64,000 nucleotides of DNA from an uncultured bacterium (GCA_963704645.1 OY969926.1:32001-96000), one strand, 5' to 3'. Positions 1 to 64,000 are shown, counted from the stretch's first letter. Numbers and translations are program-made. Notes: generated by a model from the letters alone, not told the origin.

Positions 1-136
1 AGAAACAATTGTTCAAAACATTCAAGCCGCTATTGAATCTATAGAAAAAGCTAAGCCAGAAGCAGTTAAGAAAAAATTAATTGCCAGTGCTTACATTTCC
101 TCAACAATGAGTCCTAGCATTAAAATTGCTGTTTAA
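1..136 (+). CDS. rplA: 50S ribosomal protein L1, C-terminal part (5' truncated by window)
   Basis: Frame from nt 2 reads ETIVQNIQAAIESIEKAKPEAVKKKLIASAYISSTMSPSIKIAV*, matching the uL1 C-terminus (STMxPxIK). Confidence 0.9.
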   Translation, partial: ETIVQNIQAAIESIEKAKPEAVKKKLIASAYISSTMSPSIKIAV

Positions 137-183
137 TATTATACAGTCCAAGTCTTGGAGTAGCAGCACGAGACAAAACATTT

Positions 184-204
184 TCCACCTTCGGGTGGAT
201 TTTT
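184..204 (+). terminator. Intrinsic terminator after rplA
   Basis: TCCACC-TTCG-GGTGGA hairpin followed by a T-run. Confidence 0.8.
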
Positions 205-246
205 GATTGGTGACATTTGGAGTATATCTTGGAACTATCTGGTAAA

Positions 247-330
247 CTGTAACCCTGAACTTGTTTCAAAAGCTGGTGCGAGCCGAGCTTGTCTCAGAGT
301 GTCAGTTTCCTCCAATAGCGTCTAAGCTGA
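247..330 (+). repeat. Dispersed palindromic repeat family B, composite copy
   Basis: CCCTGAACTTGTTTCA...GCTGGTGCGAGCCGAGCTTGTCT...GTCTAAGC; close match to 58527-58606; core also at 1499, 18745 and 45720. Confidence 0.8.
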
Positions 331-414
331 TGAAAACTTAGAATGTTGATATTTATGTTTTTACAAAAAGAACATAGATTGACATTTCACCCCTATTTTT
401 GAATATTAAAGAGT

Positions 415-1452
415 ATGCAAATAATTATTTCTTGTGGAGGAGGTGGAACAAGATTGTGGCCTGTGTCTACAGAAGAACATCCAAAACAACTAATTCCTTT
501 GTTGGATGATCAGTCTTTGATGTTAAAAACTTATAACCGAATAAGGCTAAGCTTTTCGCCAGACCAAATTTGGGTTACCGTAAACGAAAAACATTTAGAT
601 TTAGTAAAAAATATTTTACCTCCAGAGTTTGATTTAAGTCACATTATTACCGAACCAATTAAACGCGATACTTTTGCTGCAATTTCCCTTTCAACAGCCA
701 TAATTGCCAGTAGAACTTCCGTAAATGAACCGTTAGTATTTATCCCTTCAGACGATTGGATTGAGAGCAGCCAAGATATTGAAAACCTAAACCAAGGACT
801 TTTGAAAATTGGGCAAAGCTTACAAGACGGCAGCTTTGATTTTATAACAGTTGGAATTCAACCTAAATCTGCCAACACCCAACTTGGCTATTTGGAAGTG
901 GAAAACAAAAACGTTAAAAACTTGGAAATTACCAAAGTTAAATCTTTTAAAGAAAAGCCAAATCAGGAACTAGCAGATGAATATTTTGCAAGCGGAAATT
1001 TCTTTTGGCATAAACATAACCCTTCCCTAACCTATAATAAATTAATAGAAAATATGCAGGTTCACTGGCCAGAACTGGTTGATATTGTAGAAGAAGTTTA
1101 TAATAACCAAGCTTTTAATATAGGCCATTTTGAAAACTTTCCTAAACTATCTATAGATTACGCAATTTTAGAAAAAGCCGAAAAAATTGGGATGATTCCT
1201 TTAAATATTAATTGGAATGATGTTGGCACTTGGGATACTGTCTACGAATATTTACCAAACTTAAACGAACAAACCGCAATACAATTAAACGGAGAAAATA
1301 ACAAAGTTAAGTTAGAAAATTCTAATTTAAAAGTAGCTTTTGTGGGTGTTTCTAATTTACTTGTTGTGCAAACTGAAGACGGATTGCTAATTTTAGACCC
1401 TACTAAATCTTCCCAAGTAAAAAATGTATCAGAACATTTTAAGGGAAAGTAA
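415..1452 (+). CDS. manC: Mannose-1-phosphate guanylyltransferase
   Basis: GGGGTRLWPVS..PKQ, FKEKP, SIDYAILEK and WNDVGTW motifs. Confidence 0.9.
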   Translation: MQIIISCGGGGTRLWPVSTEEHPKQLIPLLDDQSLMLKTYNRIRLSFSPDQIWVTVNEKHLDLVKNILPPEFDLSHIITEPIKRDTFAAISLSTAIIASRTSVNEPLVFIPSDDWIESSQDIENLNQGLLKIGQSLQDGSFDFITVGIQPKSANTQLGYLEVENKNVKNLEITKVKSFKEKPNQELADEYFASGNFFWHKHNPSLTYNKLIENMQVHWPELVDIVEEVYNNQAFNIGHFENFPKLSIDYAILEKAEKIGMIPLNINWNDVGTWDTVYEYLPNLNEQTAIQLNGENNKVKLENSNLKVAFVGVSNLLVVQTEDGLLILDPTKSSQVKNVSEHFKGK

Positions 1453-1498
1453 ATTAAGGAGATTCTCGTAAAGAATTTAAATGAATAGCACAAGTCGA

Positions 1499-1523
1499 GA
1501 ACTTGTTTCAGAGTCTAAGCTGA
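1499..1523 (+). repeat. Repeat family B, degenerate copy
   Basis: GAACTTGTTTCAGAGTCTAAGCTGA. Confidence 0.6.
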
Positions 1524-1764
1524 GTATTGAAAATAAACTTATTGCATATTCTAACATTATCCTTTTCGAAAATCTGTTTGAATGAATAAAATAAATGTAA
1601 AAAATAAAGGCTTACAAAAAAATGCAAGCCAAAAAAAAGGAAATTGTTTTGTTGAAAACAAGAATCATTCGGGGAAAATTGAAAAATAGTAATGATTTTC
1701 GTAAAAAATTACCTCCTAAAGATTATAGAAAAGTTGATAGTTAAGCATCACCACCTGAGTTATA

Positions 1765-1992
1765 CTAAATGTTAAAGTAGTCGCCGCGTCCTGAATCTGA
1801 AACGTCATCGATCGACGAATCACTTCTTGCTTGATTTACAGTTGTATTACTCGAAGAAGAATCTCCAGCACCTTCATAACTGCGAACAGACTTATCTTCA
1901 GATTTCACAATTTGTTGCAAAGATGTGTCCTCAGTACTAATGTCGGGACTAGCACTTTGGTCTTCTGTAATTTGATCGAGTCTAAGACCCAT
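1765..1992 (-). CDS. Small Ser/Asp-rich hypothetical protein
   Basis: 75-aa ORF in an intergenic gap, AAGGA upstream; no recognisable domain. Confidence 0.4.
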   Translation of the reverse strand: MGLRLDQITEDQSASPDISTEDTSLQQIVKSEDKSVRSYEGAGDSSSSNTTVNQARSDSSIDDVSDSGRGDYFNI

Positions 1993-2104
1993 AAATTCAT
2001 CCTTTTACTTCATTCCTTTTCCATAAAATTAAAATCTAAATTTGTTGTAAAGTGAAATTTTCGCTGCTTGACATTTCTCTTCATTATACCAAGCTTTAGG
2101 CACT

Positions 2105-2848
2105 ATGCTTATACAGGCAAAACAACTAGTAAAAAACTATGGAACCAAGAAAAACCCTCTTCTTGCTTTAAATAATGTTGATGTAGAAATTAGCCAAGGT
2201 GAATTTGTAGTAATTTTGGGCAGAAGTGGAAGTGGTAAATCTACGCTTCTTAATTTAATGGCAGGCTTGGATGTAGCTTCTAGTGGAGAATTAATTGTAG
2301 ACGAATTTAATTTAAGTCATTCCAAAAGTGTTCAACTATCTAAGTACAGGGCTGGAGTTGGCATAATTTTTCAGTTCTATAATCTTCTTCCAAATTTGAA
2401 TACTTTAGAAAATGTTCTAATGGGTTCCTGGGCAGGTGGTAAACAGGCTGACGAAAAAGAAGCCCTAGATTTATTAGAACAATTTGGTCTTTCACACAGA
2501 ATAAAAAGCAATGTGAAAAATTTGTCTGGAGGAGAAAAACAAAGAGTATCAATAGCTAGAAGTTTAATGGGTAAACCAAAAATTCTATTTTGTGACGAGC
2601 CAACCGGAGCACTAGATAGCCACAACGAAGATCAAGTGAAACAAATTTTAATAGATTTAAATAAGGCTGGTTTAACTATTGTAATGGTTACGCACAACCC
2701 AGATTTCGCCAAAATTGCCACACAAACAATACGCATGAGCGATGGTAAAATTGTAGAAACAATTTTGAACACAAACTTAACTGCAAAAAACCAAAAACCT
2801 GACCTTTCAGATGTTAAAACTGAAACTAAAGAAGCTGTAAGCGTTTAA
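2105..2848 (+). CDS. ABC transporter ATP-binding protein (LolD/MacB-like)
   Basis: GRSGSGKST Walker A, LSGGEKQRV signature, DEPTGALD, H-loop. Confidence 0.95.
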   Translation: MLIQAKQLVKNYGTKKNPLLALNNVDVEISQGEFVVILGRSGSGKSTLLNLMAGLDVASSGELIVDEFNLSHSKSVQLSKYRAGVGIIFQFYNLLPNLNTLENVLMGSWAGGKQADEKEALDLLEQFGLSHRIKSNVKNLSGGEKQRVSIARSLMGKPKILFCDEPTGALDSHNEDQVKQILIDLNKAGLTIVMVTHNPDFAKIATQTIRMSDGKIVETILNTNLTAKNQKPDLSDVKTETKEAVSV

Positions 2849-2890
2849 CCTATTACAAAAATAATATCAACAAAACTAAAAATTCAATTT

Positions 2891-4408
2891 ATGACATTTA
2901 CATCTTTTTTCTTAATTTTAAGAAGGCAATTTCAGCAAAAATGGGGGCGCTTCTTACTTGCCTCTGGGGGAATTATTATTGGAGTTTGGGCCATTACTTT
3001 AACCACAGGCTTATCTTTAGGTCTTCAAGACACAATTGTAACTGCAATTAATAGCCAGGCTTCTGCTAAACAAATAACATTGTACAAAACTTCTACAAAC
3101 CAAACTAATTTTTTTGAAATTAATGATGCTCCAAAATTTGTAGCACTAAGTTTACCAGAACTAGAAAAAATAAAGGCTAGTAATTCAAACATTGAAGGCA
3201 TTACCCCTGACAGCTTACTGAACCTTTATTTAAACACAAGCAACCAAAGTTGCTACAATCAAGACAAGGAATTACAGGTAAAGTTAACAGCAGCAGCCTC
3301 TCCATCATCCACAATTCCCACAGGATCTGCAAATGTACCAAGCACTGTTTCTACAGCACCAAGTATAACAGAAGCTCAGGCTAAATTTCTTAAAGACTGC
3401 CCTACTTTAACTATTGCCAGCGATTACTTTAACAATTTTTACAGCCTTAATAAAAACACTTGGTCAGGGCAAACCAATGCGCCTAAGCGTGGCGAAATTG
3501 CTGCTTGTTTTAAATGTGGAACTTTAGACTTATACAAAACCCTTGGTGTAGAAAACCCCTCTGATATGCTTGGCAAAGAAATTACTGTTGAATTCAGCAG
3601 AGTTCCAGCCAACTATGAACCAGGAAGTATTATAGACGTTTTAAACGTAGACCGTGGCAACCCTAAAGTAGGCAAACAAGTTTCTGAAAAGTTAAAAATT
3701 GTTTCAGTAATTGATGACAGAAAAGCCAACAGTTTTGGTTCTGGCAGTGTAAACTTTTACCTTGATTACAGTTATTTTACACAAGCAGTTCAAATAGACA
3801 AGCCTAACCTAAACGCTAACCAAATTGGCTTTAATTCTGCCAGCATATATGTAAAAAGCTTTGATCAAGTTGATTCTGTAATTAAGTCTTTGCAAGACGC
3901 TAAATATCTTCCTTTTTCTGTAACTCAAGCTATAATTTCTGGTATAAAAACTGCTTTTTCTGTACTTACAATTGTACTGGCTGGTTTCGGTTTTATTGCT
4001 TTAATTGCTTCAGTTTTTGGAATTGTTAATGTAATGACCATTTCAGTTTTAGAACGTCAAAAGGAAATTGGTATTTTAAAATCTTTAGGCGCCCGAGATA
4101 GCGATATTTTCTATATTTTTGTATTGGAAAGTGCTTCTTTAGGAATTATTGGCTGGGTAATTGGAATTTTAATTTCCTTAGGAATGGGGAATATAATTGG
4201 GGTTGTATTTACAAGTTTAGTTAATGGTAATGCTGAATGGAAAACCAATTTGGACGCATTAGGAATTACAAGTTTCGGCCCAAGTTTCCCAGTATGGTTA
4301 GTTCTTGGAAGCTTAGCTTTAGCCCTATTCTTCACTATTTTATCTGGAGTATTTCCAGCCTACAAAGCATCCAGGCAAAACCCAGTGGAAGTTCTAAGAA
4401 GTGAGTAA
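2891..4408 (+). CDS. ABC transporter permease (FtsX/MacB-like)
   Basis: N-terminal TM, large extracytoplasmic domain, C-terminal ERQKEIGILKSLGA and PAYKASRQNPVEVLR. Confidence 0.9.
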   Translation: MTFTSFFLILRRQFQQKWGRFLLASGGIIIGVWAITLTTGLSLGLQDTIVTAINSQASAKQITLYKTSTNQTNFFEINDAPKFVALSLPELEKIKASNSNIEGITPDSLLNLYLNTSNQSCYNQDKELQVKLTAAASPSSTIPTGSANVPSTVSTAPSITEAQAKFLKDCPTLTIASDYFNNFYSLNKNTWSGQTNAPKRGEIAACFKCGTLDLYKTLGVENPSDMLGKEITVEFSRVPANYEPGSIIDVLNVDRGNPKVGKQVSEKLKIVSVIDDRKANSFGSGSVNFYLDYSYFTQAVQIDKPNLNANQIGFNSASIYVKSFDQVDSVIKSLQDAKYLPFSVTQAIISGIKTAFSVLTIVLAGFGFIALIASVFGIVNVMTISVLERQKEIGILKSLGARDSDIFYIFVLESASLGIIGWVIGILISLGMGNIIGVVFTSLVNGNAEWKTNLDALGITSFGPSFPVWLVLGSLALALFFTILSGVFPAYKASRQNPVEVLRSE

Positions 4409-4434
4409 CCGTAGGGGAGAATTTTAATTCACAT

Positions 4435-4457
4435 GTAGCGGCGAAGCTTGCGAGCCA
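4435..4457 (+). repeat. GTAG-type REP, family A
   Basis: GTAGCGGCGAAGCTTGCGAGCCA; identical copies at 12750, 44652, 44844, 56554 and (-) 56320. Confidence 0.9.
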
Positions 4458-4538
4458 CAAACGTTGAAAGCCTAATCACTGTGAATAGTGTGCCTAAATA
4501 TCTTTCAACAATATCGATATTCTCAATCAAAACAACCG

Positions 4539-4598
4539 TCTTTACATTCCTAAAAAACCGTGCTTAAACTAAAAAAGTGTTCTTTTTGAATACAAAAA
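4539..4598 (+). promoter_or_regulatory. Conserved promoter block, copy 1
   Basis: TTTACA-N18-TAAACT followed by a GTGTTC..GAATAC inverted repeat; 56/60 identical to 5055-5114. Confidence 0.75.
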
Positions 4599-4622
4599 CT
4601 ATATAAATTTGGAGTAAAACTC

Positions 4623-5000
4623 TTGGATATTATAAAAAATTTTCTGTTATTCGTAGTTATTCCCGTTACTTTGGTTTTCAGCAGTGGTATTTTAGACATA
4701 AAACTCATTCAAAATATATTTTCAACTAAAAAGCCTTATAACCAAAATGCTCATCAAGTTGCTCTTAAATCCGAACTAGAAGAGTTTAGTAAATATATAA
4801 AATGCGAACAAAATCCAATTTCAATTTCAATAGAAGAAGTTGATGGAGGTGTTGCTATACAAAACAATTCTACTAATCTTCATCTTTGTTTTTTTGATCA
4901 AAAAGAAACTTTTACTGTAACACCGGGGCAAAGAGTTTTTAAAAAAGGCTTTAAAAAAGAAGATATAAAACTTTTAAGGTCGTTAAAAGAGGGATTGTAA
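4623..5000 (+). CDS. Small N-terminally anchored/secreted protein (array member 1)
   Basis: GGAG SD with TTG start, hydrophobic N-terminus, beta-rich C-terminus. Confidence 0.7.
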   Translation: MDIIKNFLLFVVIPVTLVFSSGILDIKLIQNIFSTKKPYNQNAHQVALKSELEEFSKYIKCEQNPISISIEEVDGGVAIQNNSTNLHLCFFDQKETFTVTPGQRVFKKGFKKEDIKLLRSLKEGL

Positions 5001-5013
5001 TGAAATTTAAACT

Positions 5014-5040
5014 TCGCCCTACTACTATGGGCGATTTTTC
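5014..5040 (+). terminator. Intrinsic terminator
   Basis: TCGCCC...GGGCGA hairpin plus T-run. Confidence 0.75.
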
Positions 5041-5054
5041 TTATACAAAAATAT

Positions 5055-5114
5055 TCTTTACATTTCAAAAAAACCGTGCTTAAACTAAAAAAGTGTTCAC
5101 TTTGAATACAAAAA
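5055..5114 (+). promoter_or_regulatory. Conserved promoter block, copy 2
   Basis: Near-identical to 4539-4598. Confidence 0.75.
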
Positions 5115-5130
5115 TTGTTTTTGATATAGG

Positions 5131-5583
5131 ATGGAATTAATGGGACTTTTAAAACAAAGCTTAATACTAAGTTCGATAGGTCTTATAATTACTTTAACCA
5201 CTGGTTTTAGATTCCCTAATCTAATTAATCAAGTTAGAGATATTATCGACAACTACGATCAAGTTCCGAAGTATGCACAAAGACTTGTATCTGGTAATAA
5301 GTCAACAAACTATGTAGATGTAAAACAAGAAACACTTGCGGAATTGAAAAATGTTAAGTTATCAGAAATTGTTGGACCCATAGCTTTACCTAGTGAAATC
5401 AAAATTAACTCAGAACAATCTGGGAAGAAATTACAAATTACCGTATCAAGCTCATCCTCATACCCTGGATATATTCAGGTAAAGTCACGAGATGGAGAAA
5501 CAAAATACTATGTTATTGAGCCAAACCAAATTGGAGTAATTAAGACTTCAGCTGGCCCCAAAGTTAACATTGTCACAGACTAA
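5131..5583 (+). CDS. Small N-terminally anchored/secreted protein (array member 2)
   Basis: Hydrophobic N-terminus; SSSYPGYIQV and YVIEPNQ resemble the neighbouring proteins. Confidence 0.75.
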   Translation: MELMGLLKQSLILSSIGLIITLTTGFRFPNLINQVRDIIDNYDQVPKYAQRLVSGNKSTNYVDVKQETLAELKNVKLSEIVGPIALPSEIKINSEQSGKKLQITVSSSSSYPGYIQVKSRDGETKYYVIEPNQIGVIKTSAGPKVNIVTD

Positions 5584-5584
5584 G

Positions 5585-5612
5585 ATCGCCCTATCGCACG
5601 GGTGATTTTTCT
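5585..5612 (+). terminator. Intrinsic terminator
   Basis: ATCGCCC...GGGTGAT hairpin plus T-run; related in sequence to 5014-5040. Confidence 0.75.
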
Positions 5613-5710
5613 TTAAAAAATTTACTTGATTGTAAACAAAAATTATGCTTTAAACTAAGGGTGTACTTATTTTAAGTACATTTTGTTCGAATTTATTGGA
5701 GGATTTTATT

Positions 5711-6100
5711 ATGAACAAAGGATTGATAATAGGTATTGGAGCTGCAGGACTTCTGTTTGTAGGATATAATATTATAAATCGTGGAGGCACTAAACTTCCG
5801 GGTGGCAATGGGATTATTGTGTGTCAAGGTGATAATGCAAGTGCTCGAGGATTATCTTTCAGCCTCAAAAAACCTGGACAGGGTGAAGCTAAAAACACTA
5901 GCACTAAGAAGGGTTATTTCCAGATCGCAAAACAAAATAAAAAAATCTTGATTAGACCACAAGATGGATCTCAGGAAAAAAATATTGCGGTTAATTGTGC
6001 GGTTTTCAATACGCAAACCTACACAGTAGAAACTAATAAAACAATTACATTTCCAATTGCCCAAGATGAGGCAGTACTTCTTGTAGATGGTGCAAATTAA
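5711..6100 (+). CDS. Small N-terminally anchored/secreted protein (array member 3)
   Basis: GGAGG SD before ATG 5711; TM N-terminus; NTSTKKGYFQI and YTVETNK. Confidence 0.75.
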   Translation: MNKGLIIGIGAAGLLFVGYNIINRGGTKLPGGNGIIVCQGDNASARGLSFSLKKPGQGEAKNTSTKKGYFQIAKQNKKILIRPQDGSQEKNIAVNCAVFNTQTYTVETNKTITFPIAQDEAVLLVDGAN

Positions 6101-6370
6101 TAATATATGTATTTACATTCCCCAAGGCTGTCTTTGGGGAAATTTTCTTAGGAGGGTTTAGTTCAATAAATAAATGCAATCTCCATTCAGATAGTAATGT
6201 TCTTTTTAATCTATTTAAATATTTTCTAATCTGACCATTTAAACCCTAAAAACAAATCGAAGATCATAGTGAAATGTAGTCTTGTAGTGTAACCAATTAA
6301 CCACCCTTCTAAATACAACTTTCACAACCTGGCTTTACAAAAGTCTAAAAACTTTTCCTTCTGGGAGGGT

Positions 6371-7588
6371 ATGTTAAACACAATCAATTTAGCCCAAACT
6401 TTTCAAAAGGTTCTAGCCTTGGCAATATTTGCCTCTACTATTTTTATACCAACTTCTTCAGTGAATGCCGCTGGTTGTTTTCCAAACCCTGCAACGGAAT
6501 GGTATACAAGCAGTGCAACAACTAATGCCCCAGTAAGCCAAGCCACTATTACTTTTACAAATGGCAACAGCTTTTTAATGCAGGCAATTAAGGGAACAGA
6601 TAACAAAGTTTACTCTAGATTTAATTCAACTCTTCCTGAAGGTAATTACATATGGGAAAACTGGATGGAAGGCAGCGGAATTACTGTTAAAGAAGAGCCT
6701 GAACTTATTGAATTTTACCAAGGTACAGTTCCCTATTTTCTAATGTCTGCGTATGGAACAGATAACGGAATTTATGTAAGAAAATCCTCTGATGGTGCAA
6801 ATTGGAACCTCTGGAAAAGAGGTGGTGATATTACATTAAAGGCTAGACCTGTTACAACTTATCTATCTACAGGCAGTTTTGCTGCTTCACCAATATTAGT
6901 ACAAAGTGGTTTTGGATCTGATAATGGTTTATATACAAGAACTTCTACCGATGGAGTTACCTGGACTAACTGGGCTAGAGGGGGAAATATTACATTAGCC
7001 AGCAAACCAGAGCAGGTATTTTGGAACTCTAAACTTATTCAATTTGCACGTGGAACCGACAATGGTTTATACAGCAGATACACAGCCGACGGAACAACTT
7101 GGAGCACTTGGGCAAGAAACAGCGGTGGAATAACTGTGCTAGATGAAACTAGCACTACAGGTTTCGATTTTGGAGCTAGCAATGTTAAGTTACAACAAGT
7201 TGTTCGTGGAACAAACAATGGAGTTTATTTTAGAAACTCTGCAGATGGTTTATCTTGGTCTAATTGGGCAAGATTAGGAAACTTAACTGCTGCTGAAAAG
7301 CCATTTATAAACACAGCACCAAATGCAGGATGTGGAGGAGCATACGTTATGCGTCTATTTGCAAAAGGTACAGACTCTAGGCTTTATTCAGCAGAGAACC
7401 CAGGAACAGATTCGCTTGATTTTGGTTTCAGCATATTTCTAAACTGGAGTGGAGACACTGCAATTACTTTGGGAAATAACTTAGTTGAAACTAGATATTC
7501 ACCGACTACTGGTTTCTATAGCACAATACAAACTGTACGTGGTAGTGACAACAAGGTTTACTTAAGAATTGTAAACAACCCTCTTTAA
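6371..7588 (+). CDS. Secreted repeat protein, probable 7-bladed beta-propeller lectin (PLL-like)
   Basis: Signal peptide plus seven G(T/S)DNx(L/V/I)YxR-type repeats with Trp-rich spacers. Confidence 0.7.
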   Translation: MLNTINLAQTFQKVLALAIFASTIFIPTSSVNAAGCFPNPATEWYTSSATTNAPVSQATITFTNGNSFLMQAIKGTDNKVYSRFNSTLPEGNYIWENWMEGSGITVKEEPELIEFYQGTVPYFLMSAYGTDNGIYVRKSSDGANWNLWKRGGDITLKARPVTTYLSTGSFAASPILVQSGFGSDNGLYTRTSTDGVTWTNWARGGNITLASKPEQVFWNSKLIQFARGTDNGLYSRYTADGTTWSTWARNSGGITVLDETSTTGFDFGASNVKLQQVVRGTNNGVYFRNSADGLSWSNWARLGNLTAAEKPFINTAPNAGCGGAYVMRLFAKGTDSRLYSAENPGTDSLDFGFSIFLNWSGDTAITLGNNLVETRYSPTTGFYSTIQTVRGSDNKVYLRIVNNPL

Positions 7589-7625
7589 TTAAGAAAATTA
7601 TATTTAGTTAGTAAGTATTAAACAA

Positions 7626-8978
7626 TTATGAACTGGAGGGCTTATTGCTCGCCTTTTGTATTGCCCATAAAATTAAAAGTAAAAAGGCATAATATCCGTA
7701 AATTTCTCCTACTCCAAATTTTTCAAAGTTAATAAAAAAGTTTATTTTAGAAGCTAAGTCTACAATATTCAAAATTATAATTAAAATAGCTGAATTTATA
7801 AGCAAAAATAGTTCGCCTAAAATTGGTATTTGACCAAGAAATGCTAATATTGTTGAAACAGAAATAAACGGAGAAACTAAAATATTTACCAATACCGAAA
7901 GACCAGAAATTTTACTATTTATTTGAACTATTAAAGGAAGTGTCCACAAAGTTGCAGCTAAAGAAGTAAGAAAAGCCGAAATTAATTCTTGCACAAACCC
8001 AGGCAATTTAGAACTAGTTAAAAACTTAAAACTTGGTAGTAAAATTAGGCCAAGTGTAGCTGCAAAAGATAGTTGAAAGGAAAGCGAAAACACTATAGCC
8101 GGGTTCCAAAAAGCTAAAATTATTCCGGCCCAAATTAAACTTCTTAAACCAGAAATTCTTCTTCCAAGACTGGCGGCCACTAAAGCAATTAAGGTGCTAA
8201 TTGCAGCCCGCATAACGGGAGCCTGAAGCCCAACTACTGTCACCAAACTTATAACTAAACTAATTTGTAAAAATCGTCTTAGTATAAAATTAATTTTCAA
8301 ATTTTCAGACAATTTTGCAGCAATATCCAACATTAATACCACCTGAAAACCAGACACAGCAATTAAGTGAGTTAAGCCTAAATCTTTAAAATTTTGCTTG
8401 GTTTTGTCTGTTAAACTTTGGCTTCCACCGATACTAAAACCAACTGTAAGACCTGCTAAATCTGTGCAATTTGCTAAGTTTGAAAACCAAATTTTTTTAT
8501 CTTCTGAACAAAACCATGTGGTGTATGTTTTAGTGTAATTATATTTAAGATTATCTAAACCTTTAAAGAAAGTGCAGTTTAAATTACAGTCTGGATAAAT
8601 ATAAATACTTTCAATTTGAACCGTACCAACAATAGCAGTAGTTAAAAGATATTGGTTAAAACTTTCATCAAAAACATATGGTTTTACATTACCTTCAATT
8701 ACAATATTTTGCCCCACATTTAAACTTAATTTAGATTTACTTTCAGCCAAATAAAGGTTATTATTCATAAGTAAAACTGGCTTTTTTATAAACCCAAACT
8801 GACTGTAACCAACTACAATTGCACTGGACTTATTTAGCAAATAGGAGTTGGAGATTTGATTTTCTAAATAGAAAAAATAGCAGTTTAAAGTACAACACAA
8901 CAAAACAAAATACAAAAATAATTTGTCTGCTCTAAAGAATTGGTATTTCCTTAAAAACTTATTTATTAGTGGAAGCAT
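7626..8978 (-). CDS. comEC: ComEC/Rec2 competence protein
   Basis: FKDLGLTHLIAVSGFQV, PVMRA and SFQLSFAAT motifs; multi-TM. Confidence 0.9.
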   Translation of the reverse strand: MLPLINKFLRKYQFFRADKLFLYFVLLCCTLNCYFFYLENQISNSYLLNKSSAIVVGYSQFGFIKKPVLLMNNNLYLAESKSKLSLNVGQNIVIEGNVKPYVFDESFNQYLLTTAIVGTVQIESIYIYPDCNLNCTFFKGLDNLKYNYTKTYTTWFCSEDKKIWFSNLANCTDLAGLTVGFSIGGSQSLTDKTKQNFKDLGLTHLIAVSGFQVVLMLDIAAKLSENLKINFILRRFLQISLVISLVTVVGLQAPVMRAAISTLIALVAASLGRRISGLRSLIWAGIILAFWNPAIVFSLSFQLSFAATLGLILLPSFKFLTSSKLPGFVQELISAFLTSLAATLWTLPLIVQINSKISGLSVLVNILVSPFISVSTILAFLGQIPILGELFLLINSAILIIILNIVDLASKINFFINFEKFGVGEIYGYYAFLLLILWAIQKASNKPSSS

Positions 8979-9085
8979 TTGTATATTAGCATCGTTTCTG
9001 GATTACAACTTGGAGTATCAAATTACGTTATTTTAGATTATTAGTACTGTAAGTTAGATTGATTAAAGTAATATCTTACCTGGTA

Positions 9086-10609
9086 CTAAAACCGACCTCT
9101 GTATTGCAGACTTTCTGCTAGATGCAGGGTTTCAATATTTTCGCTACCGGCTAAATCGGCTATAGTTCTGGATAGTTTTAAAATACGATTGTAACTTCTG
9201 GCACTTAAGTTGTATTTATCTATGGCTTTGTTTAATAAACTGGTGGAATCTGGGCTAAGTTTACAAAACTTTTTAACTTCACCACTGCCCATTTCAGAAT
9301 TAGTGTAAAGCCCAAACTGGCTTAAACGGTGTTGTTGAATTTGCCTAGCTTTAGCAACTCTTTTAGCAACCTCCAAACTACTTTCGGCATCTACTAAACT
9401 TCCCAATTCGTCTTTACTTGGGTTATTAACTTCCACCCGCAAATCTATTCTATCTAATATTGGACCACTAAATTTAGCTTCATATTTAGCTATATGCTTA
9501 GAGGAATGATTCTGGTTCGCTTGTGGATTATTGGCATTACTAAAACCACTAGGAGTTGGATTTGCTGCTGCAACTAATGTGAATTTAGCTGGAAAACTTA
9601 CACTTCCAAAGGCTCTTGAAATATTCACATGCCCATCTTCCAGAGGCTGCCTAAGAGATTCCAAAGTTTCACGCTTGAACTCTGGAAATTCGTCTAAAAA
9701 CAACACACCACGGTGAGCCAAAGAAATTTCCCCAGGGCGAAGCTTGCTACTTCCACCAATTAATGATATTTGGGAAGAAGTATGATGAGGACTTCTGAAT
9801 GGGCGTTCTAAAACTAGCTGCGATTCTGGCAAAAGCTGAGCAATAGAATAAATTCTAGTAACTTCCAATACTTCCGCCTCACTTAAAGCTGGTAAAATTC
9901 CTGGCAAACATCTTGCCAACATGGTTTTACCACTGCCAGGACTGCCAATAAGAAGTAAATTATGCCCTCCACTAGCCGAAATTTCTAAAGCACGTTTAGC
10001 AACAGCCTGGCCTTTTACAAAGCACAAATCTTTAGAGGAATGTAGTTTAAAACCGGCCTGTAATTCGGCTAAATTTCTTACAGCTAAAATGTTAATAAGT
10101 TTTTTATTCTGCAAATGTTGAACAATTTCTGTTAAAGAACTAATTGGGAAAATATTTAAGTTTGATATTAATGAAAGCTCGTCTTTGTTAGCATCTGGAC
10201 AAAAGAAATGCTGAATACCTTGTTCCCTAGCCCACAATGCTATGTTTAAAATACCAGGTATAGCTCTAAGTTTTCCGTCTAATGCCAGTTCGCCTAAAAA
10301 TAAACTATTTTCTGGAAGTTTTGGTATAATTCCAATTACTTCTAAAAGCCCCACCGCCATTGCTAAATCTAAACCAGAACCAGACTTAGCCACATTAGCC
10401 GGCGCTAAATTAAAAGTAATTCTTCCCAAGGGAAATTCGAATCCACTCTCTTTTAAGGCTGTTCTAAGCCTCTCCTTACTTTCAGACACACTTTTGTCTG
10501 GCAAACCTACTACAATAATTTGTGGAAGGCCGGAAGATAAATCTATTTCTACTTGAATTGGCTGTGTGTTTAAGCCCTGCGTTATTGCAGTTAATGTTTT
10601 TGTGATCAT
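9086..10609 (-). CDS. comM: YifB/ComM Mg-chelatase-like AAA+ ATPase
   Basis: VGLPD..V.ESKER, GGHNLLLIGSPGSGKT, PFRSPHH and AHRGVLFLDE. Confidence 0.93.
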   Translation of the reverse strand: MITKTLTAITQGLNTQPIQVEIDLSSGLPQIIVVGLPDKSVSESKERLRTALKESGFEFPLGRITFNLAPANVAKSGSGLDLAMAVGLLEVIGIIPKLPENSLFLGELALDGKLRAIPGILNIALWAREQGIQHFFCPDANKDELSLISNLNIFPISSLTEIVQHLQNKKLINILAVRNLAELQAGFKLHSSKDLCFVKGQAVAKRALEISASGGHNLLLIGSPGSGKTMLARCLPGILPALSEAEVLEVTRIYSIAQLLPESQLVLERPFRSPHHTSSQISLIGGSSKLRPGEISLAHRGVLFLDEFPEFKRETLESLRQPLEDGHVNISRAFGSVSFPAKFTLVAAANPTPSGFSNANNPQANQNHSSKHIAKYEAKFSGPILDRIDLRVEVNNPSKDELGSLVDAESSLEVAKRVAKARQIQQHRLSQFGLYTNSEMGSGEVKKFCKLSPDSTSLLNKAIDKYNLSARSYNRILKLSRTIADLAGSENIETLHLAESLQYRGRF

Positions 10610-10673
10610 ATTTTATTAAGACCACCCAATACTATAAATTTTAAACTTAGATTAAATTTCTACAGTTTTTTAT

Positions 10674-11654
10674 TTACAACAGTCTAAGAGCAACTAGAAC
10701 TAACAACACAAAAGCTAAACCTAAACGATAGTATATGAAAGGGAAAAAAGTTTTTCTAGAAAGAAAATTAATCAACCAAGACAAGCAAAACCAACCAACA
10801 ATGTAAGACAGAACAAAGCTAATAAATAAACTAAATAAAGATATATTCACATTGCCTGCCGTCCAATTACTGTCACTCGGAAGCAAGGTAATTTGCCCCT
10901 TAAAAATTTCTGAAACTGCTTTTAGTAAATCGTATAAACTAGCCGCTATTAATGCTGGAATTGAAAGTAAAAATGAAAATCTAACTGCTTCTTTTCTGGG
11001 TCTACCAACAATTAAAGCTCCACTGGTGGTTGCTCCACTTCTTGAAATACCTGGGAAAATAGCTAGAAATTGAAATAGTCCAACCAATAAAACTTCGCCC
11101 TTAGTAAAAATAACTGATTTCTTATCTTCATTTACTTCTGGATGTTGTTTAACCTGAGTGTGAATATATTCAGCTAGCCACATTAAACCAGAGCCAACAA
11201 TTAAGAAGTAAGCGATGTCAGACAAACTTCTATATTGCTCAGCGAAATTGCGTAACGTAAAACCTAAAATTAAAATTGGAATACTCCCTAAAATAATTTG
11301 TAAAATTTCTATATCAACAAGGTTTTTAGCCGAGAGATGACTTTGCTTATAACTTCCGTTCCACCAACTCCTAGCATGCTCTACAAACCTTTCCCTGGTT
11401 TCTGGGTGTTTTAATATATCTAAACATCGGTAAAAATATTTACTTAAATCTGCCCAAAAATATTGAATAATGGCGATAGTTGTACCAAATTGAATAATAT
11501 TTGAAGTTACAAGCCCAATATCTCTACCACCAAGCAAAGCCGAGCTTAGTAAGCGCAAATGTGCTGTTGAAGATATTGGCAAAAACTCTGCCACACCCTG
11601 CACTATACCAAGCAAAGCAGACAGCACTACTTCATTCAGGAAAGAAAAATTCAT
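10674..11654 (-). CDS. uppP: Undecaprenyl-diphosphate phosphatase
   Basis: QGVAEFLPISSTAH and PGISRSGAT motifs. Confidence 0.93.
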   Translation of the reverse strand: MNFSFLNEVVLSALLGIVQGVAEFLPISSTAHLRLLSSALLGGRDIGLVTSNIIQFGTTIAIIQYFWADLSKYFYRCLDILKHPETRERFVEHARSWWNGSYKQSHLSAKNLVDIEILQIILGSIPILILGFTLRNFAEQYRSLSDIAYFLIVGSGLMWLAEYIHTQVKQHPEVNEDKKSVIFTKGEVLLVGLFQFLAIFPGISRSGATTSGALIVGRPRKEAVRFSFLLSIPALIAASLYDLLKAVSEIFKGQITLLPSDSNWTAGNVNISLFSLFISFVLSYIVGWFCLSWLINFLSRKTFFPFIYYRLGLAFVLLVLVALRLL

Positions 11655-11795
11655 AGAACAATAGTTTCTTCCCTAAAAAATAATGTCAATGAGTACAATA
11701 TTCATAGTCCAAACTATCATTAGTATTTTAAGATATTTTTGTAAGTAGAATGTGCTAAATACTTGGCGAAATAGTAACAATATGTAAAAAATTAA

Positions 11796-12542
11796 GGGTC
11801 TAGATAAGCTGACAACAATCTAATTGTTCATTATAGCTTATCATAACAATGAAAAACAAGTATATCCAGCGTTCACGTATTTCTGAAGCAAAATTTAGAG
11901 AAATAGCTAAACTATTTTGTGCGGATTTAAACGCTACAGATAGTTCTAAGTTATGTGGAATTAGTAGAGTTACAATTACTAAAATATTCCATGAAATTAG
12001 GGTTAAAATATTTAAGTTACAAGAAGGATTAAATATTGAAAAAGTATCAGGTGAAGTAGAACTTGATGAAAGTTATTTTGGCTCTAGAAGAATTAGAGGA
12101 AAGAGAGGCAGAGGAGCTAAAGGTAAAACAGTGGTATTTGGACTTTTAAAAAGGAATGGTAAAGTATATACTCAAATTGTTAATAAAGTAGATAAAAAAG
12201 AATTATTACCAATAATTAAAGGAAAAATACTTGAAGACACAACTGTTTATACAGATGGTTGGAAAAGTTACAATGGTTTAATTACAGAGGGTTATAAACA
12301 CTATAGAATATTTCATTCTCGTGATGAATTTGCTAGAGGTAAAAATCATATTAATGGAATAGAAAGTTTCTGGGCTTATGCTAAAAGAAGATTGATTAAG
12401 TTTAATGGAACAAAGAATAATTTTTATTTGCATCTAAAAGAAACAGAATTTAGATTTAATAATAGACAAAATAATCTTTACCAAATAGTTTTAAAACTAA
12501 TCAGAGAAAACCCTATTAATTTTTCTTAACTTATCTAGACCC
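11796..12542 (+). mobile_element. IS1595-family insertion sequence (IS1016-like), complete, 747 bp
   Basis: 13-bp perfect terminal inverted repeat GGGTCTAGATAAG; 8-bp TSD AAAATTAA at 11788-11795 and 12543-12550. Confidence 0.93.
11849..12529 (+). CDS. IS1595-family DDE transposase
   Basis: VELDESYFG, GKRGRGA, VYTDGWKSY, HINGIESFW and LKETEFRFN. Confidence 0.95.
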   Translation: MKNKYIQRSRISEAKFREIAKLFCADLNATDSSKLCGISRVTITKIFHEIRVKIFKLQEGLNIEKVSGEVELDESYFGSRRIRGKRGRGAKGKTVVFGLLKRNGKVYTQIVNKVDKKELLPIIKGKILEDTTVYTDGWKSYNGLITEGYKHYRIFHSRDEFARGKNHINGIESFWAYAKRRLIKFNGTKNNFYLHLKETEFRFNNRQNNLYQIVLKLIRENPINFS

Positions 12543-12592
12543 AAAATTAATTTTGACAAATATAGTTTATAGAAACCTAAGTATTCTCTAAC

Positions 12593-14839
12593 ATGTATTT
12601 TCTGTCAGAATTTTTATGGTCATTTTCAATAGCGGTTATATTCCTAATTGTTGCAGAAAGTTGCGGCAGTTTATTCTTAAATTTAATTAATTTATTCTTA
12701 AAAAGATTACCAGCCTTATCATTACACACCAATATTATCAAGCATTCTAGTAGCGGCGAAGCTTGCGAGCCAGAAATTCTAAAGCCACAATACACAAATG
12801 ACTCAAGTAGCAATTCATACTGGCTAGAAACAGAAAACCCCGCCTTAATATTAAGAATTATTGCAGGCTTATTAATTTTAGGTATGATGTATTTTTGGCT
12901 TGGTGTATTCAATCTTTTTTATAAAGATATATTATTACTGACAGCTCTTGTATTCCCAACCATTAGATTTTCTTTTAGAATAATCAAAGCAACTTATTTC
13001 AATTTTAAAACTAAATTGAGACACATTCCAAGTGTAAAAAAGAATTCTATTTTAATTAAACTAGATAATTTTTGGGTGAATATTAAGGAACAAAGATATT
13101 TACTTTCTGGTCTAAGTTTATTTTCAATTTTAAGTTTTCCAGCTGCTTTCAGACCCATAATTCAGTTTGACGCAATATGGTATCATTTAACTATTCCCAA
13201 GTTGTTTTTACAAGCAGGAAATATAAATTACAACGGTGAATTTCTGCGGTACTCTGTACACCCATATTTAAATTTTTTCTGGAATTCACTCTTCCTTTCT
13301 ACACCTCAAAACTTAGTAATTCAAGGGCTGGCTATAAATATTTTTCAATGGATTCTAATTATTTTAGGAATGTATTTTGCCCTAAAAACTATTTCCAAAT
13401 TAACATCAATACCAGCTTGGCTTTTAATTTTAGCCCCATCTTTATTGGGAATTTTGAATAATGTCACCAATGCCTACGGAGCAGGATATAACGACCTTTA
13501 TGGTGTAGCAATAACTTTATTTTTAATTCCATTTCTATATCAACTTAGTTTGCAAAAAGAGATTAATATTAAACAAATTATTTGGGTTTTACTTTCTATA
13601 ATTACTTTAACTTTATTAAAAATTTTCTTTGCTCTTTTTGGTGGATTAGTTTTTATATATTTAATTTGGCTAATTTTAGATAAGCAAAATTCTAAATTTA
13701 CAAGCCCACTAAAACTTTCAGAAAATGACGCTAATATACTCTTGACCAATGATATAAATAGTAACTACAATGGACGTTCAAAAGTAATTATAAAACTATT
13801 TATCAGACCAAGCCTTCCTATAAAAAACTACTTAATTGAAATACAAAAGTTTATAGCGAATACTAAATTAAGTTTTATTCGAAACAATAATTTTTGGATT
13901 GGTTTTGGTCTTACTGCTTTAACTTTTGGATTAATATTTATTCTGCCTTGGATAGTAAGATCTTTTACACAAACAGGTAGATTATTAGACCCAATTGGAG
14001 CTCCTGGAATTAACGAAGATGCATATAATTTTTCTGGCTCTAAAACTGCCTTAAACCACTGGACTTATTTTGTCTGGGTTCGTCTTGCTAAAAATTTATT
14101 GCAAATACCTCTTTGGCGTTATTCACCTTTATTAGGCTTGGCATTCATTTTACCATTTTTCAAACAATTCCAACTGAAAAAATATTTATCACTGTGGCTT
14201 TTGGGAATGAGTGGATTTTGGAGTATTTATATCTTTAGTATAGTTTCCGAGTGGCGCTATTTTCTTCCAGCAGTTTACACTTTATTAATAGTTTTAATAA
14301 TTTTTGTTGCAGAAAATTGGAGCAACTGGAAGGGCAAGTTTTCTAAGAAAACAAAATGGATAGTTATTGCAGGATGTTGTTTTGTAATTGTATTTAATTA
14401 TGGACTGGTTTTAAAAACTACAGATTTAAAAAGTGACATGTACATTTTTCAGGGTCAGACTTCAGATGAATATTTAACTAGTCGTGTTTCACAGTGGCAG
14501 TTTGGGTATTACAAAAATGAAGGCTCTTTTCAACCAGAAAACTTAACTGCAACTGAAACTATTTTAGTTTTAAATTTACAAGGTATGGCCTATGTTTCTA
14601 ACCCAATTTTAAGCCCCAGAGCTCAGCCAGAGTTGTTTCAAAACTTAGAAAATATTAACGATTTGACCCAGCTGTTAAAAGACAAAAATGTAAGTTTTGT
14701 ACTAATGAAAAATCAAGATATTTCAAAATTGTGCGAACAGGCATGGGTAAAAAATTGTAGTTTAGAAGAGCTAAATTCCCAGTTCAAATTAGAAGGTAAA
14801 ATTGATGAAGAAAAAGTTTGGTGGTATAGTCTAAGGTAA
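12593..14839 (+). CDS. Polytopic membrane protein, probable GT-C-type glycosyltransferase
   Basis: Many TM helices, DAIWYHL..PK loop motif, RYFLP; contains an in-frame REP. Confidence 0.65.
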   Translation: MYFLSEFLWSFSIAVIFLIVAESCGSLFLNLINLFLKRLPALSLHTNIIKHSSSGEACEPEILKPQYTNDSSSNSYWLETENPALILRIIAGLLILGMMYFWLGVFNLFYKDILLLTALVFPTIRFSFRIIKATYFNFKTKLRHIPSVKKNSILIKLDNFWVNIKEQRYLLSGLSLFSILSFPAAFRPIIQFDAIWYHLTIPKLFLQAGNINYNGEFLRYSVHPYLNFFWNSLFLSTPQNLVIQGLAINIFQWILIILGMYFALKTISKLTSIPAWLLILAPSLLGILNNVTNAYGAGYNDLYGVAITLFLIPFLYQLSLQKEINIKQIIWVLLSIITLTLLKIFFALFGGLVFIYLIWLILDKQNSKFTSPLKLSENDANILLTNDINSNYNGRSKVIIKLFIRPSLPIKNYLIEIQKFIANTKLSFIRNNNFWIGFGLTALTFGLIFILPWIVRSFTQTGRLLDPIGAPGINEDAYNFSGSKTALNHWTYFVWVRLAKNLLQIPLWRYSPLLGLAFILPFFKQFQLKKYLSLWLLGMSGFWSIYIFSIVSEWRYFLPAVYTLLIVLIIFVAENWSNWKGKFSKKTKWIVIAGCCFVIVFNYGLVLKTTDLKSDMYIFQGQTSDEYLTSRVSQWQFGYYKNEGSFQPENLTATETILVLNLQGMAYVSNPILSPRAQPELFQNLENINDLTQLLKDKNVSFVLMKNQDISKLCEQAWVKNCSLEELNSQFKLEGKIDEEKVWWYSLR
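12750..12772 (+). repeat. GTAG-type REP family A inside a CDS
   Basis: Exact copy, translated as SSGEACEP. Confidence 0.9.
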
Positions 14840-14851
14840 ACTGAGATGAGT

Positions 14852-15220
14852 CTATAATTTCACAAAATTAACAATTTTATCGTATTTTTTTAACATTTTT
14901 ATATCTAAGCTAAAAATTAATTCAATGTTATTGTTCACCGCTGTTGCAATCTGCAAAGCGTCCTCCATATCTTCGTCCTTAAAAATTTCCAGGGCAAAAT
15001 TATATTCAAATTTAGACACTGGTAAAATATTTATATCTTCTAACATGTTTCGGACGTATACCAAATTAATTTTGGCTTTCTCAGCATAATAGTAAATAAT
15101 ATGAAGAGACGTGGAACTTATATACAAAGCATTGTATTGTTTACATATTTCTACACAAAAATTAGCTTTTTCTCTCTCAAACAAAATTTCCAAAATAACA
15201 TTACTGTCTAAAAAAATCAT
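14852..15220 (-). CDS. PIN-domain (VapC-like) toxin
   Basis: IFLDSNVILE, DMEDALQIATA and SLD acidic residues. Confidence 0.85.
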   Translation of the reverse strand: MIFLDSNVILEILFEREKANFCVEICKQYNALYISSTSLHIIYYYAEKAKINLVYVRNMLEDINILPVSKFEYNFALEIFKDEDMEDALQIATAVNNNIELIFSLDIKMLKKYDKIVNFVKL

Positions 15221-15245
15221 ACACGCTTATATCAAATTTTATGCT

Positions 15246-15569
15246 CTAATTTTTATTATTTTTATTGGAGTACCTATCTTCAAATTTATCTTCCATAAAA
15301 TGCTCCTTGTGAATTTTTTTAAAATCTTCACCTTCAGTAAAAATATTTTTGGTCACACCAGATTTATAATAATCTGACTCTACAAATTTTAGTAAACTGT
15401 GATTTTTCGGAAGCTGTTTTTTAACCGAACTTGCTTCATATAAATTTAAAGATACATATTTAGCATTTTTACCTCTACCCATTTTTACAATGTATTCTTC
15501 ACCATTTTGTACAGATTCAAATATTTGAGCTAGTTTTGCACGAAGAAATGTGGTAGAAATTGTAGTCAT
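15246..15569 (-). CDS. Phd/YefM-like antitoxin
   Basis: MTTISTTFLRAKLAQIFESVQNGEEYIV N-terminus; directly upstream of the PIN gene. Confidence 0.75.
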   Translation of the reverse strand: MTTISTTFLRAKLAQIFESVQNGEEYIVKMGRGKNAKYVSLNLYEASSVKKQLPKNHSLLKFVESDYYKSGVTKNIFTEGEDFKKIHKEHFMEDKFEDRYSNKNNKN

Positions 15570-15574
15570 ATATT

Positions 15575-15619
15575 AAAGGTTTAGACTTTTATTGTAAAGG
15601 TTTAGACTTTTATTGTCAA
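15575..15619 (-). promoter_or_regulatory. TA promoter TTGACA-17-TACAAT within a 21-bp tandem direct repeat
   Basis: AAAGGTTTAGACTTTTATTGT twice (15575-15595, 15596-15616). Confidence 0.8.
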
Positions 15620-15629
15620 CGTTCATCAC

Positions 15630-16442
15630 CTACCCTCTCAAATAGCCCAATCTTTGTTCTTCTGGAAGTTTTTCTATAGCGTAACGCAAACAAGTACGGC
15701 CTAATTTAGAATAATTTTGATCTAAGAAATTGATTAGCACTGGAAGATCTTTTTTTCCCATTTCGCGCAACATCCAGCCTAAAGCTTTTTGAATTAAATC
15801 GTGTTTATCTGAAATTAGAAGTCTGGCTATTAAATGTAATTCTTCAAACTGACCCATTTTAGTAAAATAAAAAGTGGCTAAAATTGCAATACGCCTATCC
15901 CACAAGTTTTCCGAGTTTGCTAGCTCAAACAATATTGACTTTTGATCAGGGTGTATAAACAAATACCTCCCAACAATTTGCCAAGCCGAAGAATCAACCA
16001 AATCCCAATTATTTACCCCAGCCTTATTTTCCAAATAAAATTCATATATTTTTTGGACCGATATAGGGGCGATCCCCGTGTCGCCATTGTCATTATCATT
16101 TTTTAATATATCTTGAGTATCACCGTGAACATTTTTCACACCAACCTTCTTCCCCACCAACCCAAACTCATTTTCAAATTGCCCAACTAAAATAATCAAC
16201 GCGGTTAATCGATGTTCATGAATTTCAGAACGCAACAACCCTTGGACATCCTGAAGCCCTAAATTTGCATACTTTTTAGCAATTTTTCTTTGCTCTGGAA
16301 CAGTAACCCCAATAAATTTATCACCTTCGGCATAACCGCCTTTGCCAGTTTTAAAGAACCAACTTGAGATGTTGGCTTTTGTAGGTGAAGATAATTCTAA
16401 CAAATCAGATCGTAGGTTTTGGACTGCTGAATTTGAACTCAT
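15630..16442 (-). CDS. DNA alkylation repair protein (AlkD-like)
   Basis: GDKFIGVTVP, NNWDLVD, LWDRR, HDLIQKALGWMLRE and LRYAIEK. Confidence 0.9.
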   Translation of the reverse strand: MSSNSAVQNLRSDLLELSSPTKANISSWFFKTGKGGYAEGDKFIGVTVPEQRKIAKKYANLGLQDVQGLLRSEIHEHRLTALIILVGQFENEFGLVGKKVGVKNVHGDTQDILKNDNDNGDTGIAPISVQKIYEFYLENKAGVNNWDLVDSSAWQIVGRYLFIHPDQKSILFELANSENLWDRRIAILATFYFTKMGQFEELHLIARLLISDKHDLIQKALGWMLREMGKKDLPVLINFLDQNYSKLGRTCLRYAIEKLPEEQRLGYLRG

Positions 16443-16574
16443 AACTTACATTTGTTAAGCTGTTGGGCGATGTCAATTCTTACTAATTACTTTAATAAAC
16501 ATATATACCCGATTCAATGTTTCAAGAAGTTGTCTTCTCACAAAGTTATGGAGTAATATAATTTACAACTAAAC

Positions 16575-18626
16575 TTACTTTGCCATTGGGTAGCTTTCTG
16601 TAAGCTGTTCAACCAAGTTTTTCTTTCCGAAAATACAAATTCCTAACCAGCCAATTTCTTCTGCTGTCTTAGAGTTCTGTGCTTCCTTAACTTTTATATC
16701 ATTTGAACTATTTAACATTTCTGTTGTAAACAAGCTAACCTCTAATTCCATCTCTTCGGCCAAGTTTTTTAAACTTAGAATATTTAAAGCTTGGTCAGTG
16801 CTTTTCATAACAATAGCATGCTGAATATTCATAGGTATTTTTACACCGTCTGAAGTAGAAGAACTATCAATTTCAATTAAACTAGTTCCAATTCTGGCAG
16901 CTAAAGAAGCAGAAAGATGAGCTGCAGCATTTAGTTTAGTCCAATTAGGAATATCTGGTGTATCCAAAATTACAACATGGGCTACTTTGGTGGTTTTAGA
17001 CTTTACTGTCTTATCTAAATTATTTTGCTCTTTAACGTAAGGGAAAGGTGAGCATTCTCTTATGTGTTTACTAAGTAAAAACGAAACAAATCTTTCACTA
17101 GTTCCAAATCCAGACATTGGAGGCATTCCGTATTCCATGGCCTTTACATAATCTTTATCCATAAATTGTGCTTCTTCGTTACCACTATCCCTTGCTGCTT
17201 GCTGCTCTTCAAATCTTCCAAACTGATCTACAGGATCATTAAGCTCGCTAAAAGCCTTTCCCAACTCAGCTTTTCCAGCTACAACTTGCCATCTTTCGGT
17301 TAAGTTTGGTTGCTCGTTATTTCTTTTAGCTAAAGGTTCAAGCTCAACTGGAGGCAAAACCAAGAAAAACGGATTTGTAGTATTTAATCTAGCTTTTTTC
17401 CATAGTTTATCTAATAAAGTAGCTATTCCATCTTCAATTTTTACATCATTAATTTCATTTTCAGAACAAAGCTTCAAAAGCTCTTCAGCGGTTTTGTTTT
17501 CGGTGTCAATTTTCCCGTTAGTAAAATAGCGTACTGCATCAAAATACTTAATTTTTGGCCAACCACCAACTAATTCCCAATTATTTTTCTTAGCTGTTTC
17601 TTCATCGCACCAGTCTCCCCAGTTTATTATGCTTCCATAGTAATCTGTTTGAATATAATCTCCCAAAATTTCTTTAATCATTCTCTGGTAAACTCTTTTC
17701 ACAAAAACTGCTGCCCAATTGTAATCGGTGTAAGCTTTGTACCATTCAATTGCAGTATAATCTTGTAAATGTTGCGGACTACTACCTTCATTTCTAAATA
17801 CTCTACCAATTTCGTAAACCGATTCAAAACCTCCTGCAATTAATTTCTTTAAAGGAAGTTCAAGACTAATTCTTAAATACATTTCTTGGTCTAATTCGTT
17901 GTAAAAAGTTACAAAAGGCTTGGCTTCTGCCCCGCCGGGAATTAATTCAAAAGTTGGATTTTCAACCGACATAAAACCCTCTTTCTCCATTTCCTCCTTC
18001 CAAATTGACCAATATTTAGCTTTAACTCTCATCAAATCTCTAACACTAACCCCGTTCTCGTCTACAGTATTCATTTTGAAATCAGCTACTCTGTTCAAAT
18101 ATCTAGCTTCCAAATTCTCATAATCCATTTTATCAGGAAGTGGGCGAAGTGCTTTAGTTAAAATCTTAAATTCTTGCACATACAAACTTGGCTCTCCGGT
18201 GGAAGATTCCGCCAAATATCCTGAAGCTTGAATATAATCACCATCATCAATTAAAGTTTTAAAATCTTCATAAGAAAGTAATTGAGTTTCTACGATTGTT
18301 TCTTCAGGCAAAATATCCGACTTAAACACCAATTGAAAACCGGAAGGTAGACTTTCGTCTTCTAAAACTACAAAACCAATTTTACCACTACTTCTTTTTC
18401 TTTTAATTCTTCCGGCTAAAGTAATATTTTCAATTGAACTTTCATTAAACTTTTCAGATAATTCTTGGAAATTTGTTTTAACTTCTAGCAATTTACAGTC
18501 TCTTTTTGAGCCTGCTGGAAATGGGTTAATACCTTTTTCAATAAGCTTGTTCATGGTTATTACACGCAGGTCGCGCTGGGTTTCTACAGAAGATGTATTT
18601 AATTTTGCATTCGGGTTTTCTGTCAT
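16575..18626 (-). CDS. lysS: Lysine--tRNA ligase (class II) with a C-terminal DUF2000/PTH2-like domain
   Basis: GGAEAKPF, YLRISLEL, YEIGRVFRNEG, ELNDPVDQ and YGMPPMSGFG; extra ~140-aa C-terminal domain; start set at ATG 18626. Confidence 0.93.
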   Translation of the reverse strand: MTENPNAKLNTSSVETQRDLRVITMNKLIEKGINPFPAGSKRDCKLLEVKTNFQELSEKFNESSIENITLAGRIKRKRSSGKIGFVVLEDESLPSGFQLVFKSDILPEETIVETQLLSYEDFKTLIDDGDYIQASGYLAESSTGEPSLYVQEFKILTKALRPLPDKMDYENLEARYLNRVADFKMNTVDENGVSVRDLMRVKAKYWSIWKEEMEKEGFMSVENPTFELIPGGAEAKPFVTFYNELDQEMYLRISLELPLKKLIAGGFESVYEIGRVFRNEGSSPQHLQDYTAIEWYKAYTDYNWAAVFVKRVYQRMIKEILGDYIQTDYYGSIINWGDWCDEETAKKNNWELVGGWPKIKYFDAVRYFTNGKIDTENKTAEELLKLCSENEINDVKIEDGIATLLDKLWKKARLNTTNPFFLVLPPVELEPLAKRNNEQPNLTERWQVVAGKAELGKAFSELNDPVDQFGRFEEQQAARDSGNEEAQFMDKDYVKAMEYGMPPMSGFGTSERFVSFLLSKHIRECSPFPYVKEQNNLDKTVKSKTTKVAHVVILDTPDIPNWTKLNAAAHLSASLAARIGTSLIEIDSSSTSDGVKIPMNIQHAIVMKSTDQALNILSLKNLAEEMELEVSLFTTEMLNSSNDIKVKEAQNSKTAEEIGWLGICIFGKKNLVEQLTESYPMAK

Positions 18627-18744
18627 ATTGCTATTTGATATTTGCGATACATAATTAAGCCAATAAAAAATATTTCTTTGCAAGAAAGATGTATGTTTAA
18701 CATATTTTTAGATTAATTTCACTGCGATGAAGTCATAATAAACA

Positions 18745-18770
18745 GTCACCCTGAACTTGTTTCAGGGTCT
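18745..18770 (+). repeat. Repeat family B
   Basis: GTCACCCTGAACTTGTTTCAGGGTCT palindrome. Confidence 0.8.
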
Positions 18771-18974
18771 AAACAGATGAAAAAGCTAAAACAAAAACTT
18801 TTGCTGTATTTTATCCCATATTCTTAATGGTTTTAAGAACAAAGTATTACTACTCGTAGTTAAAAAAATTCAATGATAATCCACTCTTAAATTTTTAACA
18901 GGCCGGCTTCTTAAAAAGTTCATCCTACCCAGTGTTAACTTAGACACGATGAAAGGACAAAGATATGGCTAATT

Positions 18975-20252
18975 TTACCTCCTCTTAACCTCAATTCCAT
19001 TTGCAGAGTTTTCAATACTTCTAGCTGTAATTACAACTTGATAAGGACAACCTATTAAATCTGCGTCTTTAAATTTTTCGCCTAAGCTTACACCCATTCT
19101 ATCGTCCCACAGAACTTGATCTTTTGGAACATATATTTTCTTACCTTCAAATTCAATTTCTGAGACTTCCCCAGCATAAATTTGGTTTGCAAGGTTTTGG
19201 ATTTTGGATTTCAAAATTTCGTCATCACTATCTCTGTAATTAGTAATAACATGAACTTTAAACGGAGCAACACTTTCTGGTAATTTCAAACCTTTTTCAT
19301 CGCTATAAATTTCAGCCAGAACACCTAAACATCTGCTTGTACCAATTCCGTGACAATTCATAACAGGAACTACCTTTTCATTATTTTTTCCAGTAACTTG
19401 CAAATCAAAGGCCTTACTGTATTTATCTCCTAATTTAAAAATGTTTCCTACCTCCGCTGATTTAGCTTTTAACAAATTTTGAGGAATATCTTGGCCATTT
19501 TTTTCTAATTCTTCTAATATTTCAGAATTAATAGCATACCCATCTTCACTGTATAAAATTTCGTCTTCCCCAGCTTCACACAAAACCTGAAATTCATGAC
19601 TATCGTTATCAGTAAACATTCCGCCACTGGCGTGCACTGCATAAGCTTTTAACCCCATTTCTTCATATATTTTAAAATAAGTTTCTTTTACCAATTCATA
19701 ATATTTGTTAGCGGACTCTTGGTTTAAATGAAAATCGTACATGTCTTTCATTCTAAATTCTCTTCCACGCATTACCCCAGATTTACTTCTTAATTCATCT
19801 CTAAATTTAGTTTGAATTTGATACACAGCGAGTGGGTATATTTCATTTTTTAAATCTAGCTCTGGCAATTCCTTATAACTATTTAAAAAACTTTGCATTA
19901 CAGGCGTAACCTGTTCTTCATGACTGCAGGCCAAAGCGTACATACTTCCAGTTTGGCTTTCTAAACGAAACAAAACGTCTACCTTTTCCTTGTCCCACCT
20001 ATCAGTTTTGTCCCACCAAATTTTAGGATGTAGACTATTCATCAAAATCTCCTGCCCGCCAATAGCATTCATATTTTTACGAACAATATTTTCTATATTA
20101 TTTAAAACCCTAAGACCTAAAGGAAGATAGCTATAAACACCTGCCATTGTTTTATTTAAAAAACCAGCCTTAATTAACAGCTGAGCATTTTTACTAGTTT
20201 CATCCGCAGGATAATCTTTGCTAGTTTTAGTAAAGTTTTTAGAAAGTTTCAT
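18975..20252 (-). CDS. proS: Proline--tRNA ligase (short form without INS editing domain)
   Basis: GVYSYLPLG, YQIQTKFRDE.R, REFRMKD, EVGNIFKLG and DADLIGCP. Confidence 0.93.
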   Translation of the reverse strand: MKLSKNFTKTSKDYPADETSKNAQLLIKAGFLNKTMAGVYSYLPLGLRVLNNIENIVRKNMNAIGGQEILMNSLHPKIWWDKTDRWDKEKVDVLFRLESQTGSMYALACSHEEQVTPVMQSFLNSYKELPELDLKNEIYPLAVYQIQTKFRDELRSKSGVMRGREFRMKDMYDFHLNQESANKYYELVKETYFKIYEEMGLKAYAVHASGGMFTDNDSHEFQVLCEAGEDEILYSEDGYAINSEILEELEKNGQDIPQNLLKAKSAEVGNIFKLGDKYSKAFDLQVTGKNNEKVVPVMNCHGIGTSRCLGVLAEIYSDEKGLKLPESVAPFKVHVITNYRDSDDEILKSKIQNLANQIYAGEVSEIEFEGKKIYVPKDQVLWDDRMGVSLGEKFKDADLIGCPYQVVITARSIENSANGIEVKRR

Positions 20253-20414
20253 AATTATTTTATATAATTAGAATTAAGTTTCTTTATTAATTAGTCAATA
20301 AATTAAGCCCTAGACAAACTTACATAAAAAATTCTTGAAAAGTTTATCTGAATTAAAAATCAGAAACAGAAGGTTTGGTTTCAACATCAAATTTTACTTA
20401 AGGGAGGAATTAGA

Positions 20415-20615
20415 ATGAATTTTACACCAACAATATACGTTTTTGAAGTTAAGATTCCTGGAATGTCTACCCTTCGCGTTGAGTTGCAAACAAGAAATTT
20501 TCCCCAGTCTGGAACTGGTAAAGGTTTTATTCCAAACGGTCTCTCACACGAATACATTGAGTTTGATTATTCAAAAGTAACCTCTGACAGATTAATTGAC
20601 CCAGGCCTTGTTTAA
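20415..20615 (+). CDS. Small hypothetical protein
   Basis: Strong SD (GGGAGG) and own terminator at 20630-20660. Confidence 0.55.
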   Translation: MNFTPTIYVFEVKIPGMSTLRVELQTRNFPQSGTGKGFIPNGLSHEYIEFDYSKVTSDRLIDPGLV

Positions 20616-20629
20616 TAAATATATCATCT

Positions 20630-20660
20630 AAGCTGTTCACCGTGAGCAGCTTTAATTTTT
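20630..20660 (+). terminator. Intrinsic terminator
   Basis: AAGCTGTTCA-CCG-TGAGCAGCTT hairpin plus T-rich tail. Confidence 0.75.
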
Positions 20661-20792
20661 GGGGAAATAACGGATTTCAAAAATGATCAGTAACTCATTT
20701 TAATTACAACAAGCATTTTAATAAAGCAAAGTCAGATTACTACGTAAGTATTTAAATATATTTGAAGATAGACACTTACATATAAATTTCTT

Positions 20793-20823
20793 AAAAAACA
20801 AAAATCTTCCCTTTAAGGAAAGA
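20793..20823 (-). terminator. Displaced original terminator of tRNA-Ala
   Basis: Minus strand TCTTTCC-TTAAA-GGGAAGA-TTTTTGTTTTTT, just beyond the duplicated tRNA 3' end. Confidence 0.7.
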
Positions 20824-20830
20824 CTGGTGA

Positions 20831-20846
20831 TATGGTGGACCTTAGC
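20831..20846 (+). repeat. att core, left junction (duplicate of the tRNA-Ala 3' end)
   Basis: TATGGTGGACCTTAGC, identical to 43165-43180. Confidence 0.92.
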
Positions 20847-20996
20847 CTTATAAATTCAAACCAAATCATGGATATTATATCAGACTGGGACGAACTGTTA
20901 AAACCACACAATTACCAGCATTTAATAGAAAAGCCTAGTTTATTAAGCACTGAAGAGGATAATGTAGCCAGTCAGTATCACCTTAATAGATTCTAA
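20832..20996 (+). other. Alternative recombinase C-terminus (joins in frame on the excised circle)
   Basis: MVDLS|LINSNQIMDIISDWDELLKPHNYQHLIEKPSLLSTEEDNVASQYHLNRF*; same frame across the core as the recombinase. Confidence 0.75.
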
Positions 20997-21353
20997 TAAG
21001 TTATTAATATATCTTATCATTTAATTAATTATAGATTTATAATCAATGATGATTCAATTTATTTTATAAAAATTATTAATATAAGTAGTGACTAGAATAA
21101 AGTAGTCTTATTATTGTGGGAGGTTTGTGTAGTTGATTTATTTTTAGTTTAATTTCATTTTATTAAGTTTAGGGTTTATAAAAGTGTCATAGTTTTAATT
21201 TTTTTCTAAATTTTCAGTATATTCGTGCAAACTGAGTAAAGCAAATTTCTGATGTTTTCAATTTCTTGATCAGATAAATTTGGGTCATTAAGAATCGCAC
21301 GACACTGGTCGATTGAAAGCATTAAATTAAAAGTTGTTATTTATAAGTATAAT

Positions 21354-22214
21354 CTATAAATGTTTGGGGTATACTATTTCATCAAATGGGTCATCTGGAT
21401 CAATATTTCGGAGTTTAACCTTTTTTAGCTCTTCAGAAAAATTCACATAATCATATGATGAATTAAAGTTTAGTTCATAATTGGTACTACGATGCTTATC
21501 AAAATAGATTTTATCAAAAGCAAGGTTATCTATCACCAATTCTTTTACTATATCACTAAAGTTTAGAACCATTGAGAACGAGGATTTCAGAATTAAATTA
21601 TTAAGCTCATCTTGTGATTTAAGAATAGTATTTACCGAATCAAAAGCATGCGATTTGAACGTTTCTTCTTTTAAATCAAATAATGATTTTACGCTGTATG
21701 GGTTTGGCTGTATTAATAAATGTAAGTCATCAATATCTTCCCTACCCAAATGAAGCAATATACTTAAAATATAAAAACTGATATTTGGATATTTTATTGA
21801 TTTTATAGTATAATAGCCTTCATTAACGCCAGCCAATTTTTCATCATTTCCTACATGAATCTCTTGAGCATAATAGAGTAATTTTAACTCTTTAATTTTA
21901 TTAAGTGGGTATTTTATGCTTCTAAGCTCTGATACAATTCTAACCCACACCAAATCAATTAAGCTAAATTTTCTCCATTGTTTTAATTCATGCCTCCTAT
22001 CTTCAATAATACCAAGCCTAGTCCAATCGTTAATTACTTTATATGTACTAGAAGTATTTTTAATGGAAAGGCCTTCCTCAGATATTAGATTAACCAACTT
22101 AATGCTTGATTCTCTTGCAAGTAGTAGCAAATAATTTCCAGATTCCACAGAACAAGTATAATCCTCCTTAAAGAGATCAAATTTTTTTGGGTTCGATATT
22201 AAAGGGTATTTCAT
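21354..22214 (-). CDS. MerR-like winged-HTH domain protein
   Basis: TYKVINDWTRLGII...WRKFSLIDLVWVRIVSELR. Confidence 0.7.
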   Translation of the reverse strand: MKYPLISNPKKFDLFKEDYTCSVESGNYLLLLARESSIKLVNLISEEGLSIKNTSSTYKVINDWTRLGIIEDRRHELKQWRKFSLIDLVWVRIVSELRSIKYPLNKIKELKLLYYAQEIHVGNDEKLAGVNEGYYTIKSIKYPNISFYILSILLHLGREDIDDLHLLIQPNPYSVKSLFDLKEETFKSHAFDSVNTILKSQDELNNLILKSSFSMVLNFSDIVKELVIDNLAFDKIYFDKHRSTNYELNFNSSYDYVNFSEELKKVKLRNIDPDDPFDEIVYPKHL

Positions 22215-22406
22215 AAACTATACTTATTAGTATAAAATATTATTTTAATAAATTGGTCAAATAAAAAATCTATCATTGTTCATATTATATGTGTTAGGTA
22301 TTTTAATTTTAACTACAAGCTCTAAAAAATATCAAAACAATTGCACCTTCTAGGATGGTTAGTTAGAGGATATAATTCAATATAATTTTAAAATCTAAGT
22401 TAAGAG

Positions 22407-23363
22407 TTAAACATCTTTATTCTTATAATTTCTATCGATTAAAATATCAGATAGATAACACACAATAAGTCTTGGTAGTTGTGTCAGGAATAGCTTCGAA
22501 GTACTAGCTCTGTTTTCAAAGGTATTCATTAGCATGGATTGTTCAAAATATAATAACTCTAAAAGTGCTCTAATATGGTATTTAAAAGTTTGATTTAAAT
22601 CTTTATTATTTGTAATACCAATTTTAAAGCCCAATTTACCTTCCTCATCTTTTGATGAATGGTATTCCATTATAGATTTTCCGTCCGAAAAATGAGTAAA
22701 GTTGTTACATAAATTATATAAATTTTTTCTAAATTTCTCGGTTTCCATTAAAAACTGATATACAAATTTACCGCTTCTTCCATAAATTCTACCAGACTTA
22801 TTTTCTTCGTCAATAATTTTTTTAAGATTACTTTCTATTCTATTTTTAACTTTTTCAGGCTTTGTATATTTATGATATAATTGTGTACCTTCTAATTTAT
22901 CGGGGTTAAATGCATAAATTAATGCAAATTCATAATCATTCATGAACAAATAAAATATACTTCTTTTCTCAATAAAGCTTCTGTATAGAACTAAGAATTG
23001 ATTTTCTAAACCCTGAACAAACAAATTTCTCAATGTTATTATATCATAAATTAAGAACTCAACTAATTTAATTACTACCATTCCAAATGGTTTTTCTAAA
23101 TCATGTCGATAGATTATCAATTTATTATTATTTAAATCTGAAACCAGTATTTGATGGAGATTAAGAATTGTCATTATTACTAAATCAAACTCATACACAT
23201 ATATTTCATCTTCTTTAGAAGCAGAGTTATATGAAAAGAAAGACATATCATAAGCGGATCTCATATACTCAATGCTATCAATCACTTGTGTGGGATCTAG
23301 CCCTTCAAGCTTATTTGCATTTATTATATGTTCTAAATTTTTATAGAATACATTAACTGACAT
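22407..23363 (-). CDS. Hypothetical protein, DUF5677-like
   Basis: Helical; R-x-x-x-E (LYRSFIE) and Y..C...H (LYNLCNNFTH) pattern. Confidence 0.5.
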   Translation of the reverse strand: MSVNVFYKNLEHIINANKLEGLDPTQVIDSIEYMRSAYDMSFFSYNSASKEDEIYVYEFDLVIMTILNLHQILVSDLNNNKLIIYRHDLEKPFGMVVIKLVEFLIYDIITLRNLFVQGLENQFLVLYRSFIEKRSIFYLFMNDYEFALIYAFNPDKLEGTQLYHKYTKPEKVKNRIESNLKKIIDEENKSGRIYGRSGKFVYQFLMETEKFRKNLYNLCNNFTHFSDGKSIMEYHSSKDEEGKLGFKIGITNNKDLNQTFKYHIRALLELLYFEQSMLMNTFENRASTSKLFLTQLPRLIVCYLSDILIDRNYKNKDV

Positions 23364-23460
23364 ATTATTTTAAATAAATTTTACTGCGATACTACTTAAA
23401 TTTTTTTCTAAACCATACATTATTATTGGGTTTTTTGTTACTGTTAGCGTGCTTATTGAA

Positions 23461-25611
23461 TTAAAATATTAATTTCATTTTCATAGTAAATTCCTTGTAA
23501 CCTTCAATATCAAAAGATAGAAGCTGGTAAAGTTCTAGTTGTAAATTAATGGGCAAATATTTGGTATATTTGGTCAGATTATTTTTGGTGGTTTCTGATT
23601 CTAAAGTTTGTGTAACTATTTCATCAAAATTTATTTCAGTATTTTCAAAATTTTGCCAAAAGTTAAGGCTAGTTTGTCTGTTGGTCGTAAGTGTCAAAGA
23701 TACTGGAGTGCTTGGACTTGCAAGCTTAGCTTGACCTATAAATTCAGTAACTATTTGAACCGTTTGCTGGGTTTTACTCCCAGTAAATAAAAATAAATCT
23801 ACAGTTTTTGGTTTTTCAATAATAGGCCTTTGATTCTCAATATTTAAACTTCGAAATTGATAAAATTGATTTCTTAAATCTTGGAGTTCTACTTTACATT
23901 GGTCGTCTAAATAATAAAAGCTTTGTTGATTCAAAACTATTTCCAACATTTTTTCTCTAATTCTTTTGTGAATTTCTCTACCACCATTATCTAAAAATAT
24001 TGGGGGCTTGCCATCTCTTGCTTTTTCTACCAAAAACTTGCTTTTTTGCTCATCTAAATCAATAATTTTCCAAATTCTAGCTGATAAAAAAATATTTTCT
24101 CCGATAAAATCTCTAGCCCTTCCAAAAGCTGGTGGGTCTAGCTCACCAATAATATTGCCATTGTTAATAACCTGAAAACCTTTTTTAGCTTCAAATACAG
24201 CATAAAAATCTTTGCTAGTAACAAGGTATTGCGACTGAATACCTAAAATCAATTCTTTTCTTAAGTCTTCGATTAGTTCTAGTTTTATTAAGTGATCAAT
24301 AATTTTTTGAATTTCAGCTATGGTAATTTCTCTAAAAGCCCAGTTCAATGATAACTTATAAGTTAACTCATCTCTTTTAATTCCACTTGTTTGCTTGAGA
24401 ATGCTAAGTATTTGTTGGACTAAAATATCATATCTTTTCATTTCTTGATTTGGTTCTAAATAACCTTCTTGTAAAAGCTCATAACAGGCAATGTTCTCCA
24501 GTAATTGCCACTGATCTAAATTATAAACTGTAAGCTTACTTTTTTGCGTTTTACGGCCACTTCGACCCAACCTTTGGGATAGTGAACTTACTGAGAAAAT
24601 ACTGCCAACCTGAATCACTTTATCGATTGAACCGATGTCTATACCGAGCTCTAAAGTAGATGTACAAACAATAGAAAAATCTACTTTTTGATTCGTTTTG
24701 GCAAAGTTTTCTGTCCACTCTCGCATTTCTTTGTCTATAGATGAGTGGTGAGCAAAATATTGATGATAGCTTTTTTCTTTGCTTACTTTTTGTTTCAGCT
24801 TCACAGCAATTTCTTCCACTCTACTTCTGGAGTTTGGAAAAATTAATGTTTTGGAATTTAGATTTTCATTATACAAATCATCTATAATTAGTTGGCTTAG
24901 CTCTGCTGTTTCTTGCTTAAAAAATTTGAACTTTACTTCGATTTCATTTCTTTTTGAATCCTTTAAGACTTTAGTTTTTTCAGGATATCCAAAAAACTTT
25001 TTGGCTAAATTATAATCTCCTAGAGTGGCTGAAAGTCCAACAAAACGAATAGGTTTAGTATTTAATTCTTGCAAACGGTAAAGAAGGGATTGTAAGTGTA
25101 CACCTCTATCTGTTCCTAAAAAACTGTGAATTTCATCGATGACTACAAAATCTACTTCTGAAAAGACTTTTTTAATGTCTTGAGGTTTATTACAAAACAT
25201 AGCTTCGATAGATTCTGGAGTAATTAAAACAATACCTTCGGGGGATTTGATCAACTTTTTTTTCTCACTCTGACTAGCCTCGCCATGCCACTTAGTTACT
25301 TTTATATCCAAATATTTACATAATTCTTCCACTCTTTTAAATTGATCATTTATTAAAGCAATTAGAGGAGAAATATATAAAATTTTAACTCCTACACCGT
25401 GTTTGCAGCCATCTGGATAACAAAGTGATAAGATAGGTAGGAAAGCTGCTTCAGTCTTACCACTTGCCGTAGCCGCAGAAAGTATATAATTATCATGAGA
25501 TTGGATGATATGTTTTATACTAGCTTCTTGAATTGAACGTAATTCGCCCCAACCTGCATCCCAGATGTATTTTTGAATTGGAGCAGAGAGGAGGTTGAAG
25601 GATGTGGGCAT
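23461..25611 (-). CDS. DEAD/DEAH (Lhr-like) helicase, Shango SngC-like
   Basis: TASGKTEAA, DEIH, SAT, TSTLELGIDIG and QRLGRSGR. Confidence 0.88.
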   Translation of the reverse strand: MPTSFNLLSAPIQKYIWDAGWGELRSIQEASIKHIIQSHDNYILSAATASGKTEAAFLPILSLCYPDGCKHGVGVKILYISPLIALINDQFKRVEELCKYLDIKVTKWHGEASQSEKKKLIKSPEGIVLITPESIEAMFCNKPQDIKKVFSEVDFVVIDEIHSFLGTDRGVHLQSLLYRLQELNTKPIRFVGLSATLGDYNLAKKFFGYPEKTKVLKDSKRNEIEVKFKFFKQETAELSQLIIDDLYNENLNSKTLIFPNSRSRVEEIAVKLKQKVSKEKSYHQYFAHHSSIDKEMREWTENFAKTNQKVDFSIVCTSTLELGIDIGSIDKVIQVGSIFSVSSLSQRLGRSGRKTQKSKLTVYNLDQWQLLENIACYELLQEGYLEPNQEMKRYDILVQQILSILKQTSGIKRDELTYKLSLNWAFREITIAEIQKIIDHLIKLELIEDLRKELILGIQSQYLVTSKDFYAVFEAKKGFQVINNGNIIGELDPPAFGRARDFIGENIFLSARIWKIIDLDEQKSKFLVEKARDGKPPIFLDNGGREIHKRIREKMLEIVLNQQSFYYLDDQCKVELQDLRNQFYQFRSLNIENQRPIIEKPKTVDLFLFTGSKTQQTVQIVTEFIGQAKLASPSTPVSLTLTTNRQTSLNFWQNFENTEINFDEIVTQTLESETTKNNLTKYTKYLPINLQLELYQLLSFDIEGYKEFTMKMKLIF

Positions 25612-25659
25612 TACATTTTAAGTCTTATTGAAAGTTCTACTTACGTTATTTATTATTGG

Positions 25660-26970
25660 TTAAATCAGTTCAATTTCATCGTTCTTTTCAATCTCACTTT
25701 GACTATTTCCACCATCTGTAGATTTTATAACATGAGTTTTATCAATCTGCGGGTTTTGCCTAAGAATACTTAAGATTTTAAGAAAGTCACGGATAACATC
25801 GCGAGGAGTCAAAAACTCTTTAGCACCTGGTCGGTTATAAACCTCTTCCATAAAATGTTTGATATCAGATTCATTAAAATCAATGTTAGTATTATAATGA
25901 AGGTCAAAAATTTCCTTCAGATTTTTGAGTAATACAAAAATTTCCTCATTAGATAGTGGATAAAGCTTGATTACAGGTTGAGAATAATCTCTAACCTCCA
26001 AAGTTTCAAATTGATTGCTTGCAAGTCTAGATTTCAAAGCGTCATAGCTAAATAAACCTCGTCTAGTATCTTCTAAAAATTCTTTTGTCCCACCAAAGTT
26101 TATCATTAAATTAGACACCCTGCCTTGCATGCAGTCATTGTATATATTTAGTATTTTCTCGTAGTTTTTATCTCTTGTTGCTGGATGTATTATTTTGTAA
26201 AGATTGATGGCTTCATCTAAGTTTATTACTAAGCCTGAATAGCCAATTTGAACCAAAAACTTTGTCCAATTTCTTAAAATTTGATAATAATTCTCATCAT
26301 CAATAATTTCTCGTACCCCTAAATCTTGTCTAGCTTCTGTTCTGGTTGTATATTCTCCTCTTAGCCATTTCAAAGACATCCGCATAAGTTCAATATTTCC
26401 AGTTACAAACCCTTCATAATATTTAGCGACTACTTCTCCAAATTCAAAAGATCCAACATCTGTAATTTGTTTTATAGTTTCAAGAATGTTGCGCTTAACA
26501 AGCGGCAAATTTTCTATATTTCTTAAATCGTACAGTTTGATATTATTTTCTACAGCTGTTTTTTCCATAACCTCAGTAATCCAAGTTTCTAGAATTGTAC
26601 CTAAAGCATTTCCCTCAGGATTGGTTTGAATAGAGAAAGAATCTATCAAATCAGAATAAACCCTAACTGCTTTACGGCTATTGTCATATAGTCTTTTTTC
26701 AGGTGAAAAATCAGTTGATGCTACTACGAAGTTCTTTTTGAGGGCAATTTGTTTAATTAAAGCCATCATGAAGCTTTTTCCGCTTCCAAAATCTCCAATC
26801 CAAAATTTAGTGCTACTGGAACCTTTTTCCACTTCCAAAATTGTTTCTAACACACTATTGCTTTCGTTACTTCTCCCAACTAAAATGTGCTGTAAACCTA
26901 TAGGTGGGACTACCCCACCTTGTAGTGAGTTAATAATTGCAGTGGCTTCTTTTGGTTTGATATTGGTCAT
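25660..26970 (-). CDS. P-loop ATPase (DUF2791/BrxD-like), Shango SngB-like
   Basis: SLQGGVVP.IGLQHI.VGR, GDFGSGKSF, GLVINLDE and GLFSYDALKSRL. Confidence 0.88.
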   Translation of the reverse strand: MTNIKPKEATAIINSLQGGVVPPIGLQHILVGRSNESNSVLETILEVEKGSSSTKFWIGDFGSGKSFMMALIKQIALKKNFVVASTDFSPEKRLYDNSRKAVRVYSDLIDSFSIQTNPEGNALGTILETWITEVMEKTAVENNIKLYDLRNIENLPLVKRNILETIKQITDVGSFEFGEVVAKYYEGFVTGNIELMRMSLKWLRGEYTTRTEARQDLGVREIIDDENYYQILRNWTKFLVQIGYSGLVINLDEAINLYKIIHPATRDKNYEKILNIYNDCMQGRVSNLMINFGGTKEFLEDTRRGLFSYDALKSRLASNQFETLEVRDYSQPVIKLYPLSNEEIFVLLKNLKEIFDLHYNTNIDFNESDIKHFMEEVYNRPGAKEFLTPRDVIRDFLKILSILRQNPQIDKTHVIKSTDGGNSQSEIEKNDEIELI

Positions 26971-26986
26971 AAATTGATGAATGTTT

Positions 26987-29299
26987 CTAAATTAAGTTTA
27001 GATTGTAACTTGATATAAAATAAATCTGGTCATTTTGTTCAACTAAATTATCTTCATGGGTTTCATAAAACTTTTGGTTGATTTTTTGAATCAGATTATT
27101 CTTAAATTGTTTTTTAGCATTTGCAAAATCCGAGACTTGTGAATCGCTTAGCTGAAAATTGTTATTTCTAAATAAAGTTAAAAATTCAGTCTCAATATCA
27201 GTAAAATCTAATTTTGAATTTGAACCCCCAGCAAAAAAGTCTATAAGATTGCTGGTTGAATTTGAATTTTTACCTAGATTGATTTCTAAATCCTCTTCCT
27301 GTAAAAGCTGATTTAACTTAGTTGTCATTTCCAAATGAGTTTCATGAGCCTTTTGTGTTTCAGATGAATCTAATTTTAATTCTTTTCGTATTATTTTAAA
27401 AAGGTTTATTATGCTATCTCTTTTTTCATCATCGCTATGATTTAATGGATTTATGGTTTTGCAGATTATTTCGAATTGTTTTAATTTTTCTTCATCATCT
27501 TTAAAAATAGTTTGTATAACACTCAATGGTAACGTCTTAGGTTCTGGTAGATTAAAGTTTGATGAGCTTTTGAAAGTCAGTATCGCGTAATATTTATAAT
27601 AATACCATAGGCTATCAGCCTTACTTTTTGTTGAGAATTCTTTACATAGTTCTAAATAAATTAAGTAAAGACTAGGATTTTTAGAGTTTAGCTCCAAAAG
27701 TTCATCACATTTTGTTTTTAATTCAATAGATTCTAAATTGCTATCTAGTAAACTTTCTAGTTCATTTTTCCACTTTGTTTTATTTTTAATATTAAGGGCA
27801 ATTTGTGTTTCTTTAGAAGGGGTTGTTGGTTCATATCTAGAAATAAGCTCTTCAAACCCTTGCCTAATTTCCTTTCCAAGTTTTTCGGTTAAATAGACTT
27901 TTTTATATGCTACATCCTCCAGTCTAGAATGTTTATACACTTCTTTTATTTGATTCTGGCAAGTACTAAAGAGTGCCTGAAGAATTTTTGACATTGGTGA
28001 ATCATAATTTGTCTGATTATAACTGCCAGATTTATTCTTTTTTTGAGCCAAATTAAAAGTGTTTAAAACTGACTTTCTACCATATTCATTACACATATCT
28101 AAAATATAGGTTATACTTTTTAAATACAATTTAATTGTCTCATCCAAGCACTGGTCAATTTCAGTAAATATATTGTTATGAAAAGGAATTGCTTCAAGAT
28201 AAAACTTTTGTTCATTACTAAGCTCTAATCTTTTAAAAGCCAAGCCAAGAGTTTGATAAGTATTTAAATTTGAGTAAATTTGAGATTTAATATTTTCTGG
28301 CACTTCTGGCAATTTTGATAATCTAATTTTTAAATATTGCTTTAAATAATTAACAATAACTGAATCTACTTGATCTTTAAGAAGTGAAAATGAGTAGTTG
28401 CTATTATGATAGCTTCTTCCATAATAAAATTCTTCCACGCATACTTCACTCACAAAATACAGACTATAAAAAGTATTATCATAACTCATATAGCCGTAAC
28501 TCATTTTTTTTGATAGCTTTTCTAAAGTACTATTTTTTTGTGCAAGATAAATATCGGCTTGCTGACATAAATCTAAATAAAGTTTAATAGTTTGAAACTC
28601 TAAAAATTCTTTATCTTCAAATTGCCTTGAATACGATAAATCCAAGCTGTTTAAATAAAATATTTGATCTGAACTTAAATCTTTTAGTAATCTGATAGAC
28701 TTAAATTGAGTGTTAGTGATTTTAGCATTAAGTTTCGGACTTGCGTATTTTAATTCAAAAGATTGAGGATTTTTAGGTATTGGCGATGGTTTAAAATCGT
28801 CAACTTCAATAATTCCGTTGGTTATTTTTTGTTCTTTTAAAGGAATATTCGCTTGATACGATGACTTATTCTTATTAGAAAAGTACTCACTATCACCTTC
28901 AGTTATATTTTGCAAAAGGTAAGCTTTAGAGTGCACAATTAAAGTATAAAAAATTATTAGTAATGATAAAGAATACAAAGAAGAAAATATTACATAAATA
29001 CCCATTGGAATATTTAAGATAAGAGCTATATTGAAAATAAAGCTGCTGACCCCCAATATTAAGATGAATAAAAGTTTCTTACCACCCCTATCTTTAAGCT
29101 TATAAACAAATAACCCCACCATAGCTATAAAAGTTGAGAGTACCAATGGTAATAAAATCCCTAGCAATAACAAAGGTATAAATAGTAATACTGAAATTGT
29201 TACTAACAAAATCCACCTCCAACTAAAAAATAATGAATTTCTCCAGGTTTTATTTTCTAATAAATCTTTATTCAAAAACTGTATTATTTTACTTAGCAT
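26987..29299 (-). CDS. Membrane-anchored TerB-C domain protein, Shango SngA-like
   Basis: N-terminal TM helices; C-terminal LKLD...HLE...LNQLL and LIQKINQKFYETHEDNLVE (TerB-C); heads the ATPase-helicase operon. Confidence 0.78.
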   Translation of the reverse strand: MLSKIIQFLNKDLLENKTWRNSLFFSWRWILLVTISVLLFIPLLLLGILLPLVLSTFIAMVGLFVYKLKDRGGKKLLFILILGVSSFIFNIALILNIPMGIYVIFSSLYSLSLLIIFYTLIVHSKAYLLQNITEGDSEYFSNKNKSSYQANIPLKEQKITNGIIEVDDFKPSPIPKNPQSFELKYASPKLNAKITNTQFKSIRLLKDLSSDQIFYLNSLDLSYSRQFEDKEFLEFQTIKLYLDLCQQADIYLAQKNSTLEKLSKKMSYGYMSYDNTFYSLYFVSEVCVEEFYYGRSYHNSNYSFSLLKDQVDSVIVNYLKQYLKIRLSKLPEVPENIKSQIYSNLNTYQTLGLAFKRLELSNEQKFYLEAIPFHNNIFTEIDQCLDETIKLYLKSITYILDMCNEYGRKSVLNTFNLAQKKNKSGSYNQTNYDSPMSKILQALFSTCQNQIKEVYKHSRLEDVAYKKVYLTEKLGKEIRQGFEELISRYEPTTPSKETQIALNIKNKTKWKNELESLLDSNLESIELKTKCDELLELNSKNPSLYLIYLELCKEFSTKSKADSLWYYYKYYAILTFKSSSNFNLPEPKTLPLSVIQTIFKDDEEKLKQFEIICKTINPLNHSDDEKRDSIINLFKIIRKELKLDSSETQKAHETHLEMTTKLNQLLQEEDLEINLGKNSNSTSNLIDFFAGGSNSKLDFTDIETEFLTLFRNNNFQLSDSQVSDFANAKKQFKNNLIQKINQKFYETHEDNLVEQNDQIYFISSYNLNLI

Positions 29300-29310
29300 A
29301 GGGTATAAAT

Positions 29311-29571
29311 TTACTTATTTTCCAGGCTTACAATACTCTCAACCTCCTCTTTGGAAGGAAGACAGTTGGTAAACTCTGACGACATTTCAGAAAGCCTGTA
29401 TTCAGCAAAAGCCATTAGCTTATCTTTACCACCTATAGCATAATCTACTACCAGATAATTTTTATCTTTGCAGATTAAAAGCCCAATAGTTTCTTGATCT
29501 GTGTCGCTGTTAATTAAAGACATAATACGTTTACTTATTTTTATATTATCCTGTAGCTTTTTATTGAACAT
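29311..29571 (-). pseudogene. YhcG/DUF1016 PD-(D/E)XK nuclease, C-terminal fragment
   Basis: TIGLLICKDKNYLVVDYA...AEYRL...LPSKEE; only 86 aa. Confidence 0.7.
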
Positions 29572-30579
29572 ATTAAAATCAATTTAAGTAGGGCTTGTCT
29601 AATTGCCATTATAAGTTAGGCCTAAAATCAGTAATAATACCCCTAAATAAAGCTTTGCCTTTCTGTAAATACTTTTGCTTTATAATCCAGAAAGAAGAGA
29701 AGAGCTAAAAGGCCCTTTTATTCGTCAAGTTAGTAGTAGCACAAGATTAATAAGCTAATATCTGAGGTGAGGGTGTAAACTAAAAATATTTTTTACCAAC
29801 TTATGTAGCCTAATTGAATTATCTTTCTGCAAAACCCTATCCTGACAAAAAATTAATTATGCTATTATTACGAATAATGGATTTTATAAATCTATAAATT
29901 ATATGTTTTTTGGGGTTTTGGGCTAACCCACCCCTTCGCCTAAAAAAAGGTAATAATGCATATTTCTACCTTCTAAACCCCTTTATTTATCAATTCATTG
30001 ATTTATATCAATATAATAGACTGATAGACTATAAATTAATTTATAGATTAATGGTAATAAATTTATATGATCTATGGAATTAAGACAGAGCCATGAAGGA
30101 AAATAGCCATATTGTTGTATGATTAAAGGTTTATTCGATTGGTTTATGAATACTGTTATGCCACTTTATGCCTCTACAAAGTGGTTTGTGGGCATGTAAA
30201 TAAATTTCTGTAATAAATAAGCTAATTGATGTTGATAAAAAATTAATTTTGTTTATTGTCATTAATCTTCATCAATTTACATTACAAACTACCAAAGCCC
30301 TTTTAAGGTTGAATCTATCTTCGGGTAATAGTGTTGTAAATCTGATTCCTTAATTTCTTACATAAATTTTTCTTCAGATATTAGAAAATGTTATAGGCAT
30401 GTAGATATTAAGTAGCTTTATTTATCAAGTAATTCGAGCACTTCTTATATAGAGCGATCATTACTCGCATGGATATTAATCCTATTAATTTATAGTACTA
30501 ACTAACCCATTTTTCCTTTTTGACCATTCAACTTTTATGTGCAAGGTTATGGGAAATAGATGAATTAAAATAACTAACT

Positions 30580-31677
30580 ATGGAACAATATAAACCTATA
30601 ATTATAAGTCAGCCAAAAAATGAGATTGATACTCAATTTGATAGATACAAGTTTTTGGCTAGACTTGATCGCAGAGGACATGCAACCCCAAAAGAACGTT
30701 TAGAACGTTTGAAGCTAAGAAGCGAGTTAAGTGCAAAATTAACTAATGGTGGTGACGATGTCGATAAGATTATTGCTACTGCTAGTAATCCAAGGCTTTT
30801 TTTTGGTGAAACTTATTCTGAAAAAAGTGCCAGATTCGGAGATGGAAATGCTTTTGCTGGGAAAGGTAAAAAAGAAGCTGCTTTTATTGAAACTATTGCA
30901 TCAAGTTTTGAGATTGAAAAAATTATTGAAGAATTAACAGACAATCTAGCCCCTTTTAGTGTTGCTACACTAGTTTGCGGAAGTGCTGCATACTCCTTAT
31001 ACTACAACACAAGGATGGATTCAGATATTGACATTGTAGTTGCATTAGACACGGTAGACTACAGAATGTTCGACCTGGATGTGTTCGCAACACGTAAAGA
31101 TGGACTTTTAGAAAATTTCCATAAAATAAATGATGGCGAAATAGAAGATTTTGTAACTCGCCCAATTTACAAAAATAAAGGAGTAGCCTTTCATTTTATT
31201 AAAGCCAAGAGCATTGAAAAAGTATGTAACACTAATTTTTTTGAGGAAACTGATTCTAAATTTACTATTTACAAGTACAATAAGAGTAGATTTTCGAAAC
31301 TTATTGATACTGGTAGATACAGTTTTGATGGTTCGCAACATGAATGGCCTTCTTACGAGTCAACCGCAGAAAATGGTTTCCAAATAGACACACCCTTATT
31401 CAAGATAGATGAATTGGGACGCTTTGTCAGTAGTTCAGTAATTGATCGTTTTATGGTTTCTAAATTGGGCAAGGGAGAGATTGGATGGCTAGGAGATCAA
31501 CTTTACAACTTGAAAAGCAATTTAGTGAAACGACAGGTTCATGAAGAAGTAAATGGCATAATTAATTCAGATGACAGCAAACTTAGTAATTTATTTTCAA
31601 GACATGAGTATTTTTCAGATGAGTATTTAAAATATTGGGAAGAGGAAGAACTCAGTCTTCGTAAAATCATCATTTAG
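30580..31677 (+). CDS. Pol-beta-superfamily nucleotidyltransferase domain protein
   Basis: CGSAAY...DSDIDIVV (GS...DxD) signature. Confidence 0.7.
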   Translation: MEQYKPIIISQPKNEIDTQFDRYKFLARLDRRGHATPKERLERLKLRSELSAKLTNGGDDVDKIIATASNPRLFFGETYSEKSARFGDGNAFAGKGKKEAAFIETIASSFEIEKIIEELTDNLAPFSVATLVCGSAAYSLYYNTRMDSDIDIVVALDTVDYRMFDLDVFATRKDGLLENFHKINDGEIEDFVTRPIYKNKGVAFHFIKAKSIEKVCNTNFFEETDSKFTIYKYNKSRFSKLIDTGRYSFDGSQHEWPSYESTAENGFQIDTPLFKIDELGRFVSSSVIDRFMVSKLGKGEIGWLGDQLYNLKSNLVKRQVHEEVNGIINSDDSKLSNLFSRHEYFSDEYLKYWEEEELSLRKIII

Positions 31678-31680
31678 TCT

Positions 31681-32940
31681 ATGGCTATAAATCAATTTGA
31701 TAACCTTATTCAAGATAGCGGAATGGTAAAAATGATGAAAGATTTAATTCACACTTTAAAATCGCCTACCTCGATTGTTAGTAATTTAAGTGTTGGTAAT
31801 CCAGCTTCATTATCTGAAGTAGATAATTTGTGGTTAAGATCATTGCAAAAGTTGATGGATGGAAATGAAATAATTAGTTTACTAACAAAGTATGGTTCGT
31901 CTCGTGGCTATTTACCATTGCTAGAATCAATTATTAAATTGTTTAATGATGAATATGGGACTAAGCTTACTATAGACAATATTGCTGTTGGTGCGGGCAG
32001 CCAGTCAATTTATTTTTTTCTACTTAATAGATTTTCTGGCCATTCAGTAGACGGCTATAAAAAGAAGATTTTATTACCAATGCTACCTGAATATATTGGT
32101 TATCAGAGTCTATTATTAGACAAAAATAGCATCATTGGTATTCAGCCAATAATTGTTTTAAACAATTCCTCTAACTGCTTTGAGTACTTTCTGAACAAGG
32201 AGCAATTAAATATTAATAAGGAAATTGGCTGTATTGTTATATCAAGACCGGCAAATCCTACTGGTAAAATAATTTCAGGTGAGGACTTGAATTATATATT
32301 AGATGAAGCTGAGAAATTGGAAATACCAGTTATCATTGATTCTGCTTATAGCGAGCCTTTTCCCTCAATAAATATTGTGCCAACTAAGCCTATAATTCGT
32401 AAAAATGTTATAAATACTTACAGCGCTTCAAAAGCAGGAATGCCTGGAGAAAGAGTAGGTATTATAGTTGGAGATCCAGATATAATTAACCAATTTATTA
32501 ATTTCCAAACTAATACAATGATGCATTCTTCTGTTTTGGGACAGGCTATACTTGCAAAGGGTTTAGAATCTAATGAAATTTTTGATGTTTCTAAAGAAAC
32601 CATAGGACCATATTATTTTTCTGTAGCTAACAAAGTTATTGATCTGTTAAATAAATCCAAAGAACTGCATGATATTCCTTGGAGATACCACAAATACGAA
32701 GGTGGCATATTTTTGTGGCTTTGGTTTGAACATTTACCCATCAATGACTTTCAACTTTATCAAGAATTAAAAGAAGAAGGGTTGTTAGTGGTACCTGGAA
32801 ATAGTTTTTTTTATAGTTCGTCAAACTGGAATCATGCTCAGCAATGTATTCGGATAAGTCTATCTGCACCACAAAAAGAAATTTTTACTGGAATAAATAT
32901 TTTAACAAAATCAATCAAGAAAATATATGAAAATAAATGA
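31681..32940 (+). CDS. PLP-dependent class I/II aminotransferase, AvtA-like
   Basis: LSVGNPA, GSQS..F.L.N.FSG, PEYIGY, SRPANPTG, DSAY and SKAGMPGERVG. Confidence 0.88.
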   Translation: MAINQFDNLIQDSGMVKMMKDLIHTLKSPTSIVSNLSVGNPASLSEVDNLWLRSLQKLMDGNEIISLLTKYGSSRGYLPLLESIIKLFNDEYGTKLTIDNIAVGAGSQSIYFFLLNRFSGHSVDGYKKKILLPMLPEYIGYQSLLLDKNSIIGIQPIIVLNNSSNCFEYFLNKEQLNINKEIGCIVISRPANPTGKIISGEDLNYILDEAEKLEIPVIIDSAYSEPFPSINIVPTKPIIRKNVINTYSASKAGMPGERVGIIVGDPDIINQFINFQTNTMMHSSVLGQAILAKGLESNEIFDVSKETIGPYYFSVANKVIDLLNKSKELHDIPWRYHKYEGGIFLWLWFEHLPINDFQLYQELKEEGLLVVPGNSFFYSSSNWNHAQQCIRISLSAPQKEIFTGINILTKSIKKIYENK

Positions 32941-35482
32941 TAAAGATCTGCTAAGTAATCTTAATAAAATTGCAAAACCTCTGTATTCAACATCAATCAT
33001 TGACGCAAGTTCATTTGGGAGAAAGGCGGCATATTTGGGCGAGCTGATAAGTAATGGTGTCAATGTCCCAGAAGGTATTTGCCTAGACAAATCTGTTTAC
33101 AGTTTTTTTAAAAGCCAAGGGATTTTACCTGATTCCTTGATAAACGATATCAAGGAGTATGGCTCTAATAATACACAAATGGCAGTTCGTAGTTCTGCCA
33201 CCTGTGAAGACTCAGAAGAAGAAACTTTAGCAGGTTTATTCAACACCTATTATGCTTATAGTTCACAGGATATCTTAAATTCTATACAAAAAATTTATGA
33301 GGGAGCAAATTCTATTGAAACATTGGAGTCCTTATCGGTTTATGGTATAGACGATAATAATGTTGAATTAGGTGTTATTATTCAGAATCTAATTGAACCT
33401 AGCATTTCTGGAGTAATTTATAACAAATGGTTAAACAACATTTCTTTAGTACAGTACGTTGAGGGCTTTGGTAACAAGCTGGTTGATGGTGAGTTGAATG
33501 GCTACTCAATTATTTTAGACTCAAATGGTAAAATACAAGATTCCTCTGGCTTTGATATTCTAAGTATTGAGGAAAGAATAATTAAACAAATAAATGAGCA
33601 AATTAGAAAAATTAGAAAAATTGATTCTTTTAAAGGAAAAGATATTGATATTGAGTTTGCAGTGTCTAAAACAAATAATATTCTTTACATATTGCAATGC
33701 AGGGTTGTAAATAATCTGCCACCTAGTTTTGACATTGAAGAAAGTGACGAAGGAGTTATTAATTTAATTAAAAGAAGGGTGGCGATTCTTTCGCAAAATG
33801 AAAAAGCAACGATAGGTATTAAGAGCCCTATTTTTTCAAAATCAAATCATAGTGAATTATTACCTTCATCAAAAGAAATGGATGTAGGAATTTTTCAATA
33901 TATTTTTAGTGGATATGAATCAAACCCTGGAGCTATACAAATAGGGAGAAAAGAGATGGGCTATATTTTAGACGAAAGAGCCAATGGGTTAACTTACTTC
34001 ATTGGCGGAGATGCTTACATCTCTATTGCAAAAGACTCACTATCTTACTATATAGGCTTTCCAGACTCAATCGATAGCTACATTGAACAATTGGTAAATA
34101 ATTATTTAAAACAAATTTCTGATAACCATGAACTAGGACACTACCCACAAATGGGTTTATATCTTCAAGAGCCAACAATGCATGAACTAGAGGGTTTATT
34201 TAATGATAAAGCAAGCGAGTACTATGAAATATCTCAGGAATTTAATTTACATTTAGGTAAAATAGCTAAGGTATTTGAAGATGATTACAATAATAAATAT
34301 AAGCCCCAACTAGATTTATTTTTAGATTCTGTTACTGTAAAGATTAATAAAGAAGATGATTCAGAAAAGTTGGTTAGTTTAATTGATCAAGTTTTGTATA
34401 ATTTAAAAAATCACTCGTGCGTGTATTTCGTTATAGCTGCACGGCTTGGTTTTTATTTCACGCAAAAACTAAGGAAGTCCCTACACCATTCAGGAATGGA
34501 TCAAAACTCAATAGATAACTACTTTAGTCTTTTTGTTCAAGGTCTAGATAATAGTGAATTTACAAGATCAAATCTTATAATTGCCGCTTCCGCCAACATA
34601 GCTGAAGCTTCTAGCATAGCATTGAAAGTTATCGGCCATTACAGCACAGGCGAAATGTTGGAAATTCACCCTCCGAGAATTTCTGAATCTTCTAGTGAGC
34701 TTAAATCTTATGTAGAAAGTATTTATAACAGTAATTACATTGAGACTTTTAATACACAAGTTAAAGAGAGAGAAGTTGCTGAATTAGAGATTGTAAATAA
34801 GATTGATGACCTAGGTTTAACTGAAATAATAAAGTTTACCCAAAGGTACATGGGGTTAAGGGAAACTATTAAATACAATTTTGTTAAAGAATATGGAATA
34901 ATTAGACAGTGTTTAGTAAAATTAGAAAAGAATTTCAACCTGCACCAAGGAGATATATTTTATTTATACCCTTGGGAGATAAGTACTTTATTACAGAATC
35001 AAAGTGAATTTACTCATATAATTAAGTACAGAAAAAGACTGCATGATAAATTTAAAAAGGTAAATATGCCTTTTATTATTGATGCAAACAATTTAGATAA
35101 TATTAAGTTTAATTTTTCCATTGTTAATGAACAGGGCAGCCATACAGGTGTATTGGTATCGAAGGGTAAAAATATCGAAGGAATGATAGTTAACAAGAAA
35201 GACTTTATTAGTAATTCAGAAATCAGCGATTATATTAAAGAATTAAAAAGCCAAGGAATAAATGTTATTTTAACGTCAAATCAATTAAGTATAGGTGATG
35301 ATCCTCTTATTGTTTCAAGCGATGCAATACTACTTGGTAAATCTGGTTTTGTTTCGCATGGTTCTCAAAGAGCTAGAGAATTGGGCAAAGGAGCACTGTC
35401 AGGTCTGCCAATTGAATTGTTTACTACTGGATGTTACGTAAGTATAGATTTTAAATCAAAAATAGCAAGAATTTTAAAATAA
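32927..35482 (+). CDS. PEP-utilising dikinase (PPDK_N ATP-grasp + helical domain + phospho-His domain; rifampin-phosphotransferase-like layout)
   Basis: GRKAAYL, AVRSSATCED, LAGLFNT, DIEFA, ILQCR; C-terminal SHGSQRARELG. Confidence 0.85.
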   Translation: MKINDKDLLSNLNKIAKPLYSTSIIDASSFGRKAAYLGELISNGVNVPEGICLDKSVYSFFKSQGILPDSLINDIKEYGSNNTQMAVRSSATCEDSEEETLAGLFNTYYAYSSQDILNSIQKIYEGANSIETLESLSVYGIDDNNVELGVIIQNLIEPSISGVIYNKWLNNISLVQYVEGFGNKLVDGELNGYSIILDSNGKIQDSSGFDILSIEERIIKQINEQIRKIRKIDSFKGKDIDIEFAVSKTNNILYILQCRVVNNLPPSFDIEESDEGVINLIKRRVAILSQNEKATIGIKSPIFSKSNHSELLPSSKEMDVGIFQYIFSGYESNPGAIQIGRKEMGYILDERANGLTYFIGGDAYISIAKDSLSYYIGFPDSIDSYIEQLVNNYLKQISDNHELGHYPQMGLYLQEPTMHELEGLFNDKASEYYEISQEFNLHLGKIAKVFEDDYNNKYKPQLDLFLDSVTVKINKEDDSEKLVSLIDQVLYNLKNHSCVYFVIAARLGFYFTQKLRKSLHHSGMDQNSIDNYFSLFVQGLDNSEFTRSNLIIAASANIAEASSIALKVIGHYSTGEMLEIHPPRISESSSELKSYVESIYNSNYIETFNTQVKEREVAELEIVNKIDDLGLTEIIKFTQRYMGLRETIKYNFVKEYGIIRQCLVKLEKNFNLHQGDIFYLYPWEISTLLQNQSEFTHIIKYRKRLHDKFKKVNMPFIIDANNLDNIKFNFSIVNEQGSHTGVLVSKGKNIEGMIVNKKDFISNSEISDYIKELKSQGINVILTSNQLSIGDDPLIVSSDAILLGKSGFVSHGSQRARELGKGALSGLPIELFTTGCYVSIDFKSKIARILK

Positions 35483-35486
35483 ACAT

Positions 35487-36446
35487 ATGACTGAAAACAT
35501 TGACCAGATCTTAAAATACTACCAAATTAATGAGCTAGACTCTACTGAGTCTGTTACTATTAAACATTTTCATGGCTTAGCCAAACATAATATAAAAAGA
35601 CTATCATCAGTTGTAGATTCAAAAGACTTGGTAAAGATAATTAAGGGTGAATTATCTTTTGAAGATTCCCACAGGATTTCAGCTGTTATTGAGAATAAAA
35701 TTTTCTCGACTATAGAATTAGATGAACACAAACTAGTTGATCATTTTAACTCACCTGACTCAATACATTTGTCTGAATTAGGGATACTAAATATAGAGAA
35801 ACAGATTAAGGGTAAGCAAACAGCAATTGAAAAGCTTCTTTCTCAAAGAGATTTGGGATTATTTTTAGTAAGACCAGAAGCCTATCATCTTATTGAAAGA
35901 ATAAAAATTATATTGGAATCAAACGGACTTAGAATAATTCTATCAAAGAAAACGGAAGTAAATTCAGAACAATATTGGGCTTTGTGCAATGAAAGGCTTG
36001 TGGACTCTAGAACCAATATACATGTTAGATCTAGGGCTTTTGGCTACGTAAATAAACCATTGTACCTATTTGTTTTTGAGCGTGGTGATAATTGTTTAAT
36101 TGAAAGCAATAAACCACTTTCTGATTCTCTAAAAGTTATTAAAGGTATTGCTGGATATTATCAAAAAGGTACAATAAGAGGAGATCTACTTTACGAGTCT
36201 CTTCATTCTTATTTTTATGGTGATAATGCCAGATTGTCTCGTTTGGCTGAACTTGCGCTTGACCCTATAAAAATATATGAAACATTATCTCAAGACACAA
36301 ATGTTTTCTATCAAAAAAATGTACTTTATAAAAGGCTAGCTTCACTACCTGGGGTACACTCCCCTGAAAGCCATGAACTGGTAAAAGATATATCTTGCCT
36401 AATGAGCAAATCTGATATTGAGCTTCTCTTGCATCCAATGCCCTAA
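35487..36446 (+). CDS. Nucleoside-diphosphate-kinase-like protein
   Basis: LFLVRPEA, KG...GTIRGD and GVHSPES equivalents of the NDK motifs. Confidence 0.7.
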   Translation: MTENIDQILKYYQINELDSTESVTIKHFHGLAKHNIKRLSSVVDSKDLVKIIKGELSFEDSHRISAVIENKIFSTIELDEHKLVDHFNSPDSIHLSELGILNIEKQIKGKQTAIEKLLSQRDLGLFLVRPEAYHLIERIKIILESNGLRIILSKKTEVNSEQYWALCNERLVDSRTNIHVRSRAFGYVNKPLYLFVFERGDNCLIESNKPLSDSLKVIKGIAGYYQKGTIRGDLLYESLHSYFYGDNARLSRLAELALDPIKIYETLSQDTNVFYQKNVLYKRLASLPGVHSPESHELVKDISCLMSKSDIELLLHPMP

Positions 36447-36447
36447 A

Positions 36448-37173
36448 ATGACAAAAAACATTTATTCATACTTGGCTTACCGTGACTACCAAAATTCGGG
36501 CAGTCCTTATTCAGCATTGATTACAAACAATGCTATAGATGTAGCTCTTGATAGAATATTAAAACCTCATGATGTAACCCATCACTTCATATCTGGCTTT
36601 CTCGACGAGCTAGGAATTAATATACTTGGGAAGACAATACCTCAAGCAAGTATTTTAAACGAAATTATAACGATAGCTTTAACCTTAATTACTATCCCAA
36701 CTTATGCCAAAGTAAGAATGGACAGGATAACAAAGAAATTTAATTTAGATAGGATTTCTTCAGAAGATAGTCTTATCTATTATGAGAGAAAGTGCGTAGA
36801 ACTTTTCACACTGAAATACTTAGCTCGGACAATATCTGATTTTAAAGGTTTAGATTATATGATTGATGAAGGTAGAAAAATAATTTATGATCAATTTTCT
36901 GATTTGGAAAATCAAATTATTACATTACAAGAAATTTTTGATATATCAATAGATCTTTCCAAAAAAATAATTCACATTGAACCACAAAGAATTAATAGTT
37001 GGAACGAGATTGCGAATAAACATATATATTGGTTCAACGGCAAAGGCAATAATAAATTCTCCATTGCGATGACAGCGAACCAAAGCTCATTATATGGTAA
37101 ATATACAGATTACGATAAATATTCTAACTCTCTAAACCAAAAAGTTCAATTTATTAGTAAATACTTAATTTAG
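36448..37173 (+). CDS. Hypothetical protein
   Basis: ATG 1 nt after the NDK-like stop; helical; no motif recognised. Confidence 0.7.
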   Translation: MTKNIYSYLAYRDYQNSGSPYSALITNNAIDVALDRILKPHDVTHHFISGFLDELGINILGKTIPQASILNEIITIALTLITIPTYAKVRMDRITKKFNLDRISSEDSLIYYERKCVELFTLKYLARTISDFKGLDYMIDEGRKIIYDQFSDLENQIITLQEIFDISIDLSKKIIHIEPQRINSWNEIANKHIYWFNGKGNNKFSIAMTANQSSLYGKYTDYDKYSNSLNQKVQFISKYLI

Positions 37174-37223
37174 TCATGGTTTATATATTTGACATTAATT
37201 TACAGATCTAAATCTAATATCTT

Positions 37224-37667
37224 ATGCCAAAGCCAACTGATCCAAAAAAGTGGACACACATGTTCACAGATGACATCAAATTTTCTCAAAAAGCTATAAT
37301 ACTTCACCCCTCTGATGAAACTTTTTTAGTGCTTCAAAGATCTTTAAGCTCCAAAACACACCCAGGATATTGGGACTTTGCTGGTGGCAACGTTTTATAT
37401 GGAGATTCTTCCAAAAATTCCTTGCTAAGTGAAGTTAAAGAAGAAACAGGACTATCAATAACAAACGATTTAACACCCTTAGTCGTTGACGGGAAAATGC
37501 GAGAAGAAAATGGATTTTACCGAATCTTTGTTGGATATTTAACAAAAGCCTTGGAGGATAATGTTACCATTAGCCATGAACATATTGATTATAAGTGGGT
37601 ATCAAAAGATGAATTTATGCTGCTTGAAACTGTAGACATACTCAAAGAAATGGTGAAAAAAATATAG
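37224..37667 (+). CDS. Nudix hydrolase
   Basis: WDFAGGNV.YGD...SEVKEETGL Nudix box; EHIDYKWV. Confidence 0.88.
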   Translation: MPKPTDPKKWTHMFTDDIKFSQKAIILHPSDETFLVLQRSLSSKTHPGYWDFAGGNVLYGDSSKNSLLSEVKEETGLSITNDLTPLVVDGKMREENGFYRIFVGYLTKALEDNVTISHEHIDYKWVSKDEFMLLETVDILKEMVKKI

Positions 37668-37705
37668 GGTATATCATTTTGATACGCCCTATTTTAGATG
37701 AACTA

Positions 37706-38395
37706 CTAGAGTTTTGTATTCCATCCTTTTAACGTCCACCCCATTTCATCATAAGAAGAAATGAAAGCTGCAGTGCTATCCAAATCAAGGTATCTTACAC
37801 TTTGAGTGTTGTAACCAAGAATGTAGTGAAAGAAGCACTTAATCACTTTTGCATGAGTAACAATAAGAATATTAGACACCTCATGTGTTTCGCTTTGTTT
37901 AGACAAGACATCTTCCAGCCATCCAGATGCTCTTCTTTCGATCATTTGCTGTGATTCACCATTTGGCGGTTGAAAAAAATAGCCTCTAGCCCTAATTAGA
38001 GCTTTTACCTCTGGTAAATAAGTTTGTTTTTTATCGCACCCTTCCCAGTCGCCCTGATCAATTGGATTAATTTCAGCAACTTTAAGCACTTTATTGCTTA
38101 TAACGCTGTCGACCTTCCCAAGCTCAGAAATGATGATTTCAGCACTCCTAATTGCTCTTAGTGCCTCAGAGCTGTAAATTTGATTAAAGACAATACCAAG
38201 GCTGGCAAGTTTTTTCCCAATAGATTCTGCTTGAGAAATACCCAATGATGTTAGGTCTGACTCAAGACGCTTTCCTAAAATTACATCTTTTACTAAATGA
38301 TCAGTATCACTTTGTCCGTGACGAACCATATAGACATTAATAAGGAATTTTTTCACTATCTTGTCATTATTAAAAGAACTTTTAAGAGATAACAT
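37706..38395 (-). CDS. Histidine phosphatase family protein
   Basis: VRHGQS, SSEALRA, GES and VTH. Confidence 0.9.
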   Translation of the reverse strand: MLSLKSSFNNDKIVKKFLINVYMVRHGQSDTDHLVKDVILGKRLESDLTSLGISQAESIGKKLASLGIVFNQIYSSEALRAIRSAEIIISELGKVDSVISNKVLKVAEINPIDQGDWEGCDKKQTYLPEVKALIRARGYFFQPPNGESQQMIERRASGWLEDVLSKQSETHEVSNILIVTHAKVIKCFFHYILGYNTQSVRYLDLDSTAAFISSYDEMGWTLKGWNTKL

Positions 38396-38451
38396 AAATT
38401 TTTCATAAAGTAAAGCTTGACCTCCCGCATTTTAGTAGAAATTATTTATTA

Positions 38452-39225
38452 ATGATAATACAATCTTTTGATTGGAACAATAATGTAAACGAAAGTAATA
38501 GCATAACTAGTGAGTCTATTAGAGAATTATTTAGTTGTAAGATAGCTCTTATAGTAGTTAAAGATTTTTACACGAATAATGAGTTAAGTGAGTTAAATGA
38601 CAAAATATCTACTGAAAAAATAAGGTGGATTGTCAGGCATACTAGAATGGGACGGTTTGGACTAACAGCTCGAGAACAGCGAAAATTGCTGGCTGAAGAC
38701 AAAGGTGATATTATAGATCAAGTACGAGCAGAATTAAATACTGCGTTAGGAGAAAGATTTGTAGAGAGAATAAAGCAAATATTTAATATTTTTGCCCCTA
38801 CAGAATTAAAAACAGAACAAAATTTTATTTACGCAGCACCTATTATCCGATATTTTCCATATGCTGACTACCATACTGATTTTGTACCTCAACAAGATAA
38901 GGATTGGAACTTTCCAGATATAATCAAGCAATTCTCTGTAAACTTACATTTAAGCGACCACATTGGTAATGAAGGATCTCTCAGGTTGGCAAAACGAGAG
39001 TATGATTATGACGATGATAAATATGCAATTGGCGACTTTGGCTATTCAGAAGAAATAGTTAAAGGCTATAAATTAGTTTCTTATATCCCAAAAAAAGGTG
39101 ATCTAGTAATAATCAATACTCAGAACTACCATTGTTTCACGCAGTCATCCAATCTTATTGAAATGATTGGTTTGTTTGGAGCTTTGACGAAATCAGACTC
39201 GGAGCATATTTATTTGTGGCCATAA
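38452..39225 (+). CDS. 2OG-Fe(II) oxygenase superfamily protein
   Basis: HTD...QFSVNLHL...GDLVIINTQNYH (HxD...H triad). Confidence 0.75.
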   Translation: MIIQSFDWNNNVNESNSITSESIRELFSCKIALIVVKDFYTNNELSELNDKISTEKIRWIVRHTRMGRFGLTAREQRKLLAEDKGDIIDQVRAELNTALGERFVERIKQIFNIFAPTELKTEQNFIYAAPIIRYFPYADYHTDFVPQQDKDWNFPDIIKQFSVNLHLSDHIGNEGSLRLAKREYDYDDDKYAIGDFGYSEEIVKGYKLVSYIPKKGDLVIINTQNYHCFTQSSNLIEMIGLFGALTKSDSEHIYLWP

Positions 39226-39226
39226 T

Positions 39227-39850
39227 ATGATTAAACTTTACCTAGTAAGACATGGAGAGTCCGTAATTAATTTAAATAGCAAGACATTTGGGAGTGGATC
39301 TCAAGGGGGTTTAACACACACTGGTGTAGATCAAGCACAAAAAACAGGTGAATGGTTTAAACAGGAAAATATACATTTAGATTACTTTATCACCTCACCC
39401 TATGAAAGAGCCGAAAGTACAATAAATATTATTTTAAAAACTTTAAATTTTGATATTAATAAAGTAATAATTGACCCTTCGCTTTCTGAATGGAATAGAG
39501 GAAGATATTCAGCAATGCCAAAAAGTGAAGCCTGCGATTTGTTGGGAATAAAAAAAAGGGGAGATCTTGGGGCTTGGTTTAATCTGGAAGAGGGTGAGTC
39601 CATTAAACTAATGCAGGCTCGTTTTATAATTTGGATGAATGAAATTACAAACAAATACTATAAAGATGATGTATCAGTTCTAGTTATAACCCATGGTCAT
39701 TTTTTAAAATTTGGGCTTATGTCTATTTTCAACACGCCTGATAATATGCAGAAACTTATAAAAATTAATAACTGTGGGATAACACGTATTGATTTTGTAA
39801 ATAATGAGTGGATTCCTGGAATGATGAATTTTACTGATCACTTAGATTAA
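39227..39850 (+). CDS. Histidine phosphatase family protein
   Basis: LVRHGES, TSPYERA, GES and ITHG. Confidence 0.9.
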   Translation: MIKLYLVRHGESVINLNSKTFGSGSQGGLTHTGVDQAQKTGEWFKQENIHLDYFITSPYERAESTINIILKTLNFDINKVIIDPSLSEWNRGRYSAMPKSEACDLLGIKKRGDLGAWFNLEEGESIKLMQARFIIWMNEITNKYYKDDVSVLVITHGHFLKFGLMSIFNTPDNMQKLIKINNCGITRIDFVNNEWIPGMMNFTDHLD

Positions 39851-39884
39851 ATTTTAGCCTAAAATTGTATTTTCTAACTCACTT

Positions 39885-40412
39885 ATGCTCGGACCAAAAA
39901 TTATAGTAGATAGCAATATTACTTTACGTGAATTTCAGAAAGATGATACGTTGCTTTGTCTTAAGTGGAATAACGATATAGACTCTCAAAAGTACATGCC
40001 TGAACCTTTTGAAGTTAGAACAATTTTAGATGAGAATGAGTTTTTAGAAGAAGCAACCAAAGAAGAAGATGGTATTTACTGGACTATTGAAGACAGCGCT
40101 ACTTCAACACCAATAGGAATAGTTTCTGTTACTGAAATAAGCCAGCATCACGGGCTTGGTGAGATTGGTATTATTATTGGCGAAAAAGCCTATCACAGTA
40201 AAGGTATTGCAAGTAAGGTAATTGCAGGTGTTTTAGACTATTGTAAAAGTAATGGTTTAAGAAGAATAACCGCAGAATATGAAGAAGGAAACATTGGTAT
40301 GCAAAAAGCCTTGGAAAAAAATAGTTTTATTTTGGAGGCTAAATGCATTGATTCCAGAGTAAAGAATAGTCTTCCAATTAATACTTTTAGATATTATAAG
40401 TTGATTGATTAG
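39885..40412 (+). CDS. GNAT acetyltransferase (RimJ/RimL-like)
   Basis: EIGIIIGEK.YHSKGIA and NIGMQKALEKNSF. Confidence 0.88.
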   Translation: MLGPKIIVDSNITLREFQKDDTLLCLKWNNDIDSQKYMPEPFEVRTILDENEFLEEATKEEDGIYWTIEDSATSTPIGIVSVTEISQHHGLGEIGIIIGEKAYHSKGIASKVIAGVLDYCKSNGLRRITAEYEEGNIGMQKALEKNSFILEAKCIDSRVKNSLPINTFRYYKLID

Positions 40413-40484
40413 AGTAATTATAGTTTAGGTAATAGCCCCCAGCCAATTTACATAATATAATAAAAGTCTTTGTTTAATCAATAT

Positions 40485-40952
40485 ATGCCAAATTTAGAAT
40501 CACAAAAATACAGAGCTAGTGTTGCTGGAATGTTCATTAAAGATAACAGAGAGGTTCTTTTAGTACAAAACAATTCGTTTGGTGCCGATGAGTGGGATTT
40601 TCCTAAAGGAGGTATGAATCTGGGCGAAGACGAAGAAGATACTTTGAAAAGAGAGATACAAGAAGAGCTTGGTGACAAAATTAAATATTCAATAATTAGA
40701 GCAAGTTCATGCAATATAATTTACACTTGGTCTAAAGAAAAGCAAGCAAGGGAGGGTATGCGTGGTCAGGCAAGAATTAGTTATTGGTTAAAATATATTG
40801 AAGAAGAAATTGAAATTGATACAAGCGAACTTAGAGACTATAAATGGGTAGCAGTGACAGAATTGGAAGAAGTTCTGAAAAAGTCTAACTGGCCTTTAGA
40901 AATAGTTGAAAGTCTATTGTTTGATTTAAAAAGTGTATTAAGACAGGTATAG
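40485..40952 (+). CDS. Nudix hydrolase (RppH-like)
   Basis: YRASV, WDFPKGGMNLGE...REIQEELG and RGQ. Confidence 0.88.
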   Translation: MPNLESQKYRASVAGMFIKDNREVLLVQNNSFGADEWDFPKGGMNLGEDEEDTLKREIQEELGDKIKYSIIRASSCNIIYTWSKEKQAREGMRGQARISYWLKYIEEEIEIDTSELRDYKWVAVTELEEVLKKSNWPLEIVESLLFDLKSVLRQV

Positions 40953-41130
40953 TTTGGGCAATAGCCCTAATACTCCCCCGCTCAATTTCCTGAACTATTA
41001 CTTACTCCATTTTTAAAAACGGTATTCCCCCTATTCAAAGCAACCTTAGATTAATTTATTAATTATAATAATTGATTGTTGATTAATATTTATATCAATT
41101 AACTTATAGATTTATAAATTATCTATTGAT

Positions 41131-41430
41131 TTATTTATTGCCATTTAATTTATCAAAATGACTTTTTATCTTCTTAAATTGGTCTGTCATTTGTGGTGGT
41201 TTAGGTTTTATACCTTCAAATAGTTTTTCTAAACTAATTCCTAATACTCCAGCTATATTTACTAGATTATTAAATGATATATTATTCTCCCCTCTTTCCA
41301 CAGCCCCAATAAATGTTCTATGAAGGCCAGACATCATTGCAAGCTCTTCTTGAGATAAATTAAGGCTTTCTCTGGTTAGCTTTATGTTCTTACCTAACTG
41401 TATTAAATAGTTGCTAGAATTGTTTTCCAT
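41131..41430 (-). CDS. XRE-family HTH regulator (C-protein-like)
   Basis: LSQEELA..SGLHRTFIGAVERGENNISF. Confidence 0.9.
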   Translation of the reverse strand: MENNSSNYLIQLGKNIKLTRESLNLSQEELAMMSGLHRTFIGAVERGENNISFNNLVNIAGVLGISLEKLFEGIKPKPPQMTDQFKKIKSHFDKLNGNK

Positions 41431-41477
41431 GAAGCCAATCAAACCTATTTGACAAAGTTTATACTACAGTGTTTGTA

Positions 41478-41497
41478 ATGATGTATATATACATCAT
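41478..41497. promoter_or_regulatory. Perfect 20-bp palindrome, candidate operator
   Basis: ATGATGTATATATACATCAT between divergent genes. Confidence 0.55.
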
Positions 41498-41500
41498 ATT

Positions 41501-41608
41501 ATGAACCACTACTTTACTATTAAAAGAATTATTAAACTGCTATTTGGATTAGTAGTTGGCCTGTTAGTGTTTGCCTTTGTTTGGTGGGTTTTGGCAAGGG
41601 TTGGGTAA
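41501..41608 (+). CDS. 35-aa single-TM peptide
   Basis: MNHYFTIKRIIKLLFGLVVGLLVFAFVWWVLARVG*; below the ORF-track length cutoff. Confidence 0.45.
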   Translation: MNHYFTIKRIIKLLFGLVVGLLVFAFVWWVLARVG

Positions 41609-41680
41609 AAATTTAACCTTCCAAACTTTATTAAAGAAACAACATTGACAAATTATACTATCTGGTATAGTTTAATTATT

Positions 41681-43231
41681 ATGCTTCAAGCAATTATATA
41701 CTGCCGTGTTTCTAGTGAAAAACAGGTAACTCAAGGACATGGTTTAGATAGCCAAGAAAAAAGATGTAGAGGGCACGCAAAAAGTCGGGGTTATAAAGTA
41801 ATTAAAATTTTTAGAGAAGAAGGTGTGTCTGGAAAACATTTAATTAGGCCAGAGATGGAAAATTTAATTCAATACCTTTCTAAAAATGCAACAAAAGAAA
41901 ACCCTGTCGCTGTTATTATTGATGATTTAAAAAGATTCGGCCGTGAAACTGAGAACCACTTTTCTCTCAAAAAGAGGATTTATGATAAAAATGGGTTTCT
42001 TGATTCTCCAAGTTTTAGATTTGAACAAAACCCTAATAACAAATTTCTTGAAACAATGTTGGTGGCACACGGAACTTTAGAACGGGAAGAAAATGCCATA
42101 CATGTTAAAAATAAAATGGTTGCCAGATTAGAATCTGGGTATTGGACAAGTAAAGCACCAACTGGCTATAAAATAGTGAATAAAACTGGAAGTGGTAAAA
42201 TACTAGTTATAGATGAAACTTATGGACCAGTTATAAAACAAGCATTGGAAAACTTTTCAAATCAGATTATTTTAACACAAATTGATTTCTGCAATTATCT
42301 TAACAAGCACGGTGTAAAAATTAGCGCAGAAGGAGCAAGAGGAATTTTAAAAAGTGCTGTTTATGCTGGCTATTTAGGAGGAAATGGGTACACAGTAACT
42401 TTAAGACCAGCAAAGCATGAGGGGTTAATTAATTGGAGTACCTACGAGAAGATACAAGGTTTAATCAAAGGCAAGGCCAAGGTAATATATCACTCAGACA
42501 ACGCTACAGACTTTCCTTTAAGAAACTTTATAAAATGTGCCACTTGCCAAAACTTAATGTGCTCTAATTGGGTTGCAGGAAGAAGTAAAAAATATCCCTA
42601 TTATGTTTGTAAGAACAGGTATTGCGATGAATTTAACAAAAATATTTCAAGGGAAGATGTTGAAAGTGAATTTGTAACCATTTTAGAAACAATAACACCC
42701 AAAGGAAATGTATTAAACTTAGCTGAGGCTATTTTAAAAGATGTTTGGAAAAATCAAGATACAGATAACTCAAAAATCGAAAAGGCTCTTAAAACGAAGC
42801 TAAATGCAATTAAACTAGAGTCTGGAAATATAATTGATAGAATATCTAAGACCGAGAGGCAATCTGTGATCAGCATCTATGAAAATAAGTTAGAGGAAAT
42901 TGAAATTGAAAAAGAAAATTTAACAAACCAAATAAAAAATTTAAATACTAACAAGCCAAACTTTCAAACCAGCTTAAAATTAGTTTTAGAATTTATACAA
43001 AATGTAGGAAATATCTGGTCTAAAGGTAATTTAGAGCTTAAACGTTTGGTTTTAAAATTGGTTTTTGATAACTTCCTAGTTTATAGTAAAAAAGATGGTT
43101 TTCAAACCGCCACTTTATCTGGAATATATCAGCTATTTTCTGTTTTTGTTACTACCAAAACAAGTATGGTGGACCTTAGCGGGTTTGAACCGCTCACCTC
43201 TTCCATGCCATGGAAGCGCTCTACCAAATGA
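41681..43231 (+). CDS. Large serine recombinase (resolvase + recombinase + Zn-ribbon domains)
   Basis: IYCRVSS catalytic Ser, EGVSG, RFGR, APTGY, CATC...YYVCKNRYC, coiled coil; runs through the att core into antisense tRNA. Confidence 0.93.
   Translation: MLQAIIYCRVSSEKQVTQGHGLDSQEKRCRGHAKSRGYKVIKIFREEGVSGKHLIRPEMENLIQYLSKNATKENPVAVIIDDLKRFGRETENHFSLKKRIYDKNGFLDSPSFRFEQNPNNKFLETMLVAHGTLEREENAIHVKNKMVARLESGYWTSKAPTGYKIVNKTGSGKILVIDETYGPVIKQALENFSNQIILTQIDFCNYLNKHGVKISAEGARGILKSAVYAGYLGGNGYTVTLRPAKHEGLINWSTYEKIQGLIKGKAKVIYHSDNATDFPLRNFIKCATCQNLMCSNWVAGRSKKYPYYVCKNRYCDEFNKNISREDVESEFVTILETITPKGNVLNLAEAILKDVWKNQDTDNSKIEKALKTKLNAIKLESGNIIDRISKTERQSVISIYENKLEEIEIEKENLTNQIKNLNTNKPNFQTSLKLVLEFIQNVGNIWSKGNLELKRLVLKLVFDNFLVYSKKDGFQTATLSGIYQLFSVFVTTKTSMVDLSGFEPLTSSMPWKRSTK
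43165..43180 (+). repeat. att core, right junction
   Basis: TATGGTGGACCTTAGC; overlaps the tRNA CCA end and recombinase codons MVDLS. Confidence 0.92.
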
Positions 43232-43242
43232 GCTAAAGGCCC
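43167..43242 (-). tRNA. tRNA-Ala(GGC)
   Basis: GGGCCTTTAGCTCATTTGGTAGAGCG-CTTCC-ATGGCAT-GGAAG...GGTTCAAACCC...TCCACCA; 76 nt with encoded CCA. Confidence 0.97.
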
Positions 43243-43452
43243 TTACCTCTTAAGCAAGTTAAAAGCTTGATAAATTGTCAATTTATAAACAACTAAACAA
43301 CAACTTTTTATACACTTAATTATAGGCAAAACCCCGTAAATTAGCTATGTTTGGCATAAACGGTTAAGAACCTAGTAAAAAAACTTGCATATTATAGAAA
43401 TGTGAATTATATTTAATTATAACTTATAAACAAATGTAAGTTCAAAGTTTGT

Positions 43453-43872
43453 ATGTCAATCATTAAAAAATTCTTAGCTGGTAGCATTTTAGCTCTAGCA
43501 CTTTTCGCCTTTGTTTCAGCTGTTCCAGCTTCCGCACAAAGTTTACTAGCTCCAACATGTGGAGGATCAACAGGCAACGCTTGTCCTTTAATTGGAGACA
43601 CTCAAATTGATGGTTCCAAAGAAGGCCTTTCAGGTATTATTTTAACAATCGCCAGATTTGCAGTTTACATATTAGGAGCTATTGCTGTACTGTTCTTAGT
43701 ATACGGTGGTTTTCTATATGTTACTGACGATGGAAGTGGTTCTAAAGCCAAACAAGGAGGTACAATTTTTAGAAACGCTGTTGTTGGTTTAATTCTAGCC
43801 ATCGCCGCTTTCGCAATTGTAAACGTAATTGGAAGCTTGGTATCTGGAAACTTAGTTGAAGGTATTCAATAA
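43453..43872 (+). CDS. Pilin, VirB2/TrbC-like (CPR type)
   Basis: Signal peptide, then two hydrophobic helices AVLFLVYGGFLYVT...NAVVGLIL. Confidence 0.8.
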   Translation: MSIIKKFLAGSILALALFAFVSAVPASAQSLLAPTCGGSTGNACPLIGDTQIDGSKEGLSGIILTIARFAVYILGAIAVLFLVYGGFLYVTDDGSGSKAKQGGTIFRNAVVGLILAIAAFAIVNVIGSLVSGNLVEGIQ

Positions 43873-43899
43873 ACTTAATTAGTTTAAAAACAAAACAAG

Positions 43900-43916
43900 G
43901 CCCCGAAAGGGGCTTT
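43900..43916 (+). terminator. Probable terminator hairpin
   Basis: GCCCC-GAAA-GGGGC-TTT. Confidence 0.6.
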
Positions 43917-43977
43917 ACATTTTTGCAAAAATATGAGTATAATAGAGGTAGAAGAGTTAATTTAGGAGTTTAGAATT

Positions 43978-44523
43978 ATGAAGAGTTTATTTCCAGCTTT
44001 GTTAGTATTTGGAGGAGCTACCTTAGTTTCTCAGTTATCTTTTTCAGAAAGGGCAATTGCTCAAAACTACATTCCACTGAATTCCCAAATTGTTGAGCGT
44101 TGTAAAATTGCTAGAACATTTGACGCTGAATATCGAGTTGGAGGTGGTTGCAATTTTTTCCATGTGACTGCATACTTTAAGGGAAAATTTAGTAACCCAA
44201 TCGTCAACAATTCATCAGGCTGGATTTTGCTAGAAACTCCAAGCGGCAAACCAATAGGTATTTGCTATAGAGCAGGAACCAAGGTTCACCCGAATCTTTA
44301 TGGGTATCAATGCCAAGATGAAGTATCTCAGCCACAAACAACTTGGCAAAACTCTGGAAACACTGGTTACTACAATCAAACCCCAGTGCAACAACGACCT
44401 ACTTTTAGGGTATGTGCAAATACAGGAACTAGAAATACTACAAGTGTTTCTGGCAAGATTGGAGATTGGCGTTTAAACACCTCAACCACAACCTATCAAA
44501 ATGGAAACGGTTGTAATTACTAA
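43978..44523 (+). CDS. Secreted Cys-containing hypothetical protein
   Basis: TTTACA-17-TATAAT promoter, AGGAG SD and signal peptide. Confidence 0.75.
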   Translation: MKSLFPALLVFGGATLVSQLSFSERAIAQNYIPLNSQIVERCKIARTFDAEYRVGGGCNFFHVTAYFKGKFSNPIVNNSSGWILLETPSGKPIGICYRAGTKVHPNLYGYQCQDEVSQPQTTWQNSGNTGYYNQTPVQQRPTFRVCANTGTRNTTSVSGKIGDWRLNTSTTTYQNGNGCNY

Positions 44524-44651
44524 AAATTTCTTTACCGTTCTGGCTTAGATACAATTTATCAAGCCCATGGGAATAAAATAACAACTTATCGTTCTAGTTA
44601 TCACCTTTGGTAACTAGACTTTTTTATTGGGCGAAAATTTGAATTAAACCT

Positions 44652-44932
44652 GTAGCGGCGAAGCTTGCGAGCCATTAACTCTAAAAATCATATAACTAAT
44701 GGATATCTCGCAAAGTTAAAAATTCCGCTCTGTAGAGGGGTGGCAAATTCGTAGAATTTGACGGGGTGTTTCCGTATAAGAATAACTTTTGTAATACACA
44801 TCTGAAATTTTTTATATTTTAATGACGAATTAAAATAAAACCCGTAGCGGCGAAGCTTGCGAGCCACACACTTTGTAAAATCAATTATAGAATTTTCAAA
44901 ACAAAAAAATGGAGGGACAGGCCCTCCTCTAC
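44652..44932. repeat. REP cluster: family A (44652-44674, 44844-44866), family C (44721-44770) and GTAGA hairpin (44911-44932, -)
   Basis: Exact family A copies; GAGGGGTGGCAAATTCGTAGAATTTGACGGGG; GTAGA-GGAGGG-CCTGT-CCCTCC. Confidence 0.8.
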
Positions 44933-44948
44933 AGTATATACTTATTTC

Positions 44949-45572
44949 TTACTTGCAACTCCACTGACCTGCTTGACCTCTGGCAAACATGTAGGTTGCA
45001 ACGTAGATTTGAGCTTTTGGATCCCAGATACTGGCGTCAGCTAAACCAATTCGTTTTGCATTAGCAGCAAAAGTTTTAGGCATAAACTGGAACAAACCAG
45101 AAGCTCCACTTCCACCACGGTTTACTGCATTAGCACGCCCTCCGCTTTCGCAGTACATAACCCTAATTACTTGGTCTGCATTGCAACCTAGCTCATTGCA
45201 ACGTTCACGAATTAAACTTTCGTAATCGAAACTGGCAAAACTTGTTGAACTTGCTTTTGCTGAAAGAGTAGCTGCAGCTTTTATTTTGTCAGCTTTCTCT
45301 TTAGCAATTCTAGCTTGCTCGGCTTTTTGTTTTTCTTGCTCTTCTGCAATGCGTTTTTCTTCGGCAATGCGTCTGTCTTCTTCAATTTTAGCTTGAATTA
45401 AAGGAAGGGATTGCGTAGTATAATAACTTTGCAAAGTTGTGTAATCAGATGCTAAGGAATTATAACTTCGCACTGAAATTGGTAAATATTCTTGGCTAAT
45501 TGTATTAGCTGAGACTGAAATTGGGTTTATAATAGCTAAAGTTGCTAGTAAAAGGATTTGAGCTTTAAGCAC
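44949..45572 (-). CDS. Lytic transglycosylase (SLT domain) with coiled-coil stalk
   Basis: CESGG...ASGLFQFMPKTF; signal peptide. Confidence 0.88.
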   Translation of the reverse strand: MLKAQILLLATLAIINPISVSANTISQEYLPISVRSYNSLASDYTTLQSYYTTQSLPLIQAKIEEDRRIAEEKRIAEEQEKQKAEQARIAKEKADKIKAAATLSAKASSTSFASFDYESLIRERCNELGCNADQVIRVMYCESGGRANAVNRGGSGASGLFQFMPKTFAANAKRIGLADASIWDPKAQIYVATYMFARGQAGQWSCK

Positions 45573-45719
45573 AGATGTGTTAGGTGGCGAACCTAAGTAT
45601 ATGTTAGCCGTTAAAATTCAGCCTGGAATAGAATATATTATTTGTCAATGTTAGTGCCAAACAAAAACCAAAAGTGCTTTGTAATTCAAGTTTATCCCTC
45701 CCCGGAATGTTGAGGCATT

Positions 45720-45745
45720 GTCACCCCGAACTTGTTTCAGGGTCT
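45720..45745 (+). repeat. Repeat family B
   Basis: GTCACCCCGAACTTGTTTCAGGGTCT. Confidence 0.8.
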
Positions 45746-46058
45746 GAATGTGGAGTGAGACTTCCACAAGGCAAGTAACCAGTTTAGGCCGAGCGCATTC
45801 CCCGTTAACTTTTATCTCAGAATTGTAGAAAAAGAAAAGTACCATACACCATTTTACAAATTCCAATAGGTGCGGCTGCCTCTTCGCTATGAGTATAGCC
45901 ACAAGAATTGAACATTATTGTGTCATCATAATCAGACATGATTGCCAGAAACATGCAAAATACAGATTTGAGTATTTTTTTAAATTCAAGACACCTTCAC
46001 CCAAAAAATATATATCCAACTTCTTCCAAATCTTCTAATAAATCTTAGTTAAACCAAC

Positions 46059-46080
46059 AAAAAACCCACCTAATGGTGGG
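46059..46080 (-). terminator. Intrinsic terminator
   Basis: CCCACC-ATTA-GGTGGG-TTTTTT on the minus strand. Confidence 0.7.
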
Positions 46081-46263
46081 CTAAAGTCTGCAGTCCTAAC
46101 CTCCGCAAACCTTAATTTTATAGAATATCTATACCTAGTTTTAACTTTGAAATTAAACCTAGATTAAAATTCAGAAAGAATAAACTAACAACAAATGTCA
46201 AGATAAAAGCAACAAAGCAGTTAACCCCTTGTCAAAACTGTACTGGCTTGTTTGAATAAAATT

Positions 46264-47865
46264 ATGTTTTCTATCTCCAAGAGACCAACCATTAAAGAAA
46301 TATGGAATTTGTATAAAGAAGAAAAAGCTACGCCTTCTCAAGTTACTCATTTCTTTTTAAATAGATCTAAAGAAGTAGATAAAAAGGTTAAATCAATTTT
46401 ACGTTATACCGAAGAATTAGCAGTTACAGAAACAACCAAAGCTGATCAAATTTTGGAAGAATATATTGCCAAAGGTGATAACTGGTTTGAAGATCTTGTT
46501 GCAAATTATCCACTTTTCGGCATTCCTTATTGTTTAAAAGATATTACCATGGCCCAGGGTGAAGTTTTTTCAGCAGCATCACTTATGTTAAAAGGTTTTG
46601 TTGCCCCCTACTCTTCCACTTTATTTTTGAAGTTAGAAAAAGCTGGAGCAATTTGTATTGGTGTAAGCAACATGGACGAATTTGCCCACGGAGCCAGCAC
46701 CGAAAATTCGGCGTATGCAATAACTACGAACCCTTTTGATGAAAACAGAGTTCCTGGAGGATCTTCAGGCGGAGCTGCAGCTAGTGTAGGTTCTGGTCAG
46801 GTTGTATTTTCTATAGGAACAGACACAGGAGGTTCAATAAGATTACCAGCTAGCTTTTGCGATTGCGTAGGTTTAAAGCCAACATATGGATTGGTTTCTA
46901 GGTATGGCGTAATGGCAATGAGCTCTAGTATGGAGCAGCCCGGACCTATAGCTAACAACACCGAAGATGCACTAAGAATTACTTTAATTTTAATGGGTAA
47001 AGATCAGAAAGATCAAACTAGTATTAACTCTGAAGATTTAGCAACTAAGTTGCAAGAACAGCTGGAAAGTATTGAAAAAATTCAACTTGATGACAAGAAG
47101 AGTGACAAACAATATTCAACATCTAAGCCCTTAAAAATTGGCCTTCCAAAAGAATTTTACAAAGCTGGAATTCATCCAAATATTGTAGCCGCTTTAGAAG
47201 AAACAAAGCAAAAACTAGCAGATGCTGGCCACACCTTTGTGGAAGTTAGCATTCCTGCAATTCAACATGCAATTTCGGTTTACTATTTACTGCAAACCGT
47301 AGAAGTTTCTAGTAATTTAGAAAGGTACGATGGAATTAGATACGCCAACTATGAAAAAGTTGAGAACAAAGATAATTTGTATTATCAGCACAGACAGAAT
47401 TTTTTTGGGGAAGAAGCCAAGCGTAGAATTATGCTAGGAACTTATACTTCTAGCGCTGGTTACTACGATGCTTTTTACAATCAAGCCATGAAAGTAAGAG
47501 AATTAGCCAGACAAGATTTTGCCAAAGCTTTTGAAAGTGTTGATGTTTTGCTAACCCCAGTAAGTACAGATTTCCCATTTTTAATTGGTGCAAAAAGTGA
47601 AGACCCATTAAGTATGTATTTAACCGATGTGTTTACATGTGGAATTAATCCAATTTTAATTCCTGGTCTTGCAGTTCCTTTAGGTCTTTTCTCTTCTAAT
47701 GTTGAGGAAATTAATGAAGGTGAGGACGGCGAGGAAGTAAAAAAGGAAAGTAAAGCAGACTTGGAGAAAGAGGTTAAATTACCAGCTGGATGCCAATTAT
47801 TAGGCCCAGAATTAAGCGAAGCAAACTTGTTCCAATTAGCCAAAGAAATAGAAATTCTTAGGTAA
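46264..47865 (+). CDS. gatA: Asp/Glu-tRNA amidotransferase subunit A
   Basis: NMDEFA, PGGSSGG, GTDTGGSIRLPA, SSNLERYDG and KRRIMLGT. Confidence 0.95.
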   Translation: MFSISKRPTIKEIWNLYKEEKATPSQVTHFFLNRSKEVDKKVKSILRYTEELAVTETTKADQILEEYIAKGDNWFEDLVANYPLFGIPYCLKDITMAQGEVFSAASLMLKGFVAPYSSTLFLKLEKAGAICIGVSNMDEFAHGASTENSAYAITTNPFDENRVPGGSSGGAAASVGSGQVVFSIGTDTGGSIRLPASFCDCVGLKPTYGLVSRYGVMAMSSSMEQPGPIANNTEDALRITLILMGKDQKDQTSINSEDLATKLQEQLESIEKIQLDDKKSDKQYSTSKPLKIGLPKEFYKAGIHPNIVAALEETKQKLADAGHTFVEVSIPAIQHAISVYYLLQTVEVSSNLERYDGIRYANYEKVENKDNLYYQHRQNFFGEEAKRRIMLGTYTSSAGYYDAFYNQAMKVRELARQDFAKAFESVDVLLTPVSTDFPFLIGAKSEDPLSMYLTDVFTCGINPILIPGLAVPLGLFSSNVEEINEGEDGEEVKKESKADLEKEVKLPAGCQLLGPELSEANLFQLAKEIEILR

Positions 47866-47931
47866 AATACACAAGCAAAACTGTATCTGGAATACTTTAA
47901 ATTAAATCAATTTGGCCTAAATTACAAAGCT

Positions 47932-48315
47932 ATGACTTTACAAAATTTCTTCAGAATTCCAGCTGTAAAGCTAACTGTTCATATTTTAATAGTGGCTGGT
48001 CTTGTAACAAATATTTGGCAGTTTTATAGAATTTGGGATATTAACAAAAAAATTGAAAGTGAAAACAGACAATTGCAAATTTTGCAACAGCAAACTAACG
48101 ATGCAAGAAATCAGAAAGATTATTTTAGCAGTGATTTATATAAAGAAAAATACAGCAAACAAGATTTAAACTTTAAGAAGAAAGGTGAGGAAGTCATAGA
48201 CACATCCTTGTTAGAAAACGTGAACGATAGTTCTGGAAATAGCTACATTCCTTCCGCCAGTGCAAACAACAATAGCAACGTTGAAAAATGGCTTATTTAT
48301 TTATTTGGGGAGTGA
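47932..48315 (+). CDS. Septum formation initiator (FtsB/DivIC-like)
   Basis: Single TM, coiled coil, EKYSKQDLNFKKKGEEVI. Confidence 0.65.
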   Translation: MTLQNFFRIPAVKLTVHILIVAGLVTNIWQFYRIWDINKKIESENRQLQILQQQTNDARNQKDYFSSDLYKEKYSKQDLNFKKKGEEVIDTSLLENVNDSSGNSYIPSASANNNSNVEKWLIYLFGE

Positions 48316-48428
48316 AATGGGAGAACGTCATGGAATAGTTTAACGTATACGAGCCTGAACTTTAGAGTTGAAGCCATTCACTGACCGTTAACTTTCGAGC
48401 CCTCAGTAAAACAGATTACAATTTAATT

Positions 48429-50243
48429 CTAAATTTTACCCAACTTTTTTGCCAGCGCTATGGTTTCTTCTAAAAGTTTTTGCGTGCTTTGAACAGATTC
48501 AGACCAAAATTGCTTATTGTGAATATCAACCCCTAGATCGGCAAACAAATCAACTGGAGATTTGGAAGAACCAGCAGACATAAACTGTTTAACTTGTAAA
48601 ATATAGCCATTATCTTTTTCAAATTGTGCCTGCATAAACTTAGAAATTAAAAGACCACTTGCGTAAGAGTAAACATAGAAATAACTGCGAATGTGGCTCC
48701 AGTATACCCACCAATTCTGACTTCCCTCGTCTTGACCTACAAAATCTCCCATATAATTAGACATGTTTTTCGTAAAAATTTCGCCAAATTCTTGCTTAGA
48801 TAAATAGCCTTTTTCTTTGTAAGCAGAATGAAGATCGCTCTCAAAATTATAGCAGGCAACTTGTCTAAAAATTGTACTAACGTCGTCATTTAGCTTATTC
48901 ATCATAATGGCCAAACGCAGTTCCTCATCTGCATTTTCTAATATATTTTTCAATACAAAATCTTCCATAAAAGTAGAAGAAACCTCTGCTGTGAACATAG
49001 ATCCGTCTCTGTTTAAGGCATTTTGGTTTTTGTTGAACAAATGATGGTGAATTGCATGGCCCATCTCATGAGACAAGGTTAAAACGTCGTTTAACTTATT
49101 GGTATGGTTTAGCAAAACGTAAACTGGCACTTTAGCTGACCCGGATGTACAATATGCTCCGCCTGCCTTGCCGCTTCTAGGAAGAACATCAAACTGTCCA
49201 TTCTTTAACATATTTTCAAAAATTTCCAGAAACTCTGGGTCTAGTTTGGCGAAAACTGATCTAACTAATTCAACCGATTCTTCCCAAGAATATTTTTTAT
49301 CTAATTTTCCGTAAGGAACATTTCTTTCATGATAGGCCAGCTTTTCCTGACCCATTAATTTAGCCTTAAATTCGTAATAACGGTTGGGTATACTAAAATG
49401 CTCAGTCACCCCACCAACCAAAGCATCTACAACATCTGAAGGCACATCATCCGACAAATGCCTAGATTGGTCTGGCCTGGAATAACCACGCAAAGCATCC
49501 ATATTTTTTCTGTAACCAAGAACGGCGTTCATTTCATTTTCGGCAACATCTAGGTTAGTTTCCAATATTTTGTTCAAAGCTTTTACGGCAGAAGTTCTAG
49601 TTTCTATGTTAAGATCGCTAATAAAACCAAACAATTCATTAAAAGTAACTGTTTTGTTTTCACCATTAACCAAAATTTCAGCCTCCGTTGTGTTCAAGAA
49701 TTTATCTGTCATTTCAACCCAATTGGTATAGGAAATGCTTCGCTGCATTGTTAAAACCTTTTCAGCCTCTTCACTTAAAACGTGCTTAGCTTCTTCAAAA
49801 AGTCTAGAAAGAAAATGATGATAATCTGACAACTCTGTAGCTTTTAGAAACTTTTCTTGATTTTCTAACTCTATTTTAGAAATTCTAATTGGGAAAAATT
49901 GTAGCAAATTAGAAATATCCTTAGAAATGTCTTCAGCCTTGCTATTTTTGGATCTTAATTCTGTATTGTTTTGCTCTTGGTCTAAGCGTAAAGAAAGGTA
50001 ATAATAACCAGCAAAAGAGCCGTATTCTTCTTCGTAGTTTAAGTATTCATCTAATGCTAATTTAAGCACGCTAGGGTTTTCTAGATAGTCTGTTCTGTTA
50101 ATCCAATTCAAGTTAAATTGCTTAGCTTTTTCTAAACATGCATCTAGATTTTGTTGAATTTTAGGGTCAGAATCGGAACTGAAAAGTGATTTAAAATTCC
50201 AAGTTAAATTATTATTTAGCGAATTTGGGGTGTTATTTTCCAT
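48429..50243 (-). CDS. pepF: Oligoendopeptidase F (M3B)
   Basis: GKAGGAYC, TLSHEMGH, AEVSSTFME and FYVYSYA. Confidence 0.9.
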   Translation of the reverse strand: MENNTPNSLNNNLTWNFKSLFSSDSDPKIQQNLDACLEKAKQFNLNWINRTDYLENPSVLKLALDEYLNYEEEYGSFAGYYYLSLRLDQEQNNTELRSKNSKAEDISKDISNLLQFFPIRISKIELENQEKFLKATELSDYHHFLSRLFEEAKHVLSEEAEKVLTMQRSISYTNWVEMTDKFLNTTEAEILVNGENKTVTFNELFGFISDLNIETRTSAVKALNKILETNLDVAENEMNAVLGYRKNMDALRGYSRPDQSRHLSDDVPSDVVDALVGGVTEHFSIPNRYYEFKAKLMGQEKLAYHERNVPYGKLDKKYSWEESVELVRSVFAKLDPEFLEIFENMLKNGQFDVLPRSGKAGGAYCTSGSAKVPVYVLLNHTNKLNDVLTLSHEMGHAIHHHLFNKNQNALNRDGSMFTAEVSSTFMEDFVLKNILENADEELRLAIMMNKLNDDVSTIFRQVACYNFESDLHSAYKEKGYLSKQEFGEIFTKNMSNYMGDFVGQDEGSQNWWVYWSHIRSYFYVYSYASGLLISKFMQAQFEKDNGYILQVKQFMSAGSSKSPVDLFADLGVDIHNKQFWSESVQSTQKLLEETIALAKKLGKI

Positions 50244-50328
50244 ATAATATTCTATAGCAAGAACATAAAATGATAACCTACCAATGTCAAAGTTTAAAAA
50301 ATTTAAATTTTATATTTTGTTTTTATTT

Positions 50329-50405
50329 TGGTAGCGGCGAGTGGGATCGAACCACCGACCTCAGGCTTATGAGTCCTGCGCTCTAACCAACTGAGCTACG
50401 CCGCC
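50329..50405 (-). tRNA. tRNA with CAT anticodon, probably elongator Met
   Basis: GGCGGCGTAGCTCAGTTGGTTAGAGCG-CAGGA-CTCATAA-GCCTG...TTCGATC...CGCCGCTACCA; 77 nt; Ile2 not fully excluded. Confidence 0.93.
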
Positions 50406-50479
50406 ATGCCTTATAATTAATCTGGAATAGGCATGCTTTGTCAAGATTACTGATATTGTGCAAATAATAATACTTTTTT

Positions 50480-50716
50480 TAGGGGTGGCAAATTTGCAGT
50501 ATTTGACGGGGCGTTTCTTGGAAATATGCTTGTTACATTAAATTTAGTGGGTGGCGAGACAGGCTCGCCTCTACACGCATTTCAAAGTTTTTAGTTTTAA
50601 TTGATTCGCTTAAAGGCTCTTACGGACCGGGCTTAAATTATAAACTTAATCTCTTGGGGTCTGAAAATTAAGTAATTGGATTTTTAAGGTTAATGGCTCG
50701 CAAGCTTCGCCACCAC
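50480..50716. repeat. REP cluster: degenerate family C (~50480-50516), GTAGA hairpin (50553-50574, -) and family A variant (50694-50716, -)
   Basis: Direct sequence similarity to the copies at 44652-44932. Confidence 0.75.
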
Positions 50717-50723
50717 AAGATTC

Positions 50724-51905
50724 CTATTTATGATTTCCTAATAAATCATCTAAACCTTTGGGTGGTCTGTTTAAACCTGCAATTGGTTTTGGGAGTGTGT
50801 TAATAGGTCTTTGTGCTGTTGAGGCATCGGCATTATTAAATTGAGGGTAAGACGTAGGATAGCTTGGCGGAATGTTTTGTTGTATTGGTGCAGCCTGTGG
50901 ATTTGGCTGAACAGGCATATTCTGTTGAACTGGCACTTGAATATTAGGCAAATTTACTTGCTGAAACTGTGGACTAAAACCATTTTGTACTTGGTTATTT
51001 TGATAGCTAGATTGAGCTTGCATAGACTGTTGAATGTTGGGCTGGAAATTTGCAGTTGGTTGAATTTCTTGAACCGGGAAAGTTTCAGAATTTGGTTGAA
51101 CAAATTGAGCATTTGCTGTTCTGTTAGGAACTCTTACTGGTGGAATATTTGGCCTAACTGGAATTTGTGCTGGCTGAGAATTACGTGCATTTACAAGCTC
51201 GCTAACATCTTTAGAAGTTAAAGTTGAGGCAGAAAAACCACGACGATTCAATACCTTTTCTAAATTCTTCTTGGCGTAGGCCTCGGTTTCTTCGTCTATA
51301 ATTAAATCAGGTTCTCCATCTACACCTATTTCCATAGCCTTTCTTTCTTCTTCAACAACTTTTTCTAGCAGTTCTTTCGGCATTTCCTGATTAGTTTGAA
51401 TATAATAAATTAACTTTTCTTGCGAAACAGGGTCTAAGCTATCAAATAAATCTTGCCATTCTTGGAAGTTTTCCTCTTCATCTAAATATTGCTGAATAAC
51501 TAAGTTTTCACTTAATTTTGTTCTATATAATCTGTCTAAATCACTATTTATTTGTTGTTTTTCTTCAACAGTAGTAGGAATGAATCTCTTATAATAAATG
51601 TCAATTTCTTCATCAGACAGCATTTCCCATTTATACATATTCCTCATTAAATCGAAGAAAGAATTATACAAGGGAATTTCATCTTGAGTTATTGCAGGTG
51701 GCAAGGAAAGACCCAATTTTAAATTAAGATTATCATTTATAACTTGGGCTTTGTCTACTTCCATGTCTTCTATTGCATCGGGTGAAAGATTGGCAATACC
51801 TGCATTGGTCGAATTAAAACTTGCCGTAGCAGGTGTAAAACCACTAGATGTTTGATTAGTGTCAACAAATTGAGATGCATTATCATCTTGATTATTTGGG
51901 TTCAT
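50724..51905 (-). CDS. Hypothetical protein with acidic helical core and Gln/Pro/Asn-rich tail
   Basis: Long ORF, 17 nt downstream of the VirB6-like gene. Confidence 0.75.
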   Translation of the reverse strand: MNPNNQDDNASQFVDTNQTSSGFTPATASFNSTNAGIANLSPDAIEDMEVDKAQVINDNLNLKLGLSLPPAITQDEIPLYNSFFDLMRNMYKWEMLSDEEIDIYYKRFIPTTVEEKQQINSDLDRLYRTKLSENLVIQQYLDEEENFQEWQDLFDSLDPVSQEKLIYYIQTNQEMPKELLEKVVEEERKAMEIGVDGEPDLIIDEETEAYAKKNLEKVLNRRGFSASTLTSKDVSELVNARNSQPAQIPVRPNIPPVRVPNRTANAQFVQPNSETFPVQEIQPTANFQPNIQQSMQAQSSYQNNQVQNGFSPQFQQVNLPNIQVPVQQNMPVQPNPQAAPIQQNIPPSYPTSYPQFNNADASTAQRPINTLPKPIAGLNRPPKGLDDLLGNHK

Positions 51906-51922
51906 ATGTTAAGGTATTTATA

Positions 51923-54900
51923 TTAATTTGGTTTTGCTTTGTTGAAAATAAGTTCAACTTCTTTTACAGCGTTAGGTAGGCCGTCTAAAGCTTTTTTATT
52001 TGCGCTTTCAATTGCCCTCGAGTTTTCCAAAGTAATAGTTCTAGCAAACTCTGCAAGCTTTGAAGCACTCACACCTCCTCCGGATGTGGTTGCTTTAGAC
52101 CTAGCTTTATCTACTATTTCTGTGCTTTTATTATCTCTTTCTATTGTAAAATTACTGTTTATATCGTTAATGTAAGAAGTTGCAGCGGCGTTACCAGAAT
52201 ACTTTGCTACTAAAGCAGCGTGTTCAGTAGCTCTATCAGCTGGGCTAGCGGCGGCGTATTTACGAAGACCTTTAATTAAATCTTTTTGCGCTGAAGTTGT
52301 TAAATCTAAATTCATTACTGTACCACCCACTGTCACTTCTCCAGTTTTAATGTCGTCTATCTTATCTTTCATAAGCTCTAAAGCTGCCTGCTTTTGAACA
52401 TCTCTTTCGGTAATGTTTGTAACAGTATTAGATCTTAATCTAAGCTCCAGGTCTTTCATTTCTTTTCTAGCTTCAACTTCCAATGTGGACTCGTTGTTGG
52501 CTTTGCTTTTAGCATCATAAATTTGGTCGGCTACTCTTGCATACTGATCTTTCATTACCTCCTTAGTTTGAGTTAAATTTTCAACATTTCTTGCCATGGC
52601 AGCTTGATAAATTTTTAATGTTTCAGCATCGTTTGCCCCACTTACATTTACACCTTTAAACTGACCATTATTTTTTATTGCATCAATAATTTGCGCATCA
52701 GTAGATCCAACTGGTAGGTTTAGATTTGCTGCTATAGCATTCTTATCTTTTGCCTCAGCAACAGTGCTGGCACCAATGTTTTTCTTCATGTAACTTTCTA
52801 GATGGCGTGAATAATCAGCTGGATTAAAAACTCCATTATTAGCATTCTTATCTTCAATAATTTTACCAACTAAATAGGCTTCATCAATTTTGCTTGAAGA
52901 CCCTCTCAGGGCAGCATCAGTTTTTTCTGCAAAGGCTTTACCCGCTTCTGAATTCAAATCTACACCCATGCCAGTTAATATATCTTTTTTTACTGTTGAA
53001 TCTACGAATTGGCTAAATCCACCTTTCAAACCTGCATACTGCACCATTTCCTCGGTTGCTTTCTCTTTTCCAACAATGCCCACCCTTGTATCGTAAAACT
53101 CTTTAGCCTCCTCTGGATGAGCAGCAAGCCAACTACCATCCATCTCTTTTAAAGCTTCAGCCGAACTAGCAGATTTTCTTACTGCTGCATTTCTTTCAGC
53201 TTGATTTCCAACAAAAACCGGAACAACTTTTTTAACTCTGTCTTTTAATCCACTATCTAAAACATTGTCAGAATCCATAGCTTCTTGAATTAAACTAGTC
53301 ATGTTCTTACTGCCAATAAACTGTTGTCTTACATCTCCAATTTCAATACCATCCTTAACATAATCTACAAATTGAGACTGCTCACTAGCTGAAAGATTAG
53401 ATAATTTACCCTTAGCTTTGTCAGCAAGTTTTATTCCTTTAGAGGCCAATTTACTTCTAGGAATTTTAGCATCATTTCCCAAAGATTTATCATAGGCAAG
53501 CTTTTCATATTCCTTGCTCTTGTCTCGCACCCAATTTGGATTTGCTTTTTCAAAACCTGCAATATCACTGGCGTCTAGACCTCGTAACTTAGCTTTATTT
53601 CCGTATATCAAATCTGCTTGTTCGCTAAAGCCTGCTTTCCTCATTCTTACTTCATTCCTAAACCTGTCCGATTCTTTATACCCTGCAATTCTAGCTTTTT
53701 TAGCGGCTTCACTAGCACCTAAAATGCCTTTAGCACCTTCCGTCCAATCTTTATTTGTCCAGCGTTCAAAATTGTTACCCCAACCTTCAAATTTGTCTTT
53801 AAGTGCAGTTCTTCCCGCAGCAAATTTAGCTGCTCTCTTATCAGCCATGGCCTTTAAATTAACGGCAGCATTTGCTCTTCTTTGTGCAACAATATTATTT
53901 AAACTTGTTTTCATTGCACCAGCAGGTAGAGAGTTTGCACGCGCCTCTATTTTAGCAGTTCTACTTGAATATCTTAATTCATCTTTCAAACCAGCCAGCC
54001 TTTCTTGAAGTCTTAATTTACCTGCTATACCTGGAGCAACCGCGCCAGCAGCCATAGCCCCTAGCCTACCAGCATCGCCAACTTTACTAACTACATTACC
54101 AATTGCTGAAGTTGCAGATTTTATTCCAGCTTTGATAGCATCTAGCATTTTTTTGTAATTGCTGGTTAATAAACCAAGCATGTAAACCGAAGCAAAAGCA
54201 ACTGCTACGTACAATGCCAATGTTGTTACCAGCTGTGCAGTACCCTGATCAGTGCCTTGAGCATTTACCAAAACTCCATTTGCATCTAAACCATTAGCCG
54301 TATTTGTGAGTTTTTTAATATTTGAATTAGCCGCAGCTGAAAAAGCCGATGATACCCTACCAACTAAAATTAAAGCAAAAATGAAAATTGGATAGAAAAA
54401 AGCTAATGAAGAAAAGTTTTCCCACCATTCTTTAGCTAGCTTCTTTAACTGGTCTATTGGCGAGAAGAATGCAACTAAAGCCAACGGTGAAGCTACCATT
54501 AAAAGCCACAAGCCTACCACGCGCAACAAGGCCAAAAACATAGCCCTCCACATTTGCATTATAGCGTAAATTATAACAATTAAGTAAACTATTTCCCCAG
54601 AAGTAATGGCCACAGTACCACCAGCTTTTTTACCAAACAAACTTGCAAATAGGTTAAATCCAACATTAAGTCCTCCCCCAACAGTTCCACCAAGTCTACC
54701 AATTTCACCAAATTGATTTGTATCGCACTCTTTACCTCCAGTGGCAGGCTTTCCGCCCTCTGTAACATTCACGGCTCCACATCTGATGTAAGACAATTGT
54801 TTAATATTGCTCATGAAATCACCGATAATTGCATCGCTTTTAGTTCTGCCCGATGTTGTTGTATAGGCTCCTATAAAAGTATCACCAATACCGTGTGTAA

Positions 54901-56128
54901 AATTAATAAAAGCAGCGCAGGCAAACAAACTTAAGTTAACAGTAACACCAATAATTAAAATATTAGTTACAAAGCTTTCCCATTTATTGTTTTTAGTAAT
55001 GCTTTTAACACCCAATAAATAGCCAAAACCAAGGTATATAAAAGAAAATAAAATAAGTAAGTTAGCTATGGAAACCACAATTTGCCAAGGTTCAGTAGCC
55101 ACGCTTAAAAATTCAGAGCTGGCTGGGTTAATTTGAACAATAACTAGAAACACGAAGGACACCATCCACAAAACTAGAGTTGCAAACCAACTTGCCAAGT
55201 AGACGAAAATTAAAACTATAGCTGCCACGAAGTCTAACAGAACTTTTATTAGTTCGTTTAGTGGGTTAGTAACTTCTTTTGGTGTTTCTCCGGCTAGCTT
55301 GGCATCAACACTAGCTACAGTCAGATCTGTAGCACTTAAACCCAAATCAGATATTTTTTTTGCATCACCCGTAAATGTAGATGTCTTGCCACAAGAAAAA
55401 TCTTTTCCACCTTGAGCAGTATTTCCTCTGTCGGTACATGAATAATAATACTTGTAAGTATTGTCAGAATTCTTCACTCTACAAACTTTAGTTCCTTGAT
55501 CTTTATTTATAATTGAACATTCCGCTGTAACTTTTTTACCCCCAGAAAATGTGGTTCCTCCTTCACCTTCTACAATATCAGTAAAAACCTCTTGGCTTGA
55601 CCAGCTAAGATCAACTGTGGATGTAATTTCATTAATTACAGTGGTGGTGGCCTGTTTTAACTCACCAACTGTTGGGTTGTTAGTACTAAATGAAGTATTT
55701 ATTTCTGATGCACATTGAACTTTCGTACCACTCCCACTTGTAACACCTCCAAGACCTGTAGTGCCTACGTTTAAACAACCTGTAGCATATTGATAACCTC
55801 CATCGTTTTTAGGTATTCTACACACTGTACCGTAACACTCAACCTGAGCAAAGTTAGGGTTTTGATTCCAAGTCTTGTTATTATCCTTATTAACAGAAAC
55901 ATCGTATGTTGGGTAGGCTCTGAAGCTTGATTGAGTTGTATCAGGTAAACTATCAATTGAAGTTCCTATATTCTGCCCCAAAACTAACACTCCTCCACCA
56001 AAAAAAGAGACAACTAACAAACCTAACATTAATAAACTGGAAATCTTTGTTAAGCCTAACAATTTTGCAGACTTAATTTGGGCAAAAGTTTTGTGTACTC
56101 TCTTTCTTAAATTTACTTTTATATTCAC
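51923..56128 (-). CDS. Giant VirB6/TrbL-like membrane protein
   Basis: Cys-paired N-terminal domain, TM core (WQIVVSIAN; RVVGLWLLMVASPLALVAFFSP...KEWWENF), ~750-aa helical tail. Confidence 0.7.
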   Translation of the reverse strand: MNIKVNLRKRVHKTFAQIKSAKLLGLTKISSLLMLGLLVVSFFGGGVLVLGQNIGTSIDSLPDTTQSSFRAYPTYDVSVNKDNNKTWNQNPNFAQVECYGTVCRIPKNDGGYQYATGCLNVGTTGLGGVTSGSGTKVQCASEINTSFSTNNPTVGELKQATTTVINEITSTVDLSWSSQEVFTDIVEGEGGTTFSGGKKVTAECSIINKDQGTKVCRVKNSDNTYKYYYSCTDRGNTAQGGKDFSCGKTSTFTGDAKKISDLGLSATDLTVASVDAKLAGETPKEVTNPLNELIKVLLDFVAAIVLIFVYLASWFATLVLWMVSFVFLVIVQINPASSEFLSVATEPWQIVVSIANLLILFSFIYLGFGYLLGVKSITKNNKWESFVTNILIIGVTVNLSLFACAAFINFTHGIGDTFIGAYTTTSGRTKSDAIIGDFMSNIKQLSYIRCGAVNVTEGGKPATGGKECDTNQFGEIGRLGGTVGGGLNVGFNLFASLFGKKAGGTVAITSGEIVYLIVIIYAIMQMWRAMFLALLRVVGLWLLMVASPLALVAFFSPIDQLKKLAKEWWENFSSLAFFYPIFIFALILVGRVSSAFSAAANSNIKKLTNTANGLDANGVLVNAQGTDQGTAQLVTTLALYVAVAFASVYMLGLLTSNYKKMLDAIKAGIKSATSAIGNVVSKVGDAGRLGAMAAGAVAPGIAGKLRLQERLAGLKDELRYSSRTAKIEARANSLPAGAMKTSLNNIVAQRRANAAVNLKAMADKRAAKFAAGRTALKDKFEGWGNNFERWTNKDWTEGAKGILGASEAAKKARIAGYKESDRFRNEVRMRKAGFSEQADLIYGNKAKLRGLDASDIAGFEKANPNWVRDKSKEYEKLAYDKSLGNDAKIPRSKLASKGIKLADKAKGKLSNLSASEQSQFVDYVKDGIEIGDVRQQFIGSKNMTSLIQEAMDSDNVLDSGLKDRVKKVVPVFVGNQAERNAAVRKSASSAEALKEMDGSWLAAHPEEAKEFYDTRVGIVGKEKATEEMVQYAGLKGGFSQFVDSTVKKDILTGMGVDLNSEAGKAFAEKTDAALRGSSSKIDEAYLVGKIIEDKNANNGVFNPADYSRHLESYMKKNIGASTVAEAKDKNAIAANLNLPVGSTDAQIIDAIKNNGQFKGVNVSGANDAETLKIYQAAMARNVENLTQTKEVMKDQYARVADQIYDAKSKANNESTLEVEARKEMKDLELRLRSNTVTNITERDVQKQAALELMKDKIDDIKTGEVTVGGTVMNLDLTTSAQKDLIKGLRKYAAASPADRATEHAALVAKYSGNAAATSYINDINSNFTIERDNKSTEIVDKARSKATTSGGGVSASKLAEFARTITLENSRAIESANKKALDGLPNAVKEVELIFNKAKPN

Positions 56129-56319
56129 AAGTTCTGGTAATTATACTTATATTATACACCAATTTTCATGTTCGGGCAAAAGGGCAAAATTTTGGTGGAA
56201 AGTGGGAGTATATTTGGCTCAAAGATTGTGGGTTTTATCTATGCCCATTAAAAGTTGAAAGAAGTTGAAGGTTTCGCCTTATCGGTTAAAAAATTATCAT
56301 GTTGGATTTTTAACGTTGA

Positions 56320-56342
56320 TGGCTCGCAAGCTTCGCCGCTAC
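56320..56342 (-). repeat. GTAG-type REP family A, upstream of RAYT
   Basis: Exact reverse-complement copy. Confidence 0.9.
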
Positions 56343-56417
56343 AGGGTTGTCCAATAGTTGAACAATTATTTTTTAGTCATTAATTGGCTTATTAGTAAAA
56401 ATTCAATTTCAAGGTAT

Positions 56418-57071
56418 ATGTTTATCAGAAAAAATGTTAGAACTGAAAAATATAATTACACCCAACCAAACTACTATTTTATTACCATATGTGAGAAATT
56501 TCGCAGACCTTTATTTTCCTCAATTATAAATCAACAAAATCACGAGACATCCTGTAGCGGCGAAGCTTGCGAGCCAAAGTCTTTGGGATCCAATCACAAT
56601 ATTAGCGAAGCTTGCGAGCCATCAACATTAGAAATTCAAACACATAATTCCTACATCGATAACAACAAATCACATTTTCATAACGCACCCTTAGTAAAAT
56701 TAACCAAAATTGGTGAAAGCATAGAGACTAGCCTACAGTATATAAACAATATGTTCATTGGTGTTTCAGTGTCAGATTATGTTATAATGCCAAATCACAT
56801 TCATTTTATACTTATTTTAAGCTTATCATCACCCCAATACAAAAGCTCTAATAAACCAGTAGCATTTGGCCAAATTTTGAGCACAATAAAATCTATGTCT
56901 CTAACAATGTGCAGAAAAGAAGCTCTTGAATTAGATTGGCAAACTTCATTTTATGAAAAAATTATTCGAAATGAGAAAGAGCTATATTCTATAAAAAAAT
57001 ATATTTTAGAAAATCCTTTAAAATGGAAACTGGATTGTTTTAATCCTAAATATAGGAAATTCGATGATTGA
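56418..57071 (+). CDS. REP-associated tyrosine transposase (RAYT, Y1 HUH)
   Basis: YFITIC, VIMPNHIH (HUH), WQTSFYE.IIR and YILENP; flanked by REPs. Confidence 0.9.
   Translation: MFIRKNVRTEKYNYTQPNYYFITICEKFRRPLFSSIINQQNHETSCSGEACEPKSLGSNHNISEACEPSTLEIQTHNSYIDNNKSHFHNAPLVKLTKIGESIETSLQYINNMFIGVSVSDYVIMPNHIHFILILSLSSPQYKSSNKPVAFGQILSTIKSMSLTMCRKEALELDWQTSFYEKIIRNEKELYSIKKYILENPLKWKLDCFNPKYRKFDD
56554..56639 (+). repeat. Double REP unit inside RAYT (left arm of a ~86-bp inverted repeat)
   Basis: Translated CSGEACEP...SEACEP; inverse match to 57068-57153. Confidence 0.88.
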
Positions 57072-57153
57072 ATTTTTAGTGTGTATGGCTCGTAAACTTC
57101 GCTAATATTATGATTGGATCCCAAAGACTTTTGCTCGCAAGCTTCGTCGCTAC
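57068..57153 (-). repeat. Double REP unit downstream of RAYT (right arm)
   Basis: Reverse complement aligns to 56554-56639, including the spacer AAAGTCTTTGGGATCCAATCA. Confidence 0.88.
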
Positions 57154-57228
57154 CAAGCTTCGCCTCAATTTATGATTTATTTGGCATATTTTCTTTACAA
57201 GCTATAAAAAGTTTTAGAACATAAGCTG

Positions 57229-58506
57229 GTGAACTATTTACAAATAACCCCTACTGTGCATTTGCTAACCCACAGTATGAACAGGCAAGAAAGCCAACTG
57301 GATATTATTTTAACAAGCGGAGGTAGTTGGTTTGAAGATAAAAATAATTTAGGAAGAAGACATTTAATGGAACACTGTGTCGTAGCCAGAACCCACCAGC
57401 TAAATTTCAATGAACTTAAAGATTATGCTTTCAAAAACAACTTAAGTTTAAATGCATTTACTTCACCTTTAAACATGGGTTTTGATGGCACTTCTCACCA
57501 CTCTGATTTTGAAACTATGTTGGATATTTTATTGGAAACAAGTTTAAACCCAAATTTTGTTGAAGAAGATTTAAACAGGGAGAAGGAAATTGTATTACGC
57601 GAAATTAGCGAACGTCGAGGTGACCCTAATTACAAATTATATTTTGATGTAAACAACCAAATATTCACTCCAAACAGTATAGCCAATCACCAAGTTTTAG
57701 GTGATGAAAAAATTGTGGCCACAACAAAATTAGAAAACTTTTTTGAACTTTACGAACAAGCAACTAAACAAAGCCACTTGGTTATTAAAGCTACAGGAGG
57801 AGGAATTGATGAAAAAAGAATTGTAGAAAAAGTTCAAGCATATTTAGCTAAAACTAATTTGGAATGGATTAAAAACTTAAGCAGTTTGGAAGATAAGAAA
57901 GCAATAGATTACAAGCCAAAAAATACTTTGCAAGAGTTCAGCTTTAAAACCTTTCAAAGTGACATTGCCCACGAACATGCAGAAGTAACAATAGCTTTAG
58001 ACGTACCAATTAATTTTGAGAACAGACCAATTTTACCATATTTAACCAATTTGTATTTTAGATATGGAGGAATTTTATACGATAAACTACGTGACGAGCT
58101 TGGTTTAGTTTATGGTTTTTCTAGCAGCTATGAAAAAGATTTAGACAAAATTGTACTTCAGCTTTCTTGTGAATTGCAATATGTAAACACTATAATTGAT
58201 GAAGTTGTTAAAGTATTCAGTGATTTTGAAAATAATTTTAAACCTAGTAAATTTGAAGAATTCAAAGCTATTTTAAGCAAAAGACAAGACTTGGCCTTAG
58301 ATAAAATTGCCACAGAAATTAACCATACATATGGCACTTTGCGTAGTTACGGAACTTTGGAAACCTACCAAGAATTTAGTACCAAAATTAGACAAGTCGA
58401 CCAATCTAAGTTTCAGGCTTTCTACGAAATTATACAGTCTAAATTAGATAATATAAAAGTTTTCGTTGTAAGCAAAGACAAAAAGGTTTTGGAGTTGAAA
58501 AGGTAA
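57229..58506 (+). CDS. M16 (insulinase-family) zinc peptidase
   Basis: HLMEH (HxxEH), NAFT, EKEIVLRE and LRDELGLVY. Confidence 0.88.
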   Translation: MNYLQITPTVHLLTHSMNRQESQLDIILTSGGSWFEDKNNLGRRHLMEHCVVARTHQLNFNELKDYAFKNNLSLNAFTSPLNMGFDGTSHHSDFETMLDILLETSLNPNFVEEDLNREKEIVLREISERRGDPNYKLYFDVNNQIFTPNSIANHQVLGDEKIVATTKLENFFELYEQATKQSHLVIKATGGGIDEKRIVEKVQAYLAKTNLEWIKNLSSLEDKKAIDYKPKNTLQEFSFKTFQSDIAHEHAEVTIALDVPINFENRPILPYLTNLYFRYGGILYDKLRDELGLVYGFSSSYEKDLDKIVLQLSCELQYVNTIIDEVVKVFSDFENNFKPSKFEEFKAILSKRQDLALDKIATEINHTYGTLRSYGTLETYQEFSTKIRQVDQSKFQAFYEIIQSKLDNIKVFVVSKDKKVLELKR

Positions 58507-58526
58507 TTAAAGCAAAGTGTTGATAG

Positions 58527-58606
58527 CTGTCCCCCTGAACTTGTTTCAAAAAGGCTGGTGCGAGCTGAGCTTGTCTTAGCGTTAGTTTTGACCCGAAGGT
58601 CTAAGC
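58527..58606 (+). repeat. Repeat family B, composite copy
   Basis: Matches 247-330. Confidence 0.8.
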
Positions 58607-58716
58607 CATAAAATAGTGCTAAGTGATTATCTCGGCATAAAAATTTCCCTAGAAAAAACAAATGAAGCAACTTGAGCTTCAAAAGTTAGAATTTTATAAA
58701 TATTTTACCCCCCCCC

Positions 58717-59598
58717 TTAAACCTTCAAAAACTCTCGGAAATCGTAGATGAAACTAACCAAATCTTCATCCATAGTATTATGTCCCACACCTTTGTACAT
58801 TTTATAATGGAAAGTTGGAGTTGCAGAAGTATTATTTAAATCGATAATAGTTTTTTTACTTTTAGCTACATCAGCATAACTTTCAATTACTATGCCTAAT
58901 TTTTGTACCTCACTAACTGTAGCCAGCAAATCAGTTTGACCTGAAATAGCTAAAATTGGAATTTTAATAAGCTTTAACTGATCTTCTAAGGTTAGCTTTC
59001 TAAATTCTTTCTCAAAGTTATGAGCTTGAACAATTTTCATACAACTGTTAAAACCTTTTCTTTTGGGGTTTTCTATAAAAATTTGCAAGGCTGTTTTCCA
59101 TCTAATAGAACCTACTATTTTCTGAATTCTTTTTAAAGTTTTTTCCGATCTAGTAAAAATTAAATTCTTGTAAAACCAGTTAAGTGAATTAATTAAACCT
59201 GAATTGAATCTATTCGGCGTAGAAATTAAAACTATCTTTTCAACCAAATTTGGCATTTTCATTGCGAAATTTAAGGCTATAACTCCCCCTACTGAATGAC
59301 CTACTAATACAATTTTATCTAATCTTAAGGCTGAAACTACTTCTGGCTTACCCGTAAGAATTAATTTATTAGCTAATTTCTGTTGTAACGCTAACTTAGG
59401 TAAAAAGTTTTCTTCAATTAATTTGTTTGTATCTTCTAACGAAAAAGTTTTGTCATTATTAGGATGCCCAGGCAAGGACAAAGTAAAAGTTTCTAAAATA
59501 GAAGCATCTGAGTATGTTTCGTCTAAGTTTAAAATTCCTCTTATTTGAGGAATCCAAAAACTGCTAGTTGCTGCTGTGCCATGGATGAATAAGTACAT
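58717..59598 (-). CDS. Alpha/beta hydrolase
   Basis: FIHG, LPGH, GHSVGG nucleophile elbow, G..D and GH. Confidence 0.88.
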   Translation of the reverse strand: MYLFIHGTAATSSFWIPQIRGILNLDETYSDASILETFTLSLPGHPNNDKTFSLEDTNKLIEENFLPKLALQQKLANKLILTGKPEVVSALRLDKIVLVGHSVGGVIALNFAMKMPNLVEKIVLISTPNRFNSGLINSLNWFYKNLIFTRSEKTLKRIQKIVGSIRWKTALQIFIENPKRKGFNSCMKIVQAHNFEKEFRKLTLEDQLKLIKIPILAISGQTDLLATVSEVQKLGIVIESYADVAKSKKTIIDLNNTSATPTFHYKMYKGVGHNTMDEDLVSFIYDFREFLKV

Positions 59599-59644
59599 TT
59601 AATGTAGTGTTATTTACAGTTGAAAGTGTTGTCAAAGCAATAAA

Positions 59645-60043
59645 TTATTTAGAAGGACTCTCTAGGTTTAATTTTGTTCTTTCTTCCTCGCCTAAAAATT
59701 TAATTATAAAGAAGCGAATTGATAAATACACCACAAAAGTAATAATTACGAAGTTAATTAAATCGGTTATAAATGAACCAACTTTTATATCGTAAGGGCT
59801 AAAATTACTTAAATCTACTAAACCAATAAACTTAGCTAAAATTTTATTAATAATATTATCTACTAAAGAATTAACTAATTTTGTTACAGCCTGACCAATA
59901 ACAACACCAATTGCCAAACCAACTACGCCGTATTTTTTTATAAAATCTACGAAATCGGCAATTAAATTGCTTTTTGCTTTTTTATTGATTTGTTCTTCTT
60001 TCTCTAATGAAACTTGTTCTAAATTGTTATCTATTTTGTTCAT
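59645..60043 (-). CDS. mscL: Large-conductance mechanosensitive channel
   Basis: FVDFIKKYGVVGLAIGVVIGQA..KLVNSLVDNII; GSFITDLINFVI. Confidence 0.88.
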   Translation of the reverse strand: MNKIDNNLEQVSLEKEEQINKKAKSNLIADFVDFIKKYGVVGLAIGVVIGQAVTKLVNSLVDNIINKILAKFIGLVDLSNFSPYDIKVGSFITDLINFVIITFVVYLSIRFFIIKFLGEEERTKLNLESPSK

Positions 60044-60158
60044 AAAATAAGGACATTTTTAAAGAATAAAGAGGCACAAAAACCAACCTGTCAAGCAAAA
60101 TTTGTTTTGACATAAGCATATTTGTGACGTATTCTTAGTTAAACATAAAACCACAGCA

Positions 60159-61103
60159 ATGCCTCTTATTTCTTTTATTTTACCTGTTCATAACGAGGAA
60201 GATAATATTAAAATACTTTACAATAGAATAATTAAGCTAAAAAAAGACCTTCCTAAATATTCTTTTGAATTAATTTTTGTAAACGATTTTAGCACCGACA
60301 ATTCTTTTAAGGAAATGCAAGATTTGCATAAAAAAGACCCTGAGCAAGTTAAAATTATTAACTTTAGTAAAAATTATGGACACCAAATTGCTGTAACTGC
60401 AGCACAAGATTACGCTGAAGGAGATGCTGTAATTATAATGGACACCGACTTACAAGATCCGCCAGAGGTTTGTTTAGAATTAGTTCAAAAGTATGAAGAA
60501 GGTTTTGATGTGGTTTACGCTCAACGTTCAAAATATAAATCTAGTTTTACCAAACAACTATTCGGGTTTGTTTTTTACAGATTATTAAAAAGTATTGCCA
60601 GTGTAGATATTCCAGTAGATACAGGAGACTTCAGACTTCTAAGCCGAAGAGTTAATTTAGAAATGAGAAAATACAAAGAAAAATCTAGATATTTAAGAGC
60701 TATTTCTTCTTTAATAGGGTTCAAGCAAACTGCCGTACAATTTGTTAGAGCCCCAAGATTAAATGGCGAACCGAGTTATAATTTCACCAAAAGTTTAAAG
60801 CTAGCCATGGATGGAATTACGTCTTTTTCTTTGTTCCCAATAAGATTTATTAGCTTTTTTGGTATTTTAATTTCCACCTCCAGCTTATTGGCCATGGTAA
60901 CCTATTTTGTGTATGCCATATTTTTTAAAGGCGAGCTTTCGGCTTGGGGCAGCATTTTATTAATAATAATTTTTATGGGTGGAATACAAATGTTTATGCT
61001 AGGAATTATTGGCGAATACGTGGGAAGAATTTTTATTGAAGTTTTAAATAGACCGCTTTACACAGTAGCAAATTTTGTTGGTTTGGAAGAAAAGACAAAG
61101 TAA
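60159..61103 (+). CDS. GT2 polyprenol-phosphate glycosyltransferase (GtrB-like)
   Basis: PVHNEE, NYGHQIA, MDTDLQDPP, TGDFRLL, two TM helices and GEYVGRI. Confidence 0.92.
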   Translation: MPLISFILPVHNEEDNIKILYNRIIKLKKDLPKYSFELIFVNDFSTDNSFKEMQDLHKKDPEQVKIINFSKNYGHQIAVTAAQDYAEGDAVIIMDTDLQDPPEVCLELVQKYEEGFDVVYAQRSKYKSSFTKQLFGFVFYRLLKSIASVDIPVDTGDFRLLSRRVNLEMRKYKEKSRYLRAISSLIGFKQTAVQFVRAPRLNGEPSYNFTKSLKLAMDGITSFSLFPIRFISFFGILISTSSLLAMVTYFVYAIFFKGELSAWGSILLIIIFMGGIQMFMLGIIGEYVGRIFIEVLNRPLYTVANFVGLEEKTK

Positions 61104-61178
61104 TAAACTTTATAAAAGAAAAATTCCCCAGATTACAATATTGTAATTTTTGGGGCATTTGTTTTGTTGAAAATGAAA

Positions 61179-61616
61179 TTAATATTCAATGATTTCTAGG
61201 TTGATATCAGGCCACCATTGACTGCAAAATTCTATTAAGTAGGTGGCTAGTTCACTAGAACCATCTTCATGAATTAATTCTGAGTAATCTAATGAAGCCG
61301 ATTTCAATGAGCAGGCATGTTTATAGATATAAATACTTGAAACTGGGTGCAGACTTGGAACTAGCTGAGATAAAATTTCTTCCAGATCTGGTGAGAAAAA
61401 ACCGTCGATTGAAGAAATGTAAACTCTTGGAGGTCGTGGCTCAAACTCTACATCTAAAATATAGTGGGGATTTTTAGAAATATTTCTAGCAAATGACTCA
61501 ACAGTTCGAGAATCGTAGGCATTTGGAACTAAATCCAAAACGCAAATCAACTCTTGATTAGGAAGGCTACGAAGCTTCTCAATCCATAAATCAGCAAGGC
61601 TTTTAGTTCTAGGCAC
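61179..61616 (-). CDS. Hypothetical protein
   Basis: 145-aa ORF filling the gap; convergent hairpin near 61125-61156. Confidence 0.55.
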   Translation of the reverse strand: MPRTKSLADLWIEKLRSLPNQELICVLDLVPNAYDSRTVESFARNISKNPHYILDVEFEPRPPRVYISSIDGFFSPDLEEILSQLVPSLHPVSSIYIYKHACSLKSASLDYSELIHEDGSSELATYLIEFCSQWWPDINLEIIEY

Positions 61617-61769
61617 TTTTGTTCACTAACTCTACATCTTTTTAATACAAAGCAAAAGGCTGAAGCAAGTCAAGCGATATAACAATTTGCTAAAACAAAT
61701 CTGTCTTGTAATACAATCTTGACTAAAGCTAATTTTAATAGGTTAACTTATCAAAATAACAAGCACACA

Positions 61770-63041
61770 ATGGTTAATCAAAAAGCTTCAGACAATGTTT
61801 CTGAATTACGAAAAAATGTGGAAATTGCACACATAGTTACCTACCCAAGTTTAGGTCAAAAACATTCAAATTTTAGTGCTTTAGCAGGTTATACCAAAAA
61901 CTTAATAGACGGGTTTGAACCAGAACAAAGAGCAAAGCAAGTAGTTCTTTCTAATATAAAAACTGAACAAGACAATGGCGATGGTGAAAATAGTTTTGAG
62001 TTTGATGGGGTTTTAGTAGAAGAAATTTGGCATAGGGGTAGTTTAATGTTTTGGTTACCAATTTTTAATTATTTAAGGCGAAACAAACAAATTAAAGTAG
62101 TTCACTTGCAACATGAATTTAACATGTTTGGTGGTTTACTAAGTATTATTTTAATTCCATGGCTTTTGTTTTTAATTAGAATTGTTTTAAGGAGGAGAAT
62201 TGTATCAACGTTCCACGAAATTTTTAGTCCGAAATTAATTAATAAAAACTTCATGCAGGCTAATAATTTAGACATTCCTGTATGGATAGCTAAAATTGTA
62301 TTCTATTTTTACTTCCAACTAACCATTTTACTATTTATAGACAAAGTTGTTGTACACGATGATTTCTTTAAAAATATTTTGAAAAACGAGTACCACTTCA
62401 CCAAAAAAGTTGTAACCATTGCCCATGGCGTAGAAAATTTAAGCTGGAGCATGACACAAACTGATGCAAGGCAAAAACTTAATCTTCCTGAAAATAAAAA
62501 AGTATTAATGTTCTTTGGCTTTTTAGCAGGTTACAAAGGAGTTGAGCTTTTAATTGAAGGCTTTAAGAAACTAGAAAACAAACAAGATTATCAATTAATT
62601 ATTGCTGGCGGAAAAGTAAAACGCGTAGCTGGCGACCCACGATACCAGGCGTGGCTAGATAAAATTATGGAAGACTGTAAAAACCTTGGAATTCAAACCC
62701 CTGGCTTTGTAAAAAACGACGATATTGAAACCTATTTCAGAGCTTCCGATTTGTTAATTCTGCCATATTTAACCCCTCAATCTATGAGTGGAATTATGGC
62801 TATGGCCGTTGGTTTTGGGCAACCATTTATAGCTAGCAGTTCATTCAAAGAACGAGTAGAAGACAATTGGTTATTTAATTTAGAGCCTCAAGCCTTGGCA
62901 GATAAAGTAGATTGGTTCTTCAGTGCAGACAAAAATTCACAGGAAATGATTAGCTATTTGAAAGTACTTAAAAATGAACGCTTATGGACTGTAATTGCAA
63001 CTGAAACTGACCAAGTTTACAAACAACTTTTAGCTGCCTAA
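61770..63041 (+). CDS. GT4 glycosyltransferase
   Basis: HLQHEF, FFGFLAGYKGVE and ASDLLILPY...SG; start set at ATG 61770. Confidence 0.9.
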   Translation: MVNQKASDNVSELRKNVEIAHIVTYPSLGQKHSNFSALAGYTKNLIDGFEPEQRAKQVVLSNIKTEQDNGDGENSFEFDGVLVEEIWHRGSLMFWLPIFNYLRRNKQIKVVHLQHEFNMFGGLLSIILIPWLLFLIRIVLRRRIVSTFHEIFSPKLINKNFMQANNLDIPVWIAKIVFYFYFQLTILLFIDKVVVHDDFFKNILKNEYHFTKKVVTIAHGVENLSWSMTQTDARQKLNLPENKKVLMFFGFLAGYKGVELLIEGFKKLENKQDYQLIIAGGKVKRVAGDPRYQAWLDKIMEDCKNLGIQTPGFVKNDDIETYFRASDLLILPYLTPQSMSGIMAMAVGFGQPFIASSSFKERVEDNWLFNLEPQALADKVDWFFSADKNSQEMISYLKVLKNERLWTVIATETDQVYKQLLAA

Positions 63042-63058
63042 TTTTGATTATATAGAAT

Positions 63059-64000
63059 ATGACCGGTCCAGATTTAACAAATACAATGCCTGAAAATTTA
63101 AACAATAAAAATAAGAAAACTATTTTACTTCTTGGCACCCACGGGCAAGATAACTGGGGAGACGAAATTTTATTAGAAACATTTTTACAAAGCCTTGGCG
63201 AACAAAATAAATACTTAGTAAATTCTTATAACCCAGAACAAACTTTGCAAAGATTTAGCAAAGAATTTAGAGGAGATTTTGACGTGGAAGTTTTTCATAC
63301 AACCAAAGAAATTTTAAAATTACCATTTAGAATTTGGAAAAGCGATGTAGTTTTTTTTGCTGGTGGAAGCATTTTAAAAGAACTATACGCCAGTTACGGA
63401 AGATGGGCTTATTCTACACTTTTCATGATTTTGGGCATAGTAACTTTTGCTAATATTATTGCCAGAAAAACTATAGTAACCAGCAACATTGGGGTTGGAC
63501 CTGTAAAAACTAAATTTGGCAGGTTTTTAGTTAAATTAATTTTAAGCCAAGTTGATGTAATTAGTTTAAGAGATGAAGCCAGCAAAGCCATTGTTTTAGA
63601 AGCTGGAATTAAAGAAACAAGAGTGATTGTAGTTCCAGATATTGTGTTTATTAGAGATCCGCAATCTTTTGGTGTTTTAGTACAAAGCGAAGACAAGAGA
63701 ATAGCCAATATTTCTTCTAATAAAGCTACTTTAACCATTGGTTTAAACCTAAACAAAGATATTGCCAAGCCAGAAATGTGGCCAAGTTTACTTGAAAATG
63801 TAAGCCAATGTTTAACCCAGTTGAAGAAAGACAAAGGTGGAACAGATCAGGAAATTGAAATTATTGGAATTCCAATGCAAATTGGCTATAATAACCATCA
63901 CGATTTGTTAATTTTAAACCAGTTTGCAGATGCAAACCCTGCCCTAAATATTAAGGTAGAAAACCCTAAAACTTCGGCTGCCCTAGCTAAAATTATTAGA
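63059..64000 (+). CDS. Polysaccharide pyruvyl transferase family protein (3' truncated by window)
   Basis: LLGTHGQDNWGDEILL, AGGSIL, GVGP, ISLRDEAS and VVPD; absent from the ORF track because it has no stop in the window. Confidence 0.85.
   Translation, partial: MTGPDLTNTMPENLNNKNKKTILLLGTHGQDNWGDEILLETFLQSLGEQNKYLVNSYNPEQTLQRFSKEFRGDFDVEVFHTTKEILKLPFRIWKSDVVFFAGGSILKELYASYGRWAYSTLFMILGIVTFANIIARKTIVTSNIGVGPVKTKFGRFLVKLILSQVDVISLRDEASKAIVLEAGIKETRVIVVPDIVFIRDPQSFGVLVQSEDKRIANISSNKATLTIGLNLNKDIAKPEMWPSLLENVSQCLTQLKKDKGGTDQEIEIIGIPMQIGYNNHHDLLILNQFADANPALNIKVENPKTSAALAKIIR

Follow-up and report, generated by a model that had tools for sequence, protein, structure and literature searches.

A divergent member of a tryptophan-linked dikinase family in a five-gene operon on a mobile island of an uncultured bacterium

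The window analysed here, a stretch of 64,000 nucleotides from an uncultured bacterium, contains a five-gene operon whose third gene (ORF3) encodes a dikinase. Judging from its sequence, this enzyme is a divergent member of a family, here called the Trp-regulon dikinase family, that appears to be undescribed. The five-gene set as a whole is a rare, lineage-specific assembly and no conserved system, and the dikinase family is the more interesting result. The best overall explanation, to which we assign a probability of about 0.45, is that a phosphorylation-dephosphorylation module has been recruited onto the island, where it would act on an amino-acid-derived substrate. The five genes are as follows.

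30580..31677, + strand: ORF1, probable Pol-beta-type nucleotidyltransferase, 365 aa (motif and weak Pfam match)
31681..32940, + strand: ORF2, PLP aminotransferase of the AvtA clade (valine-pyruvate transaminase family), 419 aa (NCBIfam)
32927..35482, + strand: ORF3, RPH-fold dikinase, 851 aa (Pfam, alignment and structure model)
35487..36446, + strand: ORF4, NDK-fold phospho-histidine protein (H291), 319 aa (structure model)
36448..37173, + strand: ORF5, unassigned protein, 241 aa from its ATG (TTG 36418 is the start given by the ORF finder)

The motifs and spacing of these plus-strand ORFs (30580-37173), as given in a preliminary description, were checked on the sequence. The recount returned the same gaps of 3, -14, 4 and 1 nt, and the catalytic motifs were all found (GS and DSD in ORF1, the PLP lysine in ORF2, H811 in ORF3 and H291 in ORF4). 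The five ORFs, each of at least 241 codons, are not products of chance, for when the island was shuffled 100 times stop-free stretches reached at most 183 codons. The four junctions, at -14 to +4 nt, are matched in tightness by only one of the 21 other same-strand gaps listed. Codon usage was uninformative, since it did not distinguish the five genes, with ORF1 tending towards the core genes, and a promoter and terminator scan stayed at chance level (49 against 63 expected and 5 against 4.6, respectively).

ORF3 shows the Pfam domain order ATP-grasp, acceptor domain and C-terminal His swivel domain, and the best structural match of its model (pLDDT 90) is rifampin phosphotransferase (RPH) 5hv1 (Foldseek E 1.9e-29; Z 25.8). 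Among its key residues (K33, R88, N307, E310, R645, E646, K649 and H811), K33, R88, R645, E646, K649 and H811 align with K22, R117, R666, E667, K670 and H825 of RPH, whose catalytic roles are covered in PMC4844700. These six are conserved in 92-93 of 93 relatives, and the catalytic residues are also intact in a 95% identical relative. The earlier assignment of ORF3 as a small-molecule dikinase of RPH layout with an intact catalytic set is thus borne out by domain order, fold and residues.

Homology of ORF3 to the family extends over its full length at 33-41% identity, with 123 matches over residues 255-851 and an E value of 4e-129 for the best match from an unrelated strain. Like the family, ORF3 is poor in tryptophan (2 of 851 residues, P 0.003), and it carries the majority Trp-type signature at eight of ten diagnostic positions, which were picked by hand from the sequences by contrasting two groups; as the majority state, this signature may simply be ancestral. 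Of the 189 positions conserved in the family, ORF3 also deviates at 36, among them E491, R494, R581 and H582; these changes may reflect either a switch of substrate or a decaying gene. It lies on a long branch of the family tree, which was built by a quick method that leaves the placement of the window copy unsure.

The 25 genome loci with an orthologous dikinase are a sample of the family, drawn by scanning a single genome of each species for two peptide patterns. Signs of tryptophan control, namely trpR, TrpR boxes, T-boxes with UGG, Trp-rich leaders or trpS, were present at 16 of the 25 loci. TrpR boxes matching at least 12 of 14 positions were found in 8 of 23 upstream regions and in none of 434 background windows, in agreement with the TrpR motif published in PMC9413887. 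Four loci were tested for T-boxes: three gave Rfam matches, below the gathering score, and all four have UGG in a short stem-I loop. At the gathering score Rfam reported no T-box in the 19 of the 25 loci scanned, locus L004 had none even by E-value, and the short stem-I hairpins were no more stable than shuffled sequences. Leaders were counted only if they contained WW or WWW (L005, L011 and L014), since AsnB-type loci too are preceded by short ORFs that contain one Trp. The trpS gene was found at six of the 25 loci, and all seven trpS genes score above the TIGR00233 cut-off.

The tryptophan-linked dikinases themselves are almost devoid of this amino acid: their 14,405 residues include 2 Trp, where a background of 1.03% predicts about 148; three distant proteins of the same fold have 10-11 each. 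The gene that follows the dikinase is separated from it by -14 to +41 nt at all 25 loci, and at 16 it encodes a phosphatase (His-phosphatase in 12, LMW phosphatase in 4), the others being AsnB (7), TrpR (1) and a PLP lyase (1). One AsnB-linked copy sits in an NRPS cluster of Paenibacillus, and L025, which is the other copy on a long branch, likewise has a PLP amino-acid enzyme coupled to it. Neither trpB nor any other trp biosynthesis gene was found in the scanned flanks of the Trp-linked loci. Further neighbours include two trpS copies (L004), racemases and YbaK-type editing domains (2 of 25 loci each) and a recurring membrane protein (5 of 25). Plasmid and phage records held no member of the family: they gave no full-length match for ORF3, and for the L003 protein only full-length matches at 22-23% identity. 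A search of the literature, mostly open-access and by titles and abstract openings, returned no description of the family or the gene set, although supplementary regulon tables may list the gene. In these other bacteria the enzyme looks built for work when tryptophan is short, and the family may point to a yet undescribed way of coping with such shortage.

At the window locus the best TrpR box matches 9 of 14 positions upstream of ORF3 and 10 of 14 anywhere on the island, compared with at least 12 in the eight regions above; the locus has no T-box motif or Rfam T-box match, and a Pfam scan found neither trpR nor trpS on the island. The window copy has thus presumably lost its tryptophan control elements, and this control, the main signal of the family, is not visible from the window itself. 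The slot 4 nt after the dikinase, occupied by a phosphatase in 16 of the 25 relatives, is filled here by ORF4.

The earlier reading of ORF4 as NDK-like held up in a structure search: its model (pLDDT 93) matches 3q83_A, an S. aureus NDK, with Z 13.2 and rmsd 2.7 over 137 aligned residues, and the catalytic histidine is conserved, although the protein has an N-terminal helical extension and insertions. This fold claim rests on the structure search, because hhalign of the NDK-like profile against E. coli Ndk was not significant (probability 1.3%) and an added alignment put the C-terminal His in the wrong place. ORF4 had no Pfam NDK match at E 0.1, and its best relative reached 19.3 bits against a cut-off of 27. 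A full HMMER scan at E<=0.001 gave 97 representatives of the ORF4 family, 96 more than the word-indexed search, which had found only a near-identical relative. H291 is present in 99% of 86 aligned members, and Cys167 stands where 87% of the family have Tyr, a substitution that could reduce activity. An NDK-like relative (P0123) had no match in plasmid or phage records, and none of 120 dikinase relatives carries a fused NDK-like domain.

In ORF1, GS at 134-135 and DSD at 147-149 (D147/D149) form the GS-x(9-13)-DxD motif. Its match to Pfam NTP_transf_2 is weak (E 0.08), and Atlas feature matches of 0.91-0.93 include an NTP_transf_2 cluster, with low counts of shared features. The word-indexed protein search returned a single, 98% identical relative, which does not establish orphan status, since the same search missed 96 relatives of ORF4; plasmid and phage records gave no match. 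ORF2 scores 449.6 bits on NF006967 (valine-pyruvate transaminase; cut-off 402), matches PDB 3g7q with E 2.7e-74, and has its PLP lysine in SASKAG (residues 248-253). Because Streptomyces AvtA-like relatives, as distant from ORF2 as enterobacterial AvtA, lie in biosynthetic clusters with NRPS and halogenase genes, the substrate of ORF2 may differ from that of AvtA. ORF5 had no match in Pfam, NCBIfam, PADLOC or phage records and nothing significant in PHROGs, PDB sequences or plasmids; its best Atlas score was 0.83. The membership of ORF1 in a common pathway is uncertain, and the comparison of loci lends no support to either ORF1 or ORF5 as a member.

The preliminary description had taken the five genes for one operon and named their failure to co-occur as an observation that would count against it. 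This is what we found among the dikinase relatives, and a conserved five-gene system is not supported. At none of the 25 loci, 15 of which have enough flank on both sides for a neighbour search, were relatives of ORF1, ORF2, ORF4 or ORF5 detected (best E 0.46 when six-frame translations were searched by BLASTP, by phmmer and with an HMM for the NDK-like proteins), nor was the dikinase paired with an NDK-fold protein or AvtA at any of them. Co-occurrence was indicated only in one relative, 94-98% identical, for the three genes searched. The statement that the operon matches no described pathway held up.

The operon lies within a 22.3-kb island integrated at tRNA-Ala, and adjoins a Shango defence system. 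The setting proposed earlier, a mobile island next to a defence system, was confirmed, with attachment repeats, a serine recombinase and SngA, SngB and SngC. Direct repeats of 16 bp, at 20831 and 43165, reproduce the 3' end of the tRNA-Ala gene, a match expected by chance at about 1e-5. Six further small enzyme genes, absent from the earlier account, follow the operon up to 40952 and are possibly accessory to it; RHG and H141-x-D143 motifs occur among them. Glycosyltransferases are also encoded in the window, outside the island.

20831..20846, + strand: left attachment site, duplicating 16 bp of the tRNA-Ala 3' end (repeat search)
23461..29299, - strand: Shango defence system (PADLOC)
23461-25611, - strand: SngC (PADLOC E 2.9e-198)
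25660-26970, - strand: SngB (PADLOC E 2.4e-159)
26987-29299, - strand: SngA (PADLOC E 6.6e-9)
37224..40952: downstream enzyme array (the six genes that follow; Pfam)
37224-37667, + strand: Nudix
37706-38395, - strand: His-phosphatase
38452-39225, + strand: 2OG-Fe oxygenase-like
39227-39850, + strand: His-phosphatase
39885-40412, + strand: GNAT
40470-40952, + strand: Nudix
41131-41442, - strand: XRE-type HTH regulator
41645-43231, + strand: large serine recombinase, its reading frame extending into the tRNA end
43165-43180, - strand: right attachment site (repeat search)
43167-43242, - strand: tRNA-Ala(GGC)

Under the recruitment that we favour, ORF3 would move the beta-phosphate of ATP via His811 to a small acceptor, yielding AMP and Pi. 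The ancestral family is mostly tryptophan-controlled, nearly free of Trp and has a phosphatase directly after it; in a bacterium without nearby trp genes, that pair might regain tryptophan from one of its derivatives or precursors by way of a phosphorylated intermediate. On the island, where Trp control would no longer operate, ORF4 would stand in for the phosphatase, accepting phosphate at His291 before releasing or transferring it, and the AvtA-type ORF2 would convert the amino-acid substrate to its 2-oxo acid and back. The acceptor would most likely be amino-acid-derived, possibly still aromatic; once phosphorylated, it may receive an NMP through ORF1. Since the pairing occurs at none of the 25 other loci, the argument that ORF4 replaces the phosphatase rests on gene position in one lineage. 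Two ordinary His-phosphatases are encoded 2-4 kb 3' of ORF3, and they could be its real partners.

The genes may instead form no single pathway, the island having gathered unrelated phosphate and nucleotide genes (nucleotidyltransferase, NDK-like, Nudix, His-phosphatases, GNAT) around a drifting dikinase and a housekeeping-type aminotransferase, with tight spacing meaning co-transcription only. We regard this as rather unlikely. It fits the set shared with none of the 25 loci, an array that runs on for six more genes, one of them inverted, the codon usage that does not set the five genes apart, and the long branch and 36 conserved-site changes of ORF3. It is harder to reconcile with the tightness of all four junctions compared with the other listed gaps, with a gene after the dikinase that is closely spaced and either recurrent or enzymatically plausible in all 25 relatives, and with catalytic residues intact also in the 95% identical relative. 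Improbable in our view is that the operon makes a nucleotide-linked amino-acid phosphoramidate or antimetabolite (a chain terminator or a mimic of an aminoacyl-adenylate) directed at phages or competitors. In this reading the dikinase would form an N-P bond as TalE does and the nucleotidyltransferase would add the nucleotide. PMC6482885 describes TalE as a PEP-synthase-like kinase that N-phosphorylates Leu-Trp in phosphoramidon/talopeptin synthesis, and notes PPDK homologues in the agrocin 84 and phaseolotoxin clusters. Such a product would suit the Paenibacillus NRPS cluster, the Streptomyces NRPS and halogenase clusters, and the location of L025 among Zorya II, AriAB and TIR genes and of the operon on one island with Shango. 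Yet none of the five genes matches PADLOC at E<=0.001, the island shows no recognisable exporter or immunity synthetase, and none of three Streptomyces avtA-like regions has an annotated dikinase. The anti-phage role suggested earlier had adjacency to Shango as its sole basis, and this is unspecific, because defence genes likewise lie near the Trp-regulated copies L001, L002, L011 and L022 (41 hand-picked proteins scanned).

Detoxification is still less probable. Like rifampin phosphotransferase, ORF3 would inactivate an antibiotic or toxic amino-acid analogue, in the ancestral case a Trp analogue poisoning TrpRS at low Trp, with nucleotidyltransferase, GNAT and Nudix modifying others. The best structural match is indeed RPH, relatives lie near trpS, racemases, YbaK-type domains and the membrane protein, and a Trp-free enzyme suits any task during Trp shortage; but ORF3 scores only 66.4 bits on the rph model NF041857 (cut-off 999), a coupled phosphatase would reverse the inactivation, and TrpR operators respond to free Trp, not to synthetase inhibition. 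Very improbable is a supply of Campylobacter-type phosphoramidate for surface glycans by a glutamine kinase and nucleotidyltransferase, an analogy drawn earlier. By hhalign, a PRK05849-type protein aligns full-length with the family (97% probability, 19% identity), and the glycosyltransferases of the window would fit, but ORF3 reaches 77.4 bits on PRK05849, which we take to be the model matched by the glutamine kinase Cj1418, against a cut-off of 501. The control protein reaches 760.6, and gamma-glutamyl hydrolase and choline-type cytidylyltransferase genes lie beside a protein above that cut-off; neither of these nor an adenylylsulfate-kinase-like gene is present on the island.

The recruited module that we prefer can be extended to a more specific proposal, which we consider doubtful: the dikinase-phosphatase pair might be a tryptophan-synthase-independent route to tryptophan in reduced-genome (Patescibacteria-type) bacteria, working through an ATP-driven phosphorylated intermediate, Trp-purged and under TrpR, attenuator or T-box control according to lineage, and the window operon would be this enzyme repurposed into a new amino-acid-phosphate/nucleotidyl pathway with an NDK-fold partner. 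How reduced-genome symbionts obtain the amino acids that they are unable to make is an open question, and a nearly Trp-free enzyme of about 860 residues, with three kinds of Trp sensing and a coupled partner always after it, is a testable lead on tryptophan supply or survival of starvation. If true, the RPH/TalE/glutamine-kinase superfamily would gain a new acceptor. The window would show such a module transferred to new gene combinations, of which the AsnB-linked and PLP-lyase-linked copies are further cases, and the five-gene operon alone carries less weight without a diverged second example or a product.

Among known systems, canonical NDKs share with ORF4 the fold (residues 121-319), the TxRG motif and the conserved histidine. 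Their N-terminal Lys and an Asn near the His are canonical residues with roles in NDK; in ORF4 Arg129 replaces the Lys, a Pro follows the His and no Asn stands three residues before it. ORF4 is also longer, with 319 aa and extra helices, and has relatives fused to APH-type or P-loop kinases. ORF2 resembles AvtA in passing the NCBIfam cut-off and in its identity of about 34% to the enterobacterial enzyme, and differs in being operonic and island-borne. PigC and RedH have the RPH-type layout, but ORF3 matches them weakly (52.5 and 42.1 bits; cut-offs 1300 and 1350) and has no pyrrole pathway genes beside it. With RPH-Lm (PDB 5hv1/5fbs) ORF3 shares the three-domain order, the fold and the catalytic Lys, Arg, Arg-Glu-x-x-Lys and His described in PMC4844700; it differs in its 16-20% identity, a middle acceptor domain unalignable by sequence, coupling to a phosphatase or NDK-fold gene and tryptophan-controlled relatives. 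Cj1418 (PMC6429109, PMC11800397) has the same domain layout, a homologous acceptor domain and a nucleotidyltransferase nearby, whereas the island lacks the partner hydrolase and kinase of Cj1415-Cj1417 and ORF1, with its Pol-beta-type motif, does not match NTP_transferase in Pfam. A parallel with agrocin 84 involving AsnB was also considered and was not borne out by passages of the review PMC8323819. The tal cluster differs in its ATP-grasp ligase and glycosyltransferase, which the ORF3 operon and island lack, but TalE itself, as described in PMC6482885, may offer a likeness to ORF3 as a kinase that acts on a Trp-containing small molecule through a phospho-His and is followed by a transferase decorating the phosphate.

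The five genes that the preliminary description had treated as an unassigned operon were all recovered (ORF1 to ORF5), with the described junction gaps of 3, -14, 4 and 1 nt, and every one of them exceeds 183 codons, the longest stop-free stretch in 100 shuffles of the surrounding island:

30580-31677, ORF1, nucleotidyltransferase-like protein
31681-32940, ORF2, AvtA-type aminotransferase
32927-35482, ORF3, dikinase of the rifampin phosphotransferase (RPH) fold
35487-36446, ORF4, NDK-fold protein
36448-37173, ORF5, unmatched protein

The operon lies on an integrated 22.3-kb island (20831-43180), given that a 16-bp repeat, found at 20831 and again at 43165, is a copy of the tRNA-Ala 3' end and that a serine recombinase sits at the tRNA end. 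Downstream of ORF5, Pfam detected six further small enzyme genes (two Nudix, two histidine phosphatases, one 2OG-Fe oxygenase-like and one GNAT). The 2OG-Fe protein, at 38452-39225 (+), matches WelO5 weakly and is more likely a hydroxylase than a halogenase, since H-x-D is retained. To the left, and divergent, PADLOC identified a Shango defence operon; upstream of SngA, 29311-29571 (-) encodes 86 aa from the C-terminus of a YhcG/PDC-S02 nuclease, apparently a remnant, and the AT-rich 1-kb gap between Shango and the operon (29572-30579) holds no ORF above 61 codons and no Rfam match. Two more island genes (21354-23363, -) encode a protein of 286 aa that has a MerR-like HTH and an unknown one of 318 aa without Trp. 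Elsewhere in the window there are a lysyl-tRNA synthetase with a fused DUF2000 domain at its C-terminus (16575-18683, -), a T4SS_pilin gene (Pfam) and proteins of 1401 aa (51923-56128, -) and 393 aa (50724-51905, -) that have no Pfam or NCBIfam match. The pilin gene, upstream regions lacking Shine-Dalgarno-like sequences and the named dikinase relatives together suggest that the host is probably a bacterium of the Patescibacteria type.

The five-gene operon is real but unconserved. Scanning one genome per species gave 25 loci with dikinase orthologues (L001 to L025), 15 of them with flanks of at least 2.5 kb upstream and at least 1.8 kb downstream, and relatives of ORF1, ORF2, ORF4 and ORF5 were found at none of the 25; the idea of a conserved five-gene set thus failed within the data searched. 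ORF1, ORF3 and ORF4 have counterparts 94-98% identical to them, in each case with 40,280 bases as the longest contig, suggesting that one close relative carries the same island, which is not independent evidence of conservation.

At all 25 loci the gene after the dikinase is spaced at -14 to +41 nt. It encodes a histidine phosphatase (12 loci), an LMW phosphatase (4), an asparagine-synthase-like amidotransferase, AsnB (7), TrpR (1) or a cystathionine-lyase-like PLP enzyme (1), the phosphatases having been assigned mostly by BLAST cluster, with seven scanned against Pfam. Five of the seven AsnB loci have a phosphatase directly after AsnB, bringing phosphatases to 21 of 25 loci. Other neighbours are trpR (8/25), trpS (6/25, with two copies in L004), a recurrent membrane protein without Pfam match, labelled DMT-like by eye (5/25), racemases (2/25) and tRNA-editing domains (2/25). 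Named carriers include Amesbacteria, Peribacteria, Wirthbacteria, Saccharibacteria, Paenibacillus and Tenacibaculum; the Gammaproteobacteria labels on many records are doubtful, because the L009 dikinase is identical to a protein labelled Daviesbacteria. The AsnB clade (L008, L009, L010, L015, L016, L021 and L024), in which dikinase, AsnB-like amidotransferase and phosphatase are coupled, differs in its residues at 323-373. A carbamoyltransferase adjoins the dikinase in L008 and L021, and the AsnB-type dikinase of Paenibacillus ferrarius lies in a cluster with an FkbO-like protein, BtrH-like proteins and an NRPS. The L009 dikinase (L009:5923-9435) is extended at its N-terminus by 310 residues that contain an RHG motif and probably represent a histidine phosphatase fusion, and that of L001 (L001:9881-12491) is split into two overlapping ORFs by a frameshift or an assembly error.

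At least one sign of tryptophan control was found at 16 of the 25 loci, and none at the seven AsnB loci or at L025. Within 800 nt upstream, a TrpR-box palindrome with at least 12 of 14 positions occurred at 8 of 23 loci (two truncated ones were left out) versus 0 of 434 background windows; these TrpR-type operators precede trpR or the dikinase at L003, L011, L013, L014, L017, L018, L022 and L023. The box fits the TrpR motif and not the Firmicutes HisR motif, as both are given in PMC9413887. At L003 and L014 the dikinase is preceded by trpR, by a leader ORF that contains Trp and by a hairpin resembling a terminator, which suggests that repression may be combined with attenuation, and leader ORFs with WWW or WW occur at L005, L011 and L014. 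Four other leaders (L001, L002, L004 and L006), from probable Patescibacteria, carry a T-box motif whose stem I is extremely short (about 4-6 bp plus a loop containing UGG, the putative specifier codon) and is followed by a terminator. Three of them (L001:9654-9859, L002:8286-8487 and L006:958-1137) were matched by the Rfam T-box model with sub-gathering scores, the three E-values being 2e-12, 4e-7 and 1e-7; L004, whose motif stands about 220 nt before the match, gave no Rfam T-box match. All such leaders score under the Rfam cut-off, and routine annotation would overlook them.

It is established that enzymes needed during scarcity of an amino acid can be depleted in it, and Trp content served as an independent test. 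Leaving L025 aside, the dikinases of the 17 non-AsnB loci contain 2 Trp in 14,405 residues versus 148 expected from a 1.03% background, and the histidine phosphatases of the same loci 1 in 2,496; AsnB-group dikinases have 14 in 5,968, and three distant proteins of the same fold 10-11 each. No trp biosynthesis genes were found in the scanned flanks. This Trp-free composition indicates a need under Trp starvation, and it does not tell salvage, detoxification and tRNA-Trp/TrpRS modification apart. For the ancestral family, we give Trp salvage via a phosphorylated intermediate about even odds, ahead of two alternatives, detoxification of an analogue and a reversible modification of tRNA-Trp/TrpRS.

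The predicted structure of ORF3 (pLDDT 90) matches rifampin phosphotransferase best (Foldseek E 1.9e-29; Z 25.8), and K33, R88, R645, E646, K649 and H811 align with RPH residues whose importance mutagenesis or structure has demonstrated (PMC4844700). Its scores as Rph (66 bits, cut-off 999), as the glutamine-kinase type PRK05849 (77 bits, cut-off 501) and as PigC or RedH were all far below the cut-offs. Nearly all of its 123 relatives show 33-41% identity, and in a quick tree it forms the longest branch, at an unsure position. ORF3 has the majority Trp type at 8 of the 10 positions separating Trp-linked from AsnB-linked dikinases and contains only 2 Trp (ORF1 has 3 and ORF2 has 5); it has lost E491, R494, R581 and H582, residues conserved in 87-92 of 93 relatives, and its locus has no TrpR box (best 9/14), T-box, trpR or trpS. 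Taken together, these features mark ORF3 as a descendant of the Trp-linked type freed from Trp control, possibly with altered specificity.

ORF4 (model pLDDT 93) had no Foldseek match at E<=0.001, the matches listed being almost all NDKs; in a wide structure search S. aureus NDK scored Z 13.2, and three chains titled NDK are among the eight best matches (Z at least 11.4). At E<=0.001 the ORF4 family numbers 97 representatives. Among 86 family sequences H291 is conserved in 99%, whereas several other positions differ from canonical NDK; ORF4 itself has Cys167, where 87% of the family have Tyr. Among 21 relatives scanned, five of the six long proteins (P0131, P0149, P0160, P0166 and P0198) are fusions: two carry an APH-type kinase and three a P-loop, kinase-like domain. 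ORF2 is an AvtA-family member, with a score of 449.6 bits (cut-off 402) and E 2.7e-74 to 3g7q. An AvtA-like aminotransferase also occurs on a Streptomyces plasmid (L029:3314-14580), clustered there with leucine-pathway genes and with genes for an adenylation domain, a chlorinating enzyme and a thioesterase. ORF5 matched nothing in Pfam, NCBIfam, PADLOC, Atlas, PHROGs, PDB sequences or plasmids.

Our main reading, to which we assign a probability of roughly 45%, is that the operon combines a kinase, phosphate removal and AvtA-type substrate supply on an amino-acid-derived acceptor. ORF3 would phosphorylate a small acceptor from ATP via His811, as its fold and residues support; ORF4, the phospho-His protein that takes the place of the phosphatase, may remove or transfer that phosphate, and ORF2 may supply or recycle an amino-acid or 2-oxo-acid substrate. 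Coupling to a PLP amino-acid enzyme is also seen in L025, the other long-branch dikinase copy. That the five are instead unrelated cargo genes on the island, closely spaced and without conserved co-occurrence, is somewhat doubtful. An antimetabolite or anti-phage product is unlikely: the preliminary description drew its anti-phage role from the adjacent defence operon, yet PADLOC matched none of the five proteins, and the adjacency to Shango weighs little because defence genes, sought among 41 hand-picked neighbouring proteins, occur at L025 and at four Trp-regulated loci, five of the 25 in all. Detoxification, also proposed there, appears less probable still. At L025 (L025:3221-18305, Tenacibaculum amylolyticum), a YqcI/YcgG-family gene, the dikinase and the PLP enzyme lie within a defence island (Zorya II, AriAB, TIR and PDC-S54) and look like a small amino-acid antimetabolite cluster.

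In the literature searched, which covered few subscription journals and had supplements outside its scope, we found no description of the dikinase subfamily, its link to the Trp regulon or the NDK-fold family; ORF3 thus leads to an apparently undescribed Trp-starvation module that is directly testable. On an Agrobacterium vitis plasmid (L031:2528-10859), a PRK05849-type kinase, a gamma-glutamyl hydrolase and a cytidylyltransferase, with a divergent aminoacyl-tRNA-ligase-like gene and a TauD oxygenase, form a possible phosphoramidate cluster. The dikinase superfamily and its chemistry are already known, and ORF4 would add a further, unrelated enzyme type to the histidine, LMW and HAD phosphatases in the phosphate-removing role. 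ORF1, with a weakly supported nucleotidyltransferase motif (Pfam, Atlas features) and no comparative tie to the pathway, could attach a nucleotide; the parallels are the phosphoramidate (MeOPN) pathway of Campylobacter (PMC11800397, PMC6429109) and the decorated product of TalE, the phosphoramidon-pathway kinase (PMC6482885); a pathway of the MeOPN type itself is highly improbable here.
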